Below, piece by piece: positions 1 to 64,000 of a DNA stretch of 64,000 nt. Position 1 is the first letter of the stretch. Each line of letters begins with the position of its first letter. The DNA is taken from the NCBI GenBank assembly GCA_023380615.1, contig JAMCRO010000019.1, positions 1,706 to 65,705 of the forward strand, written 5' to 3'. The notes below the pieces were generated by a model. It was not told the origin of the DNA and searched no databases. It saw only the letters and a list, made by a program, of their open reading frames with translations. This stretch comes from Candidatus Parvarchaeota archaeon. Lineage in GTDB: Archaea; Nanobdellota; Nanobdellia; Parvarchaeales; Parvarchaeaceae. The position numbers and the translations under genes were made by a program.

Positions 1-383
1 TTCGCATTTACAGCGGCTGCTGATAAGGTTAAAGTGTTTAGAGACGGAAAATATGATTTAACTGCAGATATCAAGGCTGAGTTGGCTGAGGAGTTTAATG
101 ATGTTGAATTTGAAGAATTTGTGATTGTAGTTGTAGTTTTGTGGTTTAATCCTAGTGTATTTCTTATTAGAGCTCTTACTCCCAATATATTAAAATGGTA
201 TAGCACATAAGCCAGTATAAGCAATAGTATTATGACTATTACTGCAATTACAACATATTTATTAATTTTTTTTGGATTATTACCAGTAGTTTCTAATTTT
301 TCATCAGAAGGAAACACGTTTATGTCTTTATCTCCCGCATTTATAGTCTCTTGATTTGTATTTTTGTCTTCAGGGTTATCCAT
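1..383 (-). CDS. membrane-anchored Ser/Thr/Asn-rich surface (glyco)protein, N-terminal part; gene runs off the window start
   Basis: Minus-strand translation from ATG (rc of cat 381-383) gives MDNPEDKNTNQETINAGDKDINVFPSDEKLETTGNNPKKINKYVVIAVIVIILLLILAYVLYHFNILGVRALIRNTLGL... This matches the 1955..3109 protein (KINKYIVIAVVVIIILLIIAYFLYHYNILGVRIFVRHTLGL) in sequence and architecture: acidic/polar N-tail, one TM, then a T/S/N-rich region. It is absent from the ORF track only because it is truncated by the window edge. Confidence 0.55.
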   Translation of the reverse strand, partial: MDNPEDKNTNQETINAGDKDINVFPSDEKLETTGNNPKKINKYVVIAVIVIILLLILAYVLYHFNILGVRALIRNTLGLNHKTTTTITNSSNSTSLNSSANSALISAVKSYFPSLNTLTLSAAAVNA

Positions 384-597
384 GACTATTAAATTTTGTT
401 TTGCTATTTAAAGTTTATTTTGATTTGTATTTTAAATTTTTTATGACAATATTAAACCCCTTTTCGTGTTTGAAAAATTATAGGATAATGAGATTATATT
501 TCATATAAGCTAATGATCTGTTTATATAAAACACTGCTGGAAGTAAAAACCAACTTATGATAAGAATTGACCTAAAAATTAACTATTTAACATAAAA

Positions 598-1401
598 ATG
601 TTTCATAACAAAATGGATGAAAAATCTGAATTAATTAAAATGTTTGATTTAACCGGAAAATCGGCTATAGTAACAGGGGCTTCAAGCGGCTTGGGCATAA
701 GTTTTACAGAGGCCTTAGCAGAGGCTGGTGCCGATGTTGTGATCTGTGCTAGAAGGGACGAAAAATTAATAGAAAACGCGGACAGAATAAGCAAGTACAC
801 AAATAGGAAAATAATACCTGTAAAGGCAGATTTGACAAAAGAAGAGGACATAATAAATGTTGTTAAGGTTGCTGAGGAAAAACTCCAGAAAATAGACATA
901 CTTATAAACAATGCCGGCTCCGCCGTAGCAGGCCCTTCTTTAAATCTAAAGAAAGAAGATTGGCAAAAAGTACTTGATGTCGATATCTCTGCAGTGTTTA
1001 TCTTTTCACAGAAAGTGATAGCAAGCATGATTGCTCACAATGTAAAAGGCAGCATAATAAACATAGCGTCCATTTATGGGTTGTTTGGTGACATAATACC
1101 TGCAGCACCGTACTACGCAAGTAAGGGCGCAGTGGTTAATCTTACAAGGGCAATGGCAGTTGAATTTGCCGGCCAGAATATACGGATAAATGCAATTGCC
1201 CCTGGCTTTTTCCCGAGTGAGATGACAAACGACTTATTAAAAGACAGAGCAGTTCTTGATCATATTACGCAGAGAACCCCGATGGGAAGAGTAGGTAATC
1301 CTAATGAACTTAAGGGCGCAGCAGTATTTCTTGCCTCAAATGCTTCTTCTTATGTTACAGGGCATATTCTCGCAGTTGACGGGGGATGGAGTTCGGTCTG
1401 A
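598..1401 (+). CDS. short-chain dehydrogenase/reductase (SDR) family oxidoreductase
   Basis: N-terminal Rossmann motif TGASSGLGIS, NNAG motif, catalytic YxxxK (YYASKGAV) and the length (267 aa) are typical of classical SDRs such as gluconate 5-dehydrogenase or 3-oxoacyl-ACP reductase. Confidence 0.85.
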   Translation: MFHNKMDEKSELIKMFDLTGKSAIVTGASSGLGISFTEALAEAGADVVICARRDEKLIENADRISKYTNRKIIPVKADLTKEEDIINVVKVAEEKLQKIDILINNAGSAVAGPSLNLKKEDWQKVLDVDISAVFIFSQKVIASMIAHNVKGSIINIASIYGLFGDIIPAAPYYASKGAVVNLTRAMAVEFAGQNIRINAIAPGFFPSEMTNDLLKDRAVLDHITQRTPMGRVGNPNELKGAAVFLASNASSYVTGHILAVDGGWSSV

Positions 1402-1509
1402 TCACATACGGCAGAGTCAAAAGATAAGAATTTAAAGTATTACATTGAAAATTACAGAAACTTAAGGGATGTAACTCTATGTTATCTTTTTGATAAAAAG
1501 ACAAATAAA

Positions 1510-1941
1510 GTGCTCATAGCAATGAAGAAAAGAGGATTCGGTGCCGGAAAGCTTAACGGTGTAGGCGGAAAAGTTGAAAAAGGAGAAAGCATAACCGATG
1601 CACTTGTTAGGGAAACAAAGGAAGAAATAAATGTAAATCTTAAGGAATTTGAAAAAGTTGCAGTAATAAATTTCTACTTTAAGAACAATCCAGTTGACAA
1701 GGACTTTAATCAGAGAGCACACGTATTTATTGCTTACAGATGGGATGGAGAGCCTGCTGAAAGTGAGGAAATGGCTCCGCAGTGGATAGATATCAAAAGA
1801 TTGCCGCTTGAAAAGATGTGGTCTGATGATAAATATTGGCTGCCTGAGATAATCTCGGGTAAAAAGCTTATTGCGTCTTTTTTATTCAACGATGAAAATG
1901 GTATAGCAGAGATGGATCTAAAGGAAGTAAAAGGCTTTTAA
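1510..1941 (+). CDS. NUDIX hydrolase (MutT-like)
   Basis: Nudix box GKVEKGESITDALVRETKEEINV (GX5EX7REUXEEXGU). The first codon at 1510 is GTG; an in-frame ATG follows 4 codons later. Confidence 0.8.
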   Translation: MLIAMKKRGFGAGKLNGVGGKVEKGESITDALVRETKEEINVNLKEFEKVAVINFYFKNNPVDKDFNQRAHVFIAYRWDGEPAESEEMAPQWIDIKRLPLEKMWSDDKYWLPEIISGKKLIASFLFNDENGIAEMDLKEVKGF

Positions 1942-1954
1942 TTCCTTTAATGCA

Positions 1955-3109
1955 TTATTTGGTAAACTCCTGAAGAGTAACGCCTTTAATGAAGTTATTG
2001 AATCCTGAATTGAGTTCATTTACATAGTTGTTTCCATCAGAAAGAGCCGATATTTCATAAAGACTGGAATTGTCTACCGCAAGGACTGTTATCACCTCTG
2101 ATTGATTGACTTTAACTAAATATGGGGAGAACTTTACTAGGCCTACAAACCCGCTAAGGCTGCTTATGCTATAATTCGTTCCTATGTTAAAATCATTTTC
2201 GTATTCACTTGCATTGCATTTTTCTTCCGGAAAAAGAACATTAAAGGTTTCATTTGGTTTTATGACTGCTATAGAAGAGTTGAATACTGTGCTGTTTAAA
2301 GGGGTCATATTAGCAATTGAATAGATCGAAGCATTTGTTATTTTAACTGTCTGATTCAATTTACTCCGTAGACTAGCATCAAATCCTGAACTATTGCATT
2401 TGTATCCCGTCAGATTAAATGCTCCATAAGATTCAGAAAGCGAGGAATTCGAAGGAGGAGTGGTATTCTCTATTGCCTCAACTGCAGGTATGCCTCCAAC
2501 AGTTATGTTATAAAGCTTTTGGGAATTGGACAAAGCATAATAGTAGTAGCTAAGGCTTTCGTTGTTTTTCAGGGTTCCCAGTAAAAGAAGCATTCCATTT
2601 AACCCCTCTGGAGAAGAGCCATTTTCAATTGCTGTTGCAGCATTTCCCGTGCCGAAAAGTACGTAGCTTTCAAAAGAAGTTGAATTAAGTCCTTCTGCGT
2701 TTTCAGCCTTCAATGAAAGGTTTATCCTATTAATACCAGCAAAATTACTTGAAATTAATGTATTTAGAGCTGAGTTTGCAGCAGTATTAGTAGTAGAGCT
2801 AGGCGTGCTTAAACCCAGAGTGTGTCTTACAAAGATCCTTACTCCTAATATGTTGTAGTGATAAAGGAAATATGCAATTATAAGAAGGATTATGATAACG
2901 ACTACTGCAATTACTATATATTTATTAATCTTGATTTCACTGCCAGGACTATTAGGTATGCTATCATCAGAAGGAAGCACATTGCTATTGGAAGATTTTT
3001 CCTCTTTATTATTTTGACCGTTATCTGCGGGAACATTTTTACTGTTGTTATCTGCAGGCGTACTTTCCTTCTCTGTTTTATTGGTTGGATTACTGGGTAC
3101 TTCGTCCAT
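1955..3109 (-). CDS. type-II membrane-anchored Ser/Thr/Asn-rich surface glycoprotein
   Basis: An 80-aa polar N-tail (NPTNKTEKESTPADNNSKN...) is followed by one hydrophobic TM (YIVIAVVVIIILLIIAYFLY) and about 300 aa of S/T/N-rich sequence with many N-x-S/T sequons. It is a paralog of the partial gene at 1..383. Confidence 0.7.
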   Translation of the reverse strand: MDEVPSNPTNKTEKESTPADNNSKNVPADNGQNNKEEKSSNSNVLPSDDSIPNSPGSEIKINKYIVIAVVVIIILLIIAYFLYHYNILGVRIFVRHTLGLSTPSSTTNTAANSALNTLISSNFAGINRINLSLKAENAEGLNSTSFESYVLFGTGNAATAIENGSSPEGLNGMLLLLGTLKNNESLSYYYYALSNSQKLYNITVGGIPAVEAIENTTPPSNSSLSESYGAFNLTGYKCNSSGFDASLRSKLNQTVKITNASIYSIANMTPLNSTVFNSSIAVIKPNETFNVLFPEEKCNASEYENDFNIGTNYSISSLSGFVGLVKFSPYLVKVNQSEVITVLAVDNSSLYEISALSDGNNYVNELNSGFNNFIKGVTLQEFTK

Positions 3110-3213
3110 TTTATATCAAAATTTTGGTGATATTTAAACGTTATCTATAACACTAGCAAGGATATTTTTAATACCAAATGATTTAAATATTCCGATTACT
3201 TAAAAAATATCTT

Positions 3214-3726
3214 ATGATGGATAAAATCAGAGAGATGAGCGGATTAACCGACAGAAATATAGTTGATTTTCTTGAAATTAAAAATGGATATAGCATTATT
3301 GATATCGGAGGAAGGGACGGCTTCTTCAGCAAAAAAATGCTGGAAAAAACCAATGATGTCAGTGTTTTGGATTTGAATGATATGTATTTTGACGAACTTA
3401 AACAAGCTGGCATAAAAACCATAAAGGCAGACATTTGTGATTACTCTTCTGGATCATTTGATTTAGTTTTCATGTCAAACGTTTACCATGATCTTGTGCA
3501 GGAATGCGGCAATAAAGCCTTGAAAAATATAAACAAAATTGCAAAGAGATACATAGCCATACTCGATTTCAAGCCGGAAGATACCATGTTCGGCCCTCCT
3601 GTAAGCATAAGACTAAGCAAGGAGAAGGTCATAGCTGATCTGGAAAGCATACACTTCAAACTATTAAAAGAGAAGGAGTTAAAATATCATTACTTTCTAT
3701 TTTTTGAGCGGGAAAACAAGGATTAA
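3214..3726 (+). CDS. small class I SAM-dependent methyltransferase
   Basis: Motif I-like IIDIGGRDGFF, followed by an acidic loop (VLDLNDMY) and a motif IV-like DLVFMSNVYHDL. 170 aa. Confidence 0.55.
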   Translation: MMDKIREMSGLTDRNIVDFLEIKNGYSIIDIGGRDGFFSKKMLEKTNDVSVLDLNDMYFDELKQAGIKTIKADICDYSSGSFDLVFMSNVYHDLVQECGNKALKNINKIAKRYIAILDFKPEDTMFGPPVSIRLSKEKVIADLESIHFKLLKEKELKYHYFLFFERENKD

Positions 3727-3759
3727 AGTTATAAATATATACTCTAATCTTTAAATTTA

Positions 3760-4401
3760 ATGGTCTTAAGCCAAGTATTGATCCAAGAAGAAAGGGACCG
3801 TAAGATAATCAAGAAAAAGTACAATGGATTTAATTCTTACAAGTGGATTTTATCCCCGTTATTCCAGCTATTTTACCCGTTTGCTGCTTTGTCAAAAAGC
3901 AGGCTTGAAAGGGAACTAGAGTTCCTGAATTCCAACAACGATATAAAAAAGCCAAAAGTCTACTCTTTTGATCTTAGCAATAAAGAGCTAAATAGAGAGT
4001 ACGTTGACGGAAAAGTAGATTACTGCGAGGGGTCGAAATTAGGAAAATTGTTTTCAGATATACACAAAGAAGGTTATTCTCTTGGAGATTCAAAGCTTGA
4101 TAACTTTATATGTAATTCCGAAGGAGCATATATAATAGATTCGGAACAGGCAATAAAAACCAATAAGGAAAGGTACAGGTATTGGGATGTATCTCTGTTA
4201 ATACTGTCGGCTGCATACTATAACTATTCAAATAAATCAGGTTTTAAGGGTTTTCTGGACGGCTTTTCAAAGGAATATAAATACTGGCAGGATTACCAGA
4301 AAAAAGCAATAAAAGGAGTGTATTCACTGCTGTTTATTTTTATGCCTGTTCAGCATATTCCTAGCTTAAAAAGTGCATTATACAAAGTAAATCCCAATTG
4401 A
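3760..4401 (+). CDS. divergent RIO/Bud32/Kdo-type small atypical protein kinase-like protein
   Basis: A catalytic-loop-like LGDSKLDNFI (xGDxxxxN) and IIDSEQA (compare IDFGQA/S of RIO kinases) are present. The size is right for this family. The call is by motif only. Confidence 0.4.
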   Translation: MVLSQVLIQEERDRKIIKKKYNGFNSYKWILSPLFQLFYPFAALSKSRLERELEFLNSNNDIKKPKVYSFDLSNKELNREYVDGKVDYCEGSKLGKLFSDIHKEGYSLGDSKLDNFICNSEGAYIIDSEQAIKTNKERYRYWDVSLLILSAAYYNYSNKSGFKGFLDGFSKEYKYWQDYQKKAIKGVYSLLFIFMPVQHIPSLKSALYKVNPN

Positions 4402-4409
4402 TAAATTTT

Positions 4410-4964
4410 CTATTTTTTCAACCTTATAGCCCATTCCGCAAGCTTTTGCACAAGGTCCTTTATTAATGTCACAGTATCTTCGTCAACAAACAGGCCGTTT
4501 TCAATCTTTTCGCCCGCTCCTCCTATAAAAATCTGAGGTCTTTCAAGGGGATGCGCATTGAGAAATGAAAATATCTGTCTTAGATGGTACTGTGCTACTG
4601 CAGTTCCGATTATAGCACCGCCGCTTGCTCCTATTGTTGCAACGGCTTTGTCATCAAACGAATTGTCACCGTAAGGCCTAGAAGCCCAATCTATTGCATT
4701 TTTTAGAACTCCGGGTATGGATCTATCATATTCAGGTGTAGCTATCAATACTGCATCTGCCTTCTTTATCTTTTCCTTGAAGATCTTTACGCTTTCAGGC
4801 ATTCCCTTTTCCTCATCTTGATTGAACAGAGGTATGTCTTTCAAGTCAAGTATCTCTATTTCTATGTTTTCAGGCGCGTATTTCTTAGCGGTGTTTATTA
4901 TTGCCTTGTTGAATGAGTCCTTTCTAAGGCTTCCAGCGATTGCTGCTATTCTTATTTTTTCCAT
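4410..4964 (-). CDS. NAD(P)H-dependent FMN reductase family flavoprotein
   Basis: The N-terminus MEKIRIAAIAGSLRKDSFNK and the overall flavodoxin-like pattern match NADPH-dependent FMN reductase / ChrR / SsuE-like proteins. Confidence 0.75.
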   Translation of the reverse strand: MEKIRIAAIAGSLRKDSFNKAIINTAKKYAPENIEIEILDLKDIPLFNQDEEKGMPESVKIFKEKIKKADAVLIATPEYDRSIPGVLKNAIDWASRPYGDNSFDDKAVATIGASGGAIIGTAVAQYHLRQIFSFLNAHPLERPQIFIGGAGEKIENGLFVDEDTVTLIKDLVQKLAEWAIRLKK

Positions 4965-5020
4965 TTTTTAATCATGCATTGAATGAATATAAATCTTTTG
5001 ATAATATCGTAGGAGCGATA

Positions 5021-6088
5021 TTACCTTGTAAAGGAAAGAATGTCTGTTCTTATGTTGTTAAGCCTGTCCAAAGGAAAGCTGTATAACTCATCAAATTTAA
5101 GGCCGAAGTCTGCAAAGAACTGCTTGTAAGAATCCAAAGCCTTTATGGAATGACGATAGGCTATGTATGATGAAGGCAATATGTGGTGTTTTATGCTAAG
5201 CGGTGAGAACACCAGTTTTCCGCCCGGATTAATTGAAGAAAGAATACTTTGTGCAAATAAGATATAAGAAGGCTGGTATATGAAAGAGTTCAATGCTACT
5301 ATGCCATTGTATCTTTTGTTTGAATGGAAACTCTCCGCTATTCCTCTGATGAAATGCACTTTACTGCCGAAATTTTTAATAAGATGGTATCTTGATTCGG
5401 GAGAAAGTTCAACAATGTCAACGCTGCCGAATTTTTCTATTAACCTTTTCGTTATTTCTCCAAATCCAGGGTTTATCTGCAGTATCGGTGCTTTAATCCT
5501 GTCTAAGATACTTCCAATTTTGTCTGCCAGTCTTTTATCAAGATAGTTTTTATACTTATAGAAAGGTGAGAGTTTTCCGGACCAATAGGAAAACTGCTCA
5601 AAGGAATAAACAGCGCGGTTGTCAAAGGCATTTTTTATCCTATAGTACTCTGCTTTTAATACTGGAAAACGAAGTGAAAGGAAATACATTGCATCTACTA
5701 CCCTCCAGCTTACGTTGAGCATTGTTTTTATATCACTTATTTTTACCCATTTTACTCCAAGCGTTTCCTTATCCTTCAAATCAGTTGCCTTTGGCTCACC
5801 GGAAAATGAAGTTGACAGGAAAAAATGGTTTATTTCCGTGTTTATCCAATGTATCCCCTGGTTCTTTGCACCCAGCCACATGGGGTTCTTTATGTCTATA
5901 TCTACTTCTTCCTTTGTTTCCCTTTTGACAGCTTCTTCAGGTGTTTCCCCCTCTTCCATTCCGCCGCCGGGAACCTCCCAAATACGGCCATGCTTTGCTT
6001 TTCTTAAATCAAGAAGTATGTAGTTTCCCTTTTTGACTATGCTTATTGCTGCCTGTCCTTCCAGCCGTTCCATATAATAACAGAACAT
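5021..6088 (-). CDS. NUDIX hydrolase domain fused to a KsgA/Erm-like (rRNA adenine dimethylase family) methyltransferase-like domain
   Basis: The N-terminal half carries a Nudix box (PGGGMEEGETPEEAVKRETKEEVDID). The C-terminal half carries ILQINPGFGEITKRL...VDIVELSPE, which resembles the KsgA/Erm SAM-binding motif (EIGPGxGxLT ... aiE.D). Confidence 0.55.
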   Translation of the reverse strand: MFCYYMERLEGQAAISIVKKGNYILLDLRKAKHGRIWEVPGGGMEEGETPEEAVKRETKEEVDIDIKNPMWLGAKNQGIHWINTEINHFFLSTSFSGEPKATDLKDKETLGVKWVKISDIKTMLNVSWRVVDAMYFLSLRFPVLKAEYYRIKNAFDNRAVYSFEQFSYWSGKLSPFYKYKNYLDKRLADKIGSILDRIKAPILQINPGFGEITKRLIEKFGSVDIVELSPESRYHLIKNFGSKVHFIRGIAESFHSNKRYNGIVALNSFIYQPSYILFAQSILSSINPGGKLVFSPLSIKHHILPSSYIAYRHSIKALDSYKQFFADFGLKFDELYSFPLDRLNNIRTDILSFTR

Positions 6089-6148
6089 ACAGTACTAATA
6101 TGTTTTATGGGTAAAAGGATATATAGAGTACGCTGCAATAATAAATGA

Positions 6149-7357
6149 ATGAATGACACAAGTAAAGAAGAAAAAACATTCAAATTCTTTTTATTATCAA
6201 GAGCATCCAGGAGTGTAGCCTTAATATTTGTCACATTATCCCTACCTCTTTACCTGTTTGCACTTCATTATAACATAATCTCAATAGGCATAATCTACTT
6301 CGTTATAATGGCGTTCAATGCCGGCCTGTCGGTTCTTCTTGGTGCATTAGGCGACAGGGTAGGGTATAAAAAATCACTAATAATCGGGGAGGTTTTTCCC
6401 CTTGCGGCTTTGGTATTGCTTGCCCTTTCAGTCAATTTCTTTGTCATAGTCATAGCCGCAATAATTGGAGGAATAGCAGGCGCTGCCGGTGGGATGCGCG
6501 GGACTTTCTCACCTGGATCTACGGCACTCATAGTAAGCAATTGGAAAGACGGCAAAGAGAGGGTAAAAAAACTGGCTTATACAACTTACGTTGGCTCTGC
6601 ATTTGCCATATTCGGCAGCCTAATGCTTTATCTTAAGTCTTTTTTTGTCAGTTCTGTCGGAATAATAGGCAGTTTCAGGTTGTTATTTGGATTCTCTGCT
6701 TTTATGGTTTTAATATCCCTGCTTGCACTGCTGTTTGTTGCAGAGGTAAAAAGACCAAAAAAGACGACCAGAGTGATGAAAAAAGGAAGCATGCACTATT
6801 CTCTTAAAGTTATTCTTGCCAATTCATTCAACGGCTTTGGATTAGGAATGGCACTGCCACTTCTTCCCTTATGGTTTGAACTGCGTTTCGGCGTAAACAG
6901 CAGCCTTATTGGTATAATATATACTATTTCATACGCGGCTACTGCAATTGCCGCATTCGCAGCATCAAAGAAAGCTTATTCCCCAAGATTTTCAATGCTT
7001 TTCACTGCTTCTTATACAAGGACCCTGCAGGGAGTAATGCTCATAATAATAGCATTTTCTCCACTGTTTATTATCTCATCCTTTTTCTTTGCTTTTCGTT
7101 CATTTATAGCAGGTTTTGGCTCCCCTTCCAGAAGTGCAGTAAACATGAGCGGAGTTGATTCTCAGGATTACGGCACTGCATCAAGTGTAATGGGCCTTGC
7201 GAACAGACTGGCGCAAACAAGCTCAGGTTTATCCGGTTACTTAATGGACATTTCCCTGCCATTTCCGGTTCTTTTCGGAGGTATACTTCAATCTGTTGGA
7301 GGGTTTATCTACTTCAAGGTATTGTCCTCCAATAAAAAAAGGGTTTATAAGCGATGA
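6149..7357 (+). CDS. MFS transporter
   Basis: 402 aa with about 12 predicted hydrophobic helices and a typical MFS loop (LGDRVGYKKS) between TM2 and TM3. Confidence 0.75.
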   Translation: MNDTSKEEKTFKFFLLSRASRSVALIFVTLSLPLYLFALHYNIISIGIIYFVIMAFNAGLSVLLGALGDRVGYKKSLIIGEVFPLAALVLLALSVNFFVIVIAAIIGGIAGAAGGMRGTFSPGSTALIVSNWKDGKERVKKLAYTTYVGSAFAIFGSLMLYLKSFFVSSVGIIGSFRLLFGFSAFMVLISLLALLFVAEVKRPKKTTRVMKKGSMHYSLKVILANSFNGFGLGMALPLLPLWFELRFGVNSSLIGIIYTISYAATAIAAFAASKKAYSPRFSMLFTASYTRTLQGVMLIIIAFSPLFIISSFFFAFRSFIAGFGSPSRSAVNMSGVDSQDYGTASSVMGLANRLAQTSSGLSGYLMDISLPFPVLFGGILQSVGGFIYFKVLSSNKKRVYKR

Positions 7358-7372
7358 TTTTTTTAAGGTATA

Positions 7373-7933
7373 ATGGGCTTAGATTCCATAATTGAAGATG
7401 AAAACAAAGAGATTCCTATAAAGAAAAATCTCAAATATTATGTTGGCAAGGCTTCTTCCGGCTTAAAAAGATTCTATAAAGACAACCTATCAGTTAAATT
7501 CAAGCTTCTTTATGAAAGTGCGGCCATGTTTTCTGATAGGATACTTACTTATTTTGGCCTTGAATACCAGAGTGGGCAGGAAGCCAACCCGATTATGGCA
7601 AAGCTGTTCAATTACATAGGAATAATCCCTGCTGCTATAAGCTCCTACATAATAGCGAACGTTTCTCTGTATGTTTTTTCTTCCAAAATGCATAAAAAAG
7701 TTGGTTTACAAAATAGGCAAATGCTCGGAAGCATATATTTAGGCATGGGTGGAGCGGAATCTCTGGTCTCGCTGCACAATTATCTTTCAATTAACAACTA
7801 CAATGATATAATAGCAAACATGGGCTATCTGCAATCGTTTATACCTCTTTCAGTAATCTGCGTTTCCCCTTTTTTATATTACTGGAGCAAGGAATACCTG
7901 CATAAAAAGAAAGAAGCTAAAACAAATCTTTAG
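7373..7933 (+). CDS. hypothetical protein with C-terminal hydrophobic segments
   Basis: The ORF is intact and starts 16 nt after the MFS gene. No family was recognised. Confidence 0.4.
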   Translation: MGLDSIIEDENKEIPIKKNLKYYVGKASSGLKRFYKDNLSVKFKLLYESAAMFSDRILTYFGLEYQSGQEANPIMAKLFNYIGIIPAAISSYIIANVSLYVFSSKMHKKVGLQNRQMLGSIYLGMGGAESLVSLHNYLSINNYNDIIANMGYLQSFIPLSVICVSPFLYYWSKEYLHKKKEAKTNL

Positions 7934-8805
7934 AGATCGAACTGTAAATTAAATACATGCAGGTCCTTTGATTTTTCTATCGGCCTTAACTTTGGTACAT
8001 ATTTGCCGGAAACCCTTATTTCTGCCTTTTTGAATCCATCAACGGCCGCAATGTACCCGTTATTGTTTATAGCACTCTCAGTAGAGGAATTACCGCATGA
8101 AGACAATATCTGGAGGTCTAAATTGTCTATGCCGTATTTTTTCAGTATGCCTGCATCGGCGCATATCTCAACCGAGGTGTTTATGCCGTTGAAGTTTATT
8201 ACAGGGTTTTTGCCATAGGATAATGAATAGTTTCTTTTTTCGTATTCTTTATATTTTGTTTCAGAGGGGTATAACTTTAATGCCCCTTCCAAATTAAAAT
8301 TTGAGCTAAGGCCATCGTTGAACTTATAAACGCTCTTTATCACCTCTCCGTTCCTTAATATGGGCATTACGTTGTACAGCGCCCTTTTTTCATCGTAAAA
8401 CATCGCGGTTCCTGGAAAAATGAGCATGTCCGAGCCTCTGCTTGCCAGTTTAAGCCCTTTTAGCAGTTTTTCATACTCTCTCTTTGAGTAAGGTATACTG
8501 GGAACATTTTCAAATACCGACCCATTATCTATTTGTTCTTCAAGGATTTTTCTTGCATCCCTTGGTGCATATTCACTGTAATCAGGCGCATTAAACAGCA
8601 CTTTAATTGCATCCTTTGCCTTGCTATTTCTGATAAATTTTCTAGGATATACTCCCGAAATGGATGTAAGACTCCATTCCGGCCCTACCAATATGTCTAT
8701 TTCTCTGTCTTTAGCATTATAGATGTTGCTAATTACTTCATAAGGATTTCCATTGTAATTAGTTTCAATGTTATTCATTGCCCCAAGAAGCATTTCTATT
8801 TTCAT
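7930..8805 (-). CDS. divergent carbon-nitrogen hydrolase (nitrilase superfamily)-like protein, paralog of 28391..29188
   Basis: It shares DI(L/I)VGPEWSL, EICAD(A/S)G(I/V)L and LDLQIL(S/V)S with the other copy. This is consistent with a Glu (PE) ... Lys ... Cys (ICxD) triad arrangement. The call is inference only. Confidence 0.4.
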   Translation of the reverse strand: MKIEMLLGAMNNIETNYNGNPYEVISNIYNAKDREIDILVGPEWSLTSISGVYPRKFIRNSKAKDAIKVLFNAPDYSEYAPRDARKILEEQIDNGSVFENVPSIPYSKREYEKLLKGLKLASRGSDMLIFPGTAMFYDEKRALYNVMPILRNGEVIKSVYKFNDGLSSNFNLEGALKLYPSETKYKEYEKRNYSLSYGKNPVINFNGINTSVEICADAGILKKYGIDNLDLQILSSCGNSSTESAINNNGYIAAVDGFKKAEIRVSGKYVPKLRPIEKSKDLHVFNLQFDL

Positions 8806-8866
8806 TTTCTCTATTAGAAAGTAAATAATATTAATAGTTTTTGCTTCCTTAGAAACTAAAAATTAA

Positions 8867-9508
8867 TTAAGGAGGAGCTGCGAGGTGGGCAGGAACCGCG
8901 GCTCCACCAATATAGGCTGCAAGTATCGAGCCTAAGGTTAAGAAAAGTAAAAAGAGTACTATGTAAATTATCCAGCTTTTATTCAATGGTTTATTGCTAC
9001 CATTTTCCCTATACCTATCCATTGCCAGTGTAGTCGGATAAGCGAATATGCCCGCAATACCGAAAGCAGTGTATAGTCCAAGAAGTGCTATTGGAGAACT
9101 GGTATACCCTAGATTATAGCCGGAAATGCCGTATTCTATCAGCACTAAGCCCATAAACAATGCAATAAGTCCAACATACTGCAGTTTTTGGTTATATTTA
9201 ACGGATAACACGAATCCAAGAGTAAGTATGCCTAACATTATAAATGGATCATAGAATAGTAAATCATATGCACCCGGTAAATTCCAAGTCATTTCTCCAT
9301 AAAAGCCCATTACAAGAATGAATACCGCTATGGCTGCAAACATAAATATTGAACCCTGTAAATGCGATTCTATGCTCAATTTTGAATTTGATTTATTTAC
9401 ATACCTTGCTCTGTAATCCCTGTAAATAGAAATTACAGTATAATCCATAAGAAATCCGATGAATGCAACGAAGAATAATGATAATGCCAATTCATCTATA
9501 AATCCCAT
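8867..9508 (-). CDS. polytopic membrane protein, function unknown
   Basis: Six hydrophobic helices. It lies directly downstream of the cytochrome b-like gene on the same strand. Confidence 0.45.
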   Translation of the reverse strand: MGFIDELALSLFFVAFIGFLMDYTVISIYRDYRARYVNKSNSKLSIESHLQGSIFMFAAIAVFILVMGFYGEMTWNLPGAYDLLFYDPFIMLGILTLGFVLSVKYNQKLQYVGLIALFMGLVLIEYGISGYNLGYTSSPIALLGLYTAFGIAGIFAYPTTLAMDRYRENGSNKPLNKSWIIYIVLFLLFLTLGSILAAYIGGAAVPAHLAAPP

Positions 9509-9578
9509 AGCTAATGAAGCATTTCTTTGATTATAAAGCCTTACTATTCATTTGGTTATTATTTAAGAGGCATAATTT

Positions 9579-10868
9579 TTATTTTTTCTTCCGCATTTCC
9601 GGATTTGTGTACTTATTCCAAAACAGCTTGTACATCTTCAATTTATCCGGTAGTTCATTCAAATATGGAATAAACGGAAACAGCATTAATATGAAAAAGA
9701 TGATTATGGCTATCAATCCGTTTTCAAGGTCATTCCACCATGAAATATTTGCGGTCGCTATTTCAAGTGCATCGTATGGTATCAACCAATATTGTATGGA
9801 CCATGGGGGAGCACCCACCTTTAGCATGCCCCACTGTGCAGTCCTTAAGCCGTAATGCGTTGCTGCAGTTGTCAATGCACCCGTATCATACAAAAATCTT
9901 AATACGTATGTTTCGTCTAATCCGCTGGAACTTTCATTTTGAACCACCAATTGATATTCTCCAGATTCAGCCATTTTAGTCAAACTGGCAGTCGCAACTA
10001 TCAGCGGATTTTGGGAGTTCATTGCATTTGAAATTGAGCCGTTATTGCTGAAGTAATTGTATGCCTGTATGAATTGCTCATTTTGCTGTGAAGGACTTTC
10101 ATTGAAAAACGTGGAAAGCTCATTGCTCTTGTTTTCAAAGCTTACATATGTAGAATACGGAACCGTGAAGTAAACTGCTCTTGTGCTGAATGTATACGGA
10201 TCAATAGTATCAAGATAGGTAGCAGTGCCGGATGAAAAGTTGAATTCCTGCAATAGAGTAGTTGCGACTCCGGAAGGATTCGAATTCGCTGCCTGACTGA
10301 TTGTCAAAGGCGCTATATATGGTGAGCTGAATACAAATGCAAACACCAGTACTATTACGAAAATATAAATCATTCTTCTGTACATTTTTTTATGATCCGC
10401 CTTTACCATTTTATATGGTATGTCATTCCTGTAAGGAGTGCTTAATCCGTCTTTTTTAACAAGAGAATAATGCATAAACATAAATAGAATCAGAAGTATG
10501 GGGATTATAGCCACATGCCAGCCTAAAACCGCTCCCTGATTCAAGGGATTTATCCAGAAGCCCAGACCCAGGCTGTTCCACAGGTCCGCACCCGCTTTGT
10601 CATTCCACTGCGAGAGCAGCCCTCCCTGGATTCCTACACCAAATGCAAATTCCAGTAGAACCAAAAGAAGAAGCACGCTGCCGATCATCCAAACAAGCTT
10701 TTTCTTCCTAAATGCAGACGTTGAAAAATTAACGAAAAGATGTATAAACATCAATGTTATGAATGCTTCTGCTGCCCACAGGTGCAGGCTACGAAAGAAA
10801 GTGCCCATAGCGGTAGTATCCCACCAGAATGGGCCAAAAATCAGCATTATCGTGCCGCTTATTGCCAA
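9579..10868 (-). CDS. cytochrome b N-terminal-domain-like dihaem membrane protein with a Ser/Thr/Asn-rich extracytoplasmic insert
   Basis: Helix B-like RSLHLWAAEAFITLMFIHLF and helix D-like WHVAIIPILLILFMFMHY each have two His 13 residues apart, which is the bis-haem ligand spacing of cytochrome b/b6. WMIGSVLLLLVLLEFAFGVGIQGG matches the W..G......aF.GY.L region. The first codon is TTG, and the in-frame upstream stretch has no ATG. Confidence 0.5.
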   Translation of the reverse strand: MAISGTIMLIFGPFWWDTTAMGTFFRSLHLWAAEAFITLMFIHLFVNFSTSAFRKKKLVWMIGSVLLLLVLLEFAFGVGIQGGLLSQWNDKAGADLWNSLGLGFWINPLNQGAVLGWHVAIIPILLILFMFMHYSLVKKDGLSTPYRNDIPYKMVKADHKKMYRRMIYIFVIVLVFAFVFSSPYIAPLTISQAANSNPSGVATTLLQEFNFSSGTATYLDTIDPYTFSTRAVYFTVPYSTYVSFENKSNELSTFFNESPSQQNEQFIQAYNYFSNNGSISNAMNSQNPLIVATASLTKMAESGEYQLVVQNESSSGLDETYVLRFLYDTGALTTAATHYGLRTAQWGMLKVGAPPWSIQYWLIPYDALEIATANISWWNDLENGLIAIIIFFILMLFPFIPYLNELPDKLKMYKLFWNKYTNPEMRKKK

Positions 10869-10986
10869 TATTACAAATAGCTCTAAAAGGTATATTCCTA
10901 TCGTGAAAAAGAAGCTGTTACGGATAAAATAAACAGTCTAGTTGTCAACTAAATGCAGCTTGACTATCCTATTTTAGAAAGGTATT

Positions 10987-11364
10987 TTATATTTTTATAG
11001 GAGTACTAACCTCAGGGTTATTACTGTTTGGTCCTTTTTTGCATTCTCTGCATTCTTTAACTTCTCCCGAATCGTTGCATTTAATGTTTTTAAACGATTC
11101 AAATGCAGAAATAAGCGATTTACCATTTTCAGTCATGCTGTATTCACTTCTTTTCATGTTATTGTTGTACGATATCTTCTTGGTTATCAACCCTCTCTTT
11201 ACCAAATCATTCAACGCTTTATTAAGCGTTTTTGGGTATATCTTAGGATTTAATGAAAGCAGTTTGTCGAAGTTTATACCCTCGTTTTTTGTTATTTCCT
11301 CCAGTACTGTTGCATCCCACTTTTTTCCAAGCACATTCAAAAGGTCTAAAGTACTGCATGCCAT
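10987..11364 (-). CDS. HxlR-family winged-helix transcriptional regulator
   Basis: The CSTLDLLNVLGKKWDATVLEEI ... RGLITKK ... SEYSMTENGKSL pattern is typical of HxlR/DUF24. A Cys-rich tail (CNDSGEVKECRECKK) follows. Confidence 0.7.
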   Translation of the reverse strand: MACSTLDLLNVLGKKWDATVLEEITKNEGINFDKLLSLNPKIYPKTLNKALNDLVKRGLITKKISYNNNMKRSEYSMTENGKSLISAFESFKNIKCNDSGEVKECRECKKGPNSNNPEVSTPIKI

Positions 11365-11396
11365 ATACGTTATTGATTTTCCGTATTTTAATGTAT

Positions 11397-12290
11397 TTAG
11401 TTTATCTTTTCTTCCTTGAAATTATAGCTGTTTATTTTATCCTCATTCTTTTTATGTTGTTTTGCTATCGGCTCAGTGTAATACTTGCTTTCCAAAGCCG
11501 AAAGGAAATCGATATCCTCCTTATCAAGCTTTACTTCCATAGCCTCAATATCCTCTTTCATGTGTGCAGGGTTACTGGCTTTTGGTATTGGAAATGTATT
11601 GTCCCTGTGCACAAGCCAGCTTAAAGCAATCTGGGCAGGAGTCTTTCCGTATTTATTTGATATTTTACCAATATCTGCAAGCAATTCACTGTTATTGAAT
11701 ATCTTTCCATGGGATAAAGGACTATAAGCTATTACAGCAATGTGATTTTCTTTGCAGTAATCAAACACCCCTGTCTTCTCTATGTCTCTTGTGACTATGC
11801 TGTACTCTACCTGATTAGACGCTATCTCATACTTTGACATGACGGACTGCGCCTCTTTCATCTCATCCAGCGAGAAATTGCTTATCCCTATGTTCTTTAT
11901 CTTTCCTTCCTCTGCTAGTTTTTCCATAGCCTGCATTGTCTCTTTTATTGGAACTGATTTGTTTGGCCAATGCAGCTGGTATAAGTCTAAGTAATTCGTG
12001 CCTATCTTCTTTAAGCTAGCCTCGCATGCCTTTATTACATCCTCATATTTAAAATGCGTGGGCCATACTTTGCTTGCAATGAATAGCTTTTCTCTTTCAT
12101 AACCCTTTATTGCTTCTCCGACAATATCTTCGGTGTTATACATTTCCGCAGTATCTATGAAATTTACCCCGTTGTCTATTGCATATTTTATTGCCTTCAT
12201 GTTATCTTCACGGTTACTGCTAAGCTGCCAAGTGCCAACGCCTATGACAGAAAGTTTATTGTTTGTTTTATTGAATTCCTTTGTTTCCAT
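11397..12290 (-). CDS. aldo/keto reductase
   Basis: LSVIGVGTWQL, IDTAEMY, the LHWP motif and a length of 297 aa are characteristic of the AKR family. Confidence 0.85.
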   Translation of the reverse strand: METKEFNKTNNKLSVIGVGTWQLSSNREDNMKAIKYAIDNGVNFIDTAEMYNTEDIVGEAIKGYEREKLFIASKVWPTHFKYEDVIKACEASLKKIGTNYLDLYQLHWPNKSVPIKETMQAMEKLAEEGKIKNIGISNFSLDEMKEAQSVMSKYEIASNQVEYSIVTRDIEKTGVFDYCKENHIAVIAYSPLSHGKIFNNSELLADIGKISNKYGKTPAQIALSWLVHRDNTFPIPKASNPAHMKEDIEAMEVKLDKEDIDFLSALESKYYTEPIAKQHKKNEDKINSYNFKEEKIN

Positions 12291-12310
12291 ATTTATTAAA
12301 GTGGTTGATT

Positions 12311-12562
12311 CTATTTATGGTTTTTTAATCTGAGCTGTATGTGTATATCCCTTGATATTTTTATAGTGGGAACCAGTAATATCTGGAAACTGCCCAAAAT
12401 AAAGAGGTAAACTCCTATAGTACTCAAGCGCCCTGGCAAGAATTCTATGCTGCCTATCAAAAACTCCATTCCTATCATGAAATCATTTATCAAACCTAAA
12501 ACCTTGTAATTTCTCTCTATCTCCTTTTTTATCTTATCTCTATCTTTCTTTAAAGCCATCAA
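12311..12562 (-). CDS. small two-TM membrane protein (possibly translationally coupled to the upstream isochorismatase-like gene)
   Basis: Its start ATG overlaps the stop of 12559..13158 (ATGA). The product is hydrophobic, with a K/R-rich N-terminus. Confidence 0.3.
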   Translation of the reverse strand: MMALKKDRDKIKKEIERNYKVLGLINDFMIGMEFLIGSIEFLPGRLSTIGVYLFILGSFQILLVPTIKISRDIHIQLRLKNHK

Positions 12563-13158
12563 AGCGCCTTTATTATCTCTTCAGTCGATAGAACATCAAA
12601 AAGCTTTTTCATGTTTTGTATGGATCTTTCATGAGCTTCTTTGTCACTAGATGAAGATGCATTAGAATCTACAACTACATAAAAGCCCCTGTTTGCTGCA
12701 TCTCTAGCCGTAGATTCAACCCCTATTTCGGTCGCTATTCCTGCTATTATCAACGTTTCAATGCCGGCATTTCTGCACATAAGCTCGAAATTTGTGCCTA
12801 TGAATATGCTTGCAGTGTTTTTGTTTATGACTATTTCGCCGTCTTTTGGCTCAATAGCTAGGTCAAACATTTCCTTTGGTAGTTGTGACAGGTTGAACTT
12901 CATTTTACTCGAAGAGTACTTTCTCGCAGGAGATTCAAATTCCTTTGGTAATGGAGTAATCTTTGTAAAGAATATTGGCATTCCTTTAGTTCTTGCGCTT
13001 TCTATAAGCCCATTAATGTTTTTAAGAAATTCTTCCCTGTTGAATATGTTTTTTACGAGCATTTTCTGTACATCCCAAACTATAAGTGCAGTATGTTCTG
13101 GATTTACTATTTCCCTGATTTCGGTATAAACTTTCCTTTCCATCTTTAAAAATAGCAT
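12559..13158 (-). CDS. isochorismatase-family cysteine hydrolase
   Basis: ALIVWDVQ ... IAGIATEIGVESTARDAANRGFYV matches the isochorismatase-like catalytic D-K-C region. Confidence 0.8.
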   Translation of the reverse strand: MLFLKMERKVYTEIREIVNPEHTALIVWDVQKMLVKNIFNREEFLKNINGLIESARTKGMPIFFTKITPLPKEFESPARKYSSSKMKFNLSQLPKEMFDLAIEPKDGEIVINKNTASIFIGTNFELMCRNAGIETLIIAGIATEIGVESTARDAANRGFYVVVDSNASSSSDKEAHERSIQNMKKLFDVLSTEEIIKAL

Positions 13159-13202
13159 TTTGTTAATTATAAACTTTTATCAAAAAAGAAATAAAAAACA
13201 AG

Positions 13203-13599
13203 AAACAAAATTCACTCAATCTTTATGTCATTGTCTTCTAGGAGCTGCTTAAGAAGAAAGGTGTAGGTTAGTACTCCATTCTTGAAGCTTGCCTTACTTC
13301 CTTCCTTTTGCACAGGCGCAGGCAAAGCAATCTCTGTAGTAACCTGCTGAGTTTCTTTCCACTCTTTGCGTATTTGCCCTTATTACAAGCAAGTCTTACT
13401 CTATCTTCGGTTTTATGTCTTCCTTGCCCACACCTGGCAGGTCTGCAATTACTTTAACCCTATTGTTTTCATCTAATATGTCAACCCCCTTGTAATTGAA
13501 ATTAAACCCAAAGCCTGAAATAAACCTGTCAAGCTGCTGGAAATGGTTTAAATCAATTGGTTCTGTAGGTTGCAAGTCTTTTATCCTCATATGCACCAC
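13203..13599 (-). pseudogene. Hsp20/alpha-crystallin small heat-shock protein gene disrupted by an in-frame TAA and a downstream deletion/frameshift
   Basis: The listed ORF 13396..13599 ends ...VIADLPGVGKEDIKPKIE-TAA. It continues in frame as DLLVIRANTQRVERNSAGYYR (the typical LxI.aer....gyyrrE motif). A different frame then gives EIALPAPVQKEGSKASFKNGVLTYTF, which matches the LP..vd.dkikAsykNGVLtitlPK C-terminus. About 10 residues (ERSFGSFSRSF) are missing in between. Confidence 0.55.
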
Positions 13600-13629
13600 C
13601 TCCTTTTTATTGGATTAAAAATTTAAGGC

Positions 13630-13643
13630 GGCCGTAACCGGCC
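13630..13643. other. GC-rich hairpin GGCCG-TAAC-CGGCC in an AT-rich intergenic region
   Basis: It has a perfect 5-bp GC stem and a 4-nt loop. It lies between the stop of a small SD-led ORF and the Hsp20 pseudogene start on the minus strand. Confidence 0.3.
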
Positions 13644-13649
13644 AATAAG

Positions 13650-13712
13650 CTATGTATTAAAACTCTCAAAGGAAACCAAAATTCTCGTTATAAAATCTTT
13701 TACGGAAGCCAT
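13650..13712 (-). CDS. 20-aa small ORF (MASVKDFITRILVSFESFNT) with a near-consensus Shine-Dalgarno
   Basis: On the minus strand, TAAGGAGGTGA-GTTGT-ATG gives a consensus SD with a 5-nt spacer. The stop TAG is at 13650-13652. The GC hairpin follows. Confidence 0.25.
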   Translation of the reverse strand: MASVKDFITRILVSFESFNT

Positions 13713-13786
13713 ACAACTCACCTCCTTAGATTTTATACACTACAATAATTATTATGTACTAACTAACTTATAAATTTTTCTATTTA

Positions 13787-16700
13787 CTAATGTTTATTTC
13801 GATAGCGTTTCTTATTTACTGCGCCTTTTCTTTTCTTTTTTACCTGTATTCCTCTTGTTTTTATCTTTCTTCTTTTTGAGTAAAACAGCATAATAAAGAT
13901 CAAAGCGACGATTAAAACCACAGCTATGATTATTTCACCCTTAAATTCAATAAGAGGCGTGTAAAAAGCAGGTTTTTGCCTGGCTATGCAAGCCGTTGAA
14001 ACGGAATAGTTAACAGTTACCGGTATGCCTGCTATGCCGAGAAGGGAAGAATTAGAAGGGATGTTAGGTGTGTACATGACATTACAGCTGTAGGTTGCAT
14101 TTGAGGTATGGCTGCTTAGGTTGTAGAATCTTATCTTGAATTGACCATAAGGGACCAATGTTAATATCGGAGAGCCTGAGATGGACTGCAGGGTAACATT
14201 GTTTATTGTTGCATTCCACCTGTAATTGCTGGGCAAGCCGTTTTCATATACATATTCTACGGTTAAACTTGAATTTTCAGCAGATGACAATGATGATCCC
14301 TCTGCTATAACGTACTGCGAAAATCCCGGCGAGACTGCCTTGTAATTTGCATTTGTGCTGTTTGCATTGACCAAAAACGTGGGGATCTCCTGCCAGTTGT
14401 GCTTTGTTTCTGAACACCTATACAGTGAAATATTCTTTATACCGATATTGTTTGCGGATAAAGCGTTTTTATGCAGGGAAAACAAGTAGGTAACCTCTCC
14501 GAAATTGCCTTCATTTGCAGTTACGGAATCATTGAAGCTGTATAAAACTCCAGATAGTGCGTTACCAAAACAACTGGAATTCTTGGTGGAGTATATTGTA
14601 AATACGCTTCCGTTCAAGTTAGATAAAACAGGCATTGAAAGCTCGTTTACAGGAGTTACATTATACGGCAGAGGGATACTCAGATTGTATGAAGGGAACA
14701 GCCTAAACGCCTGGACCTGCTCTTTATAATTCAACCTACTTACATTGAATACAGTATTCAATACAGACTGGTTGAAAAGCTTTGTTTTACTTGTCAGAAG
14801 AGATCTACTTGTTACATTCATTATAGTTAAATTAAAGTTTTCAAAGGCAGAAGAGTAGTTATCGTTTCCCAAGGTTTCAAATACTATACCGTATTTAATC
14901 GGAGCGCTGCTGGAATAATTAATGTTATATCCCTTTCCTTTCAGCTGATTGTTAATGTATAGGTTAGCTGATAGCTGGTTGTTAAAGCTGTAGGCTGTTC
15001 CATATAAATATAAGGGGGTGCCATTGTAATAGAAGCTTTTATCGGGGGTTAAGGCAAGCTTTAAAATAGGCTGGGCTTTTTCTATTTTCAATGCCGTACT
15101 TATTGATATGCCTGAATAGTTCTGATTGCCCGGGGAAAAAAGTTTGATATTATATGAGCCGGCAGACGCATTTGTAGTGTAAGTAACATTAGAGTTGTCA
15201 GTGAATGAGATCGCTGAATTTATATAAAGCTGATAATATAGCTGATTATTTACAGAAGATATGCTTAAATTAACGGGTATACCCGAGCCATCGTAAATTT
15301 GACTTGTATAATAAGGAGAAAGGACAAGTTTGGGTACTGCTTTATCAATCTTTTGGTAGAAGGACACATTGGCTATTCCGCTGCTATTTGTTGTTATTGT
15401 TATCTTATAGAAACCTGCCGCTAGATTCTTGAGGTAATGCAAAGAGCCGTTGCTGCTTGCTGTAAATGTATTGTTTATGTACAGGTTGATTGGCAATGTA
15501 GAAGGAGTTGAGTACGCTGAAACATTCAAGGATTTAGGGTAAGTAGTAGTCAAATTTGATTCAAAACCGTTTAAATAAAGGTATAATTTTCCAAGCTTTA
15601 TCTGCATTGTCTTTTGAATGGAAAACAAAGTGTAATTTTCATTCCCAGAGGTGTTAAGCTTTGCTACGAAAATATTTGGCTGGTATGAAGCATTGTAGGT
15701 TCCATTTATAACAGAGGTATTTTCAAGCGTATTGTTTATGTAGAAGTTGCTTAGTAATTGACTGTTAATAGTAGAAATCTTGAAATGGAATATCAAACTC
15801 GTTTCATTGTTTGAGTAATTTACAGATGGCGTTGTGTATATTGACAATATTGGATGTGCTTTGCTTATATTGACCATTATTTCAGAGGTGTTTATTATCG
15901 TATAGTTTTCATTGCCGTTTGAAATCACTTTGAATAGGTAATCGCCTGCAGATGCATACTTGCCGGATATGTTTGAAAAGTTTACTAAATTGTTTTTAGA
16001 CAGCAGTGAAGTTACATAAACAGAGCTGTTTAGAAGGCTGTAATTTATGATATTGCCATTTATTAAAGATTCATTTAATTTATCAGTTATAACTGGAGCA
16101 ATTCCGTCATAATAAAATGAACCATTCGGATAAACGGTTAAACTCTGGCTTATTGCCTTTTTGCTAATGTTTGCATAGTAAGTTACATTGATGTAATTAC
16201 TGGAGTTAGACAGGTTTTCTTCTACTGTTATCTTGTTTAAACCTCCTGAAATATAGTTAAAGTATGTTGTATTTTCTTTATGGTAAGAAGTAATTGCCTT
16301 GTTGTTTATAAGTATCCTAATACCGTTGCTGCTGTTATCGTTCGCAGTTATGTTTGATTTATTTCCATAAACCCCAGATATATTTCCGATTATGTTATTT
16401 ATAGATAACTTGGGAACATTAATTTCACTTCCAAATTCCACTAAGGGCATAACACCGTTTGGAGGGTAAGTACGAGTGCGAAGCCATTGAATTTTTAGAC
16501 CAGAAGTGCCTCCGCTACCTATCGCAATATAATAATTCCCAGACGGAGCTACATAATTTGTATCTGAATAAACTAGGTTATACCCATCATAACCATACGC
16601 CTCAGAACCTGTAGAAACCACACTTAAAATTCCGGAAGAAGCAGAACCAAATTCACTATCTGATCCAGATTTCACAGTCATAAAATTGTTACTATCCCCT

Positions 16701-19700
16701 AAATTGTCAATTATTCCTGAGTATGCATCACCACTTGAACTACCAACTTGTAACCAGAGGGTATCAATAGTATAAGAATTACTTGAAGTGCTAACGATAT
16801 AGCCAAACCCCATGTTAGCAGTTAGCCCTGTTGGATACATAGCATACCCTTCCAAAATATTATTTACTGGGTAAGTAGAAGTAGTTTCAATTAACTCATC
16901 AGGATTTGCAAAATCTAATCCATTGTTAATTGTTGGCTCTGCATTGTAATATGTCCATCCACTTGGCAGACTTGAACCTGCAAAATTCCAATAGTTATTG
17001 AATACATCAACCCCATTATCGTATTCTCCATAAGTTTTGGAGAGATTAGGGGCTTCACCAACGGTATTGCCATTGAAAAGATTTGTGGAATTAGGCGCAA
17101 TTGCAGCATAAATCGATTTACTTGAACCCGCAGGTATAGAACCTAATTTAATCCAATAAACTAGATCATTGCTTTTGTAATAAAATGCGCCTAAACTAAC
17201 ATAACCGGAACCAGAAAGACTACCTGATAATGTATAATTTCCGGGGTTTAACTGACATTCGGCCGCAAATACAGTTTCATAGTTATCACCCCCGCTTTTG
17301 AAAAATAATTCGCTGCAACCTGGTGGCAAATCAATTGAATTACATGAATAAAAACCACACGATCCAAGTAAAATAGTATCAGTAGAACCTATCGGAACTT
17401 TAAATTTCGAGCTGAATGATGTCACAGAACTATAATTGGTTGCTTGATAACTAATATACTTTTGGTCTAAAGCAATTCCTCCAACAATTATGTCAGAAGC
17501 ACCTGAAGAATCGCTACAAGTTGAAGAATTTTGGATTCCTAAGCTTGCATAATTATCTGCGGAAGTTAAATCTGTCCATGAATGAGAACTTAGTGCTCCA
17601 TTACCATCTCCCCCTGCACACAAGTAATAATCTGCTGACGGTAAATTAGTTGACGCTGATGTAGACCCGGTAGAGAAATTATAACCTGACAAAGATAAAG
17701 TATTATCTGATTCCAGCCAACTTGGTATTACTGTTCCATTTCCATATACAAATTCTAAGTTCTGACTAGTTGCTTGTCCAGAATGATTGATATAAGACCA
17801 TAATAAGTTTGAAGAATTTATATTGACCATTTGCTGAAAAGGTGAAGGAGCAGAAATCGATTGATAATTTGATATAGTTATGGGAAAGAAATACTTTATT
17901 AACGGAAGACTAAATGACAAGTTTCCTAGTATTGAATTGCTTAGGTTTATCTCTTTTTCAGAGTAATTTTCATTTCCTGCTTTGAAAATAAATGTATAGC
18001 TACCAACTTTATTATTTTTGTAGGAAACACTTGATTTAGAGGAGTTTATTGTTAAGTTGTTTAAATATAGGTTACCTAAAAGCTGATTGTTAAAGGAAGA
18101 GATATTACAAGTTAACTTAAAGTAAGATCCGTTATAAAGGAAAACCAAAGGGGAATCACTGCATTCCATACTCGGTTCCGCTTTTGAAATTGTGAAAGTC
18201 TCAATATAAGTAAATGAAGAATAATTTTCATTTCCACTAGACGTTAGCTCTGTAGAATAAGAGCCTGCAGTGGCATTTCTGTAAATACTTGAATCCTGAT
18301 TAAAGGTTGAAAAGGCAACACCTTTTACGTATAAAGTAGCTGACAGCTGGTTGTTTACAGTGCTGATGGTAGCTGAAATATTTGTAGTTTTGCCGTCATA
18401 TGTGAAACTTTGACCGCTAAGGCTATAACTGGGCGCTGCTTTTGAAATGATAACCTCTTTTGCAGTAGAATAAGCAGTATAGTTCTGATTACCAGTGGTG
18501 TTAAAAATCATCTTATATGTACCGGCAGTCGCATTTAAGTAGGATTTATGTGTATTTGTGGTTGCAAAAAACTTTCCGTTTATATAATCGTTAGCAGTCA
18601 ATTGACTGTTTAAAGTTGAGATCAAACCAGTTAAATTGAGCGAATCGCCATTATATGTAAAGTTACCTGTGCTTGATTCTATGGATATGGAAGGAACTGC
18701 CTTGTTTATCTTTTCATAAAAAGAGACGTTTTCTCCCCCGCTTAAATTTGTATTTGCAGTTATTTTGTACAAGCCTGCAGCCAAGTATTTTATGTACTGC
18801 GTTGAATTTTTAGAATAGTTTGTAACTTTTGTATTGTTTATGAAAAGCCTTACATATCCAACGGGCAACTTAGCAGTAAAATTGCTTTCTGTCCCGTATG
18901 TTATAGTAGAATTTGAATTTAATGCCCCATTCAAATAAAGGCTTACAGTATATATTTCCCTAGCCAAACTCAATGAATAAGCAGTGTAATTTTGATTGCC
19001 TGTTGTGTTTAAAACAGCAAGATAAGTATTCGGCAGATCAGAAACGTTATAATCAGAAGCAGTAGAGGTATTTACTTTATTTGTTTTATTGAGGTAAAAT
19101 TTGGCAGTAAGCTGGTTATTCAAAGAATAAATGGAAGAATTAAACCTAAGGTAGGTGCCGTTTTGCGTGTAATTATCACTAGGCAGAGAGTATAGCTGCA
19201 TATTTGGAACAGCTTTGTTTATCTCTTCATAATAAGTGCTATTTTGAACAGACGTGGAGTTGTACTGTGCAGTAACCTTGTACAGACCTGCACTAAAGTA
19301 CTTTAAGTAAGTAGTTGAATTTTTAGAGTAGTTTGTAACTTTTATGTTGTTTATGAAAAGTCTTACAAAAACCGAAGAGTTACGAGATAAAGCAGTGAAA
19401 TTGCTTTCTACTCCATAGATTATAGTAGAATTTGAATTTGCTACTTGATTCAAATTTAGAGTATAATTTATTTTTTGTATTTTACCAATTAATATAGAGG
19501 GCATAATACCTTTTGGAGGATAAGCTCTAGATAAAACCCACGTATAATAGGCATAACCTGTTCCAGTTCCACTTTTAACTCCTGCATATAACCCGACATA
19601 TGATTCAGAGTAAGGTATATTTGTAATTGTAGTTGAACCCATCTCTACATTATTATGATATCCGTATACATCTCCATTTGAAAGCCACCATAAACCAAAT

Positions 19701-20527
19701 ATGCCGTTAAGATAAACTGCTAAATTGGAATTTAAGTCCTCTTCCGTCCCTTGATAGATTCCATAAAGATTTCCGTGGCCCCAATAAGGCTGATTATTTT
19801 CTTGTATACTTGAATCATTAACTGATATCGGGACATACTCTAACCCATCACCACCGTCATTTGAGCTAACATCGGTATTGTTCTCTTCAAGAATTCCTGG
19901 AGTAACTAAAAATTTGCTCTGAATTGTTGAGCCATTTATTATTTCAAGCCCGTTATCAACAAATAAATTTGAGGGAGAGCCACTGACTATACTCCATTTA
20001 CTTGTATTCAAACTAGTTCCTTTAAAGTTATCATAGAAATTGAATACATTAGCACCATCATCATACTCCCCATAAGCTTGGGAAAGCTGCGGATCTTCAC
20101 CAGTTGTCTTATTGTTGAATAGATTAGTATCATTAGGTGCAAATCCTATCGCTATATCATTTAAAGTCGTGTTTGCAGGTATTCCGTTCGGCAATTTGAT
20201 CCAGAATATTGCATATTTAGCAGTGTAACTCTCCAGCCAGCTGTCTATTATCGCTCCACTAGTTGTATTAAAAAACTCCACGTTCTGGAAGGAATACTTC
20301 CCAGTTTGATTTATGTACTTGCTGTTTGTTGAATTTATCGTTAAATTAATCATCTGCTGGAAAGGACTGGTAGTAGATACATTTTGCGAATTAGTTATGT
20401 GAATAAGTGAAAAGTATAATATGGAAGAGGAAAAAGCATGGGAACTGCCAATAAAAATTAAGGATACGCAAAGAATGATGAAAAAAGCAATAATGGAGTA
20501 AATACTCTTTGTTTTTATCTGTACCAT
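13787..20527 (-). CDS. giant (2246 aa) Ser/Thr/Asn-rich surface glycoprotein with N-terminal signal/anchor and C-terminal TM plus basic tail
   Basis: N-terminus MVQIKTKSIYSIIAFFIILCVSLIFIGSSHA. C-terminus ...IIIAVVLIVALIFIMLFYSKRRKIKTRGIQVKKKRKGAVNKKRYRNKH. There are hundreds of N-x-S/T sequons. About 160-aa tandem Ig-like repeats (...KINKAVPS...NSQLTA...GNQNYTAYS) are present. Two copies of a lectin-like module (FQQM...SWLES...YAIFWIKLP...GE.PQLS..YGEYDDG..VFN.Y.NF.G.SL...W...YPPKGIMPS) are shared with the 3888-aa protein. Confidence 0.85.
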   Translation of the reverse strand: MVQIKTKSIYSIIAFFIILCVSLIFIGSSHAFSSSILYFSLIHITNSQNVSTTSPFQQMINLTINSTNSKYINQTGKYSFQNVEFFNTTSGAIIDSWLESYTAKYAIFWIKLPNGIPANTTLNDIAIGFAPNDTNLFNNKTTGEDPQLSQAYGEYDDGANVFNFYDNFKGTSLNTSKWSIVSGSPSNLFVDNGLEIINGSTIQSKFLVTPGILEENNTDVSSNDGGDGLEYVPISVNDSSIQENNQPYWGHGNLYGIYQGTEEDLNSNLAVYLNGIFGLWWLSNGDVYGYHNNVEMGSTTITNIPYSESYVGLYAGVKSGTGTGYAYYTWVLSRAYPPKGIMPSILIGKIQKINYTLNLNQVANSNSTIIYGVESNFTALSRNSSVFVRLFINNIKVTNYSKNSTTYLKYFSAGLYKVTAQYNSTSVQNSTYYEEINKAVPNMQLYSLPSDNYTQNGTYLRFNSSIYSLNNQLTAKFYLNKTNKVNTSTASDYNVSDLPNTYLAVLNTTGNQNYTAYSLSLAREIYTVSLYLNGALNSNSTITYGTESNFTAKLPVGYVRLFINNTKVTNYSKNSTQYIKYLAAGLYKITANTNLSGGENVSFYEKINKAVPSISIESSTGNFTYNGDSLNLTGLISTLNSQLTANDYINGKFFATTNTHKSYLNATAGTYKMIFNTTGNQNYTAYSTAKEVIISKAAPSYSLSGQSFTYDGKTTNISATISTVNNQLSATLYVKGVAFSTFNQDSSIYRNATAGSYSTELTSSGNENYSSFTYIETFTISKAEPSMECSDSPLVFLYNGSYFKLTCNISSFNNQLLGNLYLNNLTINSSKSSVSYKNNKVGSYTFIFKAGNENYSEKEINLSNSILGNLSFSLPLIKYFFPITISNYQSISAPSPFQQMVNINSSNLLWSYINHSGQATSQNLEFVYGNGTVIPSWLESDNTLSLSGYNFSTGSTSASTNLPSADYYLCAGGDGNGALSSHSWTDLTSADNYASLGIQNSSTCSDSSGASDIIVGGIALDQKYISYQATNYSSVTSFSSKFKVPIGSTDTILLGSCGFYSCNSIDLPPGCSELFFKSGGDNYETVFAAECQLNPGNYTLSGSLSGSGYVSLGAFYYKSNDLVYWIKLGSIPAGSSKSIYAAIAPNSTNLFNGNTVGEAPNLSKTYGEYDNGVDVFNNYWNFAGSSLPSGWTYYNAEPTINNGLDFANPDELIETTSTYPVNNILEGYAMYPTGLTANMGFGYIVSTSSNSYTIDTLWLQVGSSSGDAYSGIIDNLGDSNNFMTVKSGSDSEFGSASSGILSVVSTGSEAYGYDGYNLVYSDTNYVAPSGNYYIAIGSGGTSGLKIQWLRTRTYPPNGVMPLVEFGSEINVPKLSINNIIGNISGVYGNKSNITANDNSSNGIRILINNKAITSYHKENTTYFNYISGGLNKITVEENLSNSSNYINVTYYANISKKAISQSLTVYPNGSFYYDGIAPVITDKLNESLINGNIINYSLLNSSVYVTSLLSKNNLVNFSNISGKYASAGDYLFKVISNGNENYTIINTSEIMVNISKAHPILSIYTTPSVNYSNNETSLIFHFKISTINSQLLSNFYINNTLENTSVINGTYNASYQPNIFVAKLNTSGNENYTLFSIQKTMQIKLGKLYLYLNGFESNLTTTYPKSLNVSAYSTPSTLPINLYINNTFTASSNGSLHYLKNLAAGFYKITITTNSSGIANVSFYQKIDKAVPKLVLSPYYTSQIYDGSGIPVNLSISSVNNQLYYQLYINSAISFTDNSNVTYTTNASAGSYNIKLFSPGNQNYSGISISTALKIEKAQPILKLALTPDKSFYYNGTPLYLYGTAYSFNNQLSANLYINNQLKGKGYNINYSSSAPIKYGIVFETLGNDNYSSAFENFNLTIMNVTSRSLLTSKTKLFNQSVLNTVFNVSRLNYKEQVQAFRLFPSYNLSIPLPYNVTPVNELSMPVLSNLNGSVFTIYSTKNSSCFGNALSGVLYSFNDSVTANEGNFGEVTYLFSLHKNALSANNIGIKNISLYRCSETKHNWQEIPTFLVNANSTNANYKAVSPGFSQYVIAEGSSLSSAENSSLTVEYVYENGLPSNYRWNATINNVTLQSISGSPILTLVPYGQFKIRFYNLSSHTSNATYSCNVMYTPNIPSNSSLLGIAGIPVTVNYSVSTACIARQKPAFYTPLIEFKGEIIIAVVLIVALIFIMLFYSKRRKIKTRGIQVKKKRKGAVNKKRYRNKH
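18700..19440. repeat. tandem intragenic DNA repeat (period about 480 nt) inside the 2246-aa gene
   Basis: 18700-18930 and 19210-19440 are highly similar by eye (e.g. ttgaatttttagaatagtttgtaacttttgtattgtttatgaaaag vs ttgaatttttagagtagtttgtaacttttatgttgtttatgaaaag). The encoded segments NSTITYGTESNFTAK...VRLFINNTKVTNYSKNSTQYIKY and NSTIIYGVESNFTAL...VRLFINNIKVTNYSKNSTTYLKY correspond. Confidence 0.7.
20161..20400. repeat. copy of the lectin-like-module DNA repeat shared with the 3888-aa gene (52.4 kb and 54.0 kb copies)
   Basis: ttgcaggtattccgttcggcaatttgatccagaatattgc... ttaaattaatcatctgctggaaaggac is clearly similar to 52430-52620 and 53995-54190. Confidence 0.6.
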
Positions 20528-20610
20528 ATTACTATTAATAATACTCTCACAAATAAGTAAAGAAAATTAACTATTTAACGTTATAATATTCAAACTTCCA
20601 TAATTAATAT

Positions 20611-20618
20611 TTTTATAA
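20611..20618 (+). promoter_or_regulatory. putative archaeal TATA box (TTTTATAA) for the helicase-nuclease gene, leaderless configuration
   Basis: TTTTATAA is centred about 25 nt upstream of the ATG at 20639. No SD is present, which suggests a leaderless transcript. Confidence 0.35.
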
Positions 20619-20638
20619 TAAGCTATACAATTATTAGA

Positions 20639-23359
20639 ATGGACCTAAGTAAAAACATACTGATAAAAGCCAATCCAGGCACAGGAAAAACTACTTCGTT
20701 GGCCGACAGAGTCATAGATCTTATAAAAAATGGTGTGAGTGAAAATGATATACTTTGTTTAACCTTTACCAATAAAGCGGTAGATGAAATGTTTGAAAAA
20801 ATCAGCCAAAAACTAAAGGAAAACAATTTAGAAGTTTCAAGGATAAACAGTATAACAATTTCTACCTTCCACAGTTTCTGCAATTCATATTTTTCAGAGC
20901 AGGGCAAGGAATTCAAACTTGTTAAGAACAATTTTATAAGGTTTTCAATATTCAAGAGTTTTGAAAACAACAATGCCTTCAATTATGACAGGGATTACGT
21001 GATACAGGAATTAGTTCCGAAAGTAGAGAATGCAATAAGGTACATAAAAAGCTTCGGAATAACTCCCGATGAAATAAACGTAAAAATGACCAAAGAAGAA
21101 CTGATAAACAAGTCATTTTTAGAGAACATGAGCAGTGTAACCGTAGAAGAAATCCTGGCTTTCCTTGGCTATTTCGTAACGGCTTTCAAGGATTATGAAA
21201 TGGAAAAAGGAGAAACGAACATTGATTACAATGATCTTTTGAAGAGGTTTTTACTAGAGTATGATCCATTGAAAAAGCATTACAGATATGTTCTTGTTGA
21301 CGAATTACAGGATCTAAACGATGTAGAGGCAGAAATAGCTAGGCTTTTGGGGGATTACCTGTTCCTTGTTGGAGACAGAAAACAGGCTATCTTTGGTTTT
21401 CAAGGGGGCAGCCTAAAAAATTTCATTGAATTCCAGAAACTAAGCAATTTAGAGCAGCTGACAAAAGGCCTTAACTACAGAAGTTACAGCGAAATCCTTG
21501 GCTATTCAAAGCAGTATTTTCTCAGTAAAACGAAGGATAAAAGCTATGAGGATGAGTTAAGTGACTTTAAAAGCAATAAAGGCTCCGGCGGCAGCGTAAA
21601 ACAGCTGATAGGAAACAACACGGATGACATAGCCGTAAAACTTGCCATGGATCTTGTCTCTCAAGGTAAGAATACAGCAATAATAACAAGAACTAATGAA
21701 CAAATAATAAGCATTTCCCGTATTTTGGACTCTAAAAACGTGAAATACGCAACGACCGCAAGCGCTTCTGTCTCAACAAGGGCAAAGAATTCCATAATTG
21801 ATTATTTGAAGGGGATATTCAATGCCGATGAAAAAGACATTCTAAAGGCCCTGTTTACTCCATTTTCTGGCGTTTCTCTAAAGACTGCATTTGAAATCGA
21901 AGAAAAGTACAGGAAAAAGGAAATAGGCATGAATGAGGTAAAGAGACTTGCAAAGCCTTTTTTTGACAGGAAGGCCGCTGCAGAGCTGAATATCTTCAAT
22001 GTAAACAAGCTTTTCAATGAAACTATATTTCCGATATCCGTTGCCTTAGACAATGACTATTACATAAGCGCAGCGGCAATATTTGAAAACATAAACCAGT
22101 ACATGGACGGCAATGAACTACCGAGCCTTTCAGACATGCTTGTGTACCTCTACACTGCAGAAGACAGTTACGAATCAAATGATAAACAGGAAAAGCTGGT
22201 ACTTACAACCGTTCATAAGGCAAAAGGGCTAGAATTCGACAATGTCATATACATTCCAAAAAAACAGAACAATAAAACAAGCTTCATTGATTTGGTAACT
22301 AATTCTATAATCAAACAGACAAAGGAGATAGATGTTAGGGAGGAATTGGCGGAAGAAAGCATAAGGGTGGATTTTGTTGCGTTTACAAGGGCAAAGGAGA
22401 ATCTCTTTGTTGTAACCCCACCTGCACTTTCTGAGGATTACTATATTGAAGGTTTCATTGAAAAAAGCATTGCAGAAATGGAAGACGAACCTGCTCCTTT
22501 CAAGAAAAAATACGCTGAAGCGTATTCTCTTTTTGTTAACAAGGAATATGATGCAGCAAAGGCTTTACTTGAAGAAAATGATAAATGGCTAGTAAATAAG
22601 ATAAACGGCTATTTCAGCCAGCTTAAAAGCATATCATTTTCACTGCTGGATGCAATGTCAGATCCATTAAACTTTATAAAAACAAAGGTTTTGAAAATAA
22701 GCGAAGTGACAGAAAGCACAAAATTTGGTTCGAAAGCACATAAAATAGCGGAGGACTACTTCAAACACACATTAAAAGAAGAGGAATTGGATGAAACCCA
22801 GAAAAAAATCCTGCAGAACATAATAAGCATTATGGAAGAGATAAAAAGGAAATACAATGCAGTAGAAGTAGATGCTGAAAAAACGGTTGAAATGCCACTT
22901 GAAGCCGTATTTTCTGACATAAAAATCGATTTAAGGGTCTCTGCAAAGCTTGATGCCGTGTTCCTTAACAAGGAAAAGAACAAATTCCTGATAATAGACT
23001 TTAAAACGGATAGATCTGATGACCAGGGATCAAAGCACAGAAGACAGCTTGCTCTTTACCGCAGGCTTTTTGCAATAGAAAAGAAGATTAATGAAAAAGA
23101 CATAGATACTGCAATAGCATACATAAACTTAACAGGAAAGATAAACACCGGAAAATTTGAATATGAATTGGACACACAGAAAATAAAGGATATGCAGATA
23201 GATACTGTCAAGAAGCACATTATGCAGCTTTTGGAATACAAAAGTAATCCAGAGAAATTGATCGAGAAGGCAACTGAAAAGTATTATTATTCTGACAGTT
23301 TAAACGATGAAATATTCAAGAAGTTAAAGGAAGAGTACGAACATTCTAAAGCAGTATGA
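20639..23359 (+). CDS. UvrD/Rep-type SF1 DNA helicase fused to a C-terminal PD-(D/E)xK RecB/Cas4-like nuclease domain
   Basis: Walker A ANPGTGKTTSLADRV, motif Ia TFTNKAVDEM, motif II VLVDELQDLN, motif III GDRKQAIFGFQGG, and a motif VI-like TTVHKAKGLEFDNV are present. The C-terminus carries AKLDAV...LIIDFKTD (D...D/ExK) and the QLALYRRLF (QxxxY) signature of RecB-family nucleases. Confidence 0.7.
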   Translation: MDLSKNILIKANPGTGKTTSLADRVIDLIKNGVSENDILCLTFTNKAVDEMFEKISQKLKENNLEVSRINSITISTFHSFCNSYFSEQGKEFKLVKNNFIRFSIFKSFENNNAFNYDRDYVIQELVPKVENAIRYIKSFGITPDEINVKMTKEELINKSFLENMSSVTVEEILAFLGYFVTAFKDYEMEKGETNIDYNDLLKRFLLEYDPLKKHYRYVLVDELQDLNDVEAEIARLLGDYLFLVGDRKQAIFGFQGGSLKNFIEFQKLSNLEQLTKGLNYRSYSEILGYSKQYFLSKTKDKSYEDELSDFKSNKGSGGSVKQLIGNNTDDIAVKLAMDLVSQGKNTAIITRTNEQIISISRILDSKNVKYATTASASVSTRAKNSIIDYLKGIFNADEKDILKALFTPFSGVSLKTAFEIEEKYRKKEIGMNEVKRLAKPFFDRKAAAELNIFNVNKLFNETIFPISVALDNDYYISAAAIFENINQYMDGNELPSLSDMLVYLYTAEDSYESNDKQEKLVLTTVHKAKGLEFDNVIYIPKKQNNKTSFIDLVTNSIIKQTKEIDVREELAEESIRVDFVAFTRAKENLFVVTPPALSEDYYIEGFIEKSIAEMEDEPAPFKKKYAEAYSLFVNKEYDAAKALLEENDKWLVNKINGYFSQLKSISFSLLDAMSDPLNFIKTKVLKISEVTESTKFGSKAHKIAEDYFKHTLKEEELDETQKKILQNIISIMEEIKRKYNAVEVDAEKTVEMPLEAVFSDIKIDLRVSAKLDAVFLNKEKNKFLIIDFKTDRSDDQGSKHRRQLALYRRLFAIEKKINEKDIDTAIAYINLTGKINTGKFEYELDTQKIKDMQIDTVKKHIMQLLEYKSNPEKLIEKATEKYYYSDSLNDEIFKKLKEEYEHSKAV

Positions 23360-23550
23360 TAGGAAGAGAGGATATATTTTATGCCTTCTTTGCAGGGATT
23401 GCTTCGCTTGTAGCTGCATTCATAATAATCTTTCTTGTCGCTCCAAGCCGGTTCGAAAACAATCCGTCCTTGCTTTCCATATCTTTTATAATAGTAATCG
23501 AAGTAGTTGTTTTCTTTTCCTTCTTTTTTGCGATGCGCAGATACAGTTAA
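23356..23550 (+). CDS. small 2-TM membrane protein, start overlapping the helicase stop (ATGA)
   Basis: The product is hydrophobic. The coupling geometry is the only supporting evidence. Confidence 0.25.
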   Translation: MIGREDIFYAFFAGIASLVAAFIIIFLVAPSRFENNPSLLSISFIIVIEVVVFFSFFFAMRRYS

Positions 23551-24035
23551 TCCTTTTCACTGTAATTCATTTTTAATCCGTTGTTTCTTTCACTGTAATC
23601 ATCATTTCCTTTGAGTTTAGATGCGTATTTGTTTATGGAGGTATACAAACTATCTGACACTTTGTCGTATTTATCAAGCAGGTAATCCTTTATCCTTGAA
23701 AGATAGCTTACTTTTCCGGATTCAAAGAACTTGTCCATCCTATATTTCTCTGCTATGTTGTTCCATGCTGCTTTGTTGTATATGCTTAAAAGCTTCTTTT
23801 CTTCATCTGAATTTGCCTCTCCTATCTTTGTGCCAACAAAGTAAATCAACTCTCTCGGGGTATAACCGTCTATCTGTTTGACCATATAACTGGCGTATTT
23901 ATCCAGCTGGTTTTCCTTTATCCTGCTGTTCTTGAGTTTTTCAAATGTGTTGTAAAGTCCGTAATAACCGCTGTTTCCTATGCTTTTTGGTCCTTTTTCA
24001 TTTTTTAAAATATCATTTAGTTTCATATTTTTCAC
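23547..24035 (-). CDS. hypothetical soluble lysine-rich protein
   Basis: The ORF is intact (162 aa). No family was recognised. Confidence 0.4.
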   Translation of the reverse strand: MKNMKLNDILKNEKGPKSIGNSGYYGLYNTFEKLKNSRIKENQLDKYASYMVKQIDGYTPRELIYFVGTKIGEANSDEEKKLLSIYNKAAWNNIAEKYRMDKFFESGKVSYLSRIKDYLLDKYDKVSDSLYTSINKYASKLKGNDDYSERNNGLKMNYSEKD

Positions 24036-24080
24036 CTTTCTTTATTTAGATGATAACTAGTATTTAAAGCTTTGTATCAC

Positions 24081-25550
24081 TTAAGAGTGGCTATTTTTAA
24101 CTTTCTCTGCCATATTCTCATTTCCTCTTGTAAGAGAAAGAACAGCCGCTATTATAAGCATCGCTATAAGAAATACAAATGAAAAGTGCATACCCGTTAC
24201 AAATCCCTTTGTTATTCCGCCTATTAATTTAGATGTCCCTACAAATATTTCAAATGCTAGATACCTGGGAATTGCCAAAGTTGCAGCTACTATTACTATT
24301 ATAAAACTACCCATTATCCCCATGCTTCCAAATAGCCTTAAAACACCGGAGGCTGTGCCGAACCTGCCTGCTTCACTGCTTTTCATTACCGCACTGTTGT
24401 TAGCTGGCCAGAACATGGCGCCTCCAAAACCGGTTATTGCAGAACCGATAAGTACTATATACACGCTGGATGTAGCAGTCAGTGCAAAATAGACTGTTAT
24501 GCCTGCTATCATTATCAAAAGGCCAAGAGTTGCAAGCAGTCTTGCACCGTACTTATCGGAATACCGTCCCATAAATGGAGAAAGCACTCCGCTTAGTACG
24601 TAACCTGGAAGAAGTAGCAAGGAAGCATCAAATGGACTTAACCCCCTAACACCCTGCAAATACATTATAAGCATAAATGCCACACCCATAAATCCAAGGC
24701 CCTGAAACATGGATGCTAAAACAGAATTCTTGAATACTTTGTTCTTGAACATTGAAAACTTTATTACAGGATTTACAAAGATCTTTTCCCTGAAATAAAA
24801 CGGAATCAGAAGTATGAAACCTACTACAAGAATTGAAGTATTTATGTAATTTATTCCAACGGATGCTATCCTTACGCCCGCGTACAATATCATTGAAAGC
24901 GTTATCCCTAAAAGGCCCATTCCTGCCATATCAAGCTTTTCATGCTCTCTTTTATCGTCTTTTATGTATTTGAGAGCAAGAACCAAAAGAACTATCCCTA
25001 TTGGGACATTAATGAAAAAGATGTATCTATACCCTATGAAGGTGGTTATGATTCCTCCGAGGACTATTCCAAGCATTGCACCGACATTCCAGCCCATACC
25101 TGTAAAGCCGTATGCCTTGCCAAGTCTTTCCCTTCTGAATGTATCGGCTATTATTGCCCCGCTGTTTGCAGTCATCATTGCACCGCCTATGGCCTGAAAA
25201 CCCCTGAATATGATTAAAGTAATGTCTGTCGGGGCAATTCCGCACATAAAGGAAAAAACAGTAAATATCGCTATGCCGGAATTAAATACTCTTGACCTCC
25301 CGAAAATATCCCCTATCCTACCAAGCTGGGTGGCTGCGACTGCAGTAACAAGAAGGTATATAAGGATTACCCAGATTATGGTCGAAAGGTTAGAGTGGAG
25401 GGTCTGAGTTATTGCCGGAAAAGCAAGCAGAACTATTGTAGAGTCTATGGAGGCCATCAATACGCTTATTACGAGAACGGAAAGAATCAGGTTCTCGTTT
25501 TTAAAACTGCCATTTATGTCTAAATCTTTGACAGCTCCATTGGATTTCAT
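24081..25550 (-). CDS. MFS transporter, 14-TM drug:H+ antiporter (DHA2)-like
   Basis: 489 aa, about 14 hydrophobic helices, with the MFS motif LGRIGDIFGRSRV after TM2. Confidence 0.8.
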   Translation of the reverse strand: MKSNGAVKDLDINGSFKNENLILSVLVISVLMASIDSTIVLLAFPAITQTLHSNLSTIIWVILIYLLVTAVAATQLGRIGDIFGRSRVFNSGIAIFTVFSFMCGIAPTDITLIIFRGFQAIGGAMMTANSGAIIADTFRRERLGKAYGFTGMGWNVGAMLGIVLGGIITTFIGYRYIFFINVPIGIVLLVLALKYIKDDKREHEKLDMAGMGLLGITLSMILYAGVRIASVGINYINTSILVVGFILLIPFYFREKIFVNPVIKFSMFKNKVFKNSVLASMFQGLGFMGVAFMLIMYLQGVRGLSPFDASLLLLPGYVLSGVLSPFMGRYSDKYGARLLATLGLLIMIAGITVYFALTATSSVYIVLIGSAITGFGGAMFWPANNSAVMKSSEAGRFGTASGVLRLFGSMGIMGSFIIVIVAATLAIPRYLAFEIFVGTSKLIGGITKGFVTGMHFSFVFLIAMLIIAAVLSLTRGNENMAEKVKNSHS

Positions 25551-25602
25551 GTGTTACACCATCTTAATATTGATATATAAACTATTCTATTCGTCATTAA
25601 AT

Positions 25603-26067
25603 TTATTTAAGCAGAGCCTTCAAATTATCTATGGTCTGGTTTACTACATCGGTTACTGCCTGGTTTACTACATCTTCCCCGAAAAGCTTTGCCATCCTGC
25701 CAAGTTCTATCTCAGCTTTCCAGTCTATTTTAGTAGATGAATCCTGTGCGCTTAAATCAATGTAAAGAGCAAGGGAAAACTTCAAGCCGATTGTGGAACC
25801 GTCTCCCTGTATTAGTATATGCTTATTTTCCTGCTTTTCCTTCAATTGTGCTGAAAATTTGATGTTAAGATTAGAAAGATAGCTGGCGCCAAGGAACTTT
25901 GAAGTGTATTTTTTTGCATCTGCCTTGAATGACAGCTGAAAGTTATCCCCGTTCACTTCCGTGGAAACTACATTAGGCAGGCATTTTGCAAATTTGTTTG
26001 CGTCTGAAACTATACCCCAAACCTTCTCAGCATTATAATCTACAGTAAAACTTCCCTTCATTTCCAT
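25603..26067 (-). CDS. SRPBCC-superfamily CoxG-like protein
   Basis: MEMKGSFTVDYNAEKVWGIVSDANKFAKCLPNVVSTEVNGDNFQLSFKADAK... matches the CoxG pattern (MkmsGef.v.a..e.vw..L.Dpe.l..ciPG). The start is placed at the internal ATG that abuts the stop of the upstream gene. Confidence 0.6.
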   Translation of the reverse strand: MEMKGSFTVDYNAEKVWGIVSDANKFAKCLPNVVSTEVNGDNFQLSFKADAKKYTSKFLGASYLSNLNIKFSAQLKEKQENKHILIQGDGSTIGLKFSLALYIDLSAQDSSTKIDWKAEIELGRMAKLFGEDVVNQAVTDVVNQTIDNLKALLK

Positions 26068-26068
26068 A

Positions 26069-27373
26069 TCAGCTAAACAACCCCCTTGAATACAGCAAAT
26101 CCATTGCATTCGAATACATGTCAGAATAGGTTTTACCCGCGGATTCGCTTATAATTTCGGAAAGAAAACCTTTGCTTAACGATAACGACTTTGCCATATC
26201 ATCAATGTTTTCGCTGTTAATCTGCGGCCAGTAAAGCTTTATCTTATCAGTCTTTGATTCGGTTTTGTTACCCATCTTATTTCCGATAAAATCGCCGATT
26301 TCCTTTGCCATTATCCTTGAAGTACTTAATTTCCCTCCGACTATGCTTATTATTCCGTTTACATTGTCTGTAGCAGAATGATCGAATATCTTGAAGTCCC
26401 TGCTTGCCTTCCTGCTGTCATCGTTTTCTCCTGCGGCTATCAACGGCCTTACACCTGCATAGTACCTATAAACGGGATAATTTGCAAGAATTGGCAGCAT
26501 TTCGCTTCCTGCCTTCTGAAGAAAACTTATATCCTCTTTATCGACGTCAAATTTCTCAGGGTCATCAACGATAAATGCAGTGGTTCCTATAATTGAATCG
26601 TTGAAGAAAGGCACGACTATATCGCCATCGGAAGGCTCCCTTAACCTGTTCATTATGTGCTTTGTGAACCTTCTGTTTATTACTGCCATTGTACCTGCTG
26701 AAAGTATCATTTCTATGCTTTTTATTCCCAATTTTTCATCTATAAGTTTTGATGCCCATGCTCCGCTTGCATTTACAACCAAATCTGCTTTCAGTTCACT
26801 GCTTTGTCCGGTAGTGTTATTTTTTATTTTAACGCCCTTTACGTCATTTCCTTCTTTTATAAATTCAGATACCTCTGTGTTCAACAAAACCTTTGCAGAT
26901 TCCCTTTTTGCAGTCAGAAGTAAACTTGTTATGAATCTGAATGAGTTTATCACCTTATCAGGTACTCTGTAGGCTGCTTTCACTGAACTGTTGAGAAAAG
27001 GCTCTTCTTTCAAAACGGATTCTATGCTTAGCGGTTCTATAGGGATATTAGATTGTTTGCATCCATTTTCAAATTTGCTTTGAAAAGAAAGGTCTTCTTC
27101 GTTCAAAGCCACGAATAGGCCGCCAGTATTTTCTATGCAGAACGGAGCTATATCAGAAATAACTTTGTTATCCGCTATGCTTTCCTGCGCTGCCTTAACG
27201 TCATTCATTGCATACCTTGCACCGCTGTGAAGCATTCCATGAAATCTTCCGCTTGTTCCCCCGATGATATTGCCTTTTTCTACCACTGTAACGTCGAAGC
27301 CGCGACTAGCAAGATCATGTGTAATGAAAGAACCTGTTGCGCCTGCACCTATTACTATTACTTTGCTCGTCAT
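26069..27373 (-). CDS. FAD-dependent glycerol-3-phosphate dehydrogenase (GlpA-like)
   Basis: The dinucleotide fold VIVIGAGATGSFITHDLASRGFDVTVVEK and GTSGRFHGMLHSGARY are typical of the GlpA/GlpD family. 434 aa. Confidence 0.65.
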   Translation of the reverse strand: MTSKVIVIGAGATGSFITHDLASRGFDVTVVEKGNIIGGTSGRFHGMLHSGARYAMNDVKAAQESIADNKVISDIAPFCIENTGGLFVALNEEDLSFQSKFENGCKQSNIPIEPLSIESVLKEEPFLNSSVKAAYRVPDKVINSFRFITSLLLTAKRESAKVLLNTEVSEFIKEGNDVKGVKIKNNTTGQSSELKADLVVNASGAWASKLIDEKLGIKSIEMILSAGTMAVINRRFTKHIMNRLREPSDGDIVVPFFNDSIIGTTAFIVDDPEKFDVDKEDISFLQKAGSEMLPILANYPVYRYYAGVRPLIAAGENDDSRKASRDFKIFDHSATDNVNGIISIVGGKLSTSRIMAKEIGDFIGNKMGNKTESKTDKIKLYWPQINSENIDDMAKSLSLSKGFLSEIISESAGKTYSDMYSNAMDLLYSRGLFS

Positions 27374-27466
27374 AATTAATCAATAAACAGTGATAGCTTA
27401 AATATTTGAATCATTTTAAGAAAGACAGGTTATAGTTTAGTAAAAACTTTTTTCTGTAAAGCCCAG

Positions 27467-28183
27467 TTAATCAACTAATTTAATGTAAAGACGTTTATTC
27501 TGTTTTCCCTTGTTTTCAAAGCTTTCCAATGTGATATGCCCGACTTCTTTTGTGTTTTTAACATGTGTTCCGCCATCCATCTGCTCGTCAAGTCCAGAAA
27601 TCTCTATTACGCGTATAATGTCCAGCGTATTCATCAATTCCTTACCGGGCTGTGTTCTAACAAGATTCTTATTTGATGCTTCTTCCTTCGTTAGGAACTT
27701 TACGTTTACTTCATGACCTTCATTTATAACAGAATTTGCCTTTTCTATAATACCGGATGCCAGTTCTTTTGTCAAGCCATCCATGCTTATGTCAATCCTT
27801 GCCCTGTCATCGTATATCTGATTGCCGGTTATAAGGCTTGAATTATAATCCCGTTCTAGCACACCGTCGATTATATGAATGGCGGTATGCAGCTTCATGT
27901 GTTCATACCTTTTGGCCCAGTCAATGATTTCTTTTACGTCATCCCCTTCATTTGCATCTATTGGCCTGTCCAACAGCAAAACTATGTTTTCTCCGTCTTT
28001 TTTAATACCATTGACAAGATATTCATTTTCATTGTGCAGTACCTTTCCGCTGTCGGCAGGTTGGCCCCCTCCATTGGGATAAAAAACGTCAACATCTACT
28101 GTAATTTCACTGCCGTTTATGTTTGTTATTTTTGCGTTTGCTTCTCTTAAATAAGAATCCTTAAGATACAATTTTTCTGTCAT
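27467..28183 (-). CDS. alaX: alanyl-tRNA editing protein AlaX-M type
   Basis: HTAIHIIDGV (HxxxH) and GGTHVKNTKEVGHITL (the zinc-binding editing-domain motifs of the AlaRS/ThrRS second additional domain) are present. 238 aa. Confidence 0.75.
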   Translation of the reverse strand: MTEKLYLKDSYLREANAKITNINGSEITVDVDVFYPNGGGQPADSGKVLHNENEYLVNGIKKDGENIVLLLDRPIDANEGDDVKEIIDWAKRYEHMKLHTAIHIIDGVLERDYNSSLITGNQIYDDRARIDISMDGLTKELASGIIEKANSVINEGHEVNVKFLTKEEASNKNLVRTQPGKELMNTLDIIRVIEISGLDEQMDGGTHVKNTKEVGHITLESFENKGKQNKRLYIKLVD

Positions 28184-28390
28184 AGCATCAAAATAAGACT
28201 TAATTCTATAAATAATTGAAAATAACGGAATTTTTACATTTAGTTTTACTAATTATATCAATCAAAAATGTTTAAAAGTAAAAAAAGAAGCTTCTTAGCA
28301 GTAAAAAATGGAAGTTATTGGATAAACATTTATTCGAAGAACCGATAGTAATACTAAACGTATTAATATCTGTTAAATTCTAGATTAAAT

Positions 28391-29188
28391 ATGTCAAAAT
28401 CGTTGAAAGTGGGTATAATAGACATAAACACAAACAAGCCAAAGTATTCCAGTCTGGAAAAAACGCTAGATGTGCTTGAAAAGGCAAGAAAATTCGATTT
28501 AGACATAATAGTCGGGCCGGAATGGAGCCTCATGGATAACCGATTTAGTAATGAACTTCCTTATTCCTCTAAGGAACTAGAGAAAATATTTTGTAGACTG
28601 AAAAACGCAACAAATGAAACTAAAGAACTTACATTGGCAGGCACTGCCGTAATCTCCACGAATAACAGGAAAATGTACAATTTTCTGCCCGTAATTTATG
28701 ATGGAAAGGTAATATTTTCGACGATAAAGATGACTGATGGTGGAACGTCCTTCTTTAACAATGGGAATTATGAAATTATTGGCAGAGATTATTCTATGAC
28801 TAATGACTTTGAATGGAAAAAGCTTAAGATAGGAATAGAGATATGTGCAGACTCTGGAGTATTATATAGAAAGGGGAAAAGAGATCTTGATCTGCAGATA
28901 CTAGTTTCCAGCGGAATCAGGATAACAAACCTTGCCGTGAAAAAAGGAGGTTATCTAATATGCTCCGACGGCATTCCAAAGGGAAAGAAAACCTATGTTA
29001 TAAAAACAAACGAAAATTATGATCCTGATTCCAGTGTAGACCTTGCAGATTTCAGGGGTTTATTCAAAAGAAAGGAAATTAATTACCAAGCAATGGAAAG
29101 TAATAACGTAGAAATGCCGTTTGAATTTGTTAAACCGGATTCAAGGCATAAAAACCTGAGCATATACCAATTAATTATTGATGATTAA
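28391..29188 (+). CDS. divergent carbon-nitrogen hydrolase (nitrilase superfamily)-like protein, paralog of 7930..8805
   Basis: DIIVGPEWSL (Glu), STIKMTDGG (Lys) and IGIEICADSGVL (Cys) have E-to-K and K-to-C spacing of about 69 and 40, as in nitrilase-superfamily triads. Confidence 0.45.
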   Translation: MSKSLKVGIIDINTNKPKYSSLEKTLDVLEKARKFDLDIIVGPEWSLMDNRFSNELPYSSKELEKIFCRLKNATNETKELTLAGTAVISTNNRKMYNFLPVIYDGKVIFSTIKMTDGGTSFFNNGNYEIIGRDYSMTNDFEWKKLKIGIEICADSGVLYRKGKRDLDLQILVSSGIRITNLAVKKGGYLICSDGIPKGKKTYVIKTNENYDPDSSVDLADFRGLFKRKEINYQAMESNNVEMPFEFVKPDSRHKNLSIYQLIIDD

Positions 29189-29928
29189 ACGATTATATCC
29201 CTTAGATCCTTTATTTTCCCAAAATTCAGATTCTCCCCCTCTGATATGCATATTGCGTTTAACTCATTAACGTCGCACATTTCCCTTAAAAACGGCGAGA
29301 GAAGTTCTTCTTTTTTCTCCTCGTTTATATTACTGCCGGGTGCAAATATGCTAGAAGCAGGCAAAACCAGCAGCTTTTTTCCATTGTTTGTATCGCCGTA
29401 AAGGAAGGCCTTCATTTTTTCTCCAGATCCTACGTATCTATAGATTATTACGCTAGGGTGTTCATGGCCTATAATGTAGGTTTCTGCTTCGCATTTAGGC
29501 AACTCATCCCCGTGCGCAATGTAAAATTCCTTTTCGAGTAGATAATCCCGTATTATCTCAACGTCATAGCTGTTTTTTATCCTGTCAAGGTAATTGTCAT
29601 GGTTTCCCTTTATCAGAAGCAGCTTTATAGACAGGTTTTTACAGAACTCTATAAGTTCTCCTATCTCTTTTCTTTCATAGTACTTCAAGTCCGAAAAGTC
29701 GTTCTTTAAATCACCAGTCACTATAAGCCTGTCTGCTCCCGTAGCCATTGCGGCATTTCTTACTATGTTTTCTATAAACTGCAGGTTTCTGCTAGGTATC
29801 AAAGTGCCTGATGCTGACATCTGCCCCTCATAACCCAGATGGGTATCAGATATAATAAGTGAATTAAGCGGCTTGATATAAGCTATCGGCACCCCTTCCA
29901 AAAGTTCTATCGATTCATTTATTTGCAT
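29185..29928 (-). CDS. calcineurin-like metallophosphoesterase (MPE-type DNA repair phosphoesterase partnered with Lhr)
   Basis: ISDTHLG (DxH), VTGDLKND (GDxxD), IKGNHDN (GNHD) and YIIGHEHP (GHxH) are present. The start overlaps the Lhr stop by 14 nt. Confidence 0.7.
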   Translation of the reverse strand: MQINESIELLEGVPIAYIKPLNSLIISDTHLGYEGQMSASGTLIPSRNLQFIENIVRNAAMATGADRLIVTGDLKNDFSDLKYYERKEIGELIEFCKNLSIKLLLIKGNHDNYLDRIKNSYDVEIIRDYLLEKEFYIAHGDELPKCEAETYIIGHEHPSVIIYRYVGSGEKMKAFLYGDTNNGKKLLVLPASSIFAPGSNINEEKKEELLSPFLREMCDVNELNAICISEGENLNFGKIKDLRDIIV

Positions 29929-32551
29929 TTTGATTCTCCCTTATTTTTTCCAATACCAGTTTATGCAGCCTTCTAACGTATTCCTTCTTGTTTTTTATCG
30001 AAACGACATCGCTTTCCCCCATCGTTACAAGGCTGTGTGAAAATGGAGAAGGCACGGAAGTGTCTATTATTGAATACCTTATATTTTTTGTTTTTATCGC
30101 TTTTAATATCTTAGATGCATTGCTCATATCCATTACATCCTCTTCTATCTCCCTGTAGGCTTCCTTTAATATGGGAAAGTTCTCATCCATCTCGCTTATT
30201 ATCCTCAAGAGTGCCTGTGCATTTATCTGCTGCCTTTCTACCCTTATCCTATGCCCCTTGTAATTCCTAAGTATCATCAATCCCCTAGCAGCTGCATGCC
30301 TAAATCTCCTCCTTAGTATCTCCGTTCTTTTTATGTTTTCCGTTATTATCTTCTGTATGTCTGCTTTAGCAGCCGATTCTATGATGCTTTTGATAATAAC
30401 GTCATTCATTTTTTCATTTGAAATCAACGAAAACCCGTTGTCGTTTATCACCAAACCGACCTCTTCTCCAAGTCTGTCGCTTAGGATGAATGCAAATACC
30501 CTTGACAGTGCATCGTTTACCCTCCTGCCAAACAGAGAGTGGAATATCGTGTACTCTTTGTCGTTGTATCTGGTCCTTTCTATAAGAATAAGCTTATCCG
30601 AAGGCACTTTTCCCGTAAAATACACCTGTTCTTTTATATATTCATATATCGAAGCTATTGAATTTTTGTCAGCAGGCATTGAGGCAAGGTATTTACCTGC
30701 CTGTTCAGGCATGTTTTTCTGGTTTTTATAAACAAACTTCTCTCTTGGAAGCCTGCTTATAATCGATGAAAACTCCCTCCTGAATTTGCCTATATCCAAT
30801 GCTAGCTCATAGCTTAGAGGGAGCTGCTCTGAAAACCAAGGGGGTATGTTTGGTTTTTCCCCGATTGCCGGCAAAACAAAGCAGTCCGCGGCACTGGATC
30901 TTTGGAATTTATAGACCTTGCCGCCCAATACAAAAACGTCCCCTTTTTTCAGTTTTTCCAAGAACTCTTCTTCGATGTTTCCTATTTTTTTCTTTGTACC
31001 CCAGATATAAACGTTTATTGCAACTTCATCGGGTATAGTCCCTATGTTTGTATAATATATAAGTCTCGTAAGCCTTCCCCTCTTCCCGAATTTGTTTGAG
31101 CTGTTGTCAAACCAGATTTTTCCATAAACGGATCTTTCACGCAACGGAACGTACTCTCCCGCAAGGTATTTTATAAGGCCCAGAAAATCTTTTTTATCCA
31201 GGTTTCTAAAAGGGTAAGCCTTCTTTATCAATGAGTATGCCTCATTAACGCCCCATATCCTGTTCAGGGCCATGCCGACTATGTGCTGTGCCAATACATC
31301 CAATGGATTTTCAGGCATAGTAAAAGAATCCAATTTCCTTTTTAAGCCATCGTAAAGCATAACAGTGCATTCAACCAAATCATCTCTGTTATTTATTATC
31401 AAATCACCGTTTGCAGTGTCCTTGAAGCCATGCCCGCTCCTTCCTATTCTTTGCAGCGCTCTTGTTATGCTTTTTGGTGAGTTTATCTGTATGACATTGT
31501 CTATGCTGCCTATGTCAATCCCTAATTCCAGACTGGTTGAGGAAACAACACATTTCAGCTTTCCATTCTTTAATTTCTCTTCAACGGAAAATCTCTCTTC
31601 CCTGGAAAGAGAGCCATGGTGTGCGGACACTTCTTCATCGGTATAACCGAATCTTCTTTTAAGGTTAAAAACCAGCCTTTCCGTACCGCTCCGTGTGTTT
31701 GTAAATATCAGTGTTGTCCTGTTCTTTTTTACTATGTTGTTGATTATATTATACATTGATTCGTCTATTTCTGATTCTTTTGAATATATAAGATCCTTGA
31801 CTGGAGAAATGACTTTGGCGTTTATTTTCTTGCTCCACGATGCATCTACTACTACGCAGCTCCTTTTTGTGCCTACAAGAAAACTTGCCGCTCTGTCCAG
31901 AGGGAATATTGTTGCACTCAACCCTATCCGTATGAAATCATGTTTTATTGAATCTGCCAGCCTTTCCAATGAAATTGAAAGATGCGAACCCCTCTTGCTG
32001 TTCGCAAGTTCATGCAGCTCATCCACTATTACATACTCCAAATTGACAAATTTCTGTATGAATTTGGGGGAATTCAACATTATTGCAAGAGATTCCGGTG
32101 TGGTGACAAATATATTTGGAGGGTGGACAAACTGCTTCCTGCGTTCGTTTTGTGGAGTATCCCCTGTCCTAACGCCGATTGTTATCTTTCTTTTATCGGT
32201 TAATTCCGGACTTTTATATATGTCTTCAATCGGTAGAATAATGTTTTTGTAGATATCATTGTTTAATGCTCTCAATGGAGAGATATAAAGACACTTTATC
32301 TCATCATTTAGTTTGCCCTCAACTGAAAGATCTACCAGTTCATTTATTATGGGTATAAATGCCGACAGGGTTTTGCCGCTGCCTGTAGGCGCAGTTATCA
32401 GCACATTTTTTCTATCACTTATTACCTTAAAAGAAAACTTCTGTGGAGGAGTCAACTCTTTAAACCTAGATACAAACCATTTTCTCATCACGGGATTTAA
32501 GGTCTTAATACTCTTATCATCAGGGTATTGCTCGTTCAGTATTGTTATCAT
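29915..32551 (-). CDS. lhr: Lhr-family (Lhr-core) ATP-dependent SF2 DNA helicase
   Basis: Motif I ITAPTGSGKTLSAF, motif II VIVDELHELANSKRG, III LSAT, IV IFTNTRSGTE, V/VI HHGSLSREER...SSTSLELGIDIG...QRIGRSGH are present. A long C-terminal Lhr-core extension follows. 878 aa. Confidence 0.8.
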   Translation of the reverse strand: MITILNEQYPDDKSIKTLNPVMRKWFVSRFKELTPPQKFSFKVISDRKNVLITAPTGSGKTLSAFIPIINELVDLSVEGKLNDEIKCLYISPLRALNNDIYKNIILPIEDIYKSPELTDKRKITIGVRTGDTPQNERRKQFVHPPNIFVTTPESLAIMLNSPKFIQKFVNLEYVIVDELHELANSKRGSHLSISLERLADSIKHDFIRIGLSATIFPLDRAASFLVGTKRSCVVVDASWSKKINAKVISPVKDLIYSKESEIDESMYNIINNIVKKNRTTLIFTNTRSGTERLVFNLKRRFGYTDEEVSAHHGSLSREERFSVEEKLKNGKLKCVVSSTSLELGIDIGSIDNVIQINSPKSITRALQRIGRSGHGFKDTANGDLIINNRDDLVECTVMLYDGLKRKLDSFTMPENPLDVLAQHIVGMALNRIWGVNEAYSLIKKAYPFRNLDKKDFLGLIKYLAGEYVPLRERSVYGKIWFDNSSNKFGKRGRLTRLIYYTNIGTIPDEVAINVYIWGTKKKIGNIEEEFLEKLKKGDVFVLGGKVYKFQRSSAADCFVLPAIGEKPNIPPWFSEQLPLSYELALDIGKFRREFSSIISRLPREKFVYKNQKNMPEQAGKYLASMPADKNSIASIYEYIKEQVYFTGKVPSDKLILIERTRYNDKEYTIFHSLFGRRVNDALSRVFAFILSDRLGEEVGLVINDNGFSLISNEKMNDVIIKSIIESAAKADIQKIITENIKRTEILRRRFRHAAARGLMILRNYKGHRIRVERQQINAQALLRIISEMDENFPILKEAYREIEEDVMDMSNASKILKAIKTKNIRYSIIDTSVPSPFSHSLVTMGESDVVSIKNKKEYVRRLHKLVLEKIRENQNANK

Positions 32552-32592
32552 CCTTTTTATAGATAGTTACAGTATTTAATTTTTATTGTAGC

Positions 32593-33348
32593 CTATTTCC
32601 TACATTTGAATATAATAGTTGGAGCTATCCTGTTTACAAGCGCCCTTCTATAGCCTATGCCCCATATTTTGTCTTCCTTGTCGAAGGGTTCTATTATTCT
32701 TTCTAGTTTTAAACCCGAATCGATTATTATGTTCACAATGTCACTTATTTTCATGTCATAATGTGCAAAGTAATGAATGCTCTTATCCGGCCATTTTTCT
32801 TTTTTAACTTTTAAACCGGAATTAAAGTAGCTTTCCTTTATTTTCATGTCTTTTGGATCAATAAGCAGGTAAAAGGGATGCTCTATGCTGAAAACAAAAA
32901 TGCCGTCCTTTGAAAGCAAATCTCTTATGTTCTTTAATAAAACCCGAAGGTCTGTACAGTACTGCAGCGCCATTATTGATATTATGACATCGAATTTCCT
33001 TGGCTTTAATCTATTTATTTGAGAAAAAGGAAGCTCTAGAAATTCAACGTTTACCCGTTCTTTTTTGGCGTTTTTATTGGCAAATTCTATCTGTTTATTA
33101 GAGATGTCCATTCCAGTGCACACAGCCCCTTTCTTTGCAAGAGATATGGATACCTGTCCACCCCCGCACCCAAGTTCTAGGACTGTTTTACCATTTATTT
33201 TTCCAAGTAACTTTAATTTTCCTTCACTGGAACCAAAAGGGCCGTATTGAACATCGGTCATCTTATCCGCAGAAATTTCCTTTTGATAGTATTCAGAAGC
33301 AGAATTCCACCATTCTTTTATGATTTCTTCGCTGTTTTTCCCAGACAT
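32593..33348 (-). CDS. class I SAM-dependent methyltransferase
   Basis: Motif I VLELGCGGGQVSISLAKKG, post-I CTGMDIS and motif IV-like VIISIMALQY are present. Confidence 0.8.
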   Translation of the reverse strand: MSGKNSEEIIKEWWNSASEYYQKEISADKMTDVQYGPFGSSEGKLKLLGKINGKTVLELGCGGGQVSISLAKKGAVCTGMDISNKQIEFANKNAKKERVNVEFLELPFSQINRLKPRKFDVIISIMALQYCTDLRVLLKNIRDLLSKDGIFVFSIEHPFYLLIDPKDMKIKESYFNSGLKVKKEKWPDKSIHYFAHYDMKISDIVNIIIDSGLKLERIIEPFDKEDKIWGIGYRRALVNRIAPTIIFKCRK

Positions 33349-33354
33349 AGTGTA

Positions 33355-33360
33355 TTTATA
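33355..33360 (+). promoter_or_regulatory. putative TATA element (TTTATA) upstream of the DEAD-box helicase gene
   Basis: It lies about 35 nt upstream of the ATG at 33392. Confidence 0.25.
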
Positions 33361-33391
33361 TCAAAAGATCAATATAAAACTGTAAATAGAT

Positions 33392-34699
33392 ATGTTTGAT
33401 TCGATGAATTTAAAAAAAGAGATATTAACTGCATTGCATGAAATGAAGTTTGATGAACCAACTGAAGTGCAAAAACAGGCTATTCCACTGGAATTGGAAG
33501 GCAAAGATGTAGTTGTAAAATCCAAAACAGGAAGCGGAAAAACCGCTGCTTTTGTGATACCAATACTAAACAGCTTGGAAAAAGGCGAAAAACAGGCTGC
33601 GATGATAATAACCCCCACTAGAGAGCTTGCACTACAGGTAACGGATGTTGTTAGGGATATTGGAAAGCATCTTCAACTGAAGGCAGTTACAATTTATGGG
33701 GGGGCTTCGATAAATTACCAGATAAGAGAGATAAGAAACGGAGCTAATATAATTATAGGAACTCCTGGAAGGATAATAGATCTAATGAAAAGAGGTGAAC
33801 TTCTTACAAATTCGATAAGATTTCTTGTTTTGGATGAGGTAGACATCATGCTGGATATGGGCTTCATAGATGACATCAAATATATATTATCAAAACTGCC
33901 TAAGAAAAGACAGACTATGTTCTTTTCTGCAACGATTCCAGAAGAAATAAAACATATAACAGTAAACTACGCTAACAATCCAATAAATGTCAACATAGAC
34001 GGGGGAGAAGTAACTGTAAGTACAATACAACATTTTTATTCAATCGCAAACGGTAGCGATAAATTTGCGACATTACTTGCCTATTTGGATGAAAAAAAGC
34101 CTGAAAAGGCAATAATATTCTGTAAGACTCAGAGAAACGCGGAAAGAATACATTCTATGATGCAAAATATGGATATAAATGCCGTTTTGATGCATGGGGG
34201 CTTAAGCCAGAACAGAAGAGAGCACTCCCTTAATATGTTTAAGATCGGAAGAGCACACGTAATAGCCACAAACGTAGCTTCGCGTGGATTAGATATAGAC
34301 AACGTTTCCGACATAATAAATTTTGATGCTGAGACCGATCCGAAGGCATACGTTCACAGAGTAGGCAGAAGTGCAAGAATGGGAAAAAGCGGAAGGGCTT
34401 TTACAATATTCACTCCTTCGGAAAAATATCTAGTTTATGAAATAGAAAACTATGCTAAGGTAAAGCTTTCTTACATAGAATTTAACCTTGCTACATACAG
34501 AGAAAAGATAAATGAATTGTACAAGGGAGATTCTAGACATGATATTGAAAGCGCATTACGAAGAAGTAATTTCAACTCAAATAGGGGTTTCAGTAGGAAT
34601 AAACCTTATAGAAAAGAATTCGGGAGCAACAACAATGATAGACATTATTCCGGATTCAAAAGGAATAAATTCAAACGCAATTATTTCAAGGAAGATTAA
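33392..34699 (+). CDS. DEAD-box ATP-dependent RNA helicase
   Basis: The Q-motif region (FDEPTEVQ), SKTGSGKT, PTRELA, DEVD, SAT, HGGLSQNRR, ARGLD and HRVGRSAR are present. A basic C-terminal tail follows. Confidence 0.9.
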   Translation: MFDSMNLKKEILTALHEMKFDEPTEVQKQAIPLELEGKDVVVKSKTGSGKTAAFVIPILNSLEKGEKQAAMIITPTRELALQVTDVVRDIGKHLQLKAVTIYGGASINYQIREIRNGANIIIGTPGRIIDLMKRGELLTNSIRFLVLDEVDIMLDMGFIDDIKYILSKLPKKRQTMFFSATIPEEIKHITVNYANNPINVNIDGGEVTVSTIQHFYSIANGSDKFATLLAYLDEKKPEKAIIFCKTQRNAERIHSMMQNMDINAVLMHGGLSQNRREHSLNMFKIGRAHVIATNVASRGLDIDNVSDIINFDAETDPKAYVHRVGRSARMGKSGRAFTIFTPSEKYLVYEIENYAKVKLSYIEFNLATYREKINELYKGDSRHDIESALRRSNFNSNRGFSRNKPYRKEFGSNNNDRHYSGFKRNKFKRNYFKED

Positions 34700-34784
34700 G
34701 CAGTGTATCTTTATGTATTAATAGACTAATAAGCAATGTCTTTGGAACAGAAGGATTAATAAAGCTACTTTTTATATTATAATA

Positions 34785-35393
34785 ATGATATTTAAAAGAA
34801 AAGAAAAGCCAAAAGTAGATGATGACATCCTTTTAAGAGCAAACATTGCACAGGGAATAAAGATTCTTTATCTAGACAGAAAACGGCTTTTTTACCCTGA
34901 AAATAACCATTATGACAAGTTAAAGGATACATTTACGCATATAATCAAAAATCTAAAAGACTTGGAAGATAAGAAGCCAAGAATGCTTGTAATGACAAAC
35001 AGTGGATTTGAATATGAAGTTCTTAACAGCAAGATGGTTGATACGTTACAAAGTTATTTTGAATTTCTGCTTCTAATACCTCCCCCCAGCTCAATATTCA
35101 CAAAGTGGAAAAAATCCGTGGAAGTGGGCAAAATGCACATACCTACGCTTTCCTACATGTTGCATTCCATCCTCACGTATAAATTGCCGGATTATTGGAA
35201 AGATAAGATGGACGAGTATACGGATATAGCAGGTGCGATAATAGAGGTAATGAACAAGAGCTCCAGTAACGAAAAACTAATAAACCTCACAAAAGAAGCG
35301 GAAAAAAACATAGCTAATGCAGTAGACAAGGAAAGAGAAAAAGCTTATAAGAAAAAAATACTTGAATGGGTAAGACTAAATCTTATAATTTAG
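34785..35393 (+). CDS. hypothetical protein
   Basis: The ORF is intact (202 aa). No family was recognised. Confidence 0.4.
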   Translation: MIFKRKEKPKVDDDILLRANIAQGIKILYLDRKRLFYPENNHYDKLKDTFTHIIKNLKDLEDKKPRMLVMTNSGFEYEVLNSKMVDTLQSYFEFLLLIPPPSSIFTKWKKSVEVGKMHIPTLSYMLHSILTYKLPDYWKDKMDEYTDIAGAIIEVMNKSSSNEKLINLTKEAEKNIANAVDKEREKAYKKKILEWVRLNLII

Positions 35394-35457
35394 GGTATTT
35401 ATAAGACTTTAAAAAATTAAACACTACTTTTTTAATTTTAAAAATTTAAATAATAAA

Positions 35458-36891
35458 TCACTTTTTAGCCTTGCCTTTGTTAGGCAGCACTAATTTTGGA
35501 ACTCCATGTACATGCTTGTAGGAAGCTATTGCTATCTCTTCCAATGTCAAGCCCTTTGTCTCTGGTGTGAAAAATATCGTGAAGAAGAACACGAATACCA
35601 TCAGTGACAAAAGTACAAAGAAGAAGCCCGATTTACCTATCGTAAGCGTCAAATAAGGAAACAGGAAAGCTGAAGCGAATGATGCAATCCGGGTTATTCC
35701 AGTAGCACTCCCCATTGATGAGGACCTTAATTTTGTAGGCAAAAGCTCTATTGCGTACAAACCCATTGTGTTTCCAGGTCCTAAATTACCAAGTCCGTAA
35801 TCAAACACGAATGCTATTATACCTATGGTTATGGCTATTGAAGCGGCTGCTGTTGCAGCTATAAAGAATAAAAGCATGGCTACGGCCATCCCTGCAAAGC
35901 CCAATGCCTGCAGCGGCCTTCTTCCTATTCTATCATTAAGCATTACTGCACCGAACGCTCCCAAGAAGCCTATCGGCATGTAAAATACGAATGAATATAA
36001 AAGAGATGTTGAACCCGCTACACCAAGACTTTTAAGTATCAATGGTGCATACAAACCTATTCCGTAGCCTGCTAAATCATATATTATCCACTGAGTCCAG
36101 ACAACTGCCGTTCTTTTACCAAATTCGCCCTTAAACAGCGCTGCGAATGAACCAGCTGCAATATTCGCTTCTTTCTGCCTTTCAGACAGTATGGCTTTAA
36201 TGTCCTGTGGTGTCATTCCTATCTTCTGAGCTACAGTTCTTACGTTCTTATCATTTACATTTCCTTCGTCCATCATCTTCCATCTTGCGGATTCAGGCAT
36301 TCTTGTCCTAAGTATTACAGTTATTATTGCAGGTATCGCACCCAATGCTAAAACCCATCTCCAGCTTGTTAATGGATCATGTAAGAAGAATACGTATCCC
36401 AAAATGAATGCTGATGCTGCACCTATGCTCCAGAATGTCCATACCCAGCCGTAACCTGCTCCCCTTTTCTTGTCAGGATACATCTCTGTAGTGTAAACCG
36501 GGCTTAATGCATAGTCTGCTCCTACTCCCCAGCCGACGAAGAACCTAAAGATTATCATTTCTGTTATATTTGTTGATACCGCAGATAATATTGCAAAGAC
36601 TGCAAAGAATATAAGGTCAAAGATATACAGGTATCTTCTACCTATTCTGTCTGCGTAATGACCGAAAATTACCGCTCCTACAAATGCCCCAAGAAGAGCA
36701 GAGCCTGAAACGAATGACTCTGTAAATGCAGAATACTGAAATATTTTATAAGTGACTAAAACAAGGGTGAAAACAGATATTACACTAAGGTCATAACCGT
36801 CAAGAAAATAACCCATCGCTGAAAGAGTAGTTATTACAGAACGTCTCGGTACATGGACGGTTTCAGCGTTACTTTGCATATTTGAATTCAT
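35458..36891 (-). CDS. MFS transporter (sugar/phosphate porter-like) downstream of glpK
   Basis: 12 TM helices, the motif GHYADRIGRRYL after TM2, and a PESARW-like motif. It is in an operon-like arrangement with glpQ and glpK. Confidence 0.75.
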   Translation of the reverse strand: MNSNMQSNAETVHVPRRSVITTLSAMGYFLDGYDLSVISVFTLVLVTYKIFQYSAFTESFVSGSALLGAFVGAVIFGHYADRIGRRYLYIFDLIFFAVFAILSAVSTNITEMIIFRFFVGWGVGADYALSPVYTTEMYPDKKRGAGYGWVWTFWSIGAASAFILGYVFFLHDPLTSWRWVLALGAIPAIITVILRTRMPESARWKMMDEGNVNDKNVRTVAQKIGMTPQDIKAILSERQKEANIAAGSFAALFKGEFGKRTAVVWTQWIIYDLAGYGIGLYAPLILKSLGVAGSTSLLYSFVFYMPIGFLGAFGAVMLNDRIGRRPLQALGFAGMAVAMLLFFIAATAAASIAITIGIIAFVFDYGLGNLGPGNTMGLYAIELLPTKLRSSSMGSATGITRIASFASAFLFPYLTLTIGKSGFFFVLLSLMVFVFFFTIFFTPETKGLTLEEIAIASYKHVHGVPKLVLPNKGKAKK

Positions 36892-36918
36892 ATTTTTATT
36901 ATATTTAAAGCTTTTGTT

Positions 36919-38388
36919 TTAATTTCTAGATCTTTTAACCGCATCAACCCATTTATTATATATAGTGTTATTGGCTTTACTGTCCTTTTTTGGATGAAAA
37001 TACCTGCCAGATCTATTTAAATTTTTTATGCTGTTGAAATCCCATATTCCTGAGGACATACCTGCTGACAATGCTGCACCAAATGCGCTTTCTTCCACTA
37101 AATCCGACCTGTAGATCCGTTTTTCCAATAGATTCGCCTGCAACTGCATTATGTAATCATTGCTTGCAACCCCGCCATCGACATTTATTTTATTATTGAA
37201 GTTTTCCATTCTTTTTATTATGTCAACGACCTGCATGCATATTGAGTATGCTGCAGCTTTTATGAAAGCAAGTTTATTGGATTTCCTTGTTAAGCCTATT
37301 ATTATACCTCTTGCAGATTCATCCCAGTAAGGGGAAAACAACCCGCTAAATGCAGGCACTAAGATAAGGTTGGTATCTGCATTGGCAGTTATTGCGTCTT
37401 TAATCTCTGAGAATGATTTCATTATGCCCAGCTCTTCTAGCCAGTCAAATATTTCTCCAGATATCGGTACAGAGCCTTCTAACGCATATATACAGTCATT
37501 TTTGCTAGTACCATAAGCACATGTAGTCAAAAGGCCCCTTTCTCTTTTTATCTTCCTGCCCGTGTTTTGAAGTATGAAGCTGCCCGTCCCATATGTAACC
37601 TTTATATCGGAATCAGAAACGGCTCTTTCTCCAAGCAAAGCTGCCTGCTGATCCCCGAGTACTCCCATTATCTTAACACCCTTAAAATTACCATAATTAA
37701 CGGTTCCAAATCCCTCGTTGTTTATAGAAGGCTTTATTTCCGGCAATATGCCTTCGGGTATTTTGAAAATATCCAGCATATCTGAATCCCATTCCTTTGT
37801 TCTTAAATTCATCAACGATGTTCTTGATGCATTTGTATAATCCGTTAAATGGTTCTTTTCAGTCGTTAATTTCCATATAAGCCAGCTGTCAATATTCCCT
37901 GCCAATACGCGCTTTTCTCTAATTAATCCCTTGATTTTATCTGAGTTATCAATTAACCACTTTATCTTGGAAGCAGAGAAATAGGTACTCAGTTTTAGAC
38001 CAGTTTTCTGCTCTATTTCCCTTTCACCGTAGTTATCTTTTATCTTTTTTATCAGATCCTGCGTACGCATATCCTGCCATACTATTGCATTGCTTAATGG
38101 CATCCCGGTTTTCTTGTCCCACAGTATTGTTGTTTCCCTTTGATTGCTTATTCCCACCGCAATAATGTTTTTAGCTTCTAGCTTTGCAGAATTAACAGCA
38201 GAATTTAAAACAAATTTAACATTGTTTAGTATCTCCAAAGGATTGTGCTCTACCCAGCCTTCTTTTGGCAGGATTTGTCTATGTCTCTTATATGCTTTAC
38301 TTATGACCTTTCCGTTTATATCAAATATTAAACATTTTGTACCTGTTGTTCCCTGGTCTACTGCTGCAATATATCTATCATTTTGCAT
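36919..38388 (-). CDS. glpK: glycerol kinase
   Basis: YIAAVDQGTTGTKCLIFD (FGGY N-terminal motif) is present. 489 aa from the second Met. The ORF-track start (38412) is 8 codons upstream and overlaps glpQ. Confidence 0.85.
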   Translation of the reverse strand: MQNDRYIAAVDQGTTGTKCLIFDINGKVISKAYKRHRQILPKEGWVEHNPLEILNNVKFVLNSAVNSAKLEAKNIIAVGISNQRETTILWDKKTGMPLSNAIVWQDMRTQDLIKKIKDNYGEREIEQKTGLKLSTYFSASKIKWLIDNSDKIKGLIREKRVLAGNIDSWLIWKLTTEKNHLTDYTNASRTSLMNLRTKEWDSDMLDIFKIPEGILPEIKPSINNEGFGTVNYGNFKGVKIMGVLGDQQAALLGERAVSDSDIKVTYGTGSFILQNTGRKIKRERGLLTTCAYGTSKNDCIYALEGSVPISGEIFDWLEELGIMKSFSEIKDAITANADTNLILVPAFSGLFSPYWDESARGIIIGLTRKSNKLAFIKAAAYSICMQVVDIIKRMENFNNKINVDGGVASNDYIMQLQANLLEKRIYRSDLVEESAFGAALSAGMSSGIWDFNSIKNLNRSGRYFHPKKDSKANNTIYNKWVDAVKRSRN

Positions 38389-39109
38389 ACTTTTTAAGTG
38401 TACGCAGTACAAGTCTTGGATTGTTTGAAGTTATGCTGTCAACCCCCAAATCTATTGCTCTTTTTATGTCTTCTGGGTTATCTACAGTCCAAGCCGCCAC
38501 TTTAAAGCCATTTTTTCTGGCAATTTCGATGTCATCACCGTAAACTAGGTAAAATGCCGGCTGCAAAAAATTTATTTTAAGGTTTTTAGCGATATCGATA
38601 AACCAGGAGGATTTACCAGTATAGAGCAAACCTGTTCTAATTGTTTTGTCCAACTTCCTCACGATTTCCAAAGAATCAAAGTCGAAGGATATTATTTGAA
38701 CGTTATTCTTTAGATTAAACTCGTCTATTAAATCTAACATTTTTTCTTCTATGCCAGGATAAACCTTTGAACTTTGTTTTATTTCAAGGTAATAATTTAT
38801 TCTTCCCAATCCTTCAAATACTTCCCTTAACGTGGAAACCCTTGTTCCCTTCCATTTCTTACCGAACTTAAAACCCGCATCAAGCTTTTTAATCTCTTCA
38901 AGGGTATGCGAATGAATCAAACCCTTGCCATTGGTTGTTCTATCCAATGTCTCATCATGCATTACAATTAATTCACCGTCCTTGCTAGTGTGTAAGTCCA
39001 TTTCTACGCCGTAAACTCCTAGCTTTTTAGCAAGTTTAAACGAAGGCAATGTATTTTCAGGAGCTTCTATTGCTGCCCCCCTGTGTCCATAAACTAATGG
39101 CATTTCCAT
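38378..39109 (-). CDS. glpQ: glycerophosphodiester phosphodiesterase
   Basis: YGHRGAAIEAPENTLPSF (HR...EN motif), HDETLDRTT, and a GDPD TIM-barrel size of 243 aa. Confidence 0.85.
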   Translation of the reverse strand: MEMPLVYGHRGAAIEAPENTLPSFKLAKKLGVYGVEMDLHTSKDGELIVMHDETLDRTTNGKGLIHSHTLEEIKKLDAGFKFGKKWKGTRVSTLREVFEGLGRINYYLEIKQSSKVYPGIEEKMLDLIDEFNLKNNVQIISFDFDSLEIVRKLDKTIRTGLLYTGKSSWFIDIAKNLKINFLQPAFYLVYGDDIEIARKNGFKVAAWTVDNPEDIKRAIDLGVDSITSNNPRLVLRTLKKYAK

Positions 39110-39168
39110 TTCAATCTTAGTACTTTAACGAATTTAACGCTATCTAACTGTTGCTATAAAACGAAAAA

Positions 39169-39564
39169 TTACTTATTTTTCTTTTTTGTTTTAAGAAATT
39201 TTATATAGCTAAGAAAGGATTTTGGATGATCTATACTTGTAAACGTTACAAAAAAGCAAGCAAGTGCCAAAATTGCGATGCCACTTAAAAGCTCCCAAAT
39301 ACTCAAAGGATTAATAAAAAAACTGACTATAAAAGCAGATATGAAGCCTATAGCCAGAGAACTGCCTGCTATCACAAGAAACAAAAATGCAAGTATGTAC
39401 CTTTTTGGATTATTAAACATGTACGTACCAAAAAACTTGTTTGCTTCTTCTCTGGAACCATATTTATAAGAAGATAACATAAAATAAACAAAGCCTAAAG
39501 TAGACACTAAAATTATTGCTCCTGAAATAATCCCAACTAAGCCAAATACTTCGTTTTCTATCAT
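39169..39564 (-). CDS. small polytopic membrane protein (second gene of membrane cassette copy A)
   Basis: Four hydrophobic helices. The start overlaps the stop of 39561..39926. It resembles 47809..48126 and 49026..49331 in size and position. Confidence 0.45.
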   Translation of the reverse strand: MIENEVFGLVGIISGAIILVSTLGFVYFMLSSYKYGSREEANKFFGTYMFNNPKRYILAFLFLVIAGSSLAIGFISAFIVSFFINPLSIWELLSGIAILALACFFVTFTSIDHPKSFLSYIKFLKTKKKNK

Positions 39565-39926
39565 ATAAATCTTTTAAACCTCGTATACCAAAAATGCATA
39601 TCCAATATAATGAAAACCGAAGCAATTACAGCAAAAATAAAACCCAAAAAGAATGTGGAATACTGCAAAATCGTTGTTGGATTAAACCCTCCGTCAAGAA
39701 AATCCGAAAAAGCCATTAAACCTGTAAGAAAGGCAAATAAACCGGCAAATACAAAGTAAGGAGTTCTTATTTTTTCCGGATTTAAAAGATAACTTAACAA
39801 GGGGGCCTTGTCCTTTTTATGTTTTATCAGCGCTCTTAATATTATCATGCCGTAGTAAACCGCAAAAATGCCCAGTACGCTTAGTAGTCCGAAAATTACT
39901 TCATCTGCTGTTTTAAGGTATAACAT
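39561..39926 (-). CDS. small membrane protein of the KH(K/R)KDKAPL family (cassette copy A)
   Basis: ALIKHKKDKAPLLSYLLNPEK aligns with VLYKHKRDKAPLVSWALNEKD (48123..48470) and AIFKHRKDKAPLTSFFLNKDS (49328..49693). All three have a TM helix on either side of this motif. Confidence 0.5.
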   Translation of the reverse strand: MLYLKTADEVIFGLLSVLGIFAVYYGMIILRALIKHKKDKAPLLSYLLNPEKIRTPYFVFAGLFAFLTGLMAFSDFLDGGFNPTTILQYSTFFLGFIFAVIASVFIILDMHFWYTRFKRFI

Positions 39927-40327
39927 TAAATCACCATATAATAAGCAATTAAGGTAAGGATTATTGTAAGCGCCGCTGCAGATATTAGTGAATAAGCAAT
40001 TAAAATTCCTGCTTTCTTTAAGTCTATACTATGCGAGAGTTTATTCTTTATTGAACCTTTTTTAGTATCGGAAAATACATAAATCCCTGCAATGGCATTT
40101 GCAACACAGAATCTTTTGTATCCCTGATAAAAGCCGATAAACCCCAAAAAAAGCGGAAATATCAATAGAATAAAAAACAGATAGTCCGCTTTAAATAACG
40201 AAAAAAATGCAGAGAGTATTGCAGCCACAACGAAACCGACAAGCCCTGCCAGGTACCTTTTTCTTACCTCGTTAGGTCCGATATTACACCTTCCTGGAGA
40301 ATACTTGTTCATTTCGGTTTCTTTCAT
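39926..40327 (-). CDS. small membrane protein (YSPGRCNIGPNE N-terminus, 3 TM)
   Basis: It abuts cassette copy A, with a 1-nt overlap. The product is hydrophobic. Confidence 0.4.
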   Translation of the reverse strand: MKETEMNKYSPGRCNIGPNEVRKRYLAGLVGFVVAAILSAFFSLFKADYLFFILLIFPLFLGFIGFYQGYKRFCVANAIAGIYVFSDTKKGSIKNKLSHSIDLKKAGILIAYSLISAAALTIILTLIAYYMVI

Positions 40328-40421
40328 AATAATACTAATGTTTAGAGGTTAATAAACTGTTTGAAGTCTTGAATAAAGAAAACTAGCTTTTATAGCGAAG
40401 TGACTCATGATATAAGATAAG

Positions 40422-41222
40422 TTATAAATTCTTTATTTCATTGTAAAGAGCATCAATTGAATGCGCTTTTTCATTTGATCTGTACTGCTCTTCTGTTTTT
40501 TTATCCTGGTTGTTCATTATCCAAATGGAATCTATTCTATTTTCATTGGCCATTTTTATATCGGTATTTATCCTGTCTCCTATTATCAGCATTTTATCCC
40601 GTTTAATTTTATATTTTTTGATAATATAATCTACGGTAGACTTAAACGGTTTTCCGAATGTATAATCTGGGCCCTTCTTTACGGCCTGCGTTATAAGATT
40701 TATTATCAGGCCTGCATCAGGTATCTCCTTTCCTCCTTTGTAAGGACACAAAGGGTCATTATGTGTAAGCAGAAATTTAATTCCATTGTTTATATGATCT
40801 ATGTTTCTTCTTAATTTTTCATAAGTTAAATCTACGTCGAATCCGACTATCACTATTTCCGGCCTTTCCTTATCAAATACAAATCCTTTCGATAAAAGTT
40901 CCCCCAAAAAGTCATTGGAGATTACGCCATCAAATCTTTTTATCCCTTTTTTAATTAAAAAAGCCTCCACCAAATCATTTGGAAGCAGCAGCTGCTCTTC
41001 CTTTAGCTTAATTTTGAACATCTTACCCAGAAACCTTAACCTTTTTTCCTTGCTTTCCGAATCATTGTTGCTTAGAATTATGAACTTCTTGTTCATTTGT
41101 ATCAATTTACTTAAAAAAGCAGAAGAGGATGAAAATGGCTTGTCCCAAAGATATAAAGTACCATCTCCGTCCAAAAGGAATAGCTCTTTGCCTTTTATAA
41201 GCTCTTTTAGGTTGTTGTCCAT
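40422..41222 (-). CDS. HAD-superfamily hydrolase, subfamily IIA (NagD-like)
   Basis: FLLDGDGTLY (motif I DxDGT) and a late motif IIGDRINTDI (GDxxxTD) are present. Confidence 0.7.
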   Translation of the reverse strand: MDNNLKELIKGKELFLLDGDGTLYLWDKPFSSSSAFLSKLIQMNKKFIILSNNDSESKEKRLRFLGKMFKIKLKEEQLLLPNDLVEAFLIKKGIKRFDGVISNDFLGELLSKGFVFDKERPEIVIVGFDVDLTYEKLRRNIDHINNGIKFLLTHNDPLCPYKGGKEIPDAGLIINLITQAVKKGPDYTFGKPFKSTVDYIIKKYKIKRDKMLIIGDRINTDIKMANENRIDSIWIMNNQDKKTEEQYRSNEKAHSIDALYNEIKNL

Positions 41223-41259
41223 TTATTTTAACATCTCAGTCCGTACTTTTATAATTATT

Positions 41260-42459
41260 CTAATTGCCACTACCTTTCTTTAAAAGAAACACCGGAACTG
41301 CAATTCCAAGTGACACTGCTCCGAATAAAAATAGTATGAGCATTGACGGCCATACAGAACTTATGGGCGCATTGAAAATCACTACCTGCCTGAAAGCCTG
41401 AACTCCATAAGTCAAAGGAAGAGCCCTCGCTATGTCTGCTATTACCCCGGGCAATTCTTGTAAAGGATAAAGAACTCCGCTTAAAAACAGCATTGGAAAG
41501 AAAACTAGGTTTAGCAATAACTGCGAGGTTTCCTGATCTTTTGTCAGCGCTGTTACTAAAAGCCCTAAACCAAGAAAACCGAATATCCCCAGTATAAGTA
41601 TAACGGCAGTAAGCAAGATATTTCCGTTAAAACTCATGTGGAATAAAAGGATTACGAGTATTACTATCACGGCAGACTGTATCAAGCTTCTTATCAACTG
41701 TGAAAGCATCTTTCCTGTAAGAAAAGAACCGGTTCTTATAGGAGAAAGCATAACAGCCGTTATTGTGCCGTCTTCCTTTTCCCTGCTTAATGCAGAACCT
41801 AAAGCGGTTAACCCCGCCATCATGCTCAGCAGCATTATCAAACCAGGGCCTATAAAATCGAAATAATTACCTGAAAGTATGGGAAGAGAGCTTACAACTA
41901 CCGGAGAAATAACAAATTCAGGGTTTATTTTAGGTAAGCCAACCAGCTCTGAATTTAATTTATACACTGTTCCGTTGACGATTTCAGCAGAGAGAACACT
42001 TGACGCTGCCGATACCTTAGCATCTATATACTCCTCTAATGTCGGGGAAGTAGGATTTGTATTTGATAAGGAAAGGGTAGGCTGTCCGGAAAGGCTCGTG
42101 CTTGTGAAATTTTGGGGAAAGTACAGTATGGAATCGATTGTGCCGCTCCTTAAGGCGGATTCTGCCAAAGCCAAAGAAGAATAATTATCGAATGAAATGC
42201 TGGAATTGTACTTTACAAGAGACATGAAGGAATTACTTAAGTAAACTGTCTGACCGTTCAAAGTAAAGCCGCTGTCATTGTTTACTATGCCTATGTGAAC
42301 GCCATTGAAGCTGGAAGAAGACGGAAACATGAACCCAAAAAGCATGATTATAAGTATTGGAAATACAAACATCATTGCAAGCCTAAACGGCGTTCTGTAA
42401 AGCTCAGTTAAATCTCTTTTGGCTATAATAAACGCATCGGTTAACGCCTTTAATACCAT
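41260..42459 (-). CDS. ABC-2 type exporter permease
   Basis: An N-terminal TM is followed by a large extracytoplasmic S/T-rich loop and five C-terminal TMs (the ABC-2 topology). It lies immediately downstream of the ABC ATPase. Confidence 0.7.
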   Translation of the reverse strand: MVLKALTDAFIIAKRDLTELYRTPFRLAMMFVFPILIIMLFGFMFPSSSSFNGVHIGIVNNDSGFTLNGQTVYLSNSFMSLVKYNSSISFDNYSSLALAESALRSGTIDSILYFPQNFTSTSLSGQPTLSLSNTNPTSPTLEEYIDAKVSAASSVLSAEIVNGTVYKLNSELVGLPKINPEFVISPVVVSSLPILSGNYFDFIGPGLIMLLSMMAGLTALGSALSREKEDGTITAVMLSPIRTGSFLTGKMLSQLIRSLIQSAVIVILVILLFHMSFNGNILLTAVILILGIFGFLGLGLLVTALTKDQETSQLLLNLVFFPMLFLSGVLYPLQELPGVIADIARALPLTYGVQAFRQVVIFNAPISSVWPSMLILFLFGAVSLGIAVPVFLLKKGSGN

Positions 42460-43238
42460 TACATGCCCCTCCTCGGTGCGAGACTCATCTTTTCAGTCTC
42501 ATCTCTCAATTCAGCACCTGCATAGTGTATGAACACGTTTTCTAATGTTGCATTTCTCCCAAGTTTTTTCTTCAGATTCCTAGGAGTATCACAGGCCATT
42601 AAATTGCCGTGATCTATCAATGCGACCCTGTCGGAAAGTTCGTCCGCATCCTGCATTATATGCGTCGTAAGTATTATCGTGCTTCCCCTTTTGTTTATGT
42701 CCCTTATTTTTTTCTTTATAAATGAAACAGTTATCGGGTCTAAGCCAACAGTAGGTTCATCCAAAAAGAATACCTTTGGCTCGTTCAACAGCACTCTAAC
42801 CAAATCTAATCTCCTTTTCATACCCAAAGAAAATGTACCTACTGGCCTTTTTCTGAATTTTGACAGCTGGAACTCTTCTAAGCCTTCATTTATCCTCTGT
42901 TCAAGATCCTTCTTGTTTATTCCGTATAACCTTCCAAAAAACATCAAGTTCTCCTCTGCAGTAAGCGGTGGATACATAGTGACTTTTTCTGTTATAACCC
43001 CTATGGACTTTCTAACTTCCAATGCCTCTTTTATTACGTCATGTCCGAGTACAGATGCATGTCCGCTTGTCGGCTTTATCAAAGTAGTAAGCATGCTTAT
43101 CAAAGTGGTTTTTCCCGCTCCATTGGGGCCGAGAATACCAAATATCTCTCCCTCTTTCACCTTTAAACTTATCGCATTATCGGCAGTAAAATCTCCGAAT
43201 TTTTTTGTCAATTTGTCTGCGATTATAGAGTATTCCAT
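42459..43238 (-). CDS. ABC transporter ATP-binding protein
   Basis: Walker [11 protein letters not shown]-loop, signature LSLGMKRRL, Walker B FFLDEPTVGLD and an H-loop TTHIM are present. Confidence 0.9.
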   Translation of the reverse strand: MEYSIIADKLTKKFGDFTADNAISLKVKEGEIFGILGPNGAGKTTLISMLTTLIKPTSGHASVLGHDVIKEALEVRKSIGVITEKVTMYPPLTAEENLMFFGRLYGINKKDLEQRINEGLEEFQLSKFRKRPVGTFSLGMKRRLDLVRVLLNEPKVFFLDEPTVGLDPITVSFIKKKIRDINKRGSTIILTTHIMQDADELSDRVALIDHGNLMACDTPRNLKKKLGRNATLENVFIHYAGAELRDETEKMSLAPRRGM

Positions 43239-43240
43239 GA

Positions 43241-43495
43241 TTATTCTGCTTTAAGCCATTTCCTAGATAAAAATGCTCCTACCCCTAAAAATAAAAAGCA
43301 AAAAATGACCAAATACGGGAGAAACAGGAAGTTTGTAGGAGTAAGCAGCTTTATAGTGGTGGTTTTTCCTGCCCCATTCGGGCCAAGCAAGCCGAATATT
43401 TCACCTTTCTTAACAGTAAATGAAATGTCATCTACGGCCTTAAAATTGCCGTAACTTTTGCTAAGATTTCTTACATCTACTGTTATTTCATCCAT
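43241..43495 (-). pseudogene. truncated duplicate of an ABC ATPase N-terminus (Walker A only) fused to unrelated hydrophobic sequence
   Basis: The first about 52 aa ([46 protein letters not shown]) parallel the start of the adjacent ATPase ([42 protein letters not shown]). The sequence then diverges into [19 protein letters not shown]... Confidence 0.45.
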
Positions 43496-43496
43496 A

Positions 43497-44087
43497 TCAC
43501 TTTAGTAAACTATGCAACCTGTCCTCTATCATCTTTAATGCTTTCTTGTTTTCCTTGCTGAGAATCTTTTCCTTTTCCGATATAAACTCAGATAAGTTAT
43601 CTAAAGTTTCTATGGTCTCATCTATGCTTGTTCCCTCATCTTTATTCATGAAGGAAGAAGCGGATCTCCATGGGAACCAGGAGCTGTCCAGATACTCTTT
43701 TCCTTTTTCAGTAACTGAGTAATATTTTTTATTGTCCTTCTGTTCTACTTTCACAAAACCGCTTTCTGATAGGTATTTTAATATAGAGTATATACTTCCG
43801 GGAGAAGGCCTCCAGAAACCAAAGCTCATTTCATATATCTTGTCTATCATCTGTGCACCGGTCATTTTTTCCTTTGAAACCAGCATCAATATCCAATATT
43901 TTATACCGAAACCGCGGCTTATGCCGTGCATTGAGTGTGCAAGTTTATGTACCATATTCGGGTCTATATTGAATCCAAAGTTTACTTCATTAAAATCATC
44001 TTCTTTGTTTTTCATATTTTCCACCTTTAATATCGTTTTACGATATCTATTAAAGATATCTTTTATATTTAAATACTTTTCTGCCAC
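43497..44087 (-). CDS. PadR-family transcriptional regulator with N-terminal extension
   Basis: [50 protein letters not shown] matches the PadR winged-helix signature (W.PSPGTLYP.L..LE). Confidence 0.65.
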
Positions 44088-44100
44088 AATATTTAAAAAA

Positions 44101-44108
44101 TTTATATA
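44101..44108 (+). promoter_or_regulatory. putative TATA box (TTTATATA) plus SD (GGTGA at 44132-44136) for the sod gene
   Basis: The TATA-like octamer is about 37 nt upstream of the ATG. GGTGA lies 5 nt upstream of the ATG. Confidence 0.35.
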
Positions 44109-44140
44109 CTATAACTGTGTTATAACTACTGGGTGATTTT

Positions 44141-44761
44141 ATGGCAAACTACGATGATCAGTATGAAGTGCAAAAATTAAATTATAAATCCTTAGAGGGA
44201 TTTTCTGAGAAACAGATAAGTTTCCACCATGATGTACATTATGCAGGCTACGTTAAAAAGAGAAACGAAGTACACAGCAAGCTAAAAACCGTTGATAAAG
44301 CGGCCGCAAATGCAAATTACAGCGAGTTTAGATCATTGAAAAAGGAGGAGACATTCAATGCAAGCGGACAGCTGCTCCATGAACTGTATTTTGAAATGTT
44401 TGGCGGAGACGGAAAATATTCTGAGGATATGCCGCTTATAAAAAAGATAAATGAAGACTTCGGCAGCTTTGAAAATTTCAAGTTAGATATGATGGCAACG
44501 GCCAAGGCGGCTAGAGGTTGGGCTATACTTTCAATAGACCCTACTGATAACAAGCTTAGGAATTTTTTGGCAGATGTACATAATGACGGAGCCGTATGGG
44601 GCTCAATACCTATAATAGCTTTAGACGTTTATGAACACGCTTTTTACGTCGATTATGGTCCTGACAAAGCCAAGTATTTGGAGCCGTTTTTCAATAATTT
44701 GGACTGGAAAAAGCTAAATGAAAGGTTTGTTAAATTCCAGAACGTTTACAAAAAGCAGTAA
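44141..44761 (+). CDS. sod: Fe/Mn superoxide dismutase
   Basis: HHDVHYAGYV (metal-ligand His pair) and DVYEHAFY (the D-x-W/Y-E-H-A-Y-Y motif) are present. 206 aa. Confidence 0.9.
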   Translation: MANYDDQYEVQKLNYKSLEGFSEKQISFHHDVHYAGYVKKRNEVHSKLKTVDKAAANANYSEFRSLKKEETFNASGQLLHELYFEMFGGDGKYSEDMPLIKKINEDFGSFENFKLDMMATAKAARGWAILSIDPTDNKLRNFLADVHNDGAVWGSIPIIALDVYEHAFYVDYGPDKAKYLEPFFNNLDWKKLNERFVKFQNVYKKQ

Positions 44762-44783
44762 TTAATGAAGATTGCTTAGGGGT

Positions 44784-45453
44784 TTACTCTTCAAGTCCGT
44801 GTATTCTATAAGACAAACTTAAGGAATACTTGTTTGCAAGGTCACTAAGCTTAGTTTTTAATTCGTATTTGTTTGAAAGCGTATAAAAATTAATATCAAT
44901 TGCAACCATTTTAGGATTAAAAACCTTGTAGCTTGAAGAGTAAACCAATGAATCCTTCTCCAAAAAGCTTTTAAAATCATTGGCTTTCGAAAAAACATCC
45001 AAATTCGGTTTTCCAAACAAAGTTAAACTGCAATCAAAGAGTAGCTCTTCCAGCCGCTCATTTTTTGGGTTTTGTACCATTGTCCTGCTTAAAAAGAATT
45101 TTGTATACATGAGCTACAGTATAGCCATATATCCCTGTTTTGACCTGCCTTTTGTCGTTAAAGTCTATGCTAAAACGGCTGTATTCTACTTTTTTAAGGC
45201 CTTTTTCGAAAATAGAATGCATATACTCCTTAGTAACTCCTTTCAGCTCTTCGGTGTTGAGAATATAAGAATAATCCAATACACTTTTATGGCCGTTTTC
45301 AAGGATATACGAAAGCTCCTCTAAAATCTTGGAATATTGCCTGCCAAATACTTTTTTAGACATCTCTTCAGTGGAAACACTGCACAGCTCCTCTAAAGCA
45401 TGCCCGTATTTGCTGTTATTTGCCTGCCCCCTGCTTGCTTTTTTATTTTGCAT
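44784..45453 (-). pseudogene. hypothetical gene apparently split by a frameshift (ORFs 45058..45453 and 44784..45110 overlap by 53 nt in different frames)
   Basis: Two same-strand ORFs of 131 and 108 aa overlap and are in an operon-like arrangement with the three hypothetical genes upstream. No family was recognised. This could be an authentic frameshift, a sequencing error or two overlapping genes. Confidence 0.3.
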
Positions 45454-45493
45454 AAAGCTCTATTAGATAAACGCTCTTATTAATACTTTTTTG

Positions 45494-46219
45494 TTATGAC
45501 ATGGGTTTTATGTTACTGCCCTTCCCCTTATTAAAGGAGTAATCAATTGAATTAAACATGTCCATAAAATCCGTAAATTCTATGGCCCTGCCATAAAATG
45601 CTATTGCAATGCTTGCTTTGTCTCTTAAAGAGAAAAGATTAAAATCGGTGTATGCCTTTGGATCCTGTCCGCTTTTCAACGTTTTCTTATACAGCAAGGA
45701 CTTTGCCTTTCTCGGGTCTAAGTACTTTTTGAAGCCATATGAAAAAAGACATGCATAATTTGCGTTTACAGAATGGACATAATCAAGCTTTGGAAGTCTG
45801 TTTGAAAGACTCACTTCATCTTTTAGTATCTTGTTTCTTGTATTGATAATGCTGTCATATTTTTTCCCCCACACATTACTTGCGCATAGGTCTTTCCCTG
45901 AATCCAATACTTTGTATATAGCTTCAAGCTCGTAGTCCTTCATTGCCTGAAGTTCTTTGTAGCTATTACTTACCATAAAAGACAAGTTCTTTTCAAGCGA
46001 ATTGAAATGATTGATATAACCGGAGAAAAATGGGCGCTTTTTCTTGTCTATTACCTGCTTGTATACACTTTTGTCTCCGCTTTTTGCATAAAAATTAAGT
46101 AATGATTCGGACATTATAGGCCCGAGCTCGGATAACAATTTATACAGATTAGAATCTTGATCTACCTCTTTGTAAGTTTCAACGTAGTTTGCTTCTTTTT
46201 TAGGGAATAAAACCTTCAT
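45494..46219 (-). CDS. hypothetical lysine-rich soluble protein
   Basis: The ORF is intact (241 aa). It sits 6 nt downstream of the 302-aa hypothetical. Confidence 0.4.
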   Translation of the reverse strand: MKVLFPKKEANYVETYKEVDQDSNLYKLLSELGPIMSESLLNFYAKSGDKSVYKQVIDKKKRPFFSGYINHFNSLEKNLSFMVSNSYKELQAMKDYELEAIYKVLDSGKDLCASNVWGKKYDSIINTRNKILKDEVSLSNRLPKLDYVHSVNANYACLFSYGFKKYLDPRKAKSLLYKKTLKSGQDPKAYTDFNLFSLRDKASIAIAFYGRAIEFTDFMDMFNSIDYSFNKGKGSNIKPMS

Positions 46220-46225
46220 ATGGAG

Positions 46226-47134
46226 TTACCTTATCCTGAATCCCGGATAAAGCGATTTGTATTTTTCAGTATACTTGTTAATTAGCATGCCCTGTTTAAA
46301 CTCTGCTAATTTTATACTGCGGTTTATTGACTTAACCCTGTGCTCGTCAGATGCAAAAAAGTGTGATTTTACATCTTGCTTGTTGATTGGATTTATGAAC
46401 CCTATTTTTGCTTTCTTATTTTCATCCCAATAAACGGTTATATTTTCAACGTAAAGATTATTATGCGATAATCCGTTCTGATTTATGTAGTTTACGGTCT
46501 CATTAATCTGATTCTTTATGTCTTTTAGTTCTTCCATCCTTTTTTTGTAAACATCTATCCTTGCCTGGTACTCTTTAAGGTACCTTTCACCATATGCAAG
46601 CCTTCTAATACCCTTCTTGAGTATAAACTTATTAAGTTCATCTCTTGGAATCAAATCCTGAAGAGAGGTTACCCTGCTTATGCTTTCAGCTATCAATTTT
46701 TCATCCCAGTCCTTGTAATTATTAAGATAATCCTGCAGAGAAACGGCCTTTGGAATGTAGCTTCTTACTTCACCACCCTCAAAAGACGTATTTATATAAC
46801 CAACTCTCCTGGATGAATCATCTACAATTAATGCAACAGGTTTTGGAAAGTTCTCGGGTTTCGCAGTGTAAAGGTCATTTAACAGTTTGTACTGCCTTGC
46901 AAAATAATCATCAAAAAAGCCAGTGTTATATAGGTTATTAAACTGAAGGTATTCTCTGCTTTTTACCTTTGGGAAGGAATCTGCTACACATCTTTCATTT
47001 ACTGACAGACCAGAATCATTGAAGTAATTTGAGCTCTTTACAAATTCCCTTTTCAAAGTTGGATTACCATCTGCATCGCTTTTATATGGTAGTGACTTAA
47101 GTAATTTTTCAATATCCGACGATTTCTTTGCCAT
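46226..47134 (-). CDS. hypothetical protein (weak kinase-catalytic-loop-like segment)
   Basis: The ORF is intact (302 aa). LSHNNLYVENITVYWDENKKAKIGFIN loosely resembles the HxDxxxxN ... DFG region with substitutions. This is speculative. Confidence 0.4.
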   Translation of the reverse strand: MAKKSSDIEKLLKSLPYKSDADGNPTLKREFVKSSNYFNDSGLSVNERCVADSFPKVKSREYLQFNNLYNTGFFDDYFARQYKLLNDLYTAKPENFPKPVALIVDDSSRRVGYINTSFEGGEVRSYIPKAVSLQDYLNNYKDWDEKLIAESISRVTSLQDLIPRDELNKFILKKGIRRLAYGERYLKEYQARIDVYKKRMEELKDIKNQINETVNYINQNGLSHNNLYVENITVYWDENKKAKIGFINPINKQDVKSHFFASDEHRVKSINRSIKLAEFKQGMLINKYTEKYKSLYPGFRIR

Positions 47135-47241
47135 ATCATTAATTTAATTACTTTTTAATTGTAAATCATAGATGATTTCTAATATAAATAGTTAACTGTT
47201 ATCGATATTTGACAAAGAATCATGGCTTTCAAAAAAGCAGC

Positions 47242-47757
47242 TCATCTAAAATAAGAGGCACTCTTGTAATCTGATAATCTAATACTAGTTGCCGCAACAA
47301 GTTTTTTAAAGGATTCTTTATCTAGATCTTTTATAACATCATAATTTAAGTATACTTTGTAATCACCTGAATTCAAAGGCTTTATGTAGGCGGCAGGCCT
47401 AACATTCCCATTAACTTTTACACCAAAGTATTCTCTCTCCAAATCAGGGTACCTTGTCCTGTAAACCCCTGACATGTAAAACAGAGGAACGCTGTCGTTC
47501 ATAGCATTACTACCATAGTCAGATACGCTACCGCTCTTTATTATATAATCACTTGATTTCCCTGGAAACTTTGAATCTTCCTTTCTTTTTCTTACGAGTT
47601 CAATTTTTATGTTCTTGAAATAATCCGATAAATCATTATAAGGAAATTTCAATATCTTTTCAGGATCTTCATTATTTAAATCATCAAGGATTACGTCTAG
47701 ATTTTTCCTCAATTTATCAAGGCCTTTGAACGCTTTATTTATATTTTTTCCTAACAT
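47242..47757 (-). CDS. hypothetical lysine-rich soluble protein
   Basis: The ORF is intact (171 aa) and is the first gene of the co-directional block 47757 to 44784. Confidence 0.4.
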   Translation of the reverse strand: MLGKNINKAFKGLDKLRKNLDVILDDLNNEDPEKILKFPYNDLSDYFKNIKIELVRKRKEDSKFPGKSSDYIIKSGSVSDYGSNAMNDSVPLFYMSGVYRTRYPDLEREYFGVKVNGNVRPAAYIKPLNSGDYKVYLNYDVIKDLDKESFKKLVAATSIRLSDYKSASYFR

Positions 47758-47808
47758 GCTTTTAAAAGAATACTAATCTTATAAAAGCTTTTCCATTTTA
47801 AATTAAAA

Positions 47809-48126
47809 TTAGTCCAGTTTATATTTCTTTGATATAATGCGGGTAATAGCAAAAAAGAAAAATGAAGTGCCTAAAGCATAAATTAATATGCCAAATAAAT
47901 CAGAAGTATTTGAAGAACTGAAGAACTGAAATATATAACCTATTAAAAATACAAAGTTCATCGACAGAAATATTATGAATACGTTAACAGAGTTCTTGTT
48001 AAGCCTTATCAGCTGAACTGCTTTCAAAGGATTTTTATAAAAGACAGATGTAAATCTTATTACAGATACTGCTATTAGTATACCTACAACCACAATAGTA
48101 ATTGCTTCATAAAGTTCGATGCTCAT
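47809..48126 (-). CDS. small polytopic membrane protein (second gene of cassette copy B)
   Basis: MSIELYEAITIVVVGILIAVSVIRFTSVFYKNPLK is homologous to MSIDFIYGVISLILGALMLLFILMLRKKLNKNPTL of 49026..49331. The start overlaps the stop of 48123..48470. Confidence 0.5.
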   Translation of the reverse strand: MSIELYEAITIVVVGILIAVSVIRFTSVFYKNPLKAVQLIRLNKNSVNVFIIFLSMNFVFLIGYIFQFFSSSNTSDLFGILIYALGTSFFFFAITRIISKKYKLD

Positions 48127-48470
48127 ATGTACCTAAGAAAAATTTTAGACCATCCCACTATTACGTAGCTAACCAAAAGATAAGTAACGGTCCCTAAAAG
48201 CTCTGCAGCCATCTTGATGTAGTCACTGCTGGTAAATGAACCAACGGAATAAACCGTAAAGACAACAATAAATAAAATAGAAGCGAATAAAAGAATTGAG
48301 AAATTATTCTTTGAATCCTTCTCATTTAATGCCCAACTAACCAAGGGGGCTTTGTCCCGCTTATGTTTGTAGAGTACATAGATGTTTATTCCACTTAGAA
48401 CAGAGATGATTAGTCCGTTTACTACTTCAAAGATTACCCAATACAAATGAAAATCTTGGTATAAAGCCAT
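48123..48470 (-). CDS. small membrane protein of the KH(K/R)KDKAPL family (cassette copy B)
   Basis: VLYKHKRDKAPLVSWALNEKD is flanked by TM helices. Confidence 0.5.
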   Translation of the reverse strand: MALYQDFHLYWVIFEVVNGLIISVLSGINIYVLYKHKRDKAPLVSWALNEKDSKNNFSILLFASILFIVVFTVYSVGSFTSSDYIKMAAELLGTVTYLLVSYVIVGWSKIFLRYI

Positions 48471-48582
48471 AGAGTATAGATTTAATGCAAGTATAAAAGT
48501 ATTTTTGTTTTGACAGTTTTGAAAAAAAATTTAGCTACTCTGAATAGATAATTATTTAAATAGAATTGTTCAATAATAATCA

Positions 48583-49029
48583 ATGAGAAAAAGCAGAAAA
48601 AAATTGGGTTTGTTCGAAGGTAACCTGGTTCCAGTAACTGGAAAGCATATTTTCGGCAACCTATATGACGTGGATGATTCTATTCTGAAAAACCTTGAAT
48701 ACCTGAAAGAATCGGTAATATCTGCGGCAAATGCTGGCAATCTTCATATAATAGACATAATGGAAAGACAGTTCAATACAATAAACTCTCCGGATATAGG
48801 TGGAGTATCAATAATTGCATTGATAGTTGAAAGCCACATATCATTGCATACCTGGCCTGAAAGCAGATATGCTACAGTAGATATATACTCTTGCGGGAAT
48901 GAAAGCAACCCTTCACTTGCATTTGATTACATTGTTTCGATGATGAAACCCAAAAGCTACAGAGTTTTCAGCGCGGACAGAAGCAATCCTTCAAGCGAAA
49001 ATGAAGCTAAGGTATTCAACGATTTTTAA
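48583..49029 (+). CDS. speH: pyruvoyl-dependent S-adenosylmethionine decarboxylase proenzyme (class 1b)
   Basis: ESHISLHTWPE carries the Glu-Ser self-cleavage / pyruvoyl site. The length of 148 aa is typical of archaeal and bacterial SpeH. An arginine decarboxylase of the same fold cannot be excluded. Confidence 0.8.
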   Translation: MRKSRKKLGLFEGNLVPVTGKHIFGNLYDVDDSILKNLEYLKESVISAANAGNLHIIDIMERQFNTINSPDIGGVSIIALIVESHISLHTWPESRYATVDIYSCGNESNPSLAFDYIVSMMKPKSYRVFSADRSNPSSENEAKVFNDF

Positions 49030-49331
49030 GACAGGGACATAAACAGGAAAAACAGGGCAAGAGTAGTAAACAATACAATATTCCCATATTCCCAGATAAG
49101 AGTTGTTGGATTGCTCAATGAAACAAATGTAGTTATCCCATAATTTATTACCAAAACCAAGGTAGTCACAAAGAAGAATACAAATGCAAACTGCTTGTAC
49201 TTTTTAATGTAAAACGAAGATAAAAACAAAGTTGGATTTTTATTTAGCTTCTTTCTTAGCATCAGTATAAACAACAGCATTAACGCACCCAAAATCAATG
49301 ATATAACTCCATATATAAAGTCAATGCTCAT
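49026..49331 (-). CDS. small polytopic membrane protein (second gene of cassette copy C)
   Basis: It is homologous to 47809..48126. The start overlaps the stop of 49328..49693. Confidence 0.5.
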   Translation of the reverse strand: MSIDFIYGVISLILGALMLLFILMLRKKLNKNPTLFLSSFYIKKYKQFAFVFFFVTTLVLVINYGITTFVSLSNPTTLIWEYGNIVLFTTLALFFLFMSLS

Positions 49332-49693
49332 ACAAACCTCCTAAAAAGCTTGAACCAGCGGAAAGATATGTATACGACAATAAACAATGCAGCTATCCCA
49401 AACAGATAAGCAAGGTAAAATAAAACTTGATCTATGGTGAATAATGAAGGGTAGTTATTAAGTAACTTTTGAATGAACGTAAACAATCCTGTCAAAAAAA
49501 GCATTAATGCTGGATAAATAAACATGTTTAACTCTTTTGTAGCCGAATCTTTGTTTAGAAAGAAAGAAGTCAAAGGTGCCTTGTCTTTTCTGTGCTTGAA
49601 AATGGCAAAGAAAGTTATACCTGAAAAAACTGAACTGACAATCCCACCTATAAAAAGCACAGCGAATATCACTGTGTAAGCTATATTCAGCAT
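49328..49693 (-). CDS. small membrane protein of the KH(K/R)KDKAPL family (cassette copy C)
   Basis: AIFKHRKDKAPLTSFFLNKDS. The overall layout is collinear with 39561..39926. Confidence 0.5.
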   Translation of the reverse strand: MLNIAYTVIFAVLFIGGIVSSVFSGITFFAIFKHRKDKAPLTSFFLNKDSATKELNMFIYPALMLFLTGLFTFIQKLLNNYPSLFTIDQVLFYLAYLFGIAALFIVVYISFRWFKLFRRFV

Positions 49694-49739
49694 AATATCT
49701 CTAGTAATTAAGTTTATTTATAGTTTTATCAAACTTTTA

Positions 49740-50186
49740 TCAGTTTTTAAGAAATGCCAATATCTCTTCTGCGTGTTTGTCAGGAGAAACCTTTGGGTAT
49801 ACTTTCAGGATTTTACCATCCTCATCCAATATGAATGTAACCCTTGAAGCAACACCTAACATGGATTTTATTCCAAGCTTTGCAACGATTTTTTTATCAG
49901 AATCACTTAATAATGTGAATGGGATAGAATATTTACTTTTGAATTTCTTGTGTGATTCTATGCTGTCAACGCTTATTCCAAACACAGGAATTCCTAGAGA
50001 TTTAAAGGACTTGATATTGTCCCTGAAACTGCATGCCTCTTTTGTGCATCCTGGAGTATCATCCTTCGGATAAAAGTATACAACACTTTTCTTGCCCTTT
50101 AAATCAGATAAAGAAACTTCTTTTCCGTCATCTGCTTTAAGCCTGAAATCGGGAAACATATCTCCTTCTTTGACTTCCATATGCAT
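49740..50186 (-). CDS. bcp: peroxiredoxin, Bcp-type thiol peroxidase
   Basis: FPDFRLKADDGKEVSLSDLKGKKSVVYFYPKDDTPGCTKEACSFRD carries the PxxxTxxC peroxidatic motif. The start is set at an internal ATG (MHMEV...). The ORF-track start 50261 would overlap nth. Confidence 0.8.
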   Translation of the reverse strand: MHMEVKEGDMFPDFRLKADDGKEVSLSDLKGKKSVVYFYPKDDTPGCTKEACSFRDNIKSFKSLGIPVFGISVDSIESHKKFKSKYSIPFTLLSDSDKKIVAKLGIKSMLGVASRVTFILDEDGKILKVYPKVSPDKHAEEILAFLKN

Positions 50187-50215
50187 ATAAAGAAAAACAA
50201 GTATATAAGGTTTAT

Positions 50216-50866
50216 ATGCCAGAATTCGTTTTACTTGAGCAGAAAAAAGCAGAAAAAGCAATAGATATACTTGAAAACAGATACAGAAACGTAGGCTATT
50301 ACCTTAATTTCAGCGGACCATTGCAACTTTTAGTTGCTGCAATACTGTCCGCACAGACAAAGGATACGGTTGTAAATGAACTAACTCCTGGGCTTTTCAA
50401 AAAATACAAGACTTTAGAAGAATTTGCAGAAGCAGATCCACATGAGCTGCTAAACTACGTAAAAAGAGTCAGCTTTGCAGAAAACAAAGTAACGCACATA
50501 ATAAACTGCTGTAGTATAATAAAAGAAAAGTACGGAGGAGAAGTGCCGGATAAGATGAATGATCTACTTTCATTGCCCGGTGTCGGAAGAAAAACAGCAA
50601 ATACCATTTTGATAAATGCATTCAACATAGTGGAAGGCATACCTGTAGATACATGGGTGATGAAGCTCTCTTATAGGATAGGGCTAAGCAAAAGCAAGAA
50701 ACCAGATGAGATAGAAAATGACCTTAAAGGCCTTGTTAATAAAAACTACTGGAAAAACTTTGCTTATGTGCTTAAGGAGCACGGTCATCAGATCTGCCAG
50801 TCTGTGAAGCCAAAATGCGAGATATGCCCTATAAAGGAGATATGTCCAAAAAACGGAGTTAACTAA
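50216..50866 (+). CDS. nth: endonuclease III (HhH-GPD DNA glycosylase with 4Fe-4S cluster)
   Basis: The HhH LPGVGRKTANTIL and the C-terminal CQSVKPKCEICPIKEIC (C-x6-C-x2-C-x5-C) are present. Confidence 0.85.
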   Translation: MPEFVLLEQKKAEKAIDILENRYRNVGYYLNFSGPLQLLVAAILSAQTKDTVVNELTPGLFKKYKTLEEFAEADPHELLNYVKRVSFAENKVTHIINCCSIIKEKYGGEVPDKMNDLLSLPGVGRKTANTILINAFNIVEGIPVDTWVMKLSYRIGLSKSKKPDEIENDLKGLVNKNYWKNFAYVLKEHGHQICQSVKPKCEICPIKEICPKNGVN

Positions 50867-50993
50867 ATAATATTTTTCACTTTATAATTTAGTGAATAAG
50901 TTAAAATATATAATTTCATCATGCAAAAGAGAGAAAAAAAGCAAAAAGTATTTATGTAAGTTGTCTTCTAATATAGATTGAGGGGATGAAAAT

Positions 50994-51089
50994 ATGTCAA
51001 GCATAGTTTTGGTAGGTGCAGCGGTTTTGTACTTATTGATACTTATAGCCATAATACTTAGAAACAATTCCCTTGCCGCAAAGGTTTGA
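50994..51089 (+). CDS. 31-aa single-TM peptide (MSSIVLVGAAVLYLLILIAIILRNNSLAAKV) with SD-like GAGGGGATGA upstream
   Basis: It lies in an intergenic space between nth and dcd. The purine-rich GGGGATGA sits 6 nt before the ATG. Confidence 0.2.
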   Translation: MSSIVLVGAAVLYLLILIAIILRNNSLAAKV

Positions 51090-51129
51090 GAATTGAAAAA
51101 ATAGGCTTGGTATCAATTATTTGTACTTA

Positions 51130-51648
51130 TTAAGGTCTGATTTGATTCGTAAATTTGCCGGAGTATTTTGCCTTTCCTTTTAACTCCTCAAATACTATCT
51201 GACAGATCTTAGTATTCGGTTTTATAGCCAGTGCTATCGGCGATAAATTGGCCATTTCCAATACTATTTTACCGGAAGTACCTGGCTGCATGAAACCACT
51301 GCTTATGTGTGTTAACAGCCCCAACCTTGCAAATCTTGACCTTCCGTCTATCCTGGCAGAGATGTTCTGCGGAAGAGATACCTTTTCTATTGTTATGGCA
51401 TGAACAAGTTCTCCAGGCTGAATAAGAAAGCTTTCCCCTTTTTTTATCTTTATTTCTTCCGTCAGTTCCTTATAATCTGTAGAATCATCCACTATAACCA
51501 TCTTGTTTATCTTTTTGAATACTCTGAAAACATAGCCCAATCTAAGATCAACCGAGCCTGGCCCTATCTGTTTCCTGTCCAATGGGCTTATCTTTAATTC
51601 CTTAGAATCTAGAAGCTTTATTATTTCATCATGTGATAATACCGACAT
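51130..51648 (-). CDS. dcd: dCTP deaminase
   Basis: GPGSVDLRLG and IDGRSRFARLGLLTHISSGFMQPG are typical of the Dcd/dUTPase fold. The start is set at the internal MSVLSHDEII. Confidence 0.85.
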   Translation of the reverse strand: MSVLSHDEIIKLLDSKELKISPLDRKQIGPGSVDLRLGYVFRVFKKINKMVIVDDSTDYKELTEEIKIKKGESFLIQPGELVHAITIEKVSLPQNISARIDGRSRFARLGLLTHISSGFMQPGTSGKIVLEMANLSPIALAIKPNTKICQIVFEELKGKAKYSGKFTNQIRP

Positions 51649-51696
51649 AATTACTTGAATACGCCTATTCATTAAAAACATTTATTTTTATAGGCT

Positions 51697-54600
51697 TTAG
51701 GGTAGTACACTGCCCAAGCTAACGGAAGGCATTACGCCGTCTGGAGGATATACACGAATTCTAAACCAATATATTGGTCCTATTTGCGGTGAAGTAGTAC
51801 TTTGTTCTCCTATTATACCAATCTTTAGGGAGGATGAAGGATTAGTAGTTATTTTCCCCTTTGAACCGTAATTATAGGAGAAATAAGATGCAGAAGAATT
51901 CGGCCAATAAATCTGCCATAAATTAGTTCCTGAGGTCGTTGGTGAACTTAAAGCTGTTCTTGTTCCTCCATCTGTTTGTATTGTCTGCGGGTAAGCTGTA
52001 GATATAGAAAGACTTCCTGTTCCACTGTAATCTAACATAGTCCAAGCAACTTGCATATCATAGGAAGTAGTGCCTGTGATAAAGCCTATAGCTGACTGAT
52101 CTGCAGAGGTTGATGAAGGGATATCCCCGTAAAATTCAAGTAGAGTATCTGAACTTGGGCCGTAAGTATCGTTTGTTTCAATAGCCCCTGTTCCGCTTGA
52201 GGGGTTTATGGTTACGCCATTATTTATGCTCACTGTTCCAGAAGATGTCCATCCAGATGGAACTGTAGTTCCAGCGAAATTCCAGTATTCAGTGAATACA
52301 TCTACCCCATCGTCATATTCCCCATACGTTGAAGAAAGCTGTGGAGCTTCGCCAGTATTGTTGGTATTAAACAGATTTGTATCATTTGATGCAAAGCCTA
52401 TTGCAACGTCTTGTATGGTCGTATCTGCAGGTATGCCGTTCGGCAATTTGATCCAGAATATGGCGTACTTTGAAGTGTAGCTCTCAAGCCATGAATCTAG
52501 TACCTTGCCGGTTGCAATGTTAAAGAACTCAACGTTTTGTAAGGAATATTTGCCAGTCTGGTTTATGTATTGGCTATCTGATGAAGTTATAGTCAAATTA
52601 ATCATCTGCTGGAATGGCACTGAAGTAGGAATAGACTGAGCATTGGTTATATTTATCGGCATATAATAAATTAAGGAAGAAGACAACTGTGGGTATATAT
52701 CTCTTGTTATTGTAATAGAATTTGCAGTATAATTCTGATTTCCACTAGTATTTAGAACTATAGTATAGTTTCCTACACGACTACTTAAATTTAATGTTGT
52801 ACTTTTGTTTATAGTTTTATTAAAAATGCCATTTATATACAATGTTGCATTTAACTGGTTGTTAATAGTAGATATCGATACGTTTATTATGAGACTTGTT
52901 CCATTATATAGATAATTTTTGTTAGGATTTGACACCAGATTAAGTACGGGAGTTGCTTTGTTTATTGTATTATAATAGGACACATTTTTTATGCTCGTGG
53001 AATTGGATCCTCCGATTACTTTTATTTTCCCTGCAGCAAAAAGATTAGAATATGTTGAAATATTGCCAGATAAATTGGTTAAAGATACTACTGAATTATT
53101 TAACTCCTTCCAAAGTTTGACATAGTGATTATCAGACTCAACTGTAAAATTACTATCTTTACCATAAATCATTGTAATATTATTGTTCGAGATGCCGTTT
53201 ATAAACAGAGTTATTGGTTTCGTAACTAATGTATTTAATTTAACAGAAGGCATTACGCCGTCTGGAGGGTAAGCACGAACATTAACCCAATAAACAGATA
53301 TGGGATTAGTATACTCATTAGTTAAAGATAAACCAATCGATGATGAATATGCTGGAATAGTAGTTGTTATGGTTTGTCCTGAACTTCCTAATGTTGAATA
53401 GGTATTTGGATTATAAAATAAAACTTGCGTGTCCGTAGCGGCTATACTCCATATAACGGAAGTATTTGCTAAAGAACTCCAAGAACCTATCTCATTTTGT
53501 GTTCCTGATGAGCCAGCATCTGTATTTGCATACCAATTTCCATTATCATATATCTGTTCGCCAAAAGATTGTGTAGATGAACCTCCAAAGTAAGTTGGAT
53601 TTGAATTTGTAAATCCCCATCTAAATGTTGTATTAGTTGAGGGGCTATTTTCATAAACATCTGCCACTACAGATCCATCGAAACTTCCAGAACTTAAAGA
53701 GGTTTTAATCCAAGTTTGATGAGAAAGCCCTCCTGTTCCGCCACCTGTTAAAGTTAATTTATTACTCACTATAATATCTGAGGTAGAACCACTTGTTCCT
53801 GAACTGCCAAAGCTGCTCCACTTTGTAGTATTTAAACTAGTTCCTTTAAAGTTATCGTAAAAATTGAATACATTGGCTCCATCGTCGTATTCTGCATATG
53901 TAGGGGATAGCTGAGGTGCTTCACCAGTATTATTAATGTTAAACAGATTTGTATCATTGGATGCAAAGCCTATTGCAACGTCTTGTATGGTCGTATCTGC
54001 AGGTATTCCGTTCGGCAATTTAATCCAGAATATGGCGTACTTTGAAGTGTAGCTCTCAAGCCATGAATCTAGTACCTTGCCGGTTGTAGTGTTAAAAAAC
54101 TCAATATTTTGGAAGGAATGTTTGCCAGTCTGGTTTATGTATTTGTTATATGATGAGTTTAACGTTAAATTAATCATCTGCTGGAAAGGCTGTTTAGTAG
54201 CAGAAGTTTGAGAGTTGGTAATGTTCAACACTGCGTATTTGTAAATACTTTGAGGAGTAACTAAGCTATGTTTAGAGAAGTTTATCGTAAGTTTTCCAAA
54301 TGAAACCGTATAACCGGAAGAAGAATTTGGTACATAAATTTCACTTGAAAAGGTTATATTGTTGATACTGTAACTGTAATTGCCAAAATTACTTGCAAGT
54401 GTTATCAAGTTTGAGATTGAAGAGTTCACTTTATTGTCGTATTTCACAGTCCAATTGGTACCCGAAGGAAGCCCTTCTTCAACAAATTGCTTAATGCATG
54501 CCCAGCTAGATATGTTGTTAGAAGTTCCTGGGTCTGCAATGCCATTGGACGAACAACTTATGTTTGACCCCGCAGAATAAGTATAAATAATCGAATTAGA

Positions 54601-57600
54601 GGAATTAAAGTTTATTTTTATCGCACTCCCAGTTTTATTGCTATTGTTTACCCCGTTGTAATCAACCCACCAATTATTGCCTTTAGGCAGTGTACTCTGA
54701 TTGAAAGTAGTGGTGCAGTCCCAATTAGAAAAGACATACGTAGAACCTGCCTCAACGGATGCGGGCTTTACCCTGCACGACATATTAGTTGACGCCGTTG
54801 CAGTATAATTACCATACGGAATATTGTGAATTATTATCGTATTATTCGAATTATTTAAAGAGGTCTTTGGCGCAATAAATGACACTGTTGGCATAACACC
54901 GTTAGGATATGAAAGTGCTATAGTTGGAGCTGTCAAAATGAATCCTCCTGGACCACAGCTCCCCCCGCCGTTTCCTCTAGAAGTGCCCAAGAGATACTGC
55001 CCAGGGGGTAAATTGACTGAACCGTAGGATGATAGACAGTAGGGTGTGTTAAAGAAATCGTTGAAATATGATTTGCCGGTTGAAACGCTGATTATACTCA
55101 ATCCAGAGTAACCCCCGCTTCCACCTGCCATGTAAATATTAACATCTCCCCCTCCCCATGAACATATCATTTCATTATTTCCTCCAGGATAGTTCTCCAT
55201 GTTAAAGAAATCGCCACATGATGTGTAATTTTCACTTAGCTTTACGGGAAGCTGGGAACCTGTTGAGGGTTGAGGGTACGGGCCTAACTTTGGAGATACA
55301 CTTGAATTAAGGCTATTAAGTACATCTGTAGAATTCGATGCAAACCCTATATAAACATATGTAAACGAATTGGCAGGTATCTCCCCCAAATCTAACCAGT
55401 ATACCGCATCGTTACTGTAGCCGTAGTTTTCAAGCCAACTGGAAATTATTGTTCCGTTTGGATAGAAAAATTCAACATTTTGGAAATTGGATGCTGCGAG
55501 ACCCCCGTAAACTGTATTATTTACAGTTACCATTTGCTGGAAAGAAGACGCTGTGGAAACATTCTGAAAATTGCTTATTTTTAAAAGCTTATATTTTGTT
55601 ATGTTACTTAAATCTGAAGTTTGGGATGCAGAAGTACTTCCATTTTTGCCATCGAAAGCAACAGACCAGTTACCTATAAGACCCTTCTCTGAGAAAACAG
55701 TTGTACAGAGATCAGACGATAATGAAAAGTGAATATTAATAATAGCCCCTGCATTTTCTTTGGAATCAGTAACGTTTGAAGTATATGTAGATATACAGTT
55801 TAAGGTTGATGATTTATTTGAAGAAGTATAAACTGATAAATTATAACGGCCTGGAACGGTACTAAAAGTCATATAATCAGCTGTTGCGGATTTATTTATT
55901 CCATCAAATGAAGCGTACCAGCGGTACCCTTGCGGTAAACCGGTCTCTGTTAAATTTGTTGTTACCAGCGTAAGATTAATAAAAACAGAAGGCATTACTC
56001 CATTTGGAGGATAGGCACGTACACGAATCCATTGATATTGCTGATCAAATGACGCCCCATTACCTGTGTTATAATCCCCCAAATTAATATAAAGAGGTGC
56101 AGAAGGATTATCGGAAGTAGTTGAAGATGTGGATCCGTAATTAAGAAAAGTAGTTACTCCATTAACTGAAGATAATGAAACGGAATAGATGTTCCAGTTC
56201 AAATTATAGGATGTTGATTGGAGATATGTATATGCCCCATTAAGAACACTTTCGGATTGGATAATATCCCCTAAATTGTCCTTTCCTGCCGACCACCCTG
56301 CAATTGTATCTCCAGTTCCACCATTATTATCCCAAACAGGCTCTGAATTGCTGACAGTAGATATCCCTATAAGTCCTCTTTCATTTCCAGTATTTCCCTT
56401 ATTTTGATTAATGTAACCTTCCAATATCTCATTATTACTAAATACCTGATGAGTAGTTGCAACATATGTCGAACCAGACGTGCTTCCATCTCCACTTATG
56501 GTAAGACCGTTATCTACGGAAACTTTTGACCCTGAAACCGCACCAGAATTCCATATATTTGTATTTAAACTTGTTCCGTTGAAGTTAGCATAGAAGTTAA
56601 ATACATTTGCCCCATCATCATATTCCGCATATGTTGAAGATAACTGTGGTGCCTCTCCTGTTGTGTTGATATTGAAATTATTGGAATAAGCTAGGAGGGT
56701 CTGATTGAATATCATGTCAATGGCTATGCTGCTTTCCGCCGGAATGCTTTTAATTTTTAGCCAGTATACAGTATCATTTGAGGTATTCGAATTACCAGAT
56801 TCCAACCATGAAGGAATAACTGTTCCATTCTGATATGTAAACATTATGTTTGTTAATTTGGAGTTTTCATCTTTTGAATATTTTGAAGAGTTAAAAACAA
56901 GCATCTGCTGGAAGGGTTGTGAAGTTGCTGTTGACTGGTTATTATAAAACGAAATAGGGATTATAACGGGCTTTTTATAAGCAGAAGTATCATTTGAAAA
57001 TACAAATGTTGCATTAGATCCGGATGCAATGAATCCACCAGATATATTAGACAAAAAGCCAGAGTTGTAGTCTACTGATGGATAAACCTTGAAAGTATAA
57101 TTATCACTATAAGAAGTTGTAAATTCCATAATATTTGACTTAGAAGAACCATTTTTACCGTTTAAATTTACTATCCAGGTATAACCTGATGGAAGCCCTT
57201 CTTCTTTAAAGTAGGTATGACAAACGCTACTGAAATTGATCATTTCTGTAGAGCCTGAAGTGACACTGCCAGAAGAAGGGACTGGAATAAAATTACACTG
57301 CGATTGGTTTTCAGCTTGTACCGAAAAACCAAAAGAAGACAAAGCAGAGGTATTGAAAGTAATATTGCTGGAGATGGAAGAATTCTTTATACTGTTATAT
57401 GTAACTGACCAATTATCTTTTAAAGGCAAGCCGGTTTCATTAAATGTAGTTATACAAAAGGAAACTGAAAAACTTACATCTGTATCTGAACCTGCAGCAA
57501 TACCGCCGTTTGCAGGAGTAGCAATGTATCTACAGCCTGCAATATTCACTGCAGGCACTGTAAAGTTATACAGCCCTTTGGTGGTATTTAAAGAAATATA

Positions 57601-60600
57601 TTTTTTGGTAGATGAATTTGACATATTTGCAAAGGTTACGCCCCATTTTGTACTGCTAGGTAAACCGGATTCGGTGAAATTAGAGATACAATAATCTTCC
57701 GTAAACTTTACATAGGTATAATGGCCTGCTTGTGCATAACCATTTGATTCATTGGAAACAAAATAACAATTATGGTAATCAATAGATGGCACAGAAAATG
57801 AATAATTACCACTTATAATATTGAAACTTATGTCCGATAAAGAAGATGAATTAGTCAGATTATCGTACTTTACAGCCCAGCTAATTCCGGACGGTAAGCC
57901 GGTTTCTATAAATTCGGAATAACAGTAATTTGAAAAGCTAATAATTGTGCTTGATCCAGCAGTTAAATAGCCGCTGCTTGGATCTGGCGTAAGATAACAG
58001 TTTGTTGATACTTGTATCCTTGGCACTGAAAAAGAGAAGTTTCCATAAATAGAGTCCACATCCAATGAACTATTAGAAGAATAATTTGTTATACCGTCGA
58101 ATTTAACACTCCAAGTTATTCCTTTTGACAAACCTGTTTCATTAAATAAAGTTATACAAGAAGAAGAAAAAGAAAGAAGTAAAGAAGAGCCTGCAGCAAT
58201 GTGACCGTCGCTTGGATTTGGAGTAAAGACACAGCCACCATCTTTTATGCTGTATGCAGTAAAGTTAAAAGTACCCGGAATCGTTGATAGCTCTAATGAA
58301 GTTTTATTTGAACTGTAATTGATATTATTATAAGTTAACGTCCATTTTGTATTAGAAGGAAGGTTACCCTCTGTAAATGTAGTGTAGCATCTTGTCTGAT
58401 TGAATATTAGATATAAAGTTGACCCAGCAGCAAGTTCTGAAGAGCCATTCTTGGCAACATACAGACAGTTATTTAAAGTTAAGTTTTCTACAGTGTACTT
58501 AAAAGTGCCTGGAGGAGTCACAAACTGGATGCTTGTACTTGTAGACGCACTGCTCTGATTATCATATGTTAAATTCCATTCACTTCCCGGTGGCAGCCCG
58601 TTCTCATAGAATACGGTTGTGCATCCTCCACTGTAACTTACGCTAACCCTTGAACCCGCTATCGTATTTCCAGAAGAAGGATTTGGTCGGTATGAACAGC
58701 TGGAATTGCCTATAAATGGCAGACTATACGCATAAGTACCGTTTATTGATGGCACTTTTATTACAGAGGCATTTGATGAAACCGTAGTGCCGTTATATGT
58801 AACAAACCAGTATGTGTTTTTTGGCAAGCCGGTTTCATTGAAAGAAGTAAGGCATGATGCAGTAAAATGAACTGTGAAATAACCTCCTGCTGCGGTACTA
58901 CTAGACAAAGGTTCCGGAGAAAATACACAATTAGATAGATTTATTGGATAAAATTTTGCCGTAAAAATTCCGGGAGGGGTGGTTATTGTAACGTTATTAT
59001 TAGAGGGACTCTCTGTTATCCCGTCAAAGGTAAGCTTCCACTGCGTATTAGCCGGCAAACCCCTCCCTATAAAGGTAGTATTGCAGGTATTTTCAATAAA
59101 TGATATATTTATATTTCCACCTGCGATGAGATAGCCTGAAGCGGGGGAGGGCAAAAAGGAACAATATGAAGAATCAACCGTATTCAAAGAAAAAGAGAAA
59201 TTACCCGGAGTTGTTATAAAGCTTATATTGGATAGGCTGGAAGAATTAAGAATTCCGTCATATTTAACAGACCAAGTAGCACCTGAAGGCAATCCATCCT
59301 GAGAAAATGTGGATAAGCATTCCTTTGTATATGAAATACTGGCAGATTCTCCTGCCACTAAATAGGAAGATTCAGGTTTAGGATAATAAAAGCACCCAGG
59401 CCCTGCATTTATGATTTCGGAAGTATAAGAGTGATTTCCGGGTAAAGCGTATATTATTACTGATTTATTGAAAGAACTTCCAGACACTCCATCAAAATTC
59501 ACATCCCACTCTGTATCATTTGGCAAGCCGGTTTCATTAAAAATAGTCTTGCAAGTGTTTATATAAGTAGCATTGACATACGAGCCTACTTCTGTAGTTC
59601 CACTTGGTGAAGTTAAATTTATATGGCAACCGTCCTCTGAAATGCTTTTAGGCTTTATATGATAATTATAAGAGTTATTCGAGAAAGAGTCATTAAATAT
59701 TATTTTTGAAGTATTGGATGCTTTTGATAAAACATTGAAGGTAACATTCCATTCACTATCGCTTGGTAAGCCAGTTTCCTTAAAAGTAGTAAGACAGAAT
59801 ATTCCTGTGAATTTAATATTCAAAATAGATGATGTGTTGAGTGTACCCTGTGTTACGTTTGAAGTATAGAAACAGCCGCTACTTTCAGCAGTGAATACTT
59901 TAAAGTTATACGATCCTTCGTTTGTTAAGAATGAAATTTGATTGGAGTTGGAGGAAGCGTTTATATTATTAAAGGACACATACCAGTCTGTCCCTTTCGG
60001 AAGACCGGTTTCCTTAAAAGAGGTTATACAGTTATCTCCAAAGATTATAGAAAGGTTATTACCGGGAGCTATTGATCCGGAAGAGGGCTGTGGGTCATAT
60101 GCACAGAATGTATTTATTGGTACGCTCTCTACGGAATACGGATTGGCGGATGAATTTGAGGAACTAACTATTATTTTATTTGAGGTAGAAGAATATAATT
60201 TGTAGGAATATATTTCAGATGGATTTGGCAAATTATAATCAAAATAAGAGGGAAAAGAATCATTTACTTCCCACTTTGTACCGTTAGGTAAGCCAGTTTC
60301 TGTAAAAATAGTCTTGCATGCAGCACTAAAATGAACCGTAATATGAGAACCTGCAACTAATATCTCATTATAACTTGTAGAAAAAACACAGCCGTTTATA
60401 CTTACAGTAGGGATATGAACAGAGTAGTTTCCTGGATCCGTTGTGACTACGGTAAAATTCCTTGTTGAATAATTAGTTATATTGTCTATCGAAACGCTCC
60501 AATTTACATTTTTGGGCAGGCCTGTTTCAGTAATATTAGAAGTACATGAGCTTGGAGAGAAATAAACGCTGGCATTTCCACCTGAAACAAGATTACCGCT

Positions 60601-63363
60601 AGAATTAAGTGATTTAAAAATACAGCCTTTACCAAAGGTGTTTGGCACGTTGTAAGAATAATTTCCAGGCGGGTTTAATATAGACAAATTGTCTTTGTAT
60701 GTTGAAATGGTATTTCCATCGTAAGTTACGGACCATTGCACATTGTTGTAAAGCCCAGCCTCATAAAAGGTTGATATGCACTTCTCAACATAATTTACTG
60801 TGAGTCCTGTTCCAGCCGTATCGTTCCCAACGGCAGGCTGTGGTATGTAGTAACATGAACTTCCCGCACTAACATTACTTATTGAGTATGGAAAAGTACC
60901 GTAACTGGTCTTTATAGCTATTAATGTACCTATGGAAGAGTTAGACTTACTGTTATAACTAACACTCCAAAGACTGTTTACTGGAAGACCTTTTTCATTA
61001 AAATCCGTATAGCATAAGCTGCTGAAGCCTATGACCGAAGAAGAACCTGCATATATAAATCCACTAGATTCATTTGGTGAGAACACGCATGTTCCAAGGG
61101 TTATCTTTCCAACCGAAAAAGAATAGTTTCCTGGAAAGCTGCTGAAAGAAATTGAATTTGTCTGGGAATCTGAAGTTGAACCATTAAAAATTACCTGCCA
61201 AGAAGCCCCTTGCGGCAAGCCAACTTCCGAAAAAACTGTATCGCATGTTGTAAGATTAAACGTTACATGTACATCGTTACCAACACTTGTAGATCCGGAA
61301 GTTTGATTTGGCGCATAGTTACAGCCATTGTAGCTTGTCTGCGGTACTTGATAGTAGTACTTACCCTGCGGAAGCAGAAACGATACATTCTGATTTATAG
61401 AATGCTTTGTTATTCCTGCAAATGTTACCGTCCAATTCGCCCCGGATGGCAAACCAGGATCTATAAAATCTGTCGTACAATCATCTGTAAATCCTACTGT
61501 TTCGTTTGAACCTGCCGTTATACTACCAGAAGACGGAGAAGGTACATAATAACACCCCCTACTTATCGGTTGCGAAGCAATTGAAAAAGGATAGGAACCG
61601 TTTACCGTATCAAAATAAATTCCTGTTGACGTTGATAATTTTGTTTTATTATCAAAAGTAGCATTCCATTCAGTGTCATTCGGCAGACCTGTTTCACTGA
61701 AGGTTGTAGTACATTCTCCCGAAAATGTTATAAGTTGGAGTTCTCCCGCAAGTATGGTTCCATTTTTAGGAGAAGGGGTAAATATGCAGTTTCCAACCTT
61801 CAGTACTGACACATTATAATAAAAAGTTTTTCCCTTATAGTAAGGGAATTCTATCGAGGAATTAAACGCTCCGTCTCTTGTCTGATTGTCATAATCCACT
61901 GACCAAGACACCCCTATAGGTAACCCTTTGGAAACAAAAACAGTATGACATGTTTGAGCAAAAGATATAATGAGAGAGGAACCTGCTGTTAAATTTCCAG
62001 TAGAAGGAGTAGGAGAGTATATGCACCCCCCTTGAGTCGCATTTGGAACAGAAAAACCAGCGAATACATTAGATGTATTGAATCTTATTGTATCATAAGT
62101 GGACTGTTGGATTTTATTGTCATACCTTACTGTCCAATTCAAACCTACCGGCAGATTTTTCTCTAAAAAGGATGTTATGCAACTTCCAGAAAAATCAACT
62201 AAAATAGAAGAACCGGCAGCTACTGGATTGCTAGAATTTGCAATTGGACTAAATGTGCAATTCCCAGATATTATTGGCTTTAATTTTAAGTTACTAACCG
62301 TGTAATTAGAACTTATCACCAAGGATGAATCAGAAGAGTGTGCAGTTATGTTATCAAAGGTCGCATTCCACTTTGTACCCACTGGCAAACCTTCTTCACT
62401 TACTGAAGTATTGCATACGGAATTAAAGGTTATCAAAACAGTTTGGCCTACCGTAGCGTTTCCATTTTCTGGATCTGGAGTAAAGATGCAGTTGTTTTTG
62501 TTAATTACTGAGACATTAAATATTGGAATCAAAGAAGCCGAATTGGTGGGAATGAAAACTATCTGAGTAGAATTTGAACTATTTGTTAGATTATCATACC
62601 TTATGGTCCAGGTATATCCTTGCGGTAAACCTGTCTCTAAAAATGTAACTGTATTTGATTTAGAACTGCATGTTGTGAAAAAGATGATATATTCAGATGA
62701 ACCTGCATTAACAGATCCTGATTGGGGATAAGGGTAATAAGGACAACCATTATAGGCTGAATCAGATACTGAAAAAGGGTAATTTCCATAAGAAGAAATG
62801 AAATACGTAGAATTCGTGTTAACATTTCTAGAAACATTGCCATACAAAACTGTCCAGTTTACTTTATTAGGTAAACCATACCTAACAAATGTCGTATTGC
62901 ATACTGCCGAAAACGAAATATGAACGGAATTTCCGGCAGAGGTATTACCTGATTCTGGAGAAGGCAAGAAAGTACAGCCGTTTAAAAAGACTTTATTTAC
63001 ACTAAATGAAAAGCTTTTGAGAAAAGAAGAATAATTTAGATAATTTACATTAGAATAGGATGTACCGGATGGAAGCGAAATAGACCAAAGTGTATTTAAA
63101 GGCAGCCCAGATTCATAGAAAATTGTGTACTTTGGTGCAGGAATGGTGGTATTTGTAATATTTGTAGGAGGAGTAACACTTATATTTTTAGGAGCGGTTA
63201 TTGTTATTGGTTTTAATCCAAACAATTTTGCAATGTTTAAGCCTAGGAAACTATTGAGCGTGCTCAAAAAAAACAAGATTATAAATAGTATGATTATCGC
63301 AATTAAAAACGCTGTAAAGTGTACACTATGGCTTTTCTTTTGAGATTGCGTAGTAGATTTCAT
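51697..63363 (-). CDS. giant (3888 aa) Ser/Thr/Asn-rich surface glycoprotein: N-terminal signal-anchor, more than 20 tandem about 100-aa two-Cys repeats, then at least 4 lectin-like modules
   Basis: N-terminus MKSTTQSQKKSHSVHFTAFLIAIIILFIILFFLSTL. Repeats of the form E.GLP.G..W.V.YDN.T..S......F....G.Y.F.V........C.F.P.P.SG...AGS...I.F...C.T.F fill the first roughly 2300 aa. The C-terminal half carries modules with FQQM(I/V)..N.T, SWLESY..KYAIFWIKLPNGIPADTTIQDVAIGFASNDTNLFN, GEAPQLS.TY(A/G)EYDDG(A/V)(N/D)VF..Y.NF.GT and W.R.R(A/V)YPP(N/D)GVMPS. Sequon density is very high. No C-terminal TM is present. Confidence 0.85.
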   Translation of the reverse strand: MKSTTQSQKKSHSVHFTAFLIAIIILFIILFFLSTLNSFLGLNIAKLFGLKPITITAPKNISVTPPTNITNTTIPAPKYTIFYESGLPLNTLWSISLPSGTSYSNVNYLNYSSFLKSFSFSVNKVFLNGCTFLPSPESGNTSAGNSVHISFSAVCNTTFVRYGLPNKVNWTVLYGNVSRNVNTNSTYFISSYGNYPFSVSDSAYNGCPYYPYPQSGSVNAGSSEYIIFFTTCSSKSNTVTFLETGLPQGYTWTIRYDNLTNSSNSTQIVFIPTNSASLIPIFNVSVINKNNCIFTPDPENGNATVGQTVLITFNSVCNTSVSEEGLPVGTKWNATFDNITAHSSDSSLVISSNYTVSNLKLKPIISGNCTFSPIANSSNPVAAGSSILVDFSGSCITSFLEKNLPVGLNWTVRYDNKIQQSTYDTIRFNTSNVFAGFSVPNATQGGCIYSPTPSTGNLTAGSSLIISFAQTCHTVFVSKGLPIGVSWSVDYDNQTRDGAFNSSIEFPYYKGKTFYYNVSVLKVGNCIFTPSPKNGTILAGELQLITFSGECTTTFSETGLPNDTEWNATFDNKTKLSTSTGIYFDTVNGSYPFSIASQPISRGCYYVPSPSSGSITAGSNETVGFTDDCTTDFIDPGLPSGANWTVTFAGITKHSINQNVSFLLPQGKYYYQVPQTSYNGCNYAPNQTSGSTSVGNDVHVTFNLTTCDTVFSEVGLPQGASWQVIFNGSTSDSQTNSISFSSFPGNYSFSVGKITLGTCVFSPNESSGFIYAGSSSVIGFSSLCYTDFNEKGLPVNSLWSVSYNSKSNSSIGTLIAIKTSYGTFPYSISNVSAGSSCYYIPQPAVGNDTAGTGLTVNYVEKCISTFYEAGLYNNVQWSVTYDGNTISTYKDNLSILNPPGNYSYNVPNTFGKGCIFKSLNSSGNLVSGGNASVYFSPSSCTSNITETGLPKNVNWSVSIDNITNYSTRNFTVVTTDPGNYSVHIPTVSINGCVFSTSYNEILVAGSHITVHFSAACKTIFTETGLPNGTKWEVNDSFPSYFDYNLPNPSEIYSYKLYSSTSNKIIVSSSNSSANPYSVESVPINTFCAYDPQPSSGSIAPGNNLSIIFGDNCITSFKETGLPKGTDWYVSFNNINASSNSNQISFLTNEGSYNFKVFTAESSGCFYTSNVTQGTLNTSSILNIKFTGIFCLTTFKETGLPSDSEWNVTFNVLSKASNTSKIIFNDSFSNNSYNYHIKPKSISEDGCHINLTSPSGTTEVGSYVNATYINTCKTIFNETGLPNDTEWDVNFDGVSGSSFNKSVIIYALPGNHSYTSEIINAGPGCFYYPKPESSYLVAGESASISYTKECLSTFSQDGLPSGATWSVKYDGILNSSSLSNISFITTPGNFSFSLNTVDSSYCSFLPSPASGYLIAGGNINISFIENTCNTTFIGRGLPANTQWKLTFDGITESPSNNNVTITTPPGIFTAKFYPINLSNCVFSPEPLSSSTAAGGYFTVHFTASCLTSFNETGLPKNTYWFVTYNGTTVSSNASVIKVPSINGTYAYSLPFIGNSSCSYRPNPSSGNTIAGSRVSVSYSGGCTTVFYENGLPPGSEWNLTYDNQSSASTSTSIQFVTPPGTFKYTVENLTLNNCLYVAKNGSSELAAGSTLYLIFNQTRCYTTFTEGNLPSNTKWTLTYNNINYSSNKTSLELSTIPGTFNFTAYSIKDGGCVFTPNPSDGHIAAGSSLLLSFSSSCITLFNETGLSKGITWSVKFDGITNYSSNSSLDVDSIYGNFSFSVPRIQVSTNCYLTPDPSSGYLTAGSSTIISFSNYCYSEFIETGLPSGISWAVKYDNLTNSSSLSDISFNIISGNYSFSVPSIDYHNCYFVSNESNGYAQAGHYTYVKFTEDYCISNFTESGLPSSTKWGVTFANMSNSSTKKYISLNTTKGLYNFTVPAVNIAGCRYIATPANGGIAAGSDTDVSFSVSFCITTFNETGLPLKDNWSVTYNSIKNSSISSNITFNTSALSSFGFSVQAENQSQCNFIPVPSSGSVTSGSTEMINFSSVCHTYFKEEGLPSGYTWIVNLNGKNGSSKSNIMEFTTSYSDNYTFKVYPSVDYNSGFLSNISGGFIASGSNATFVFSNDTSAYKKPVIIPISFYNNQSTATSQPFQQMLVFNSSKYSKDENSKLTNIMFTYQNGTVIPSWLESGNSNTSNDTVYWLKIKSIPAESSIAIDMIFNQTLLAYSNNFNINTTGEAPQLSSTYAEYDDGANVFNFYANFNGTSLNTNIWNSGAVSGSKVSVDNGLTISGDGSTSGSTYVATTHQVFSNNEILEGYINQNKGNTGNERGLIGISTVSNSEPVWDNNGGTGDTIAGWSAGKDNLGDIIQSESVLNGAYTYLQSTSYNLNWNIYSVSLSSVNGVTTFLNYGSTSSTTSDNPSAPLYINLGDYNTGNGASFDQQYQWIRVRAYPPNGVMPSVFINLTLVTTNLTETGLPQGYRWYASFDGINKSATADYMTFSTVPGRYNLSVYTSSNKSSTLNCISTYTSNVTDSKENAGAIINIHFSLSSDLCTTVFSEKGLIGNWSVAFDGKNGSTSASQTSDLSNITKYKLLKISNFQNVSTASSFQQMVTVNNTVYGGLAASNFQNVEFFYPNGTIISSWLENYGYSNDAVYWLDLGEIPANSFTYVYIGFASNSTDVLNSLNSSVSPKLGPYPQPSTGSQLPVKLSENYTSCGDFFNMENYPGGNNEMICSWGGGDVNIYMAGGSGGYSGLSIISVSTGKSYFNDFFNTPYCLSSYGSVNLPPGQYLLGTSRGNGGGSCGPGGFILTAPTIALSYPNGVMPTVSFIAPKTSLNNSNNTIIIHNIPYGNYTATASTNMSCRVKPASVEAGSTYVFSNWDCTTTFNQSTLPKGNNWWVDYNGVNNSNKTGSAIKINFNSSNSIIYTYSAGSNISCSSNGIADPGTSNNISSWACIKQFVEEGLPSGTNWTVKYDNKVNSSISNLITLASNFGNYSYSINNITFSSEIYVPNSSSGYTVSFGKLTINFSKHSLVTPQSIYKYAVLNITNSQTSATKQPFQQMINLTLNSSYNKYINQTGKHSFQNIEFFNTTTGKVLDSWLESYTSKYAIFWIKLPNGIPADTTIQDVAIGFASNDTNLFNINNTGEAPQLSPTYAEYDDGANVFNFYDNFKGTSLNTTKWSSFGSSGTSGSTSDIIVSNKLTLTGGGTGGLSHQTWIKTSLSSGSFDGSVVADVYENSPSTNTTFRWGFTNSNPTYFGGSSTQSFGEQIYDNGNWYANTDAGSSGTQNEIGSWSSLANTSVIWSIAATDTQVLFYNPNTYSTLGSSGQTITTTIPAYSSSIGLSLTNEYTNPISVYWVNVRAYPPDGVMPSVKLNTLVTKPITLFINGISNNNITMIYGKDSNFTVESDNHYVKLWKELNNSVVSLTNLSGNISTYSNLFAAGKIKVIGGSNSTSIKNVSYYNTINKATPVLNLVSNPNKNYLYNGTSLIINVSISTINNQLNATLYINGIFNKTINKSTTLNLSSRVGNYTIVLNTSGNQNYTANSITITRDIYPQLSSSLIYYMPINITNAQSIPTSVPFQQMINLTITSSDSQYINQTGKYSLQNVEFFNIATGKVLDSWLESYTSKYAIFWIKLPNGIPADTTIQDVAIGFASNDTNLFNTNNTGEAPQLSSTYGEYDDGVDVFTEYWNFAGTTVPSGWTSSGTVSINNGVTINPSSGTGAIETNDTYGPSSDTLLEFYGDIPSSTSADQSAIGFITGTTSYDMQVAWTMLDYSGTGSLSISTAYPQTIQTDGGTRTALSSPTTSGTNLWQIYWPNSSASYFSYNYGSKGKITTNPSSSLKIGIIGEQSTTSPQIGPIYWFRIRVYPPDGVMPSVSLGSVLP
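52381..52620. repeat. near-identical direct repeat copy 1 (inside 3888-aa gene)
   Basis: tatcatttgatgcaaagcctattgcaacgtcttgtatggtcgtatctgcaggtatgccgttcggcaatttgatccagaatatggcgtactttgaagtgtagctctcaagccatgaatctagtaccttgccggttg... is almost base-for-base the same as 53941-54190. Confidence 0.75.
53941..54190. repeat. near-identical direct repeat copy 2 (inside 3888-aa gene), about 1.56 kb from copy 1
   Basis: See the 52381..52620 entry. Only a handful of mismatches are visible by eye over about 240 nt. Confidence 0.75.
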
Positions 63364-63382
63364 AATACCTTTTTAGACTATA

Positions 63383-63396
63383 ATATCTACAGATAT
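63383..63396. promoter_or_regulatory. perfect inverted repeat ATATCT-AC-AGATAT in the divergent promoter region between the 3888-aa gene and xth
   Basis: The arms are 6 bp with a 2-bp spacer. It lies 20 nt upstream of the giant-gene start codon (minus strand) and 35 nt upstream of the xth ATG. Confidence 0.25.
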
Positions 63397-63430
63397 TCAT
63401 ATAAATACTATATATAGAATATAATAGACT

Positions 63431-64000
63431 ATGAAATTATTTTCCTGGAATGTAAACGGGCTAAGAAGCGTAGTAAGAAAAAACGAGATTCAGAAGATAA
63501 TAAACAGCAGTGAATATGATGTTATTTTATTGCAGGAAACAAAAATCGAAGGGATAAACGGCATAATAAAAACAGACCCATACATTTCATACATAATGCC
63601 TTCAAGGGTAAAAAAAGGGTACAGCGGGGTTATGGCGCTCTGCAAGGAAAAGCCGATGGATGTGATTTATGGCATTGGAAACGAAAGGTATGACAGTGAA
63701 GGCCGGGTAATAACTCTTGAATTCAAGGACTACTTCGTAATAAACAGCTATTTCCCTAATTCAAGGAGGGATTTAAGCAGGCTTTCTTATAAGCTAGAAT
63801 TCAATAAAAGCATACTTGAATTTATGGAAAACCTGAGAAAGAAAAAACCCATAGCGATAGGGGGGGACTTCAACGTTGCACACACTGAATTGGACATAGC
63901 TAGGCCTAAACAGAATGAAGGAAACGCAGGTTTTACTGTACAGGAAAGGAAGTTCGTAGACGAACTTATAGATAATGGATATATGGATACCTTCAGGTTA
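63431..64000 (+). CDS. xth: exodeoxyribonuclease III / AP endonuclease (EEP family), N-terminal 190 aa; gene continues beyond the window
   Basis: MKLFSWNVNGLRSVVRK...VILLQETK... matches the ExoIII/APE1 start (SWNVNG, QETK). The frame stays open to the window end. Confidence 0.85.
   Translation, partial: MKLFSWNVNGLRSVVRKNEIQKIINSSEYDVILLQETKIEGINGIIKTDPYISYIMPSRVKKGYSGVMALCKEKPMDVIYGIGNERYDSEGRVITLEFKDYFVINSYFPNSRRDLSRLSYKLEFNKSILEFMENLRKKKPIAIGGDFNVAHTELDIARPKQNEGNAGFTVQERKFVDELIDNGYMDTFRL

Follow-up and report, generated by a model that had tools for sequence, protein, structure and literature searches.

A candidate giant fibrillar adhesin with a constant 26-repeat stalk and variable lectin-like heads in Candidatus Parvarchaeota

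Introduction

A central problem in DPANN biology is how these archaea recognize and attach to their hosts, and for the Parvarchaeota (ARMAN-4/5) both the host and the means of attachment have yet to be established. The stretch of DNA analyzed here (64,000 nucleotides, referred to as the window) contains a gene of 11.7 kb, which a first-pass annotation made from the sequence alone had described as encoding a very large, mosaic surface protein. This locus raises the question of whether such a protein serves the integrity of the envelope, adhesion or some other purpose.

Results and Discussion

The Gene and the Soundness of Its Reading Frame

51697..63363, minus strand: whole gene, 3888-aa protein with ATG start (ORF list and translation)

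The annotated single long ORF was recovered as one ATG-started frame. According to its composition, the encoded protein has a mass of 419 kDa before glycosylation, a pI of 5.0 and 60 Cys; Ser, Thr, and Asn account for 36% of its residues and charged residues for 10%, compared with 22-31% charged residues in the cytoplasmic neighbours.

A frame of this length could in principle be an assembly artefact of collapsed repeats or a non-functional relic. The underlying data are short-read metagenome assemblies, the longest internal DNA repeat of the gene measures 300 nt at 86% identity (N-terminal frame of modules M3 and M4, see below), and a related contig (L002) changes similarity abruptly just outside the gene, at window coordinate ~50978. 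Against this, two independent ENA metagenome contigs code for an identical 3888-aa protein, and both match the window with 0 nucleotide mismatches over 13 kb (coordinates ~51000-64000), so that the same sequence is present in three sources. Repeat collapse is not plausible either, because the stalk repeats are only 60-70% identical among themselves at the DNA level; Tandem Repeats Finder detected no array in the gene, and the frame is intact through 11.7 kb. In addition, orthologs share the 26-repeat architecture down to 47-50% identity, and the sequon enrichment and cysteine coupling described below indicate purifying selection. Collapse, which the first-pass annotation had raised as a concern, is contradicted by these observations, and we assign next to no probability to an artefact or a relic.

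The close relatives of the gene, and likewise those of its syntenic flanks, all belong to Candidatus Parvarchaeota/ARMAN-4/-5-type DPANN genomes, with dCTP deaminase, HhH-GPD, and AhpC forming the conserved flanking synteny. The proposal that the gene belongs to a cell-wall-less archaeon is therefore not upheld, the more so as descriptions of ARMAN cells mention a wall or outer layer. An origin in Thermoplasmatales was likewise ruled out by homolog taxonomy and synteny. The gene neighbourhood contains housekeeping genes only, with no glycosylation or pilus genes, and searching the literature for the orthologs' ARMAN locus tags yielded no paper.

N-Terminal Anchor and Sequon Enrichment

63256..63363, minus strand: aa 1-36, short basic tail MKSTTQSQKKSHSVH followed by a ~21-residue hydrophobic helix (Kyte-Doolittle, ortholog N-termini)
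63130..63255, minus strand: aa 37-78, Pro/Thr-rich linker next to the membrane, containing sequons, …KPITITAPKNISVTPPTNITNTTIPAPK (translation)

A Kyte-Doolittle scan of all 3888 aa located a hydrophobic helix at aa ~13-36, following the basic tail, and no second TM-like segment (none outside aa 10-45), in agreement with the earlier description of an N-tail and one signal-anchor helix. Residues 1-36 are hence a predicted signal-anchor that would, by the positive-inside rule, hold the protein in the membrane with its N-terminus inside. At the opposite end, the protein terminates in YPPDGVMPSVSLGSVLP, with neither a sorting signal nor a TM helix.

The sequon N-x(not P)-S/T occurs 187 times, compared with 101.3 +/- 8.3 occurrences expected from 2000 composition-preserving shuffles of the 3888-aa protein (z = 10.3, shuffle maximum 133), and the reversed motif, used as control, is found 106 times. 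This 1.85-fold enrichment corresponds to a density of 4.8 per 100 aa, with 0.2-1.7 per 100 aa in the cytoplasmic neighbours. The reported abundance of sequons thus exceeds chance, but their spacing is about one per ~21 residues and not one every few residues. Given this enrichment, the protein is probably N-glycosylated, and dense N-glycans together with the very low charge content might stabilize the rod in acid.

A Stalk of 26 Abutting Beta-Sandwich Repeats

56980..63129, minus strand: aa 79-2128, stalk built of 26 beta-sandwich repeats of ~78 aa in direct succession (HMM delineation, alignment, AF2)
55576..55962, minus strand: aa 2468-2596, repeats R27 and R28, the latter partial/degenerate (hmmsearch E 1.2e-16 and 6e-5)
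54256..54876, minus strand: aa 2830-3036, R29, a partial repeat, and R30, which has lost the two Cys (E 1.3e-7 and 1.2e-21 by hmmsearch; alignment)

Where more than 20 tandem repeats of about 100 aa had been noted, the tandem array was confirmed, with 26 contiguous copies abutting without linkers and about four further copies between the modules, but the period is ~78 aa. The repeats are ~32% identical to one another at the protein level, and their consensus, xTxFxExGLPxGxxWxVxYDxxxxSSxxxxIxFxxxxGxYxFSVxxxxxxxCxxxPxPxSGxxxAGSxxxIxFSxxCxT, reproduces the frame E-x-G-L-P-x-G-x-x-W ... C-x-x-x-P-x-P-x-S-G ... A-G-S ... C that had been read from the sequence. Cys52 and Cys77 are strongly coupled: 129 repeats contain both, 5 neither, and 1 a single one. 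This pair may form an intradomain disulfide in each repeat.

The AF2 model of the repeat (pLDDT 96) is a small beta-sandwich of 9 strands. A Foldseek comparison with the PDB found similarity to beta-sandwiches of a generic kind, weak in every case (best E 0.046); among solved folds, the sandwiches of adhesins and pilins and carbohydrate-binding-like ones came nearest. A specific named fold family is not claimed. Profile searches against PDB sequences with the repeat, the wider repeat family, and the module gave nothing significant. Ig-like domains are usually 3.5-4 nm long, and on the assumption of this length per domain a rod of 26-30 domains would span about 90-120 nm.

Neither Pfam nor NCBIfam assigns a family to the repeat, as the first reading had suspected. 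A profile built from 28 repeats matched 5957 cluster representatives in an exhaustive search (clusters at 50% identity), compared with 2 matches in a word-indexed search using the repeat alignment. By sequence profile, the repeat is part of a large archaeal family lacking a Pfam model, and with about 6000 archaeal clusters at 50% identity this family is worth curating. It includes a cysteine-free repeat, YxVTFxESGLPxGTxWSVxLNG…GYxxxPxSGxxTVxG, found in Thermoplasmata, Marsarchaeota, and others, which shares the F-x-E-x-G-L-P-x-G-x-x-W start and the S-G…G end with the parvarchaeal repeat, whereas the latter adds the coupled Cys52/Cys77. In the lineages with the cysteine-free version the repeat carries other heads, e.g., propellers and proteases, and the family elsewhere in archaea also bears ice-binding-like and pectate-lyase-like adhesive domains. 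This diversity of heads fits a generic stalk role of the repeat.

Head Modules With Conserved Frames and Hypervariable Cores

55978..56946, minus strand: aa 2140-2462, module M1, DUF2341 beta-sandwich, GEAPQLSSTYAEYDDG linker, predicted ConA-like jelly roll, and WIRVRAYPPNGVMPS (Pfam, module HMM)
54883..55575, minus strand: aa 2597-2827, module M2, DUF2341-like N-part and a different Cys/Gly-rich core of lesser length, ending in SYPNGVMPT (Pfam, module HMM)
53236..54219, minus strand: aa 3049-3376, module M3, DUF2341 and predicted ConA-like jelly roll; the module used for modelling
52648..53235, minus strand: aa 3377-3572, ~195-aa spacer before M4 (Pfam, BLAST to orthologs)
51700..52647, minus strand: aa 3573-3888, module M4, C-terminal and presumably membrane-distal end (module HMM, DNA repeat)

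At least four large modules with common motifs had been described, and four were indeed delineated. SWLE is present in all of them (aa 2185/2642/3100/3624), and PFQQM at aa 2150/3059/3583 is replaced by SFQQM at 2607 in M2. The other motifs are not universal: M2 is without the GEAPQLS and EYDDG linker that the other three modules contain, and YAIFWIKLP is confined to M3 and M4. The terminal YPP(N/D)GVMP is found at aa 2451/3365/3872, with the variant YPNGVMPT at 2819. Pfam recognized DUF2341 (PF10102; 66.4 bits, E 3.3e-18) in three stretches, namely M1, M3, and M4, and no other domain in the 3888-aa protein. M2 alone scored 23.2 bits, barely under the gathering score of 23.4 bits, and the module HMM covered only positions 2-106 on it. 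The ~195-aa spacer matched nothing significant in Pfam; BLAST showed it to be conserved in orthologs and duplicated in some (two copies in P0279), and it probably represents further beta-rich domains.

The model of M3 is of medium confidence (pLDDT 74.8), and the most conserved segment of the module, GEAPQLSxTYAEYDDG, falls below a pLDDT of 50. By structural similarity the modelled module has a concanavalin A-like two-sheet jelly-roll fold, which is consistent with the earlier proposal of a lectin-like (concanavalin/LamG-like) module. Its matches include the L-type lectins VIP36 and ERGIC-53, legume lectins, and an M. jannaschii lectin, and the best ones are GH16 laminarinases, lichenases, and O-glycanases. 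The latter, together with the need of DPANN archaea for external carbohydrate, might suggest a glycan-degrading scaffold, in which GH16-like glycanases on a stalk harvest host or biofilm polysaccharide. However, the GH16 motif E[hydrophobic]D[hydrophobic]{1,2}E is absent from the whole protein, as is the looser E.D..?E, and core positions 140-310 of 70 homologs contain no conserved acidic residue or acidic pair. With the catalytic motif absent, the enzyme reading was rejected, and a glycanase scaffold appears very improbable to us. As glycoside hydrolases also have the ConA-like fold, it is only the absence of a catalytic motif that points to lectin activity; the jelly-roll heads may act as lectins, and they could bind glycans of the biofilm matrix or of co-occurring Thermoplasmatales hosts, which are wall-less and have a mannose-rich glycocalyx.

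A search for conserved residues in the module core found none, and the frequency of the majority residue is 0.2-0.3 in the core compared with 0.6-0.9 in the frames. The frames of the module are conserved and the cores hypervariable. The 'DUF2341' module is worth curating at its full extent, i.e., DUF2341 and the ConA-like jelly roll ending in W-x-R-x-R-x-YPPNGVMPS.

A Second Giant Protein and Stand-Alone Module Proteins

13787..20527, minus strand: second module-bearing protein, 2246 aa (module HMM E 2.4e-84)

The module is reused in this 2246-aa protein, as the first-pass annotation had stated, but the two genes lie 31 kb apart and are not adjacent. The second giant has a Sec-type signal peptide, two modules, of which one lies at aa 45-347 and the other is split between aa 886-950 and 1110-1365, a PGF-pre-PGF domain, a C-terminal TM helix with basic tail, and 116 sequons. 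In both the 3888-aa protein and this C-terminally anchored protein the modules lie opposite the predicted anchor.

Among the 120 closest stand-alone module homologs, 59 have a pilin-like N-terminus, in which K-[AS]-Q-S-A-x-E-Y-L is followed by a hydrophobic helix and which resembles the QXSXEXXXL/DUF361 class processed by EppA. As Pfam and NCBIfam recognized no class III signal at the N-termini of the stand-alone homologs, the motif is what this pilin-like reading is based on. It leads to the possibility that the giant protein is itself a pilus-associated adhesin, assembled onto or acting with type IV pili that display the stand-alone DUF2341 proteins. Cores common to the giant and the stand-alone proteins, as well as the occurrence of DUF2341 proteins in Methanococcus pilus loci, would agree with this. 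The same holds for the [KR][KR]G found directly before the HFTAF helix in 3/5 ortholog N-termini; the motif HFT(A/T)F, which precedes the helix, is conserved across orthologs. The giant protein, however, reads KKS-HSVHFTAF, with Ser and not Gly/Ala before the helix, and lacks the Q+1/E+5 class III signal, which Pfam and NCBIfam did not recognize at its N-terminus either. Furthermore, its neighbours are housekeeping and not pilus genes, and a pilin-like subunit of 419 kDa would lack precedent. We therefore consider a pilus-associated adhesin quite improbable.

Orthologs With a Constant Stalk and Exchanged Heads

Orthologs of 3947-4712 aa are found in ARMAN-5 and other Parvarchaeota. Exactly 26 N-terminal repeats are present in 4/4 ortholog clusters, and the individual stalk repeats are positionally orthologous in 26/26, 26/26, 21/26, and 21/26 cases, respectively. 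Identity to the closest ortholog amounts to 84% in the stalk and 98% in the M3 core, whereas the M1 and M4 cores reach 18-19%. For the M1 core the value is 18%, compared with 74% identity to P0105, a stand-alone protein. Similarly, the block aa 2481-2840, which includes M2, matches P0124, a distant ortholog, at 57-75% identity but the closest ortholog at no more than 32-45%. For the M4 core, no relative above ~46% identity was present in the database searched. These sequence comparisons indicate that orthologs exchange module cores with one another and also with the stand-alone module proteins, and such swapping of head cassettes might alter binding specificity, i.e., host range.

It is tempting, if tentative, to go one step further: Parvarchaeota could hold a 26-domain 'ruler' stalk at fixed length while shuffling pooled lectin-head cassettes among the giant anchored fibre, the second, C-terminally anchored giant, and dozens of small pilin-like tip proteins, with the invariant, apparently disordered GEAPQLSxTYAEYDDG and the terminal YPPNGVMPS as conserved recombination and folding frames. 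We regard such a receptor-switching system as possible but doubtful. If true, it would be how the host range of an archaeal episymbiont is set and changed, comparable to the exchange of phage tail-fibre cassettes.

Fibrillar Adhesin or Envelope Protein

Fibrillar adhesins are an operational class defined by a stalk, an adhesive domain, and an anchor. In the protein studied here, the stalk is an array of 26 + 4 beta-sandwich repeats; the adhesive part would correspond to the lectin-fold modules predicted at the C-terminus, opposite the helix, and the putative anchor to the lone hydrophobic helix of 21 residues that follows the basic tail. As the modules are C-terminal and the predicted anchor N-terminal, the heads would be membrane-distal. 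The proposed architecture would run from the N-terminal anchor through a rod of 26 abutting domains to a C-terminal head region with four modules and four more repeats. We thus favour, as fairly likely, that the gene product is a giant membrane-anchored fibrillar adhesin of Parvarchaeota, N-glycosylated and with exchangeable lectin-like heads, for holding host cells or biofilm.

The main alternative to be weighed is a structural cell-envelope protein (S-layer-like or glycocalyx) whose chief role is envelope integrity. Like archaeal S-layer glycoproteins, the protein is rich in Ser, Thr, and Asn, enriched in sequons, and low in charge; it carries a predicted membrane anchor at the N-terminus, and beta-sandwich repeats build some archaeal surface-layer proteins (PMC5498576). 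Yet no S-layer family (PF05123, TIGR01564/TIGR01567, and similar) was found in Pfam/NCBIfam at E <= 0.1. The mass of 419 kDa lies far beyond the range of 40-200 kDa quoted for S-layer proteins, and 60 Cys do not fit with the few sulfur-containing residues of the latter. Related Micrarchaeota instead employ a conventional ~101-kDa S-layer protein of PF05123, which is their most abundant protein. Moreover, a rod with distal, variable heads and swapped cassettes would be unexpected for a lattice-forming protein, and the organism is not a wall-less archaeon. An envelope-structural main role is thus, in our judgement, unlikely. Of the two functions proposed at first, envelope integrity or adhesion, adhesion is the better reading; integrity is unsupported, because the organism is not wall-less, no S-layer family matched, and the architecture is one of a stalk with distal heads. 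The more general description of a very large, mosaic, sequon-enriched surface protein is supported. As a candidate fibrillar adhesin, the gene offers a concrete starting point: it is lineage-conserved, takes up ~1% of a ~1-Mb genome, and combines a constant stalk with variable lectin-like tips.

Comparison With Known Systems

DUF2341 proteins encoded in archaeal type IV pilus loci have been proposed as pilus-tip adhesins (PMC4858521). Among them, arCOG03508 and M. maripaludis MMJJ_08210 (PMC4858521, PMC10133366) share DUF2341 with the 3888-aa protein, and the stand-alone homologs of Parvarchaeota and Micrarchaeota, often pilin-like at the N-terminus, recall these pilus-locus proteins. Unlike the latter, the giant protein has no pilin-type signal or pilus locus, and its four modules are borne by a stalk of 26 domains.

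ARMAN/DPANN have an expanded set of LamG-like jelly-roll proteins, for which a role in host contact was proposed (PMC5498576, PMC10266531). Mia14 (PMC5498576) and SVXNc_0801 of Ca. Nanohalococcus (PMC10266531) have in common with the 3888-aa protein the jelly-roll fold (here predicted), its presence in multiple copies, the DPANN context, and a proposed role in host recognition, but proteins of this type have been described at the level of the domain class only. The papers retrieved contain no description of the DUF2341-linker-jelly-roll-YPPNGVMPS module, its hypervariable core or the Cys-stapled 78-aa stalk. The SPEARE proteins of Nanohaloarchaeota (8880-9409 aa), which contain a VirB4/TraG-like ATPase domain and were proposed to be secretion devices (PMC10266531), are likewise giant surface proteins of ectosymbiotic DPANN archaea, with tandem Ig-like domains and a proposed role in host interaction. 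They differ by the ATPase domain and by additional C-terminal membrane segments, whereas the protein described here has no ATPase domain and a single TM helix.

Among bacterial proteins, the comparison extends to fibrillar (stalk-plus-tip) adhesins, of which Salmonella SiiE is one. Another is MpIBP of Marinomonas primoryensis, a 1.5-MDa ice-binding adhesin with a PA14 lectin domain (PMC8092209). Both have no sequence relationship to the archaeal protein, but they resemble it in being giant and anchored at one end and in having a tandem Ig-like/beta-sandwich rod with distal sugar-binding modules, the anchor and the sugar-binding modules being predicted in the archaeal case. The anchor would be an N-terminal TM helix here, in place of the type I secretion or cell-wall anchoring of the bacterial adhesins, and where bacterial fibrillar adhesins are stabilized by Ca2+, Cys pairs and probably N-glycans would take this part in the parvarchaeal protein. 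Finally, unlike those of the bacterial adhesins, the archaeal stalk repeats have not been recently homogenized but are old and positionally orthologous, with a mutual identity of 32%.

Integrity and organization of the giant gene

The giant gene is a single ORF with an ATG start (51697..63363, minus strand) that translates into 3888 aa. The first-pass annotation had considered that such an ORF might be an artefact of collapsed repeats. This explanation is less well supported, as two ENA metagenome contigs that were assembled independently (31-32 kb each) encode the identical protein; one of them (L002) shows 0 nucleotide differences to the window at ~51000-64000, and the other 99.98% identity across 15.3 kb. 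At the DNA level the internal repeats share only 60-70% identity, the largest internal duplication comprises 300 nt at 86% identity, and Tandem Repeats Finder detected no array in the gene, so that collapse or expansion during assembly is not credible and the ORF is regarded as real.

Below window position ~50978, between the genes for a dCTP deaminase (51130-51681) and an HhH-GPD glycosylase (50216-50866), contig L002 (13175-15947), which stems from a second sample, changes abruptly to ~13% divergence from the window. In this flank, L002 shares 96.9% identity with the genome of another species. The switch might reflect either natural recombination shifting the adhesin-bearing segment among populations or a chimeric short-read contig. 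An antisense ORF inside the giant gene (152 aa, TTG start, window 57236-57694, plus strand) is most likely a product of chance, lying opposite a long region poor in stop codons.

The encoded polypeptide (419 kDa, pI 5.0) is organized as follows; stalk-type repeats were delineated with an HMM built from the repeats.

Features of the giant protein (gene on the minus strand)
aa ~13-36: TM-like segment, the sole one of the protein, preceded by the basic tail MKSTTQSQKKSHSVH
aa 37-78: Pro/Thr-rich linker with sequons
aa 79-2128: stalk, 26 repeats back to back
aa 2140-2462: module M1
aa 2468-2553, from 2554 (partial), 2884-2952 (partial) and 2957-3036: about four extra repeats among the C-terminal modules
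aa 2597-2827: module M2, with a DUF2341-like N-terminal part and a different, shorter Cys/Gly-rich core, ending in SYPNGVMPT
aa 3049-3376: module M3
aa 3377-3572 (window 52648-53235): spacer of ~195 aa
aa 3573-3888: module M4

A hydrophobicity scan of the whole protein revealed no C-terminal anchor. The recurring motifs listed in the first-pass annotation are present as described, with some exceptions; the repeat period, however, is ~78 aa (76-82 aa, with one unit of 96 aa) and not the ~100 aa proposed there. The ~195-aa spacer matched no family and has no significant relation to the 78-aa repeat; it is kept in orthologs, with two copies in the ARMAN-5-type ortholog P0279 (aa 3119-3312 and 3624-3813).

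The N-terminus KKSHSVHFTAFLIAII… is kept in orthologs as [KR][KR]x-x-x-x-HFT(A/T)F. The juxtamembrane motif [KR][KR](G/S/H)-x-x-x-HFT(A/T)F-(L/M)-(I/V) (aa 12-36, window 63256-63330) is conserved in P0121, P0276, P0279 and P0124 despite an overall identity of only ~50% among orthologs. Gly occupies the would-be prepilin-type cleavage position in three of five N-termini, and in neither the giant protein nor its orthologs does the motif match the FlaFind or QXSXE patterns.

The stalk repeat and its conservation

The repeats, whose consensus is xTxFxExGLPxGxxWxVxYDxxxxSSxxxxIxFxxxxGxYxFSVxxxxxxxCxxxPxPxSGxxxAGSxxxIxFSxxCxT, share a mean identity of 32% with each other. AlphaFold2, run with an alignment of 28 paralogous repeats, predicted a 9-strand beta-sandwich (pLDDT 96). 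Foldseek searches of this model against the PDB yielded generic sandwich domains only (best E 0.046), among them the rhamnogalacturonan-lyase middle domain, Gram-positive pilin/adhesin domains and starch-binding modules, while sequence profiles found nothing in the PDB. The first-pass annotation did not recognise the repeat as a named domain, and the repeat has no match in Pfam or NCBIfam.

The family is nevertheless large: a search with the repeat profile recovered 5957 cluster representatives (clustering at 50% identity) at E <= 1e-3, of which 1089 reach E <= 1e-30. It lacks a Pfam model and is a candidate for curation as a new domain. Named members belong to Thermoplasmata and Marsarchaeota; neither cysteine appears in their consensus, YxVTFxESGLPxGTxWSVxLNG…GYxxxPxSGxxTVxG, and the repeat yields only sporadic partial Pfam matches there. 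Two giant proteins from other archaeal lineages, P0125 (3552 aa with 43 repeats) and P0126 (2674 aa with 23 repeats), are built almost wholly from cysteine-free repeats and contain no DUF2341 modules. Partners of the repeat elsewhere include beta-propellers and ice-binding-like, pectate-lyase-like, phosphoesterase and protease domains, a diversity that would fit a general-purpose extracellular stalk domain. Over the repeats of five Parvarchaeota orthologs, Cys52 and Cys77 occur together in 129 units, are both missing in 5 and occur singly in 1, as expected of a pair forming a putative intradomain disulfide.

All four ortholog clusters have exactly 26 repeats ahead of the first module. The repeat at the same position is the best match for 26/26 repeats in both the closest ortholog P0121 (mean stalk identity 84%) and P0276 (71%), and for 21/26 in both P0279 (49%) and the distant P0124 (50%), against an off-diagonal identity of ~32% in all comparisons. 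This ordinal orthology and the constant number argue that the array is old, not homogenised and conserved in length.

Structure and exchange of the modules

In each module, Pfam assigns just the N-terminal ~85 aa to DUF2341 (66.4 bits). The model of M3, computed from 70 homologs (pLDDT 74.8, pTM 0.77), comprises an N-terminal sandwich that matches the DUF2341 part, a linker of low confidence (residues 100-116) with the invariant GEAPQLSxTYAEYDDG, and a jelly roll. This motif (window ~53887-53937 in M3, with equivalents in M1 and M4) is the best-conserved stretch of the module family yet the least confidently modelled (pLDDT below 50), and its G, E, Y, Y, D and G are invariant in the 70 homologs; it may be a metal site, a partner-binding loop or a processing site.

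The modules might alternatively form the scaffold of a GH16-like enzyme. This reading is less well supported, given that the GH16 catalytic motif is absent from the entire protein and that conserved acidic residues are confined to the DUF2341 part and the linker in the 70 homologs, and not found in the cores. Within the jelly-roll core (module positions ~140-310) the majority-residue frequency is 0.2-0.3 versus 0.6-0.9 in the frames; a scaffold that is conserved while its core is hypervariable speaks for diversified binding, and against catalysis, as the predicted function.

Relationships differ strongly between blocks. Compared with P0121, the stalk is 84% and the M3 core 98% identical, whereas the M1 and M4 cores reach only 18% and 19%. 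The core of a stand-alone module protein of 310 aa (P0105), by contrast, shares 74% identity with the M1 core, and the figure for a 494-aa DUF2341 protein from Parvarchaeota (P0057) is 68%. The block aa 2481-2840 (the stalk-type repeats R27 and R28 plus M2) is 57-75% identical to P0124, whose stalk reaches only 50%, versus 32-45% to P0121. For the M4 core, a collection of 5.8 billion proteins contained nothing above 43-46% identity over the module. These incongruent identities show that lineages have exchanged blocks with one another, and that the giant protein has done so with small module proteins. An assembly chimera was ruled out as the cause, because the shared blocks are 57-77% and not ~100% identical.

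Sequons and further sequon-rich proteins of the window

The giant protein contains 187 sequons (N-x(not P)-S/T) versus 101.3 +/- 8.3 expected from 2000 composition-preserving shuffles (z = 10.3; shuffle maximum 133), and the reversed motif (106) equals expectation. Sequons are thus under selection; the heavy N-glycosylation proposed in the first-pass annotation is consistent with this enrichment, and the protein is probably glycosylated. Within the repeat, sequons occupy many positions and no one fixed site. Their density is 4.8 per 100 aa (cytoplasmic proteins encoded in the window have 0.2-1.7), charged residues make up 10% versus 22-31% in cytoplasmic neighbours, and Ser/Thr/Asn account for 36% of residues. 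Two further ORFs are similarly sequon-rich.

Window 13787-20527 (minus strand): 2246-aa surface protein with a Sec-type signal peptide and N-terminal modules
Window 1955-3109 (minus strand): 384-aa ORF whose N-terminal region is acidic, with one TM helix (aa ~64-85)

Reuse of the module in the 2246-aa protein, noted earlier, was borne out by a full DUF2341/ConA-like module (aa 45-347) and a second, split one (aa 886-950 and 1110-1365). The protein also carries a PGF-pre-PGF domain (TIGR04213, 39 bits), and a very basic tail accompanies its C-terminal TM helix. Its 116 sequons (5.2 per 100 aa) compare with 57 expected from composition. The 384-aa ORF, in which 21 sequons (5.5 per 100 aa) compare with ~10 expected, matched no family and is probably a small N-glycosylated membrane or surface protein.

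Source organism

Among named proteins, those closest to the module come from Candidatus Parvarchaeum acidiphilum ARMAN-4 (BJBARM4_0839, 57% identity), from other Parvarchaeota and from Micrarchaeota. Full-length orthologs of the giant protein (3947-4712 aa) exist, and the set includes the ARMAN-5 fragments BJBARM5_1093 and BJBARM5_0819. In GTDB species genomes, the four loci encoding a relative (73-86% identity) are labelled Candidatus Parvarchaeota archaeon or 'Nanoarchaeota archaeon', all with dCTP deaminase, HhH-GPD glycosylase and AhpC downstream, as in the window. Homolog taxonomy and shared downstream genes therefore indicate a Parvarchaeota (DPANN) archaeon and rule out a wall-less, Thermoplasma-type source; the first-pass annotation had assumed a cell-wall-less archaeon.

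Predicted function and comparison with known systems

In both the giant and the 2246-aa protein the modules lie opposite the predicted membrane anchor, the latter in reverse topology. This placement, the conserved rod and the variable lectin-fold heads jointly make a fibrillar adhesin the best-supported prediction for the giant protein. Ig-like domains usually measure 3.5-4 nm each, so that 26-30 sandwich domains would span ~90-120 nm. A role as S-layer or envelope-integrity protein is less well supported: in the related Micrarchaeota a conventional S-layer glycoprotein of ~101 kDa (PF05123 type) is highly abundant, and no S-layer model of Pfam or NCBIfam matched the giant protein.

A pilus-associated subunit is likewise less well supported. 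Among the 532 module homologs, mostly 450-550 aa long, 59 of the best 120 start with K-[AS]-Q-S-A-x-E-Y-[LM]-x-T-Y-G-W-A-I-L-I-I, which places Q at +1 and E at +5 ahead of a hydrophobic helix; other homologs carry ordinary Sec-type signal peptides. The Q+1/E+5 start is similar to that of EppA-processed archaeal type IV pilin-like proteins of the QXSXEXXXL/DUF361 class (PMC2910488), a likeness in the motif alone, since Pfam and NCBIfam called no class III signal on the stand-alone homologs. The giant protein itself lacks Q+1/E+5. DUF2341 proteins in Methanococcus pilus loci were proposed as tip adhesins by Makarova et al. (PMC4858521), and a screen for mutants defective in transformation repeatedly hit a DUF2341 gene of the M. 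maripaludis epd locus (PMC10133366).

For the predicted adhesin, the surface glycoconjugates of Thermoplasma, which are mannose-rich, and reported contacts between ARMAN and Thermoplasmatales cells (summarised in PMC5498576) suggest that the putative ligands are likely glycocalyx glycans of co-occurring wall-less Thermoplasmatales or biofilm-matrix glycans. The giant gene matters mainly because it offers a tangible entry point to host recognition by Parvarchaeota.

Giant surface proteins and LamG/ConA-like expansions are already known as a class in DPANN. In the ARMAN-2-related Mia14, Golyshina et al. observed that LamG-like jelly-roll proteins are expanded and that some of them are tied to pilus loci; they suggested that these proteins take part in host contact (PMC5498576). 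Orthologs of the giant protein have been public since the ARMAN-5 genome as 'hypothetical' or 'DUF2341 domain-containing' proteins. The literature searched contained no description of the Cys-stapled 78-aa stalk repeat or its large unnamed family, of how far the DUF2341-jelly-roll-YPPNGVMPS module extends, of a stalk conserved strictly at 26 repeats, or of the exchange of head cores as cassettes. In contrast to many bacterial adhesin stalks, the Parvarchaeota stalk is old, not homogenised and conserved in length.

Follow-up and report, generated by a model that had tools for sequence, protein, structure and literature searches.

Concerted evolution through intragenic gene conversion among adhesin repeats is established for the streptococcal alpha-C/Rib and the staphylococcal Aap/SasG proteins. 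Gene conversion also drives cassette-based antigenic variation, as in Neisseria pilE/pilS, Borrelia vlsE and Mycoplasma genitalium MgpB/MgPar, and DGRs are known in DPANN archaea, where DGR targets occur. The locus described here adds a new example of gene conversion in a modular surface protein; because the process itself is already well known, the conceptual gain is modest. Its interest lies in the setting. DPANN archaea must physically touch the cells of their hosts, and the foremost candidates for recognising a host are their giant LamG/DUF2341 surface proteins, whose diversification is hardly documented. Adhesin or host-interaction roles have been proposed for DUF2341/LamG-like archaeal proteins (PMC4858521; PMC5498576; PMC10266531): DUF2341 proteins have been put forward as type IV pilus adhesins (PMC4858521), and ARMAN, like other DPANN archaea, has an expanded set of LamG-like proteins (PMC5498576).

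The window, a stretch of 64,000 nt that was analysed as a whole, carries two giant genes, G1 and G2 (Table 1). The 3888-aa G1 protein comes from a Parvarchaeota/ARMAN-like DPANN archaeon, a tiny inhabitant of acid mines. It is a giant, heavily N-glycosylatable surface protein in which an N-terminal hydrophobic anchor or signal is followed by about 26 tandem Cys-containing repeats of about 78 aa and then by four modules (M1 to M4), each composed of a DUF2341 domain, which is a beta-sandwich, and a concanavalin A (ConA)-like jelly roll. G2 runs from a signal peptide through module 1 (G2M1), Ig-like spacers, module 2 (G2M2, with an insertion of about 170 aa within DUF2341) and further spacers to a C-terminal TM anchor with a basic tail; an exact look-up of its protein found no record elsewhere. 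The spacer between M3 and M4 is 35-45% identical to the G2 spacers by tblastn.

Table 1. Positions of the two giant genes, their modules and the repeat copies in the window
Feature	Positions	Strand	Basis or remark
Giant gene G1, 3888 aa	51697..63363	-	ORF list, translation, Pfam DUF2341, repeat spacing
G1 module 1 DUF2341 tract	56638..56916	-	diverged subtype, ~54% nt identity to M3/M4
G1 module 2 DUF2341 tract	55282..55545	-	degenerate module without YPPxGVMP end
Repeat copy B	53865..54225	-	module 3 DUF2341 domain, linker, first jelly-roll strand; aa ~3047-3166
Module 3 ConA-like (lectin/glucanase-fold) jelly roll	53224..53868	-	ends YPPDGVMPSV; AF2 and Foldseek
Ig-like repeat spacer between modules 3 and 4	52684..53223	-	tblastn; relatives repeated in G2
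Repeat copy A	52293..52653	-	module 4 DUF2341 domain, linker, first jelly-roll strand; aa ~3571-3690
Near-identical repeat core	52367..52514	-	partner 53939-54086; 3 mismatches in 148 nt
Module 4 jelly roll	51700..52292	-	subtype differs from module 3, ~28% aa identity
Giant gene G2, 2246 aa	13787..20527	-	ORF list, translation, Pfam
Third copy C, DUF2341 tract of G2 module 1	20041..20401	-	76-78% DNA identity to A and B

Both proteins resemble the archaeal DUF2341/LamG-like family in combining a Pfam DUF2341 match with a ConA-like jelly roll, and homologs annotated as DUF2341 or LamG-like occur in Parvarchaeota, Micrarchaeota and Marsarchaeota. DUF2341 (PF10102) scored above the gathering cutoff of 23.4 bits in G1 (66.4 bits) and G2 (27.0 bits); taken as isolated modules, M1, M3 and G2M1 reached 33.0, 32.4 and 40.5 bits, and M4 stayed below the cutoff at 16.1 bits. 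Laminin_G_3 (PF13385), recorded for more distant homologs only, had no match at E<=1 in five isolated modules (M1, M3, M4, G2M1 and G2M2), which sets the window modules apart from multi-LamG giant proteins. An AF2 model of the M3 jelly roll (pLDDT 75.9, pTM 0.81) retrieved GH16 glucanases and the L-type lectins VIP36 and Emp46/47 from the PDB with Foldseek (E 2.5e-7 to 1e-4, target TM 0.45-0.65); the predicted structure thus has the ConA-like lectin/glucanase jelly-roll fold, with carbohydrate binding as a putative activity. In other respects G1 departs from the family: its four modules are preceded by unrelated 78-aa repeats that take up about 2100 aa, and it has no pilin-type N-terminus, whereas the homologs P0003 and P0009 begin with pilin-like QSALEYMMTYGWAIL signal sequences. 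A role of G1 as an adhesin or in host contact may be supposed by analogy with the family.

A strong direct repeat lies inside G1. Self-blastn of the window aligned copies A and B over 361 nt without gaps at 85.9% identity (E=5e-118), and a separate direct-repeat search recovered the same pair. The copies stand in a register of 1572 nt, or 524 codons, and hence in frame; the spacing of 1.56 kb given in an earlier note on this DNA has to be corrected, since an offset of 1560 yields 31% identity, the random level. That note had also described 52381-52620 as matching its partner almost base for base over 240 nt. The description suits the core, which is 98% identical and contains exact runs of 64 nt (the longest) and 47 nt, but over the full span identity at the 1572-nt register is 91%, so that a real repeat had been overstated. 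The peptide motifs quoted in the note do occur in modules 3 and 4. Between A and B there are 51 mismatches, 28 of them at third codon positions. At the same offset the flanks are 28-29% identical, that is, random, and the fall from about 90% to random identity takes only a few codons on either side. Other module pairs share just 52-55% of nucleotides in this tract, so identity between M3 and M4 stands far above that between modules in general, contrary to one doubt that the note had itself entertained. A third copy is likewise present in the 2246-aa gene, although not at the roughly 85% similarity claimed: the blastn match extends over 19992-20400 at 76-78% identity, and the in-register counterpart of the 240-nt span lies at about 20129-20368 rather than 20161-20400. 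The core carries no unusual RNA-level constraint (fold z-score -0.96), and the window has no Rfam matches or tRNAs.

Identity of this kind could in principle arise with no recombination at all, if the tract were no more than the best-conserved portion of an ancient family of modules, maintained by purifying selection and codon preference. Constraint on the protein is certainly strong: pN between M3 and M4 is 0.05 over the tract, indicating strong purifying selection on the DUF2341 tract, the core peptide is identical in the two modules, and DUF2341 is the sole part of the module that Pfam recognises. Synonymous sites, however, behave differently. Tract pS is 0.29 between M3 and M4 but 0.61-0.68 between either copy and G2M1 (Fisher p=5e-4), and in the core it drops to 0.17 (Fisher p 2e-4 for the contrast with the third copy), whereas copy C and its counterpart in L003, the ortholog of G2, code for almost the same peptide (pN 0.06-0.12) with synonymous sites near saturation. 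This contrast largely refutes conservation on its own, which we regard as improbable; the abrupt loss of identity at both edges, conflicting phylogenies for tract and flanks, and modules free of synonymous differences in a related genome (see below) also speak against it. Purifying selection on the DUF2341 tract does push identity upwards and could make the boundaries less distinct.

The modules themselves are mosaics. Within the tract M3 is nearest to M4. Downstream of GEAPQLS, M3 groups with G2M1 and G1 M1 (80% of nucleotides), and M4 with G2M2; over the next 30 codons after the tract M3 is 80-86% identical to G2M1 and to module 4 of the G1 ortholog, against 60% to M4. The jelly rolls of M3 and M4 are 65-79% identical in amino acids to P0005 and P0001 but only about 28% to each other. 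The closest homologs of the M3 jelly roll are P0005 (79% identity) and then P0003, P0007 and P0009 (55-63%), and that of the M4 jelly roll is P0001; in P0003, P0007 and P0009 the M3-type jelly roll is joined to a different DUF2341 subtype, and the P0005 sequence breaks off ahead of its DUF2341. A recent tandem duplication of the whole 1572-nt unit, module plus spacer, with the jelly rolls diverging fast thereafter under diversifying selection, would account for copies that are tandem, in frame and regularly spaced, and surface lectin-like domains can evolve fast. It sits badly with flanks that are random even at synonymous sites, where dS is saturated, and with jelly rolls of different subtypes that have nearer relatives in other genomes and show a non-sister pattern. 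Comparison with a related genome, given next, adds that the spacer and M3 have orthologs where M4 does not, and we consider whole-unit duplication quite improbable.

The sole related genome available with a full-length G1 ortholog is L004 (MAG contig JAJZBD010000002.1), whose DNA is only 80-85% identical to the window. The M3-M4 spacer and M3 are orthologous to L004 (84% in the spacer region), the flanks of the M3 tract being orthologous to L004 module 4, but the M4 jelly roll has no orthology to the last L004 module. The M4 tract, too, is 89% identical to L004 module 4, the ortholog of M3, and only 67% to its positional counterpart, L004 module 5. A first guess that M4 was the donor to M3, taken from the DUF2341 subtypes of distant homologs, was dropped because orthology to L004 module 4 covers M3 with its flanks, and the M4 tract has no such relation to the L004 module at its own position. 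With one ortholog genome to compare, whole-tract pS is 0.29 between M3 and M4 against 0.30 and 0.29 in the comparisons with the ortholog, the former being that of M3, and since divergence within G1 equals that to the ortholog, most of the tract is not recent. In the core, by contrast with the tract as a whole, informative sites split 11:4:0 in favour of ((M3,M4),ortholog) (binomial p=0.002), a count of about 15 sites against a single ortholog genome. Most of the tract probably dates from about the time when the two species separated, and only the core would be younger. The lower tract pS, the mosaic structure, the different jelly-roll homologs and the core site pattern together support gene conversion or mosaic recombination, including partial duplication, between the M3 and M4 tracts; the "recent gene conversion or duplication" of the earlier note probably holds as to process, with recency meant only in a relative sense.

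L004 offers further signs of the same process. A stretch of 296 nt is 100% identical between its modules 2 and 3, without a single synonymous difference and bounded by random flanks, although L004 is a low-coverage (4x) SPAdes MAG and this perfect repeat may be partly an assembly effect; its module 5 matches the first 98 nt of that repeat at 100%. Lectin-like domains at orthologous positions have been replaced between the window and L004: the jelly roll of the last L004 module is the one found in G2M1 of the window (79% over 900 nt). The alignment breaks fall close to conserved segments, with window-L004 orthology stopping at 56630, the 3' edge of the M1 tract, and the alignment of G2M1 to L003 stopping at 20043 and restarting at 19522. 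A reciprocal swap between the G1 M4 jelly roll and that of L003 was considered; by eye both fall into one broad 'LPxGW' subtype, yet their sequences lie far apart. The ortholog comparison also bears on the suggestion that module number could vary between cells or strains: G1 has four modules in the window and five in L004, a difference between related lineages, but within the population three assemblies give the same 3888-aa protein. Variation of this kind through RadA-mediated deletion or expansion between the copies is plausible, given the in-frame 1572-nt offset and exact runs of up to 64 nt.

Set beside alpha-C/Rib and Aap/SasG, G1 shares modules arrayed in tandem inside a single large gene for a surface protein, identity far above that expected from protein constraint, in-frame spacing that permits gain or loss of units, and a module number that differs between lineages. 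Unlike them, it is homogenised in the DUF2341 sub-domain only, next to a highly diverged jelly roll; its copies reach a moderate identity of 86-98%, not one close to 100%; and its host is a DPANN archaeon, with no length variation seen within the population.

A collapsed, expanded or chimeric short-read assembly, which the earlier note had named as a possible source of the duplication, deserves consideration in a metagenome-assembled source, the more so as contig L002 changes over from one of two strain types to the other in another part of the locus, with the junction at 50979-51077 of the window. Yet the exact 3888-aa protein also occurs on two independent megahit contigs (L001 and L002) from other samples, L001 being 99.94% identical to the window in DNA with one synonymous SNP in copy B, and the 64-nt exact run falls short of the last megahit k, which the 'k141' contig names put at 141. 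In two further runs, Logan contigs built with short k break off at 52386 and 52396, where the exact runs have their edge, and this is what the presence of both copies would predict. Because the identical protein recurs on independent contigs and the Logan contigs end where two copies predict, an assembly artefact is scarcely credible. The SNP between the window and L001, at 54162, was examined as a conversion footprint and rejected, copy A having a third base there. No length variants of G1 were found among the three full-length assemblies (window, L001 and L002), consensus assemblies that may miss rare variants. An exact-pattern scan of JGI metagenomes for the conserved core returned nothing, and a protein-based scan returned only distant relatives (<=51% identity) that are uninformative about population variants.

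Programmed variation would be a more radical reading of the same features, with the repeats as either the template and variable repeats of a DGR or the expression site and silent cassettes of a pilE/pilS- or vlsE-like system. It is invited by a surface protein of a host-dependent organism, by conserved segments flanking highly variable lectin-like cassettes, and by the movement of cassettes from one giant gene to the other in related lineages. As in DPANN DGR targets, putative ligand-binding domains on the surface of an episymbiotic archaeon are hypervariable, but G1 and G2 vary by whole-domain replacement instead of point mutagenesis, with no adenine-specific pattern. A DGR was rejected on a mixed mismatch spectrum free of adenine bias (27 transitions, 24 transversions) and on the lack of a reverse transcriptase among the 10 other ORFs of the window that were scanned. 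With pilE/pilS, vlsE and MgpB/MgPar, the locus has in common that conserved segments bracket variable cassettes and that orthologous positions in related genomes hold different cassettes, with breakpoints at those segments. It differs in that the window yielded no archive of silent cassettes: every blastn and tblastn match to tract, jelly-roll and spacer queries in the 64 kb lies inside G1 or G2, with no module-like sequence outside them, and both partners are within intact ORFs of the expressed type. There is no sign of high-frequency switching, the time scale apparently being that of species divergence, and variants are absent among the three full-length assemblies. We therefore hold programmed variation to be very unlikely.

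We posit instead, with fair confidence, that the identity of the tract stems from non-reciprocal homologous recombination, by gene conversion or mosaic module assembly, and not from protein constraint alone, in nested events accompanied by cassette replacement. At least two nested events are proposed: an older one of about 360 nt, dating roughly from the separation of the L004 lineage, and a younger one that would have homogenised a core of about 150 nt. We infer that the transfer ran from M3 to M4, a direction qualified by the fact that the whole position-4 module differs between the two genomes, and that recombination was of the RadA type; an M3-type DUF2341 segment would thereby have come to precede an unrelated jelly roll in module 4. 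The conserved DUF2341-coding segment and the YPPxGVMP-coding 3' end probably mark the edges for replacement of the jelly-roll ('lectin') cassette, and the same process, acting across the gene family, would have led to modules being gained or lost between lineages. The exchange of sugar-binding-like module halves between related genomes is ordinary evolution for adhesin genes. A bolder extension, which we find doubtful, is that the DUF2341 segments and YPPxGVMP ends are built-in handles for exchanging lectin-like cassettes within and between giant genes, possibly with transfer of whole alleles across co-occurring species (as L002 might indicate), so that host attachment is re-targeted; if true, this would be an archaeal counterpart of cassette-based surface variation.

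On our preferred reading, recombination keeps one sub-domain uniform while the jelly rolls, putatively ligand-binding, are swapped as cassettes and related lineages come to differ in module number. Tracts of this kind also have a practical consequence: as in the two Logan contigs, they break short-k assemblies at predictable points, and metagenomes can therefore be expected to contain giant adhesin genes that are systematically broken up or wrongly joined.

The window has a G+C content of 36%, and both of its giant surface-protein genes, G1 and G2, match Pfam DUF2341. Translation and alignment reveal in each a recurring module of ~320 aa, the first part of which is DUF2341, from PFQQM to GEAPQLS, and the second a ~200-aa domain with a W-R-R-YPPxGVMP end. 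The modules of G1 (M1-M4) are preceded by ~2100 aa of ~78-aa Cys-containing repeats; G2 has two modules with Ig-like spacers between them, a C-terminal TM anchor and a basic tail. In an AlphaFold model of module 3 (pLDDT 76, pTM 0.81), the last ~230 residues have structural matches among GH16 glucanases and in the L-type lectins VIP36 and Emp46/47, which supports "lectin-like", the label used in the earlier note, at the level of the predicted fold, that of a ConA-like jelly roll. Of the five modules scanned (M1, M3, M4 and both of G2), none is matched by Pfam Laminin_G_3. The literature places DUF2341 proteins among the candidates for type IV pilus adhesins (PMC4858521) and describes LamG-like proteins as an expanded host-interaction family of ARMAN and other DPANN archaea (PMC5498576, PMC10266531). 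The great majority of homologs belong to MAGs of Parvarchaeota/ARMAN-4, Micrarchaeota and Marsarchaeota, which makes the source an ARMAN-type DPANN archaeon. Two single-module homologs with an M3-type jelly roll, P0003 and P0009 (ARMAN-4 BJBARM4_0839), begin with QSALEYMMTYGWAIL, a type IV pilin-like (class III) signal sequence that is absent from G1 and G2; this suggests that pilins of relatives may display the same module.

Positions of genes, modules and repeats (window coordinates unless another contig is named)
Feature	Position	Strand	Remark
G1	51697-63363	minus	3888-aa ORF
G1 modules (n=4)	M1 aa ~2150; M2 aa ~2607; M3 aa ~3059; M4 aa ~3583		M2 degenerate
G1 ~78-aa repeats	57000-63100 (aa ~85-2130)		~26 in tandem, spacing 76-81 aa
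Copy A (M4)	52293-52653		
Core of copy A	52367-52514		148 nt
Copy B (M3)	53865-54225		
G2	13787-20527	minus	2246-aa ORF
Third copy (first G2 module)	~20041-20401		in register
UvrD-type helicase fused to PD-(D/E)XK nuclease	20639-23359	+	divergently adjoins G2
Lhr-type helicase	29915-32551	-	9 kb away
OrfB/TnpB-like gene	L002 17131-18336; L004 16438-17643; L005 5567-6772		
Insertion site of OrfB/TnpB-like gene	~47199-47805		empty in window and L001

The direct repeat inside G1 exists: copies A and B align ungapped over 361 nt at 85.9% identity (E=5e-118). Their true offset is 1572 nt (524 codons), which places the second interval of the earlier note 12 nt out of register. The 240 nt described there as matching almost base for base are 91% identical, and the description holds for the 148-nt core, in which the copies differ at only 3 positions and match without interruption over 64 and 47 nt. 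A third copy is present in G2, at 76-78% rather than about 85% identity. Because the remaining module pairs are 52-55% identical in the tract, and flanks at the same offset drop to a random 28-29% just beyond it, the identity of A and B does exceed that found elsewhere between modules. The 64-kb window holds no extra or silent module copies.

The repeat is unlikely to stem from misassembly. Two megahit contigs, assembled independently from other samples, encode exactly the same 3888-aa product, and one of them, L001, has 99.94% identity to the window. No exact run of the repeat exceeds 64 nt, and the short-k Logan contigs of two further runs end at 52386 and 52396, the edge of the exact runs. 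Within G1, the window and L001 differ only at 54162, by a synonymous TTA/CTA Leu change in copy B that the base in copy A does not match.

Could selection on the protein have kept the copies alike? Over the 95 codons of the tract, M3 and M4 differ at pS 0.29 and pN 0.05, versus pS 0.61-0.68 and pN 0.12 for either against the first G2 module (Fisher p=5e-4); within the core the contrast is pS 0.17 versus 0.61-0.67 (p=2e-4). Beyond either end of the tract dS has reached saturation, and amino-acid identity is no more than about 28-32%. Since pS between M3 and M4 lies well under that against the G2 module in this codon-based comparison, protein constraint alone does not explain their similarity. 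The modules are mosaics: directly after GEAPQLS, the first modules of G2 and G1 group with M3 (ANVFNFYDNFKGTSLNT) and the second of G2 with M4 (VDVFxxYWNFAGxxxPSGWT), and in the homologs P0003, P0007 and P0009 a different DUF2341 subtype precedes the M3-type jelly roll. The closest M3-type jelly roll is that of P0005, a sequence cut off before its DUF2341, and the closest homolog of the M4-type jelly roll is P0001. The 51 mismatches between A and B, mostly at third positions, comprise 27 transitions and 24 transversions with no adenine bias, and none of 10 other ORFs scanned against Pfam is a reverse transcriptase, which together rule out a DGR. No unusual RNA fold is seen for the core.

The history of the tract can be read against L004 (JAJZBD010000002.1, "Nanoarchaeota archaeon HSP2.bin18"), a MAG with a syntenic giant gene of 80-85% DNA identity whose product has five modules versus four. 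Its module 4 is the ortholog of M3 together with its flanks (tract 90%, flanks colinear). The M4 tract is 89% identical to this same L004 module but only 67% to its positional counterpart, L004 module 5, which argues that it belongs to the M3 lineage. By three-way site analysis, M3 and its ortholog agree in the tract shoulders; the informative sites of the core (codons ~35-86) join M3 and M4 against the ortholog in 11 cases, M4 and the ortholog in 4, and M3 and the ortholog in 0 (binomial p=0.002). We posit an older event, in which the tract was copied about when the two lineages split, and a younger one nested within it and confined to ~150 nt. Recent gene conversion, as originally proposed, would thus be recent only in relative terms: it fits the core, but pS over the whole tract equals that between M3 and its ortholog (0.29 and 0.30).

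Orthology between genomes breaks repeatedly at module sub-domain borders. Colinearity of the window with L004 stops at 56630, where the M1 tract has its 3' edge, and beyond that point L004 carries a different domain; the last L004 module has the jelly roll of the first G2 module (79% over 900 nt) and no counterpart of the M4 jelly roll. L003, a fragment of a G2 ortholog, can be aligned over the upstream intergenic region and on through the tract as far as 20043; across the jelly roll all similarity is lost, to return at 19522. Between lineages, then, jelly-roll cassettes are replaced and modules gained or lost, while the DUF2341 segments persist or become homogenised. L003 (ena:ERZ27237502:k141_343314) represents a lineage co-occurring in the sample of L001, with ~80% DNA identity including the upstream intergenic region, and has a completely different jelly roll between conserved DUF2341 and spacer parts. 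Within L004, modules 2 and 3 (6788-7083 and 8456-8751) share 296 nt at 100% identity with random flanks, in a MAG of 4x coverage, and module 5 (11639-11736) shares the first 98 nt of that tract at 100% and diverges beyond; at face value homogenisation is plainer here than in the window, and the tract lengths differ.

Homologous, non-reciprocal recombination between DUF2341-coding segments is the best-supported explanation. Presumably RadA-dependent, it would have left a conversion tract in G1 and shuffled putative ligand-binding cassettes across the family. The earlier finding is thus real and its interpretation largely right; the tract exemplifies a well-known way in which modular surface proteins evolve, and the family itself is one already known from DPANN archaea. 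Deletion between the copies, also envisaged in the earlier note, is made plausible by the 64-nt exact run, though none was observed; it would be in frame, fuse the M3 DUF2341 to the M4 jelly roll and lose 524 aa. Module content does vary, which supports the idea of the earlier note, but the variation is seen between species-level lineages, and three full-length window-type assemblies are identical.

Each ~78-aa repeat of G1 contains two Cys residues together with the conserved motif E-T-G-L-P...W; Pfam matches none of these repeats, and the region carries about 5 NxS/T sequons per 100 aa; because units share only 60-80% DNA identity over short motifs, they give no sign of homogenisation, in contrast to the DUF2341 tracts. 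In the second G2 module (17039-17842), a Cys- and Gly-rich insertion of ~170 aa between SWLES and VYWIKL splits the DUF2341 domain. Self-blast also found a 125-nt direct repeat (146-269 and 2809-2932, 73.6% identity) unrelated to the giant genes. Both the UvrD-PD-(D/E)XK fusion and the Lhr-type helicase are DNA repair/recombination genes. L002 (ena:ERZ27237492:k141_68067), the other contig encoding the 3888-aa protein, is 100% identical to window 50979-64000, at least 13 kb that include all of G1; identity then falls abruptly to ~86% within a 99-nt stretch common to both types (51078-50978), and the rest is 99.1% identical to L004. Either megahit joined two co-occurring lineages into a chimera, or the contig is a true recombinant that took up the whole giant-gene allele. 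The L004-type lineage carries a 401-aa IS605 OrfB/TnpB-like gene (Pfam OrfB_IS605, Cas12f1-like_TNB).
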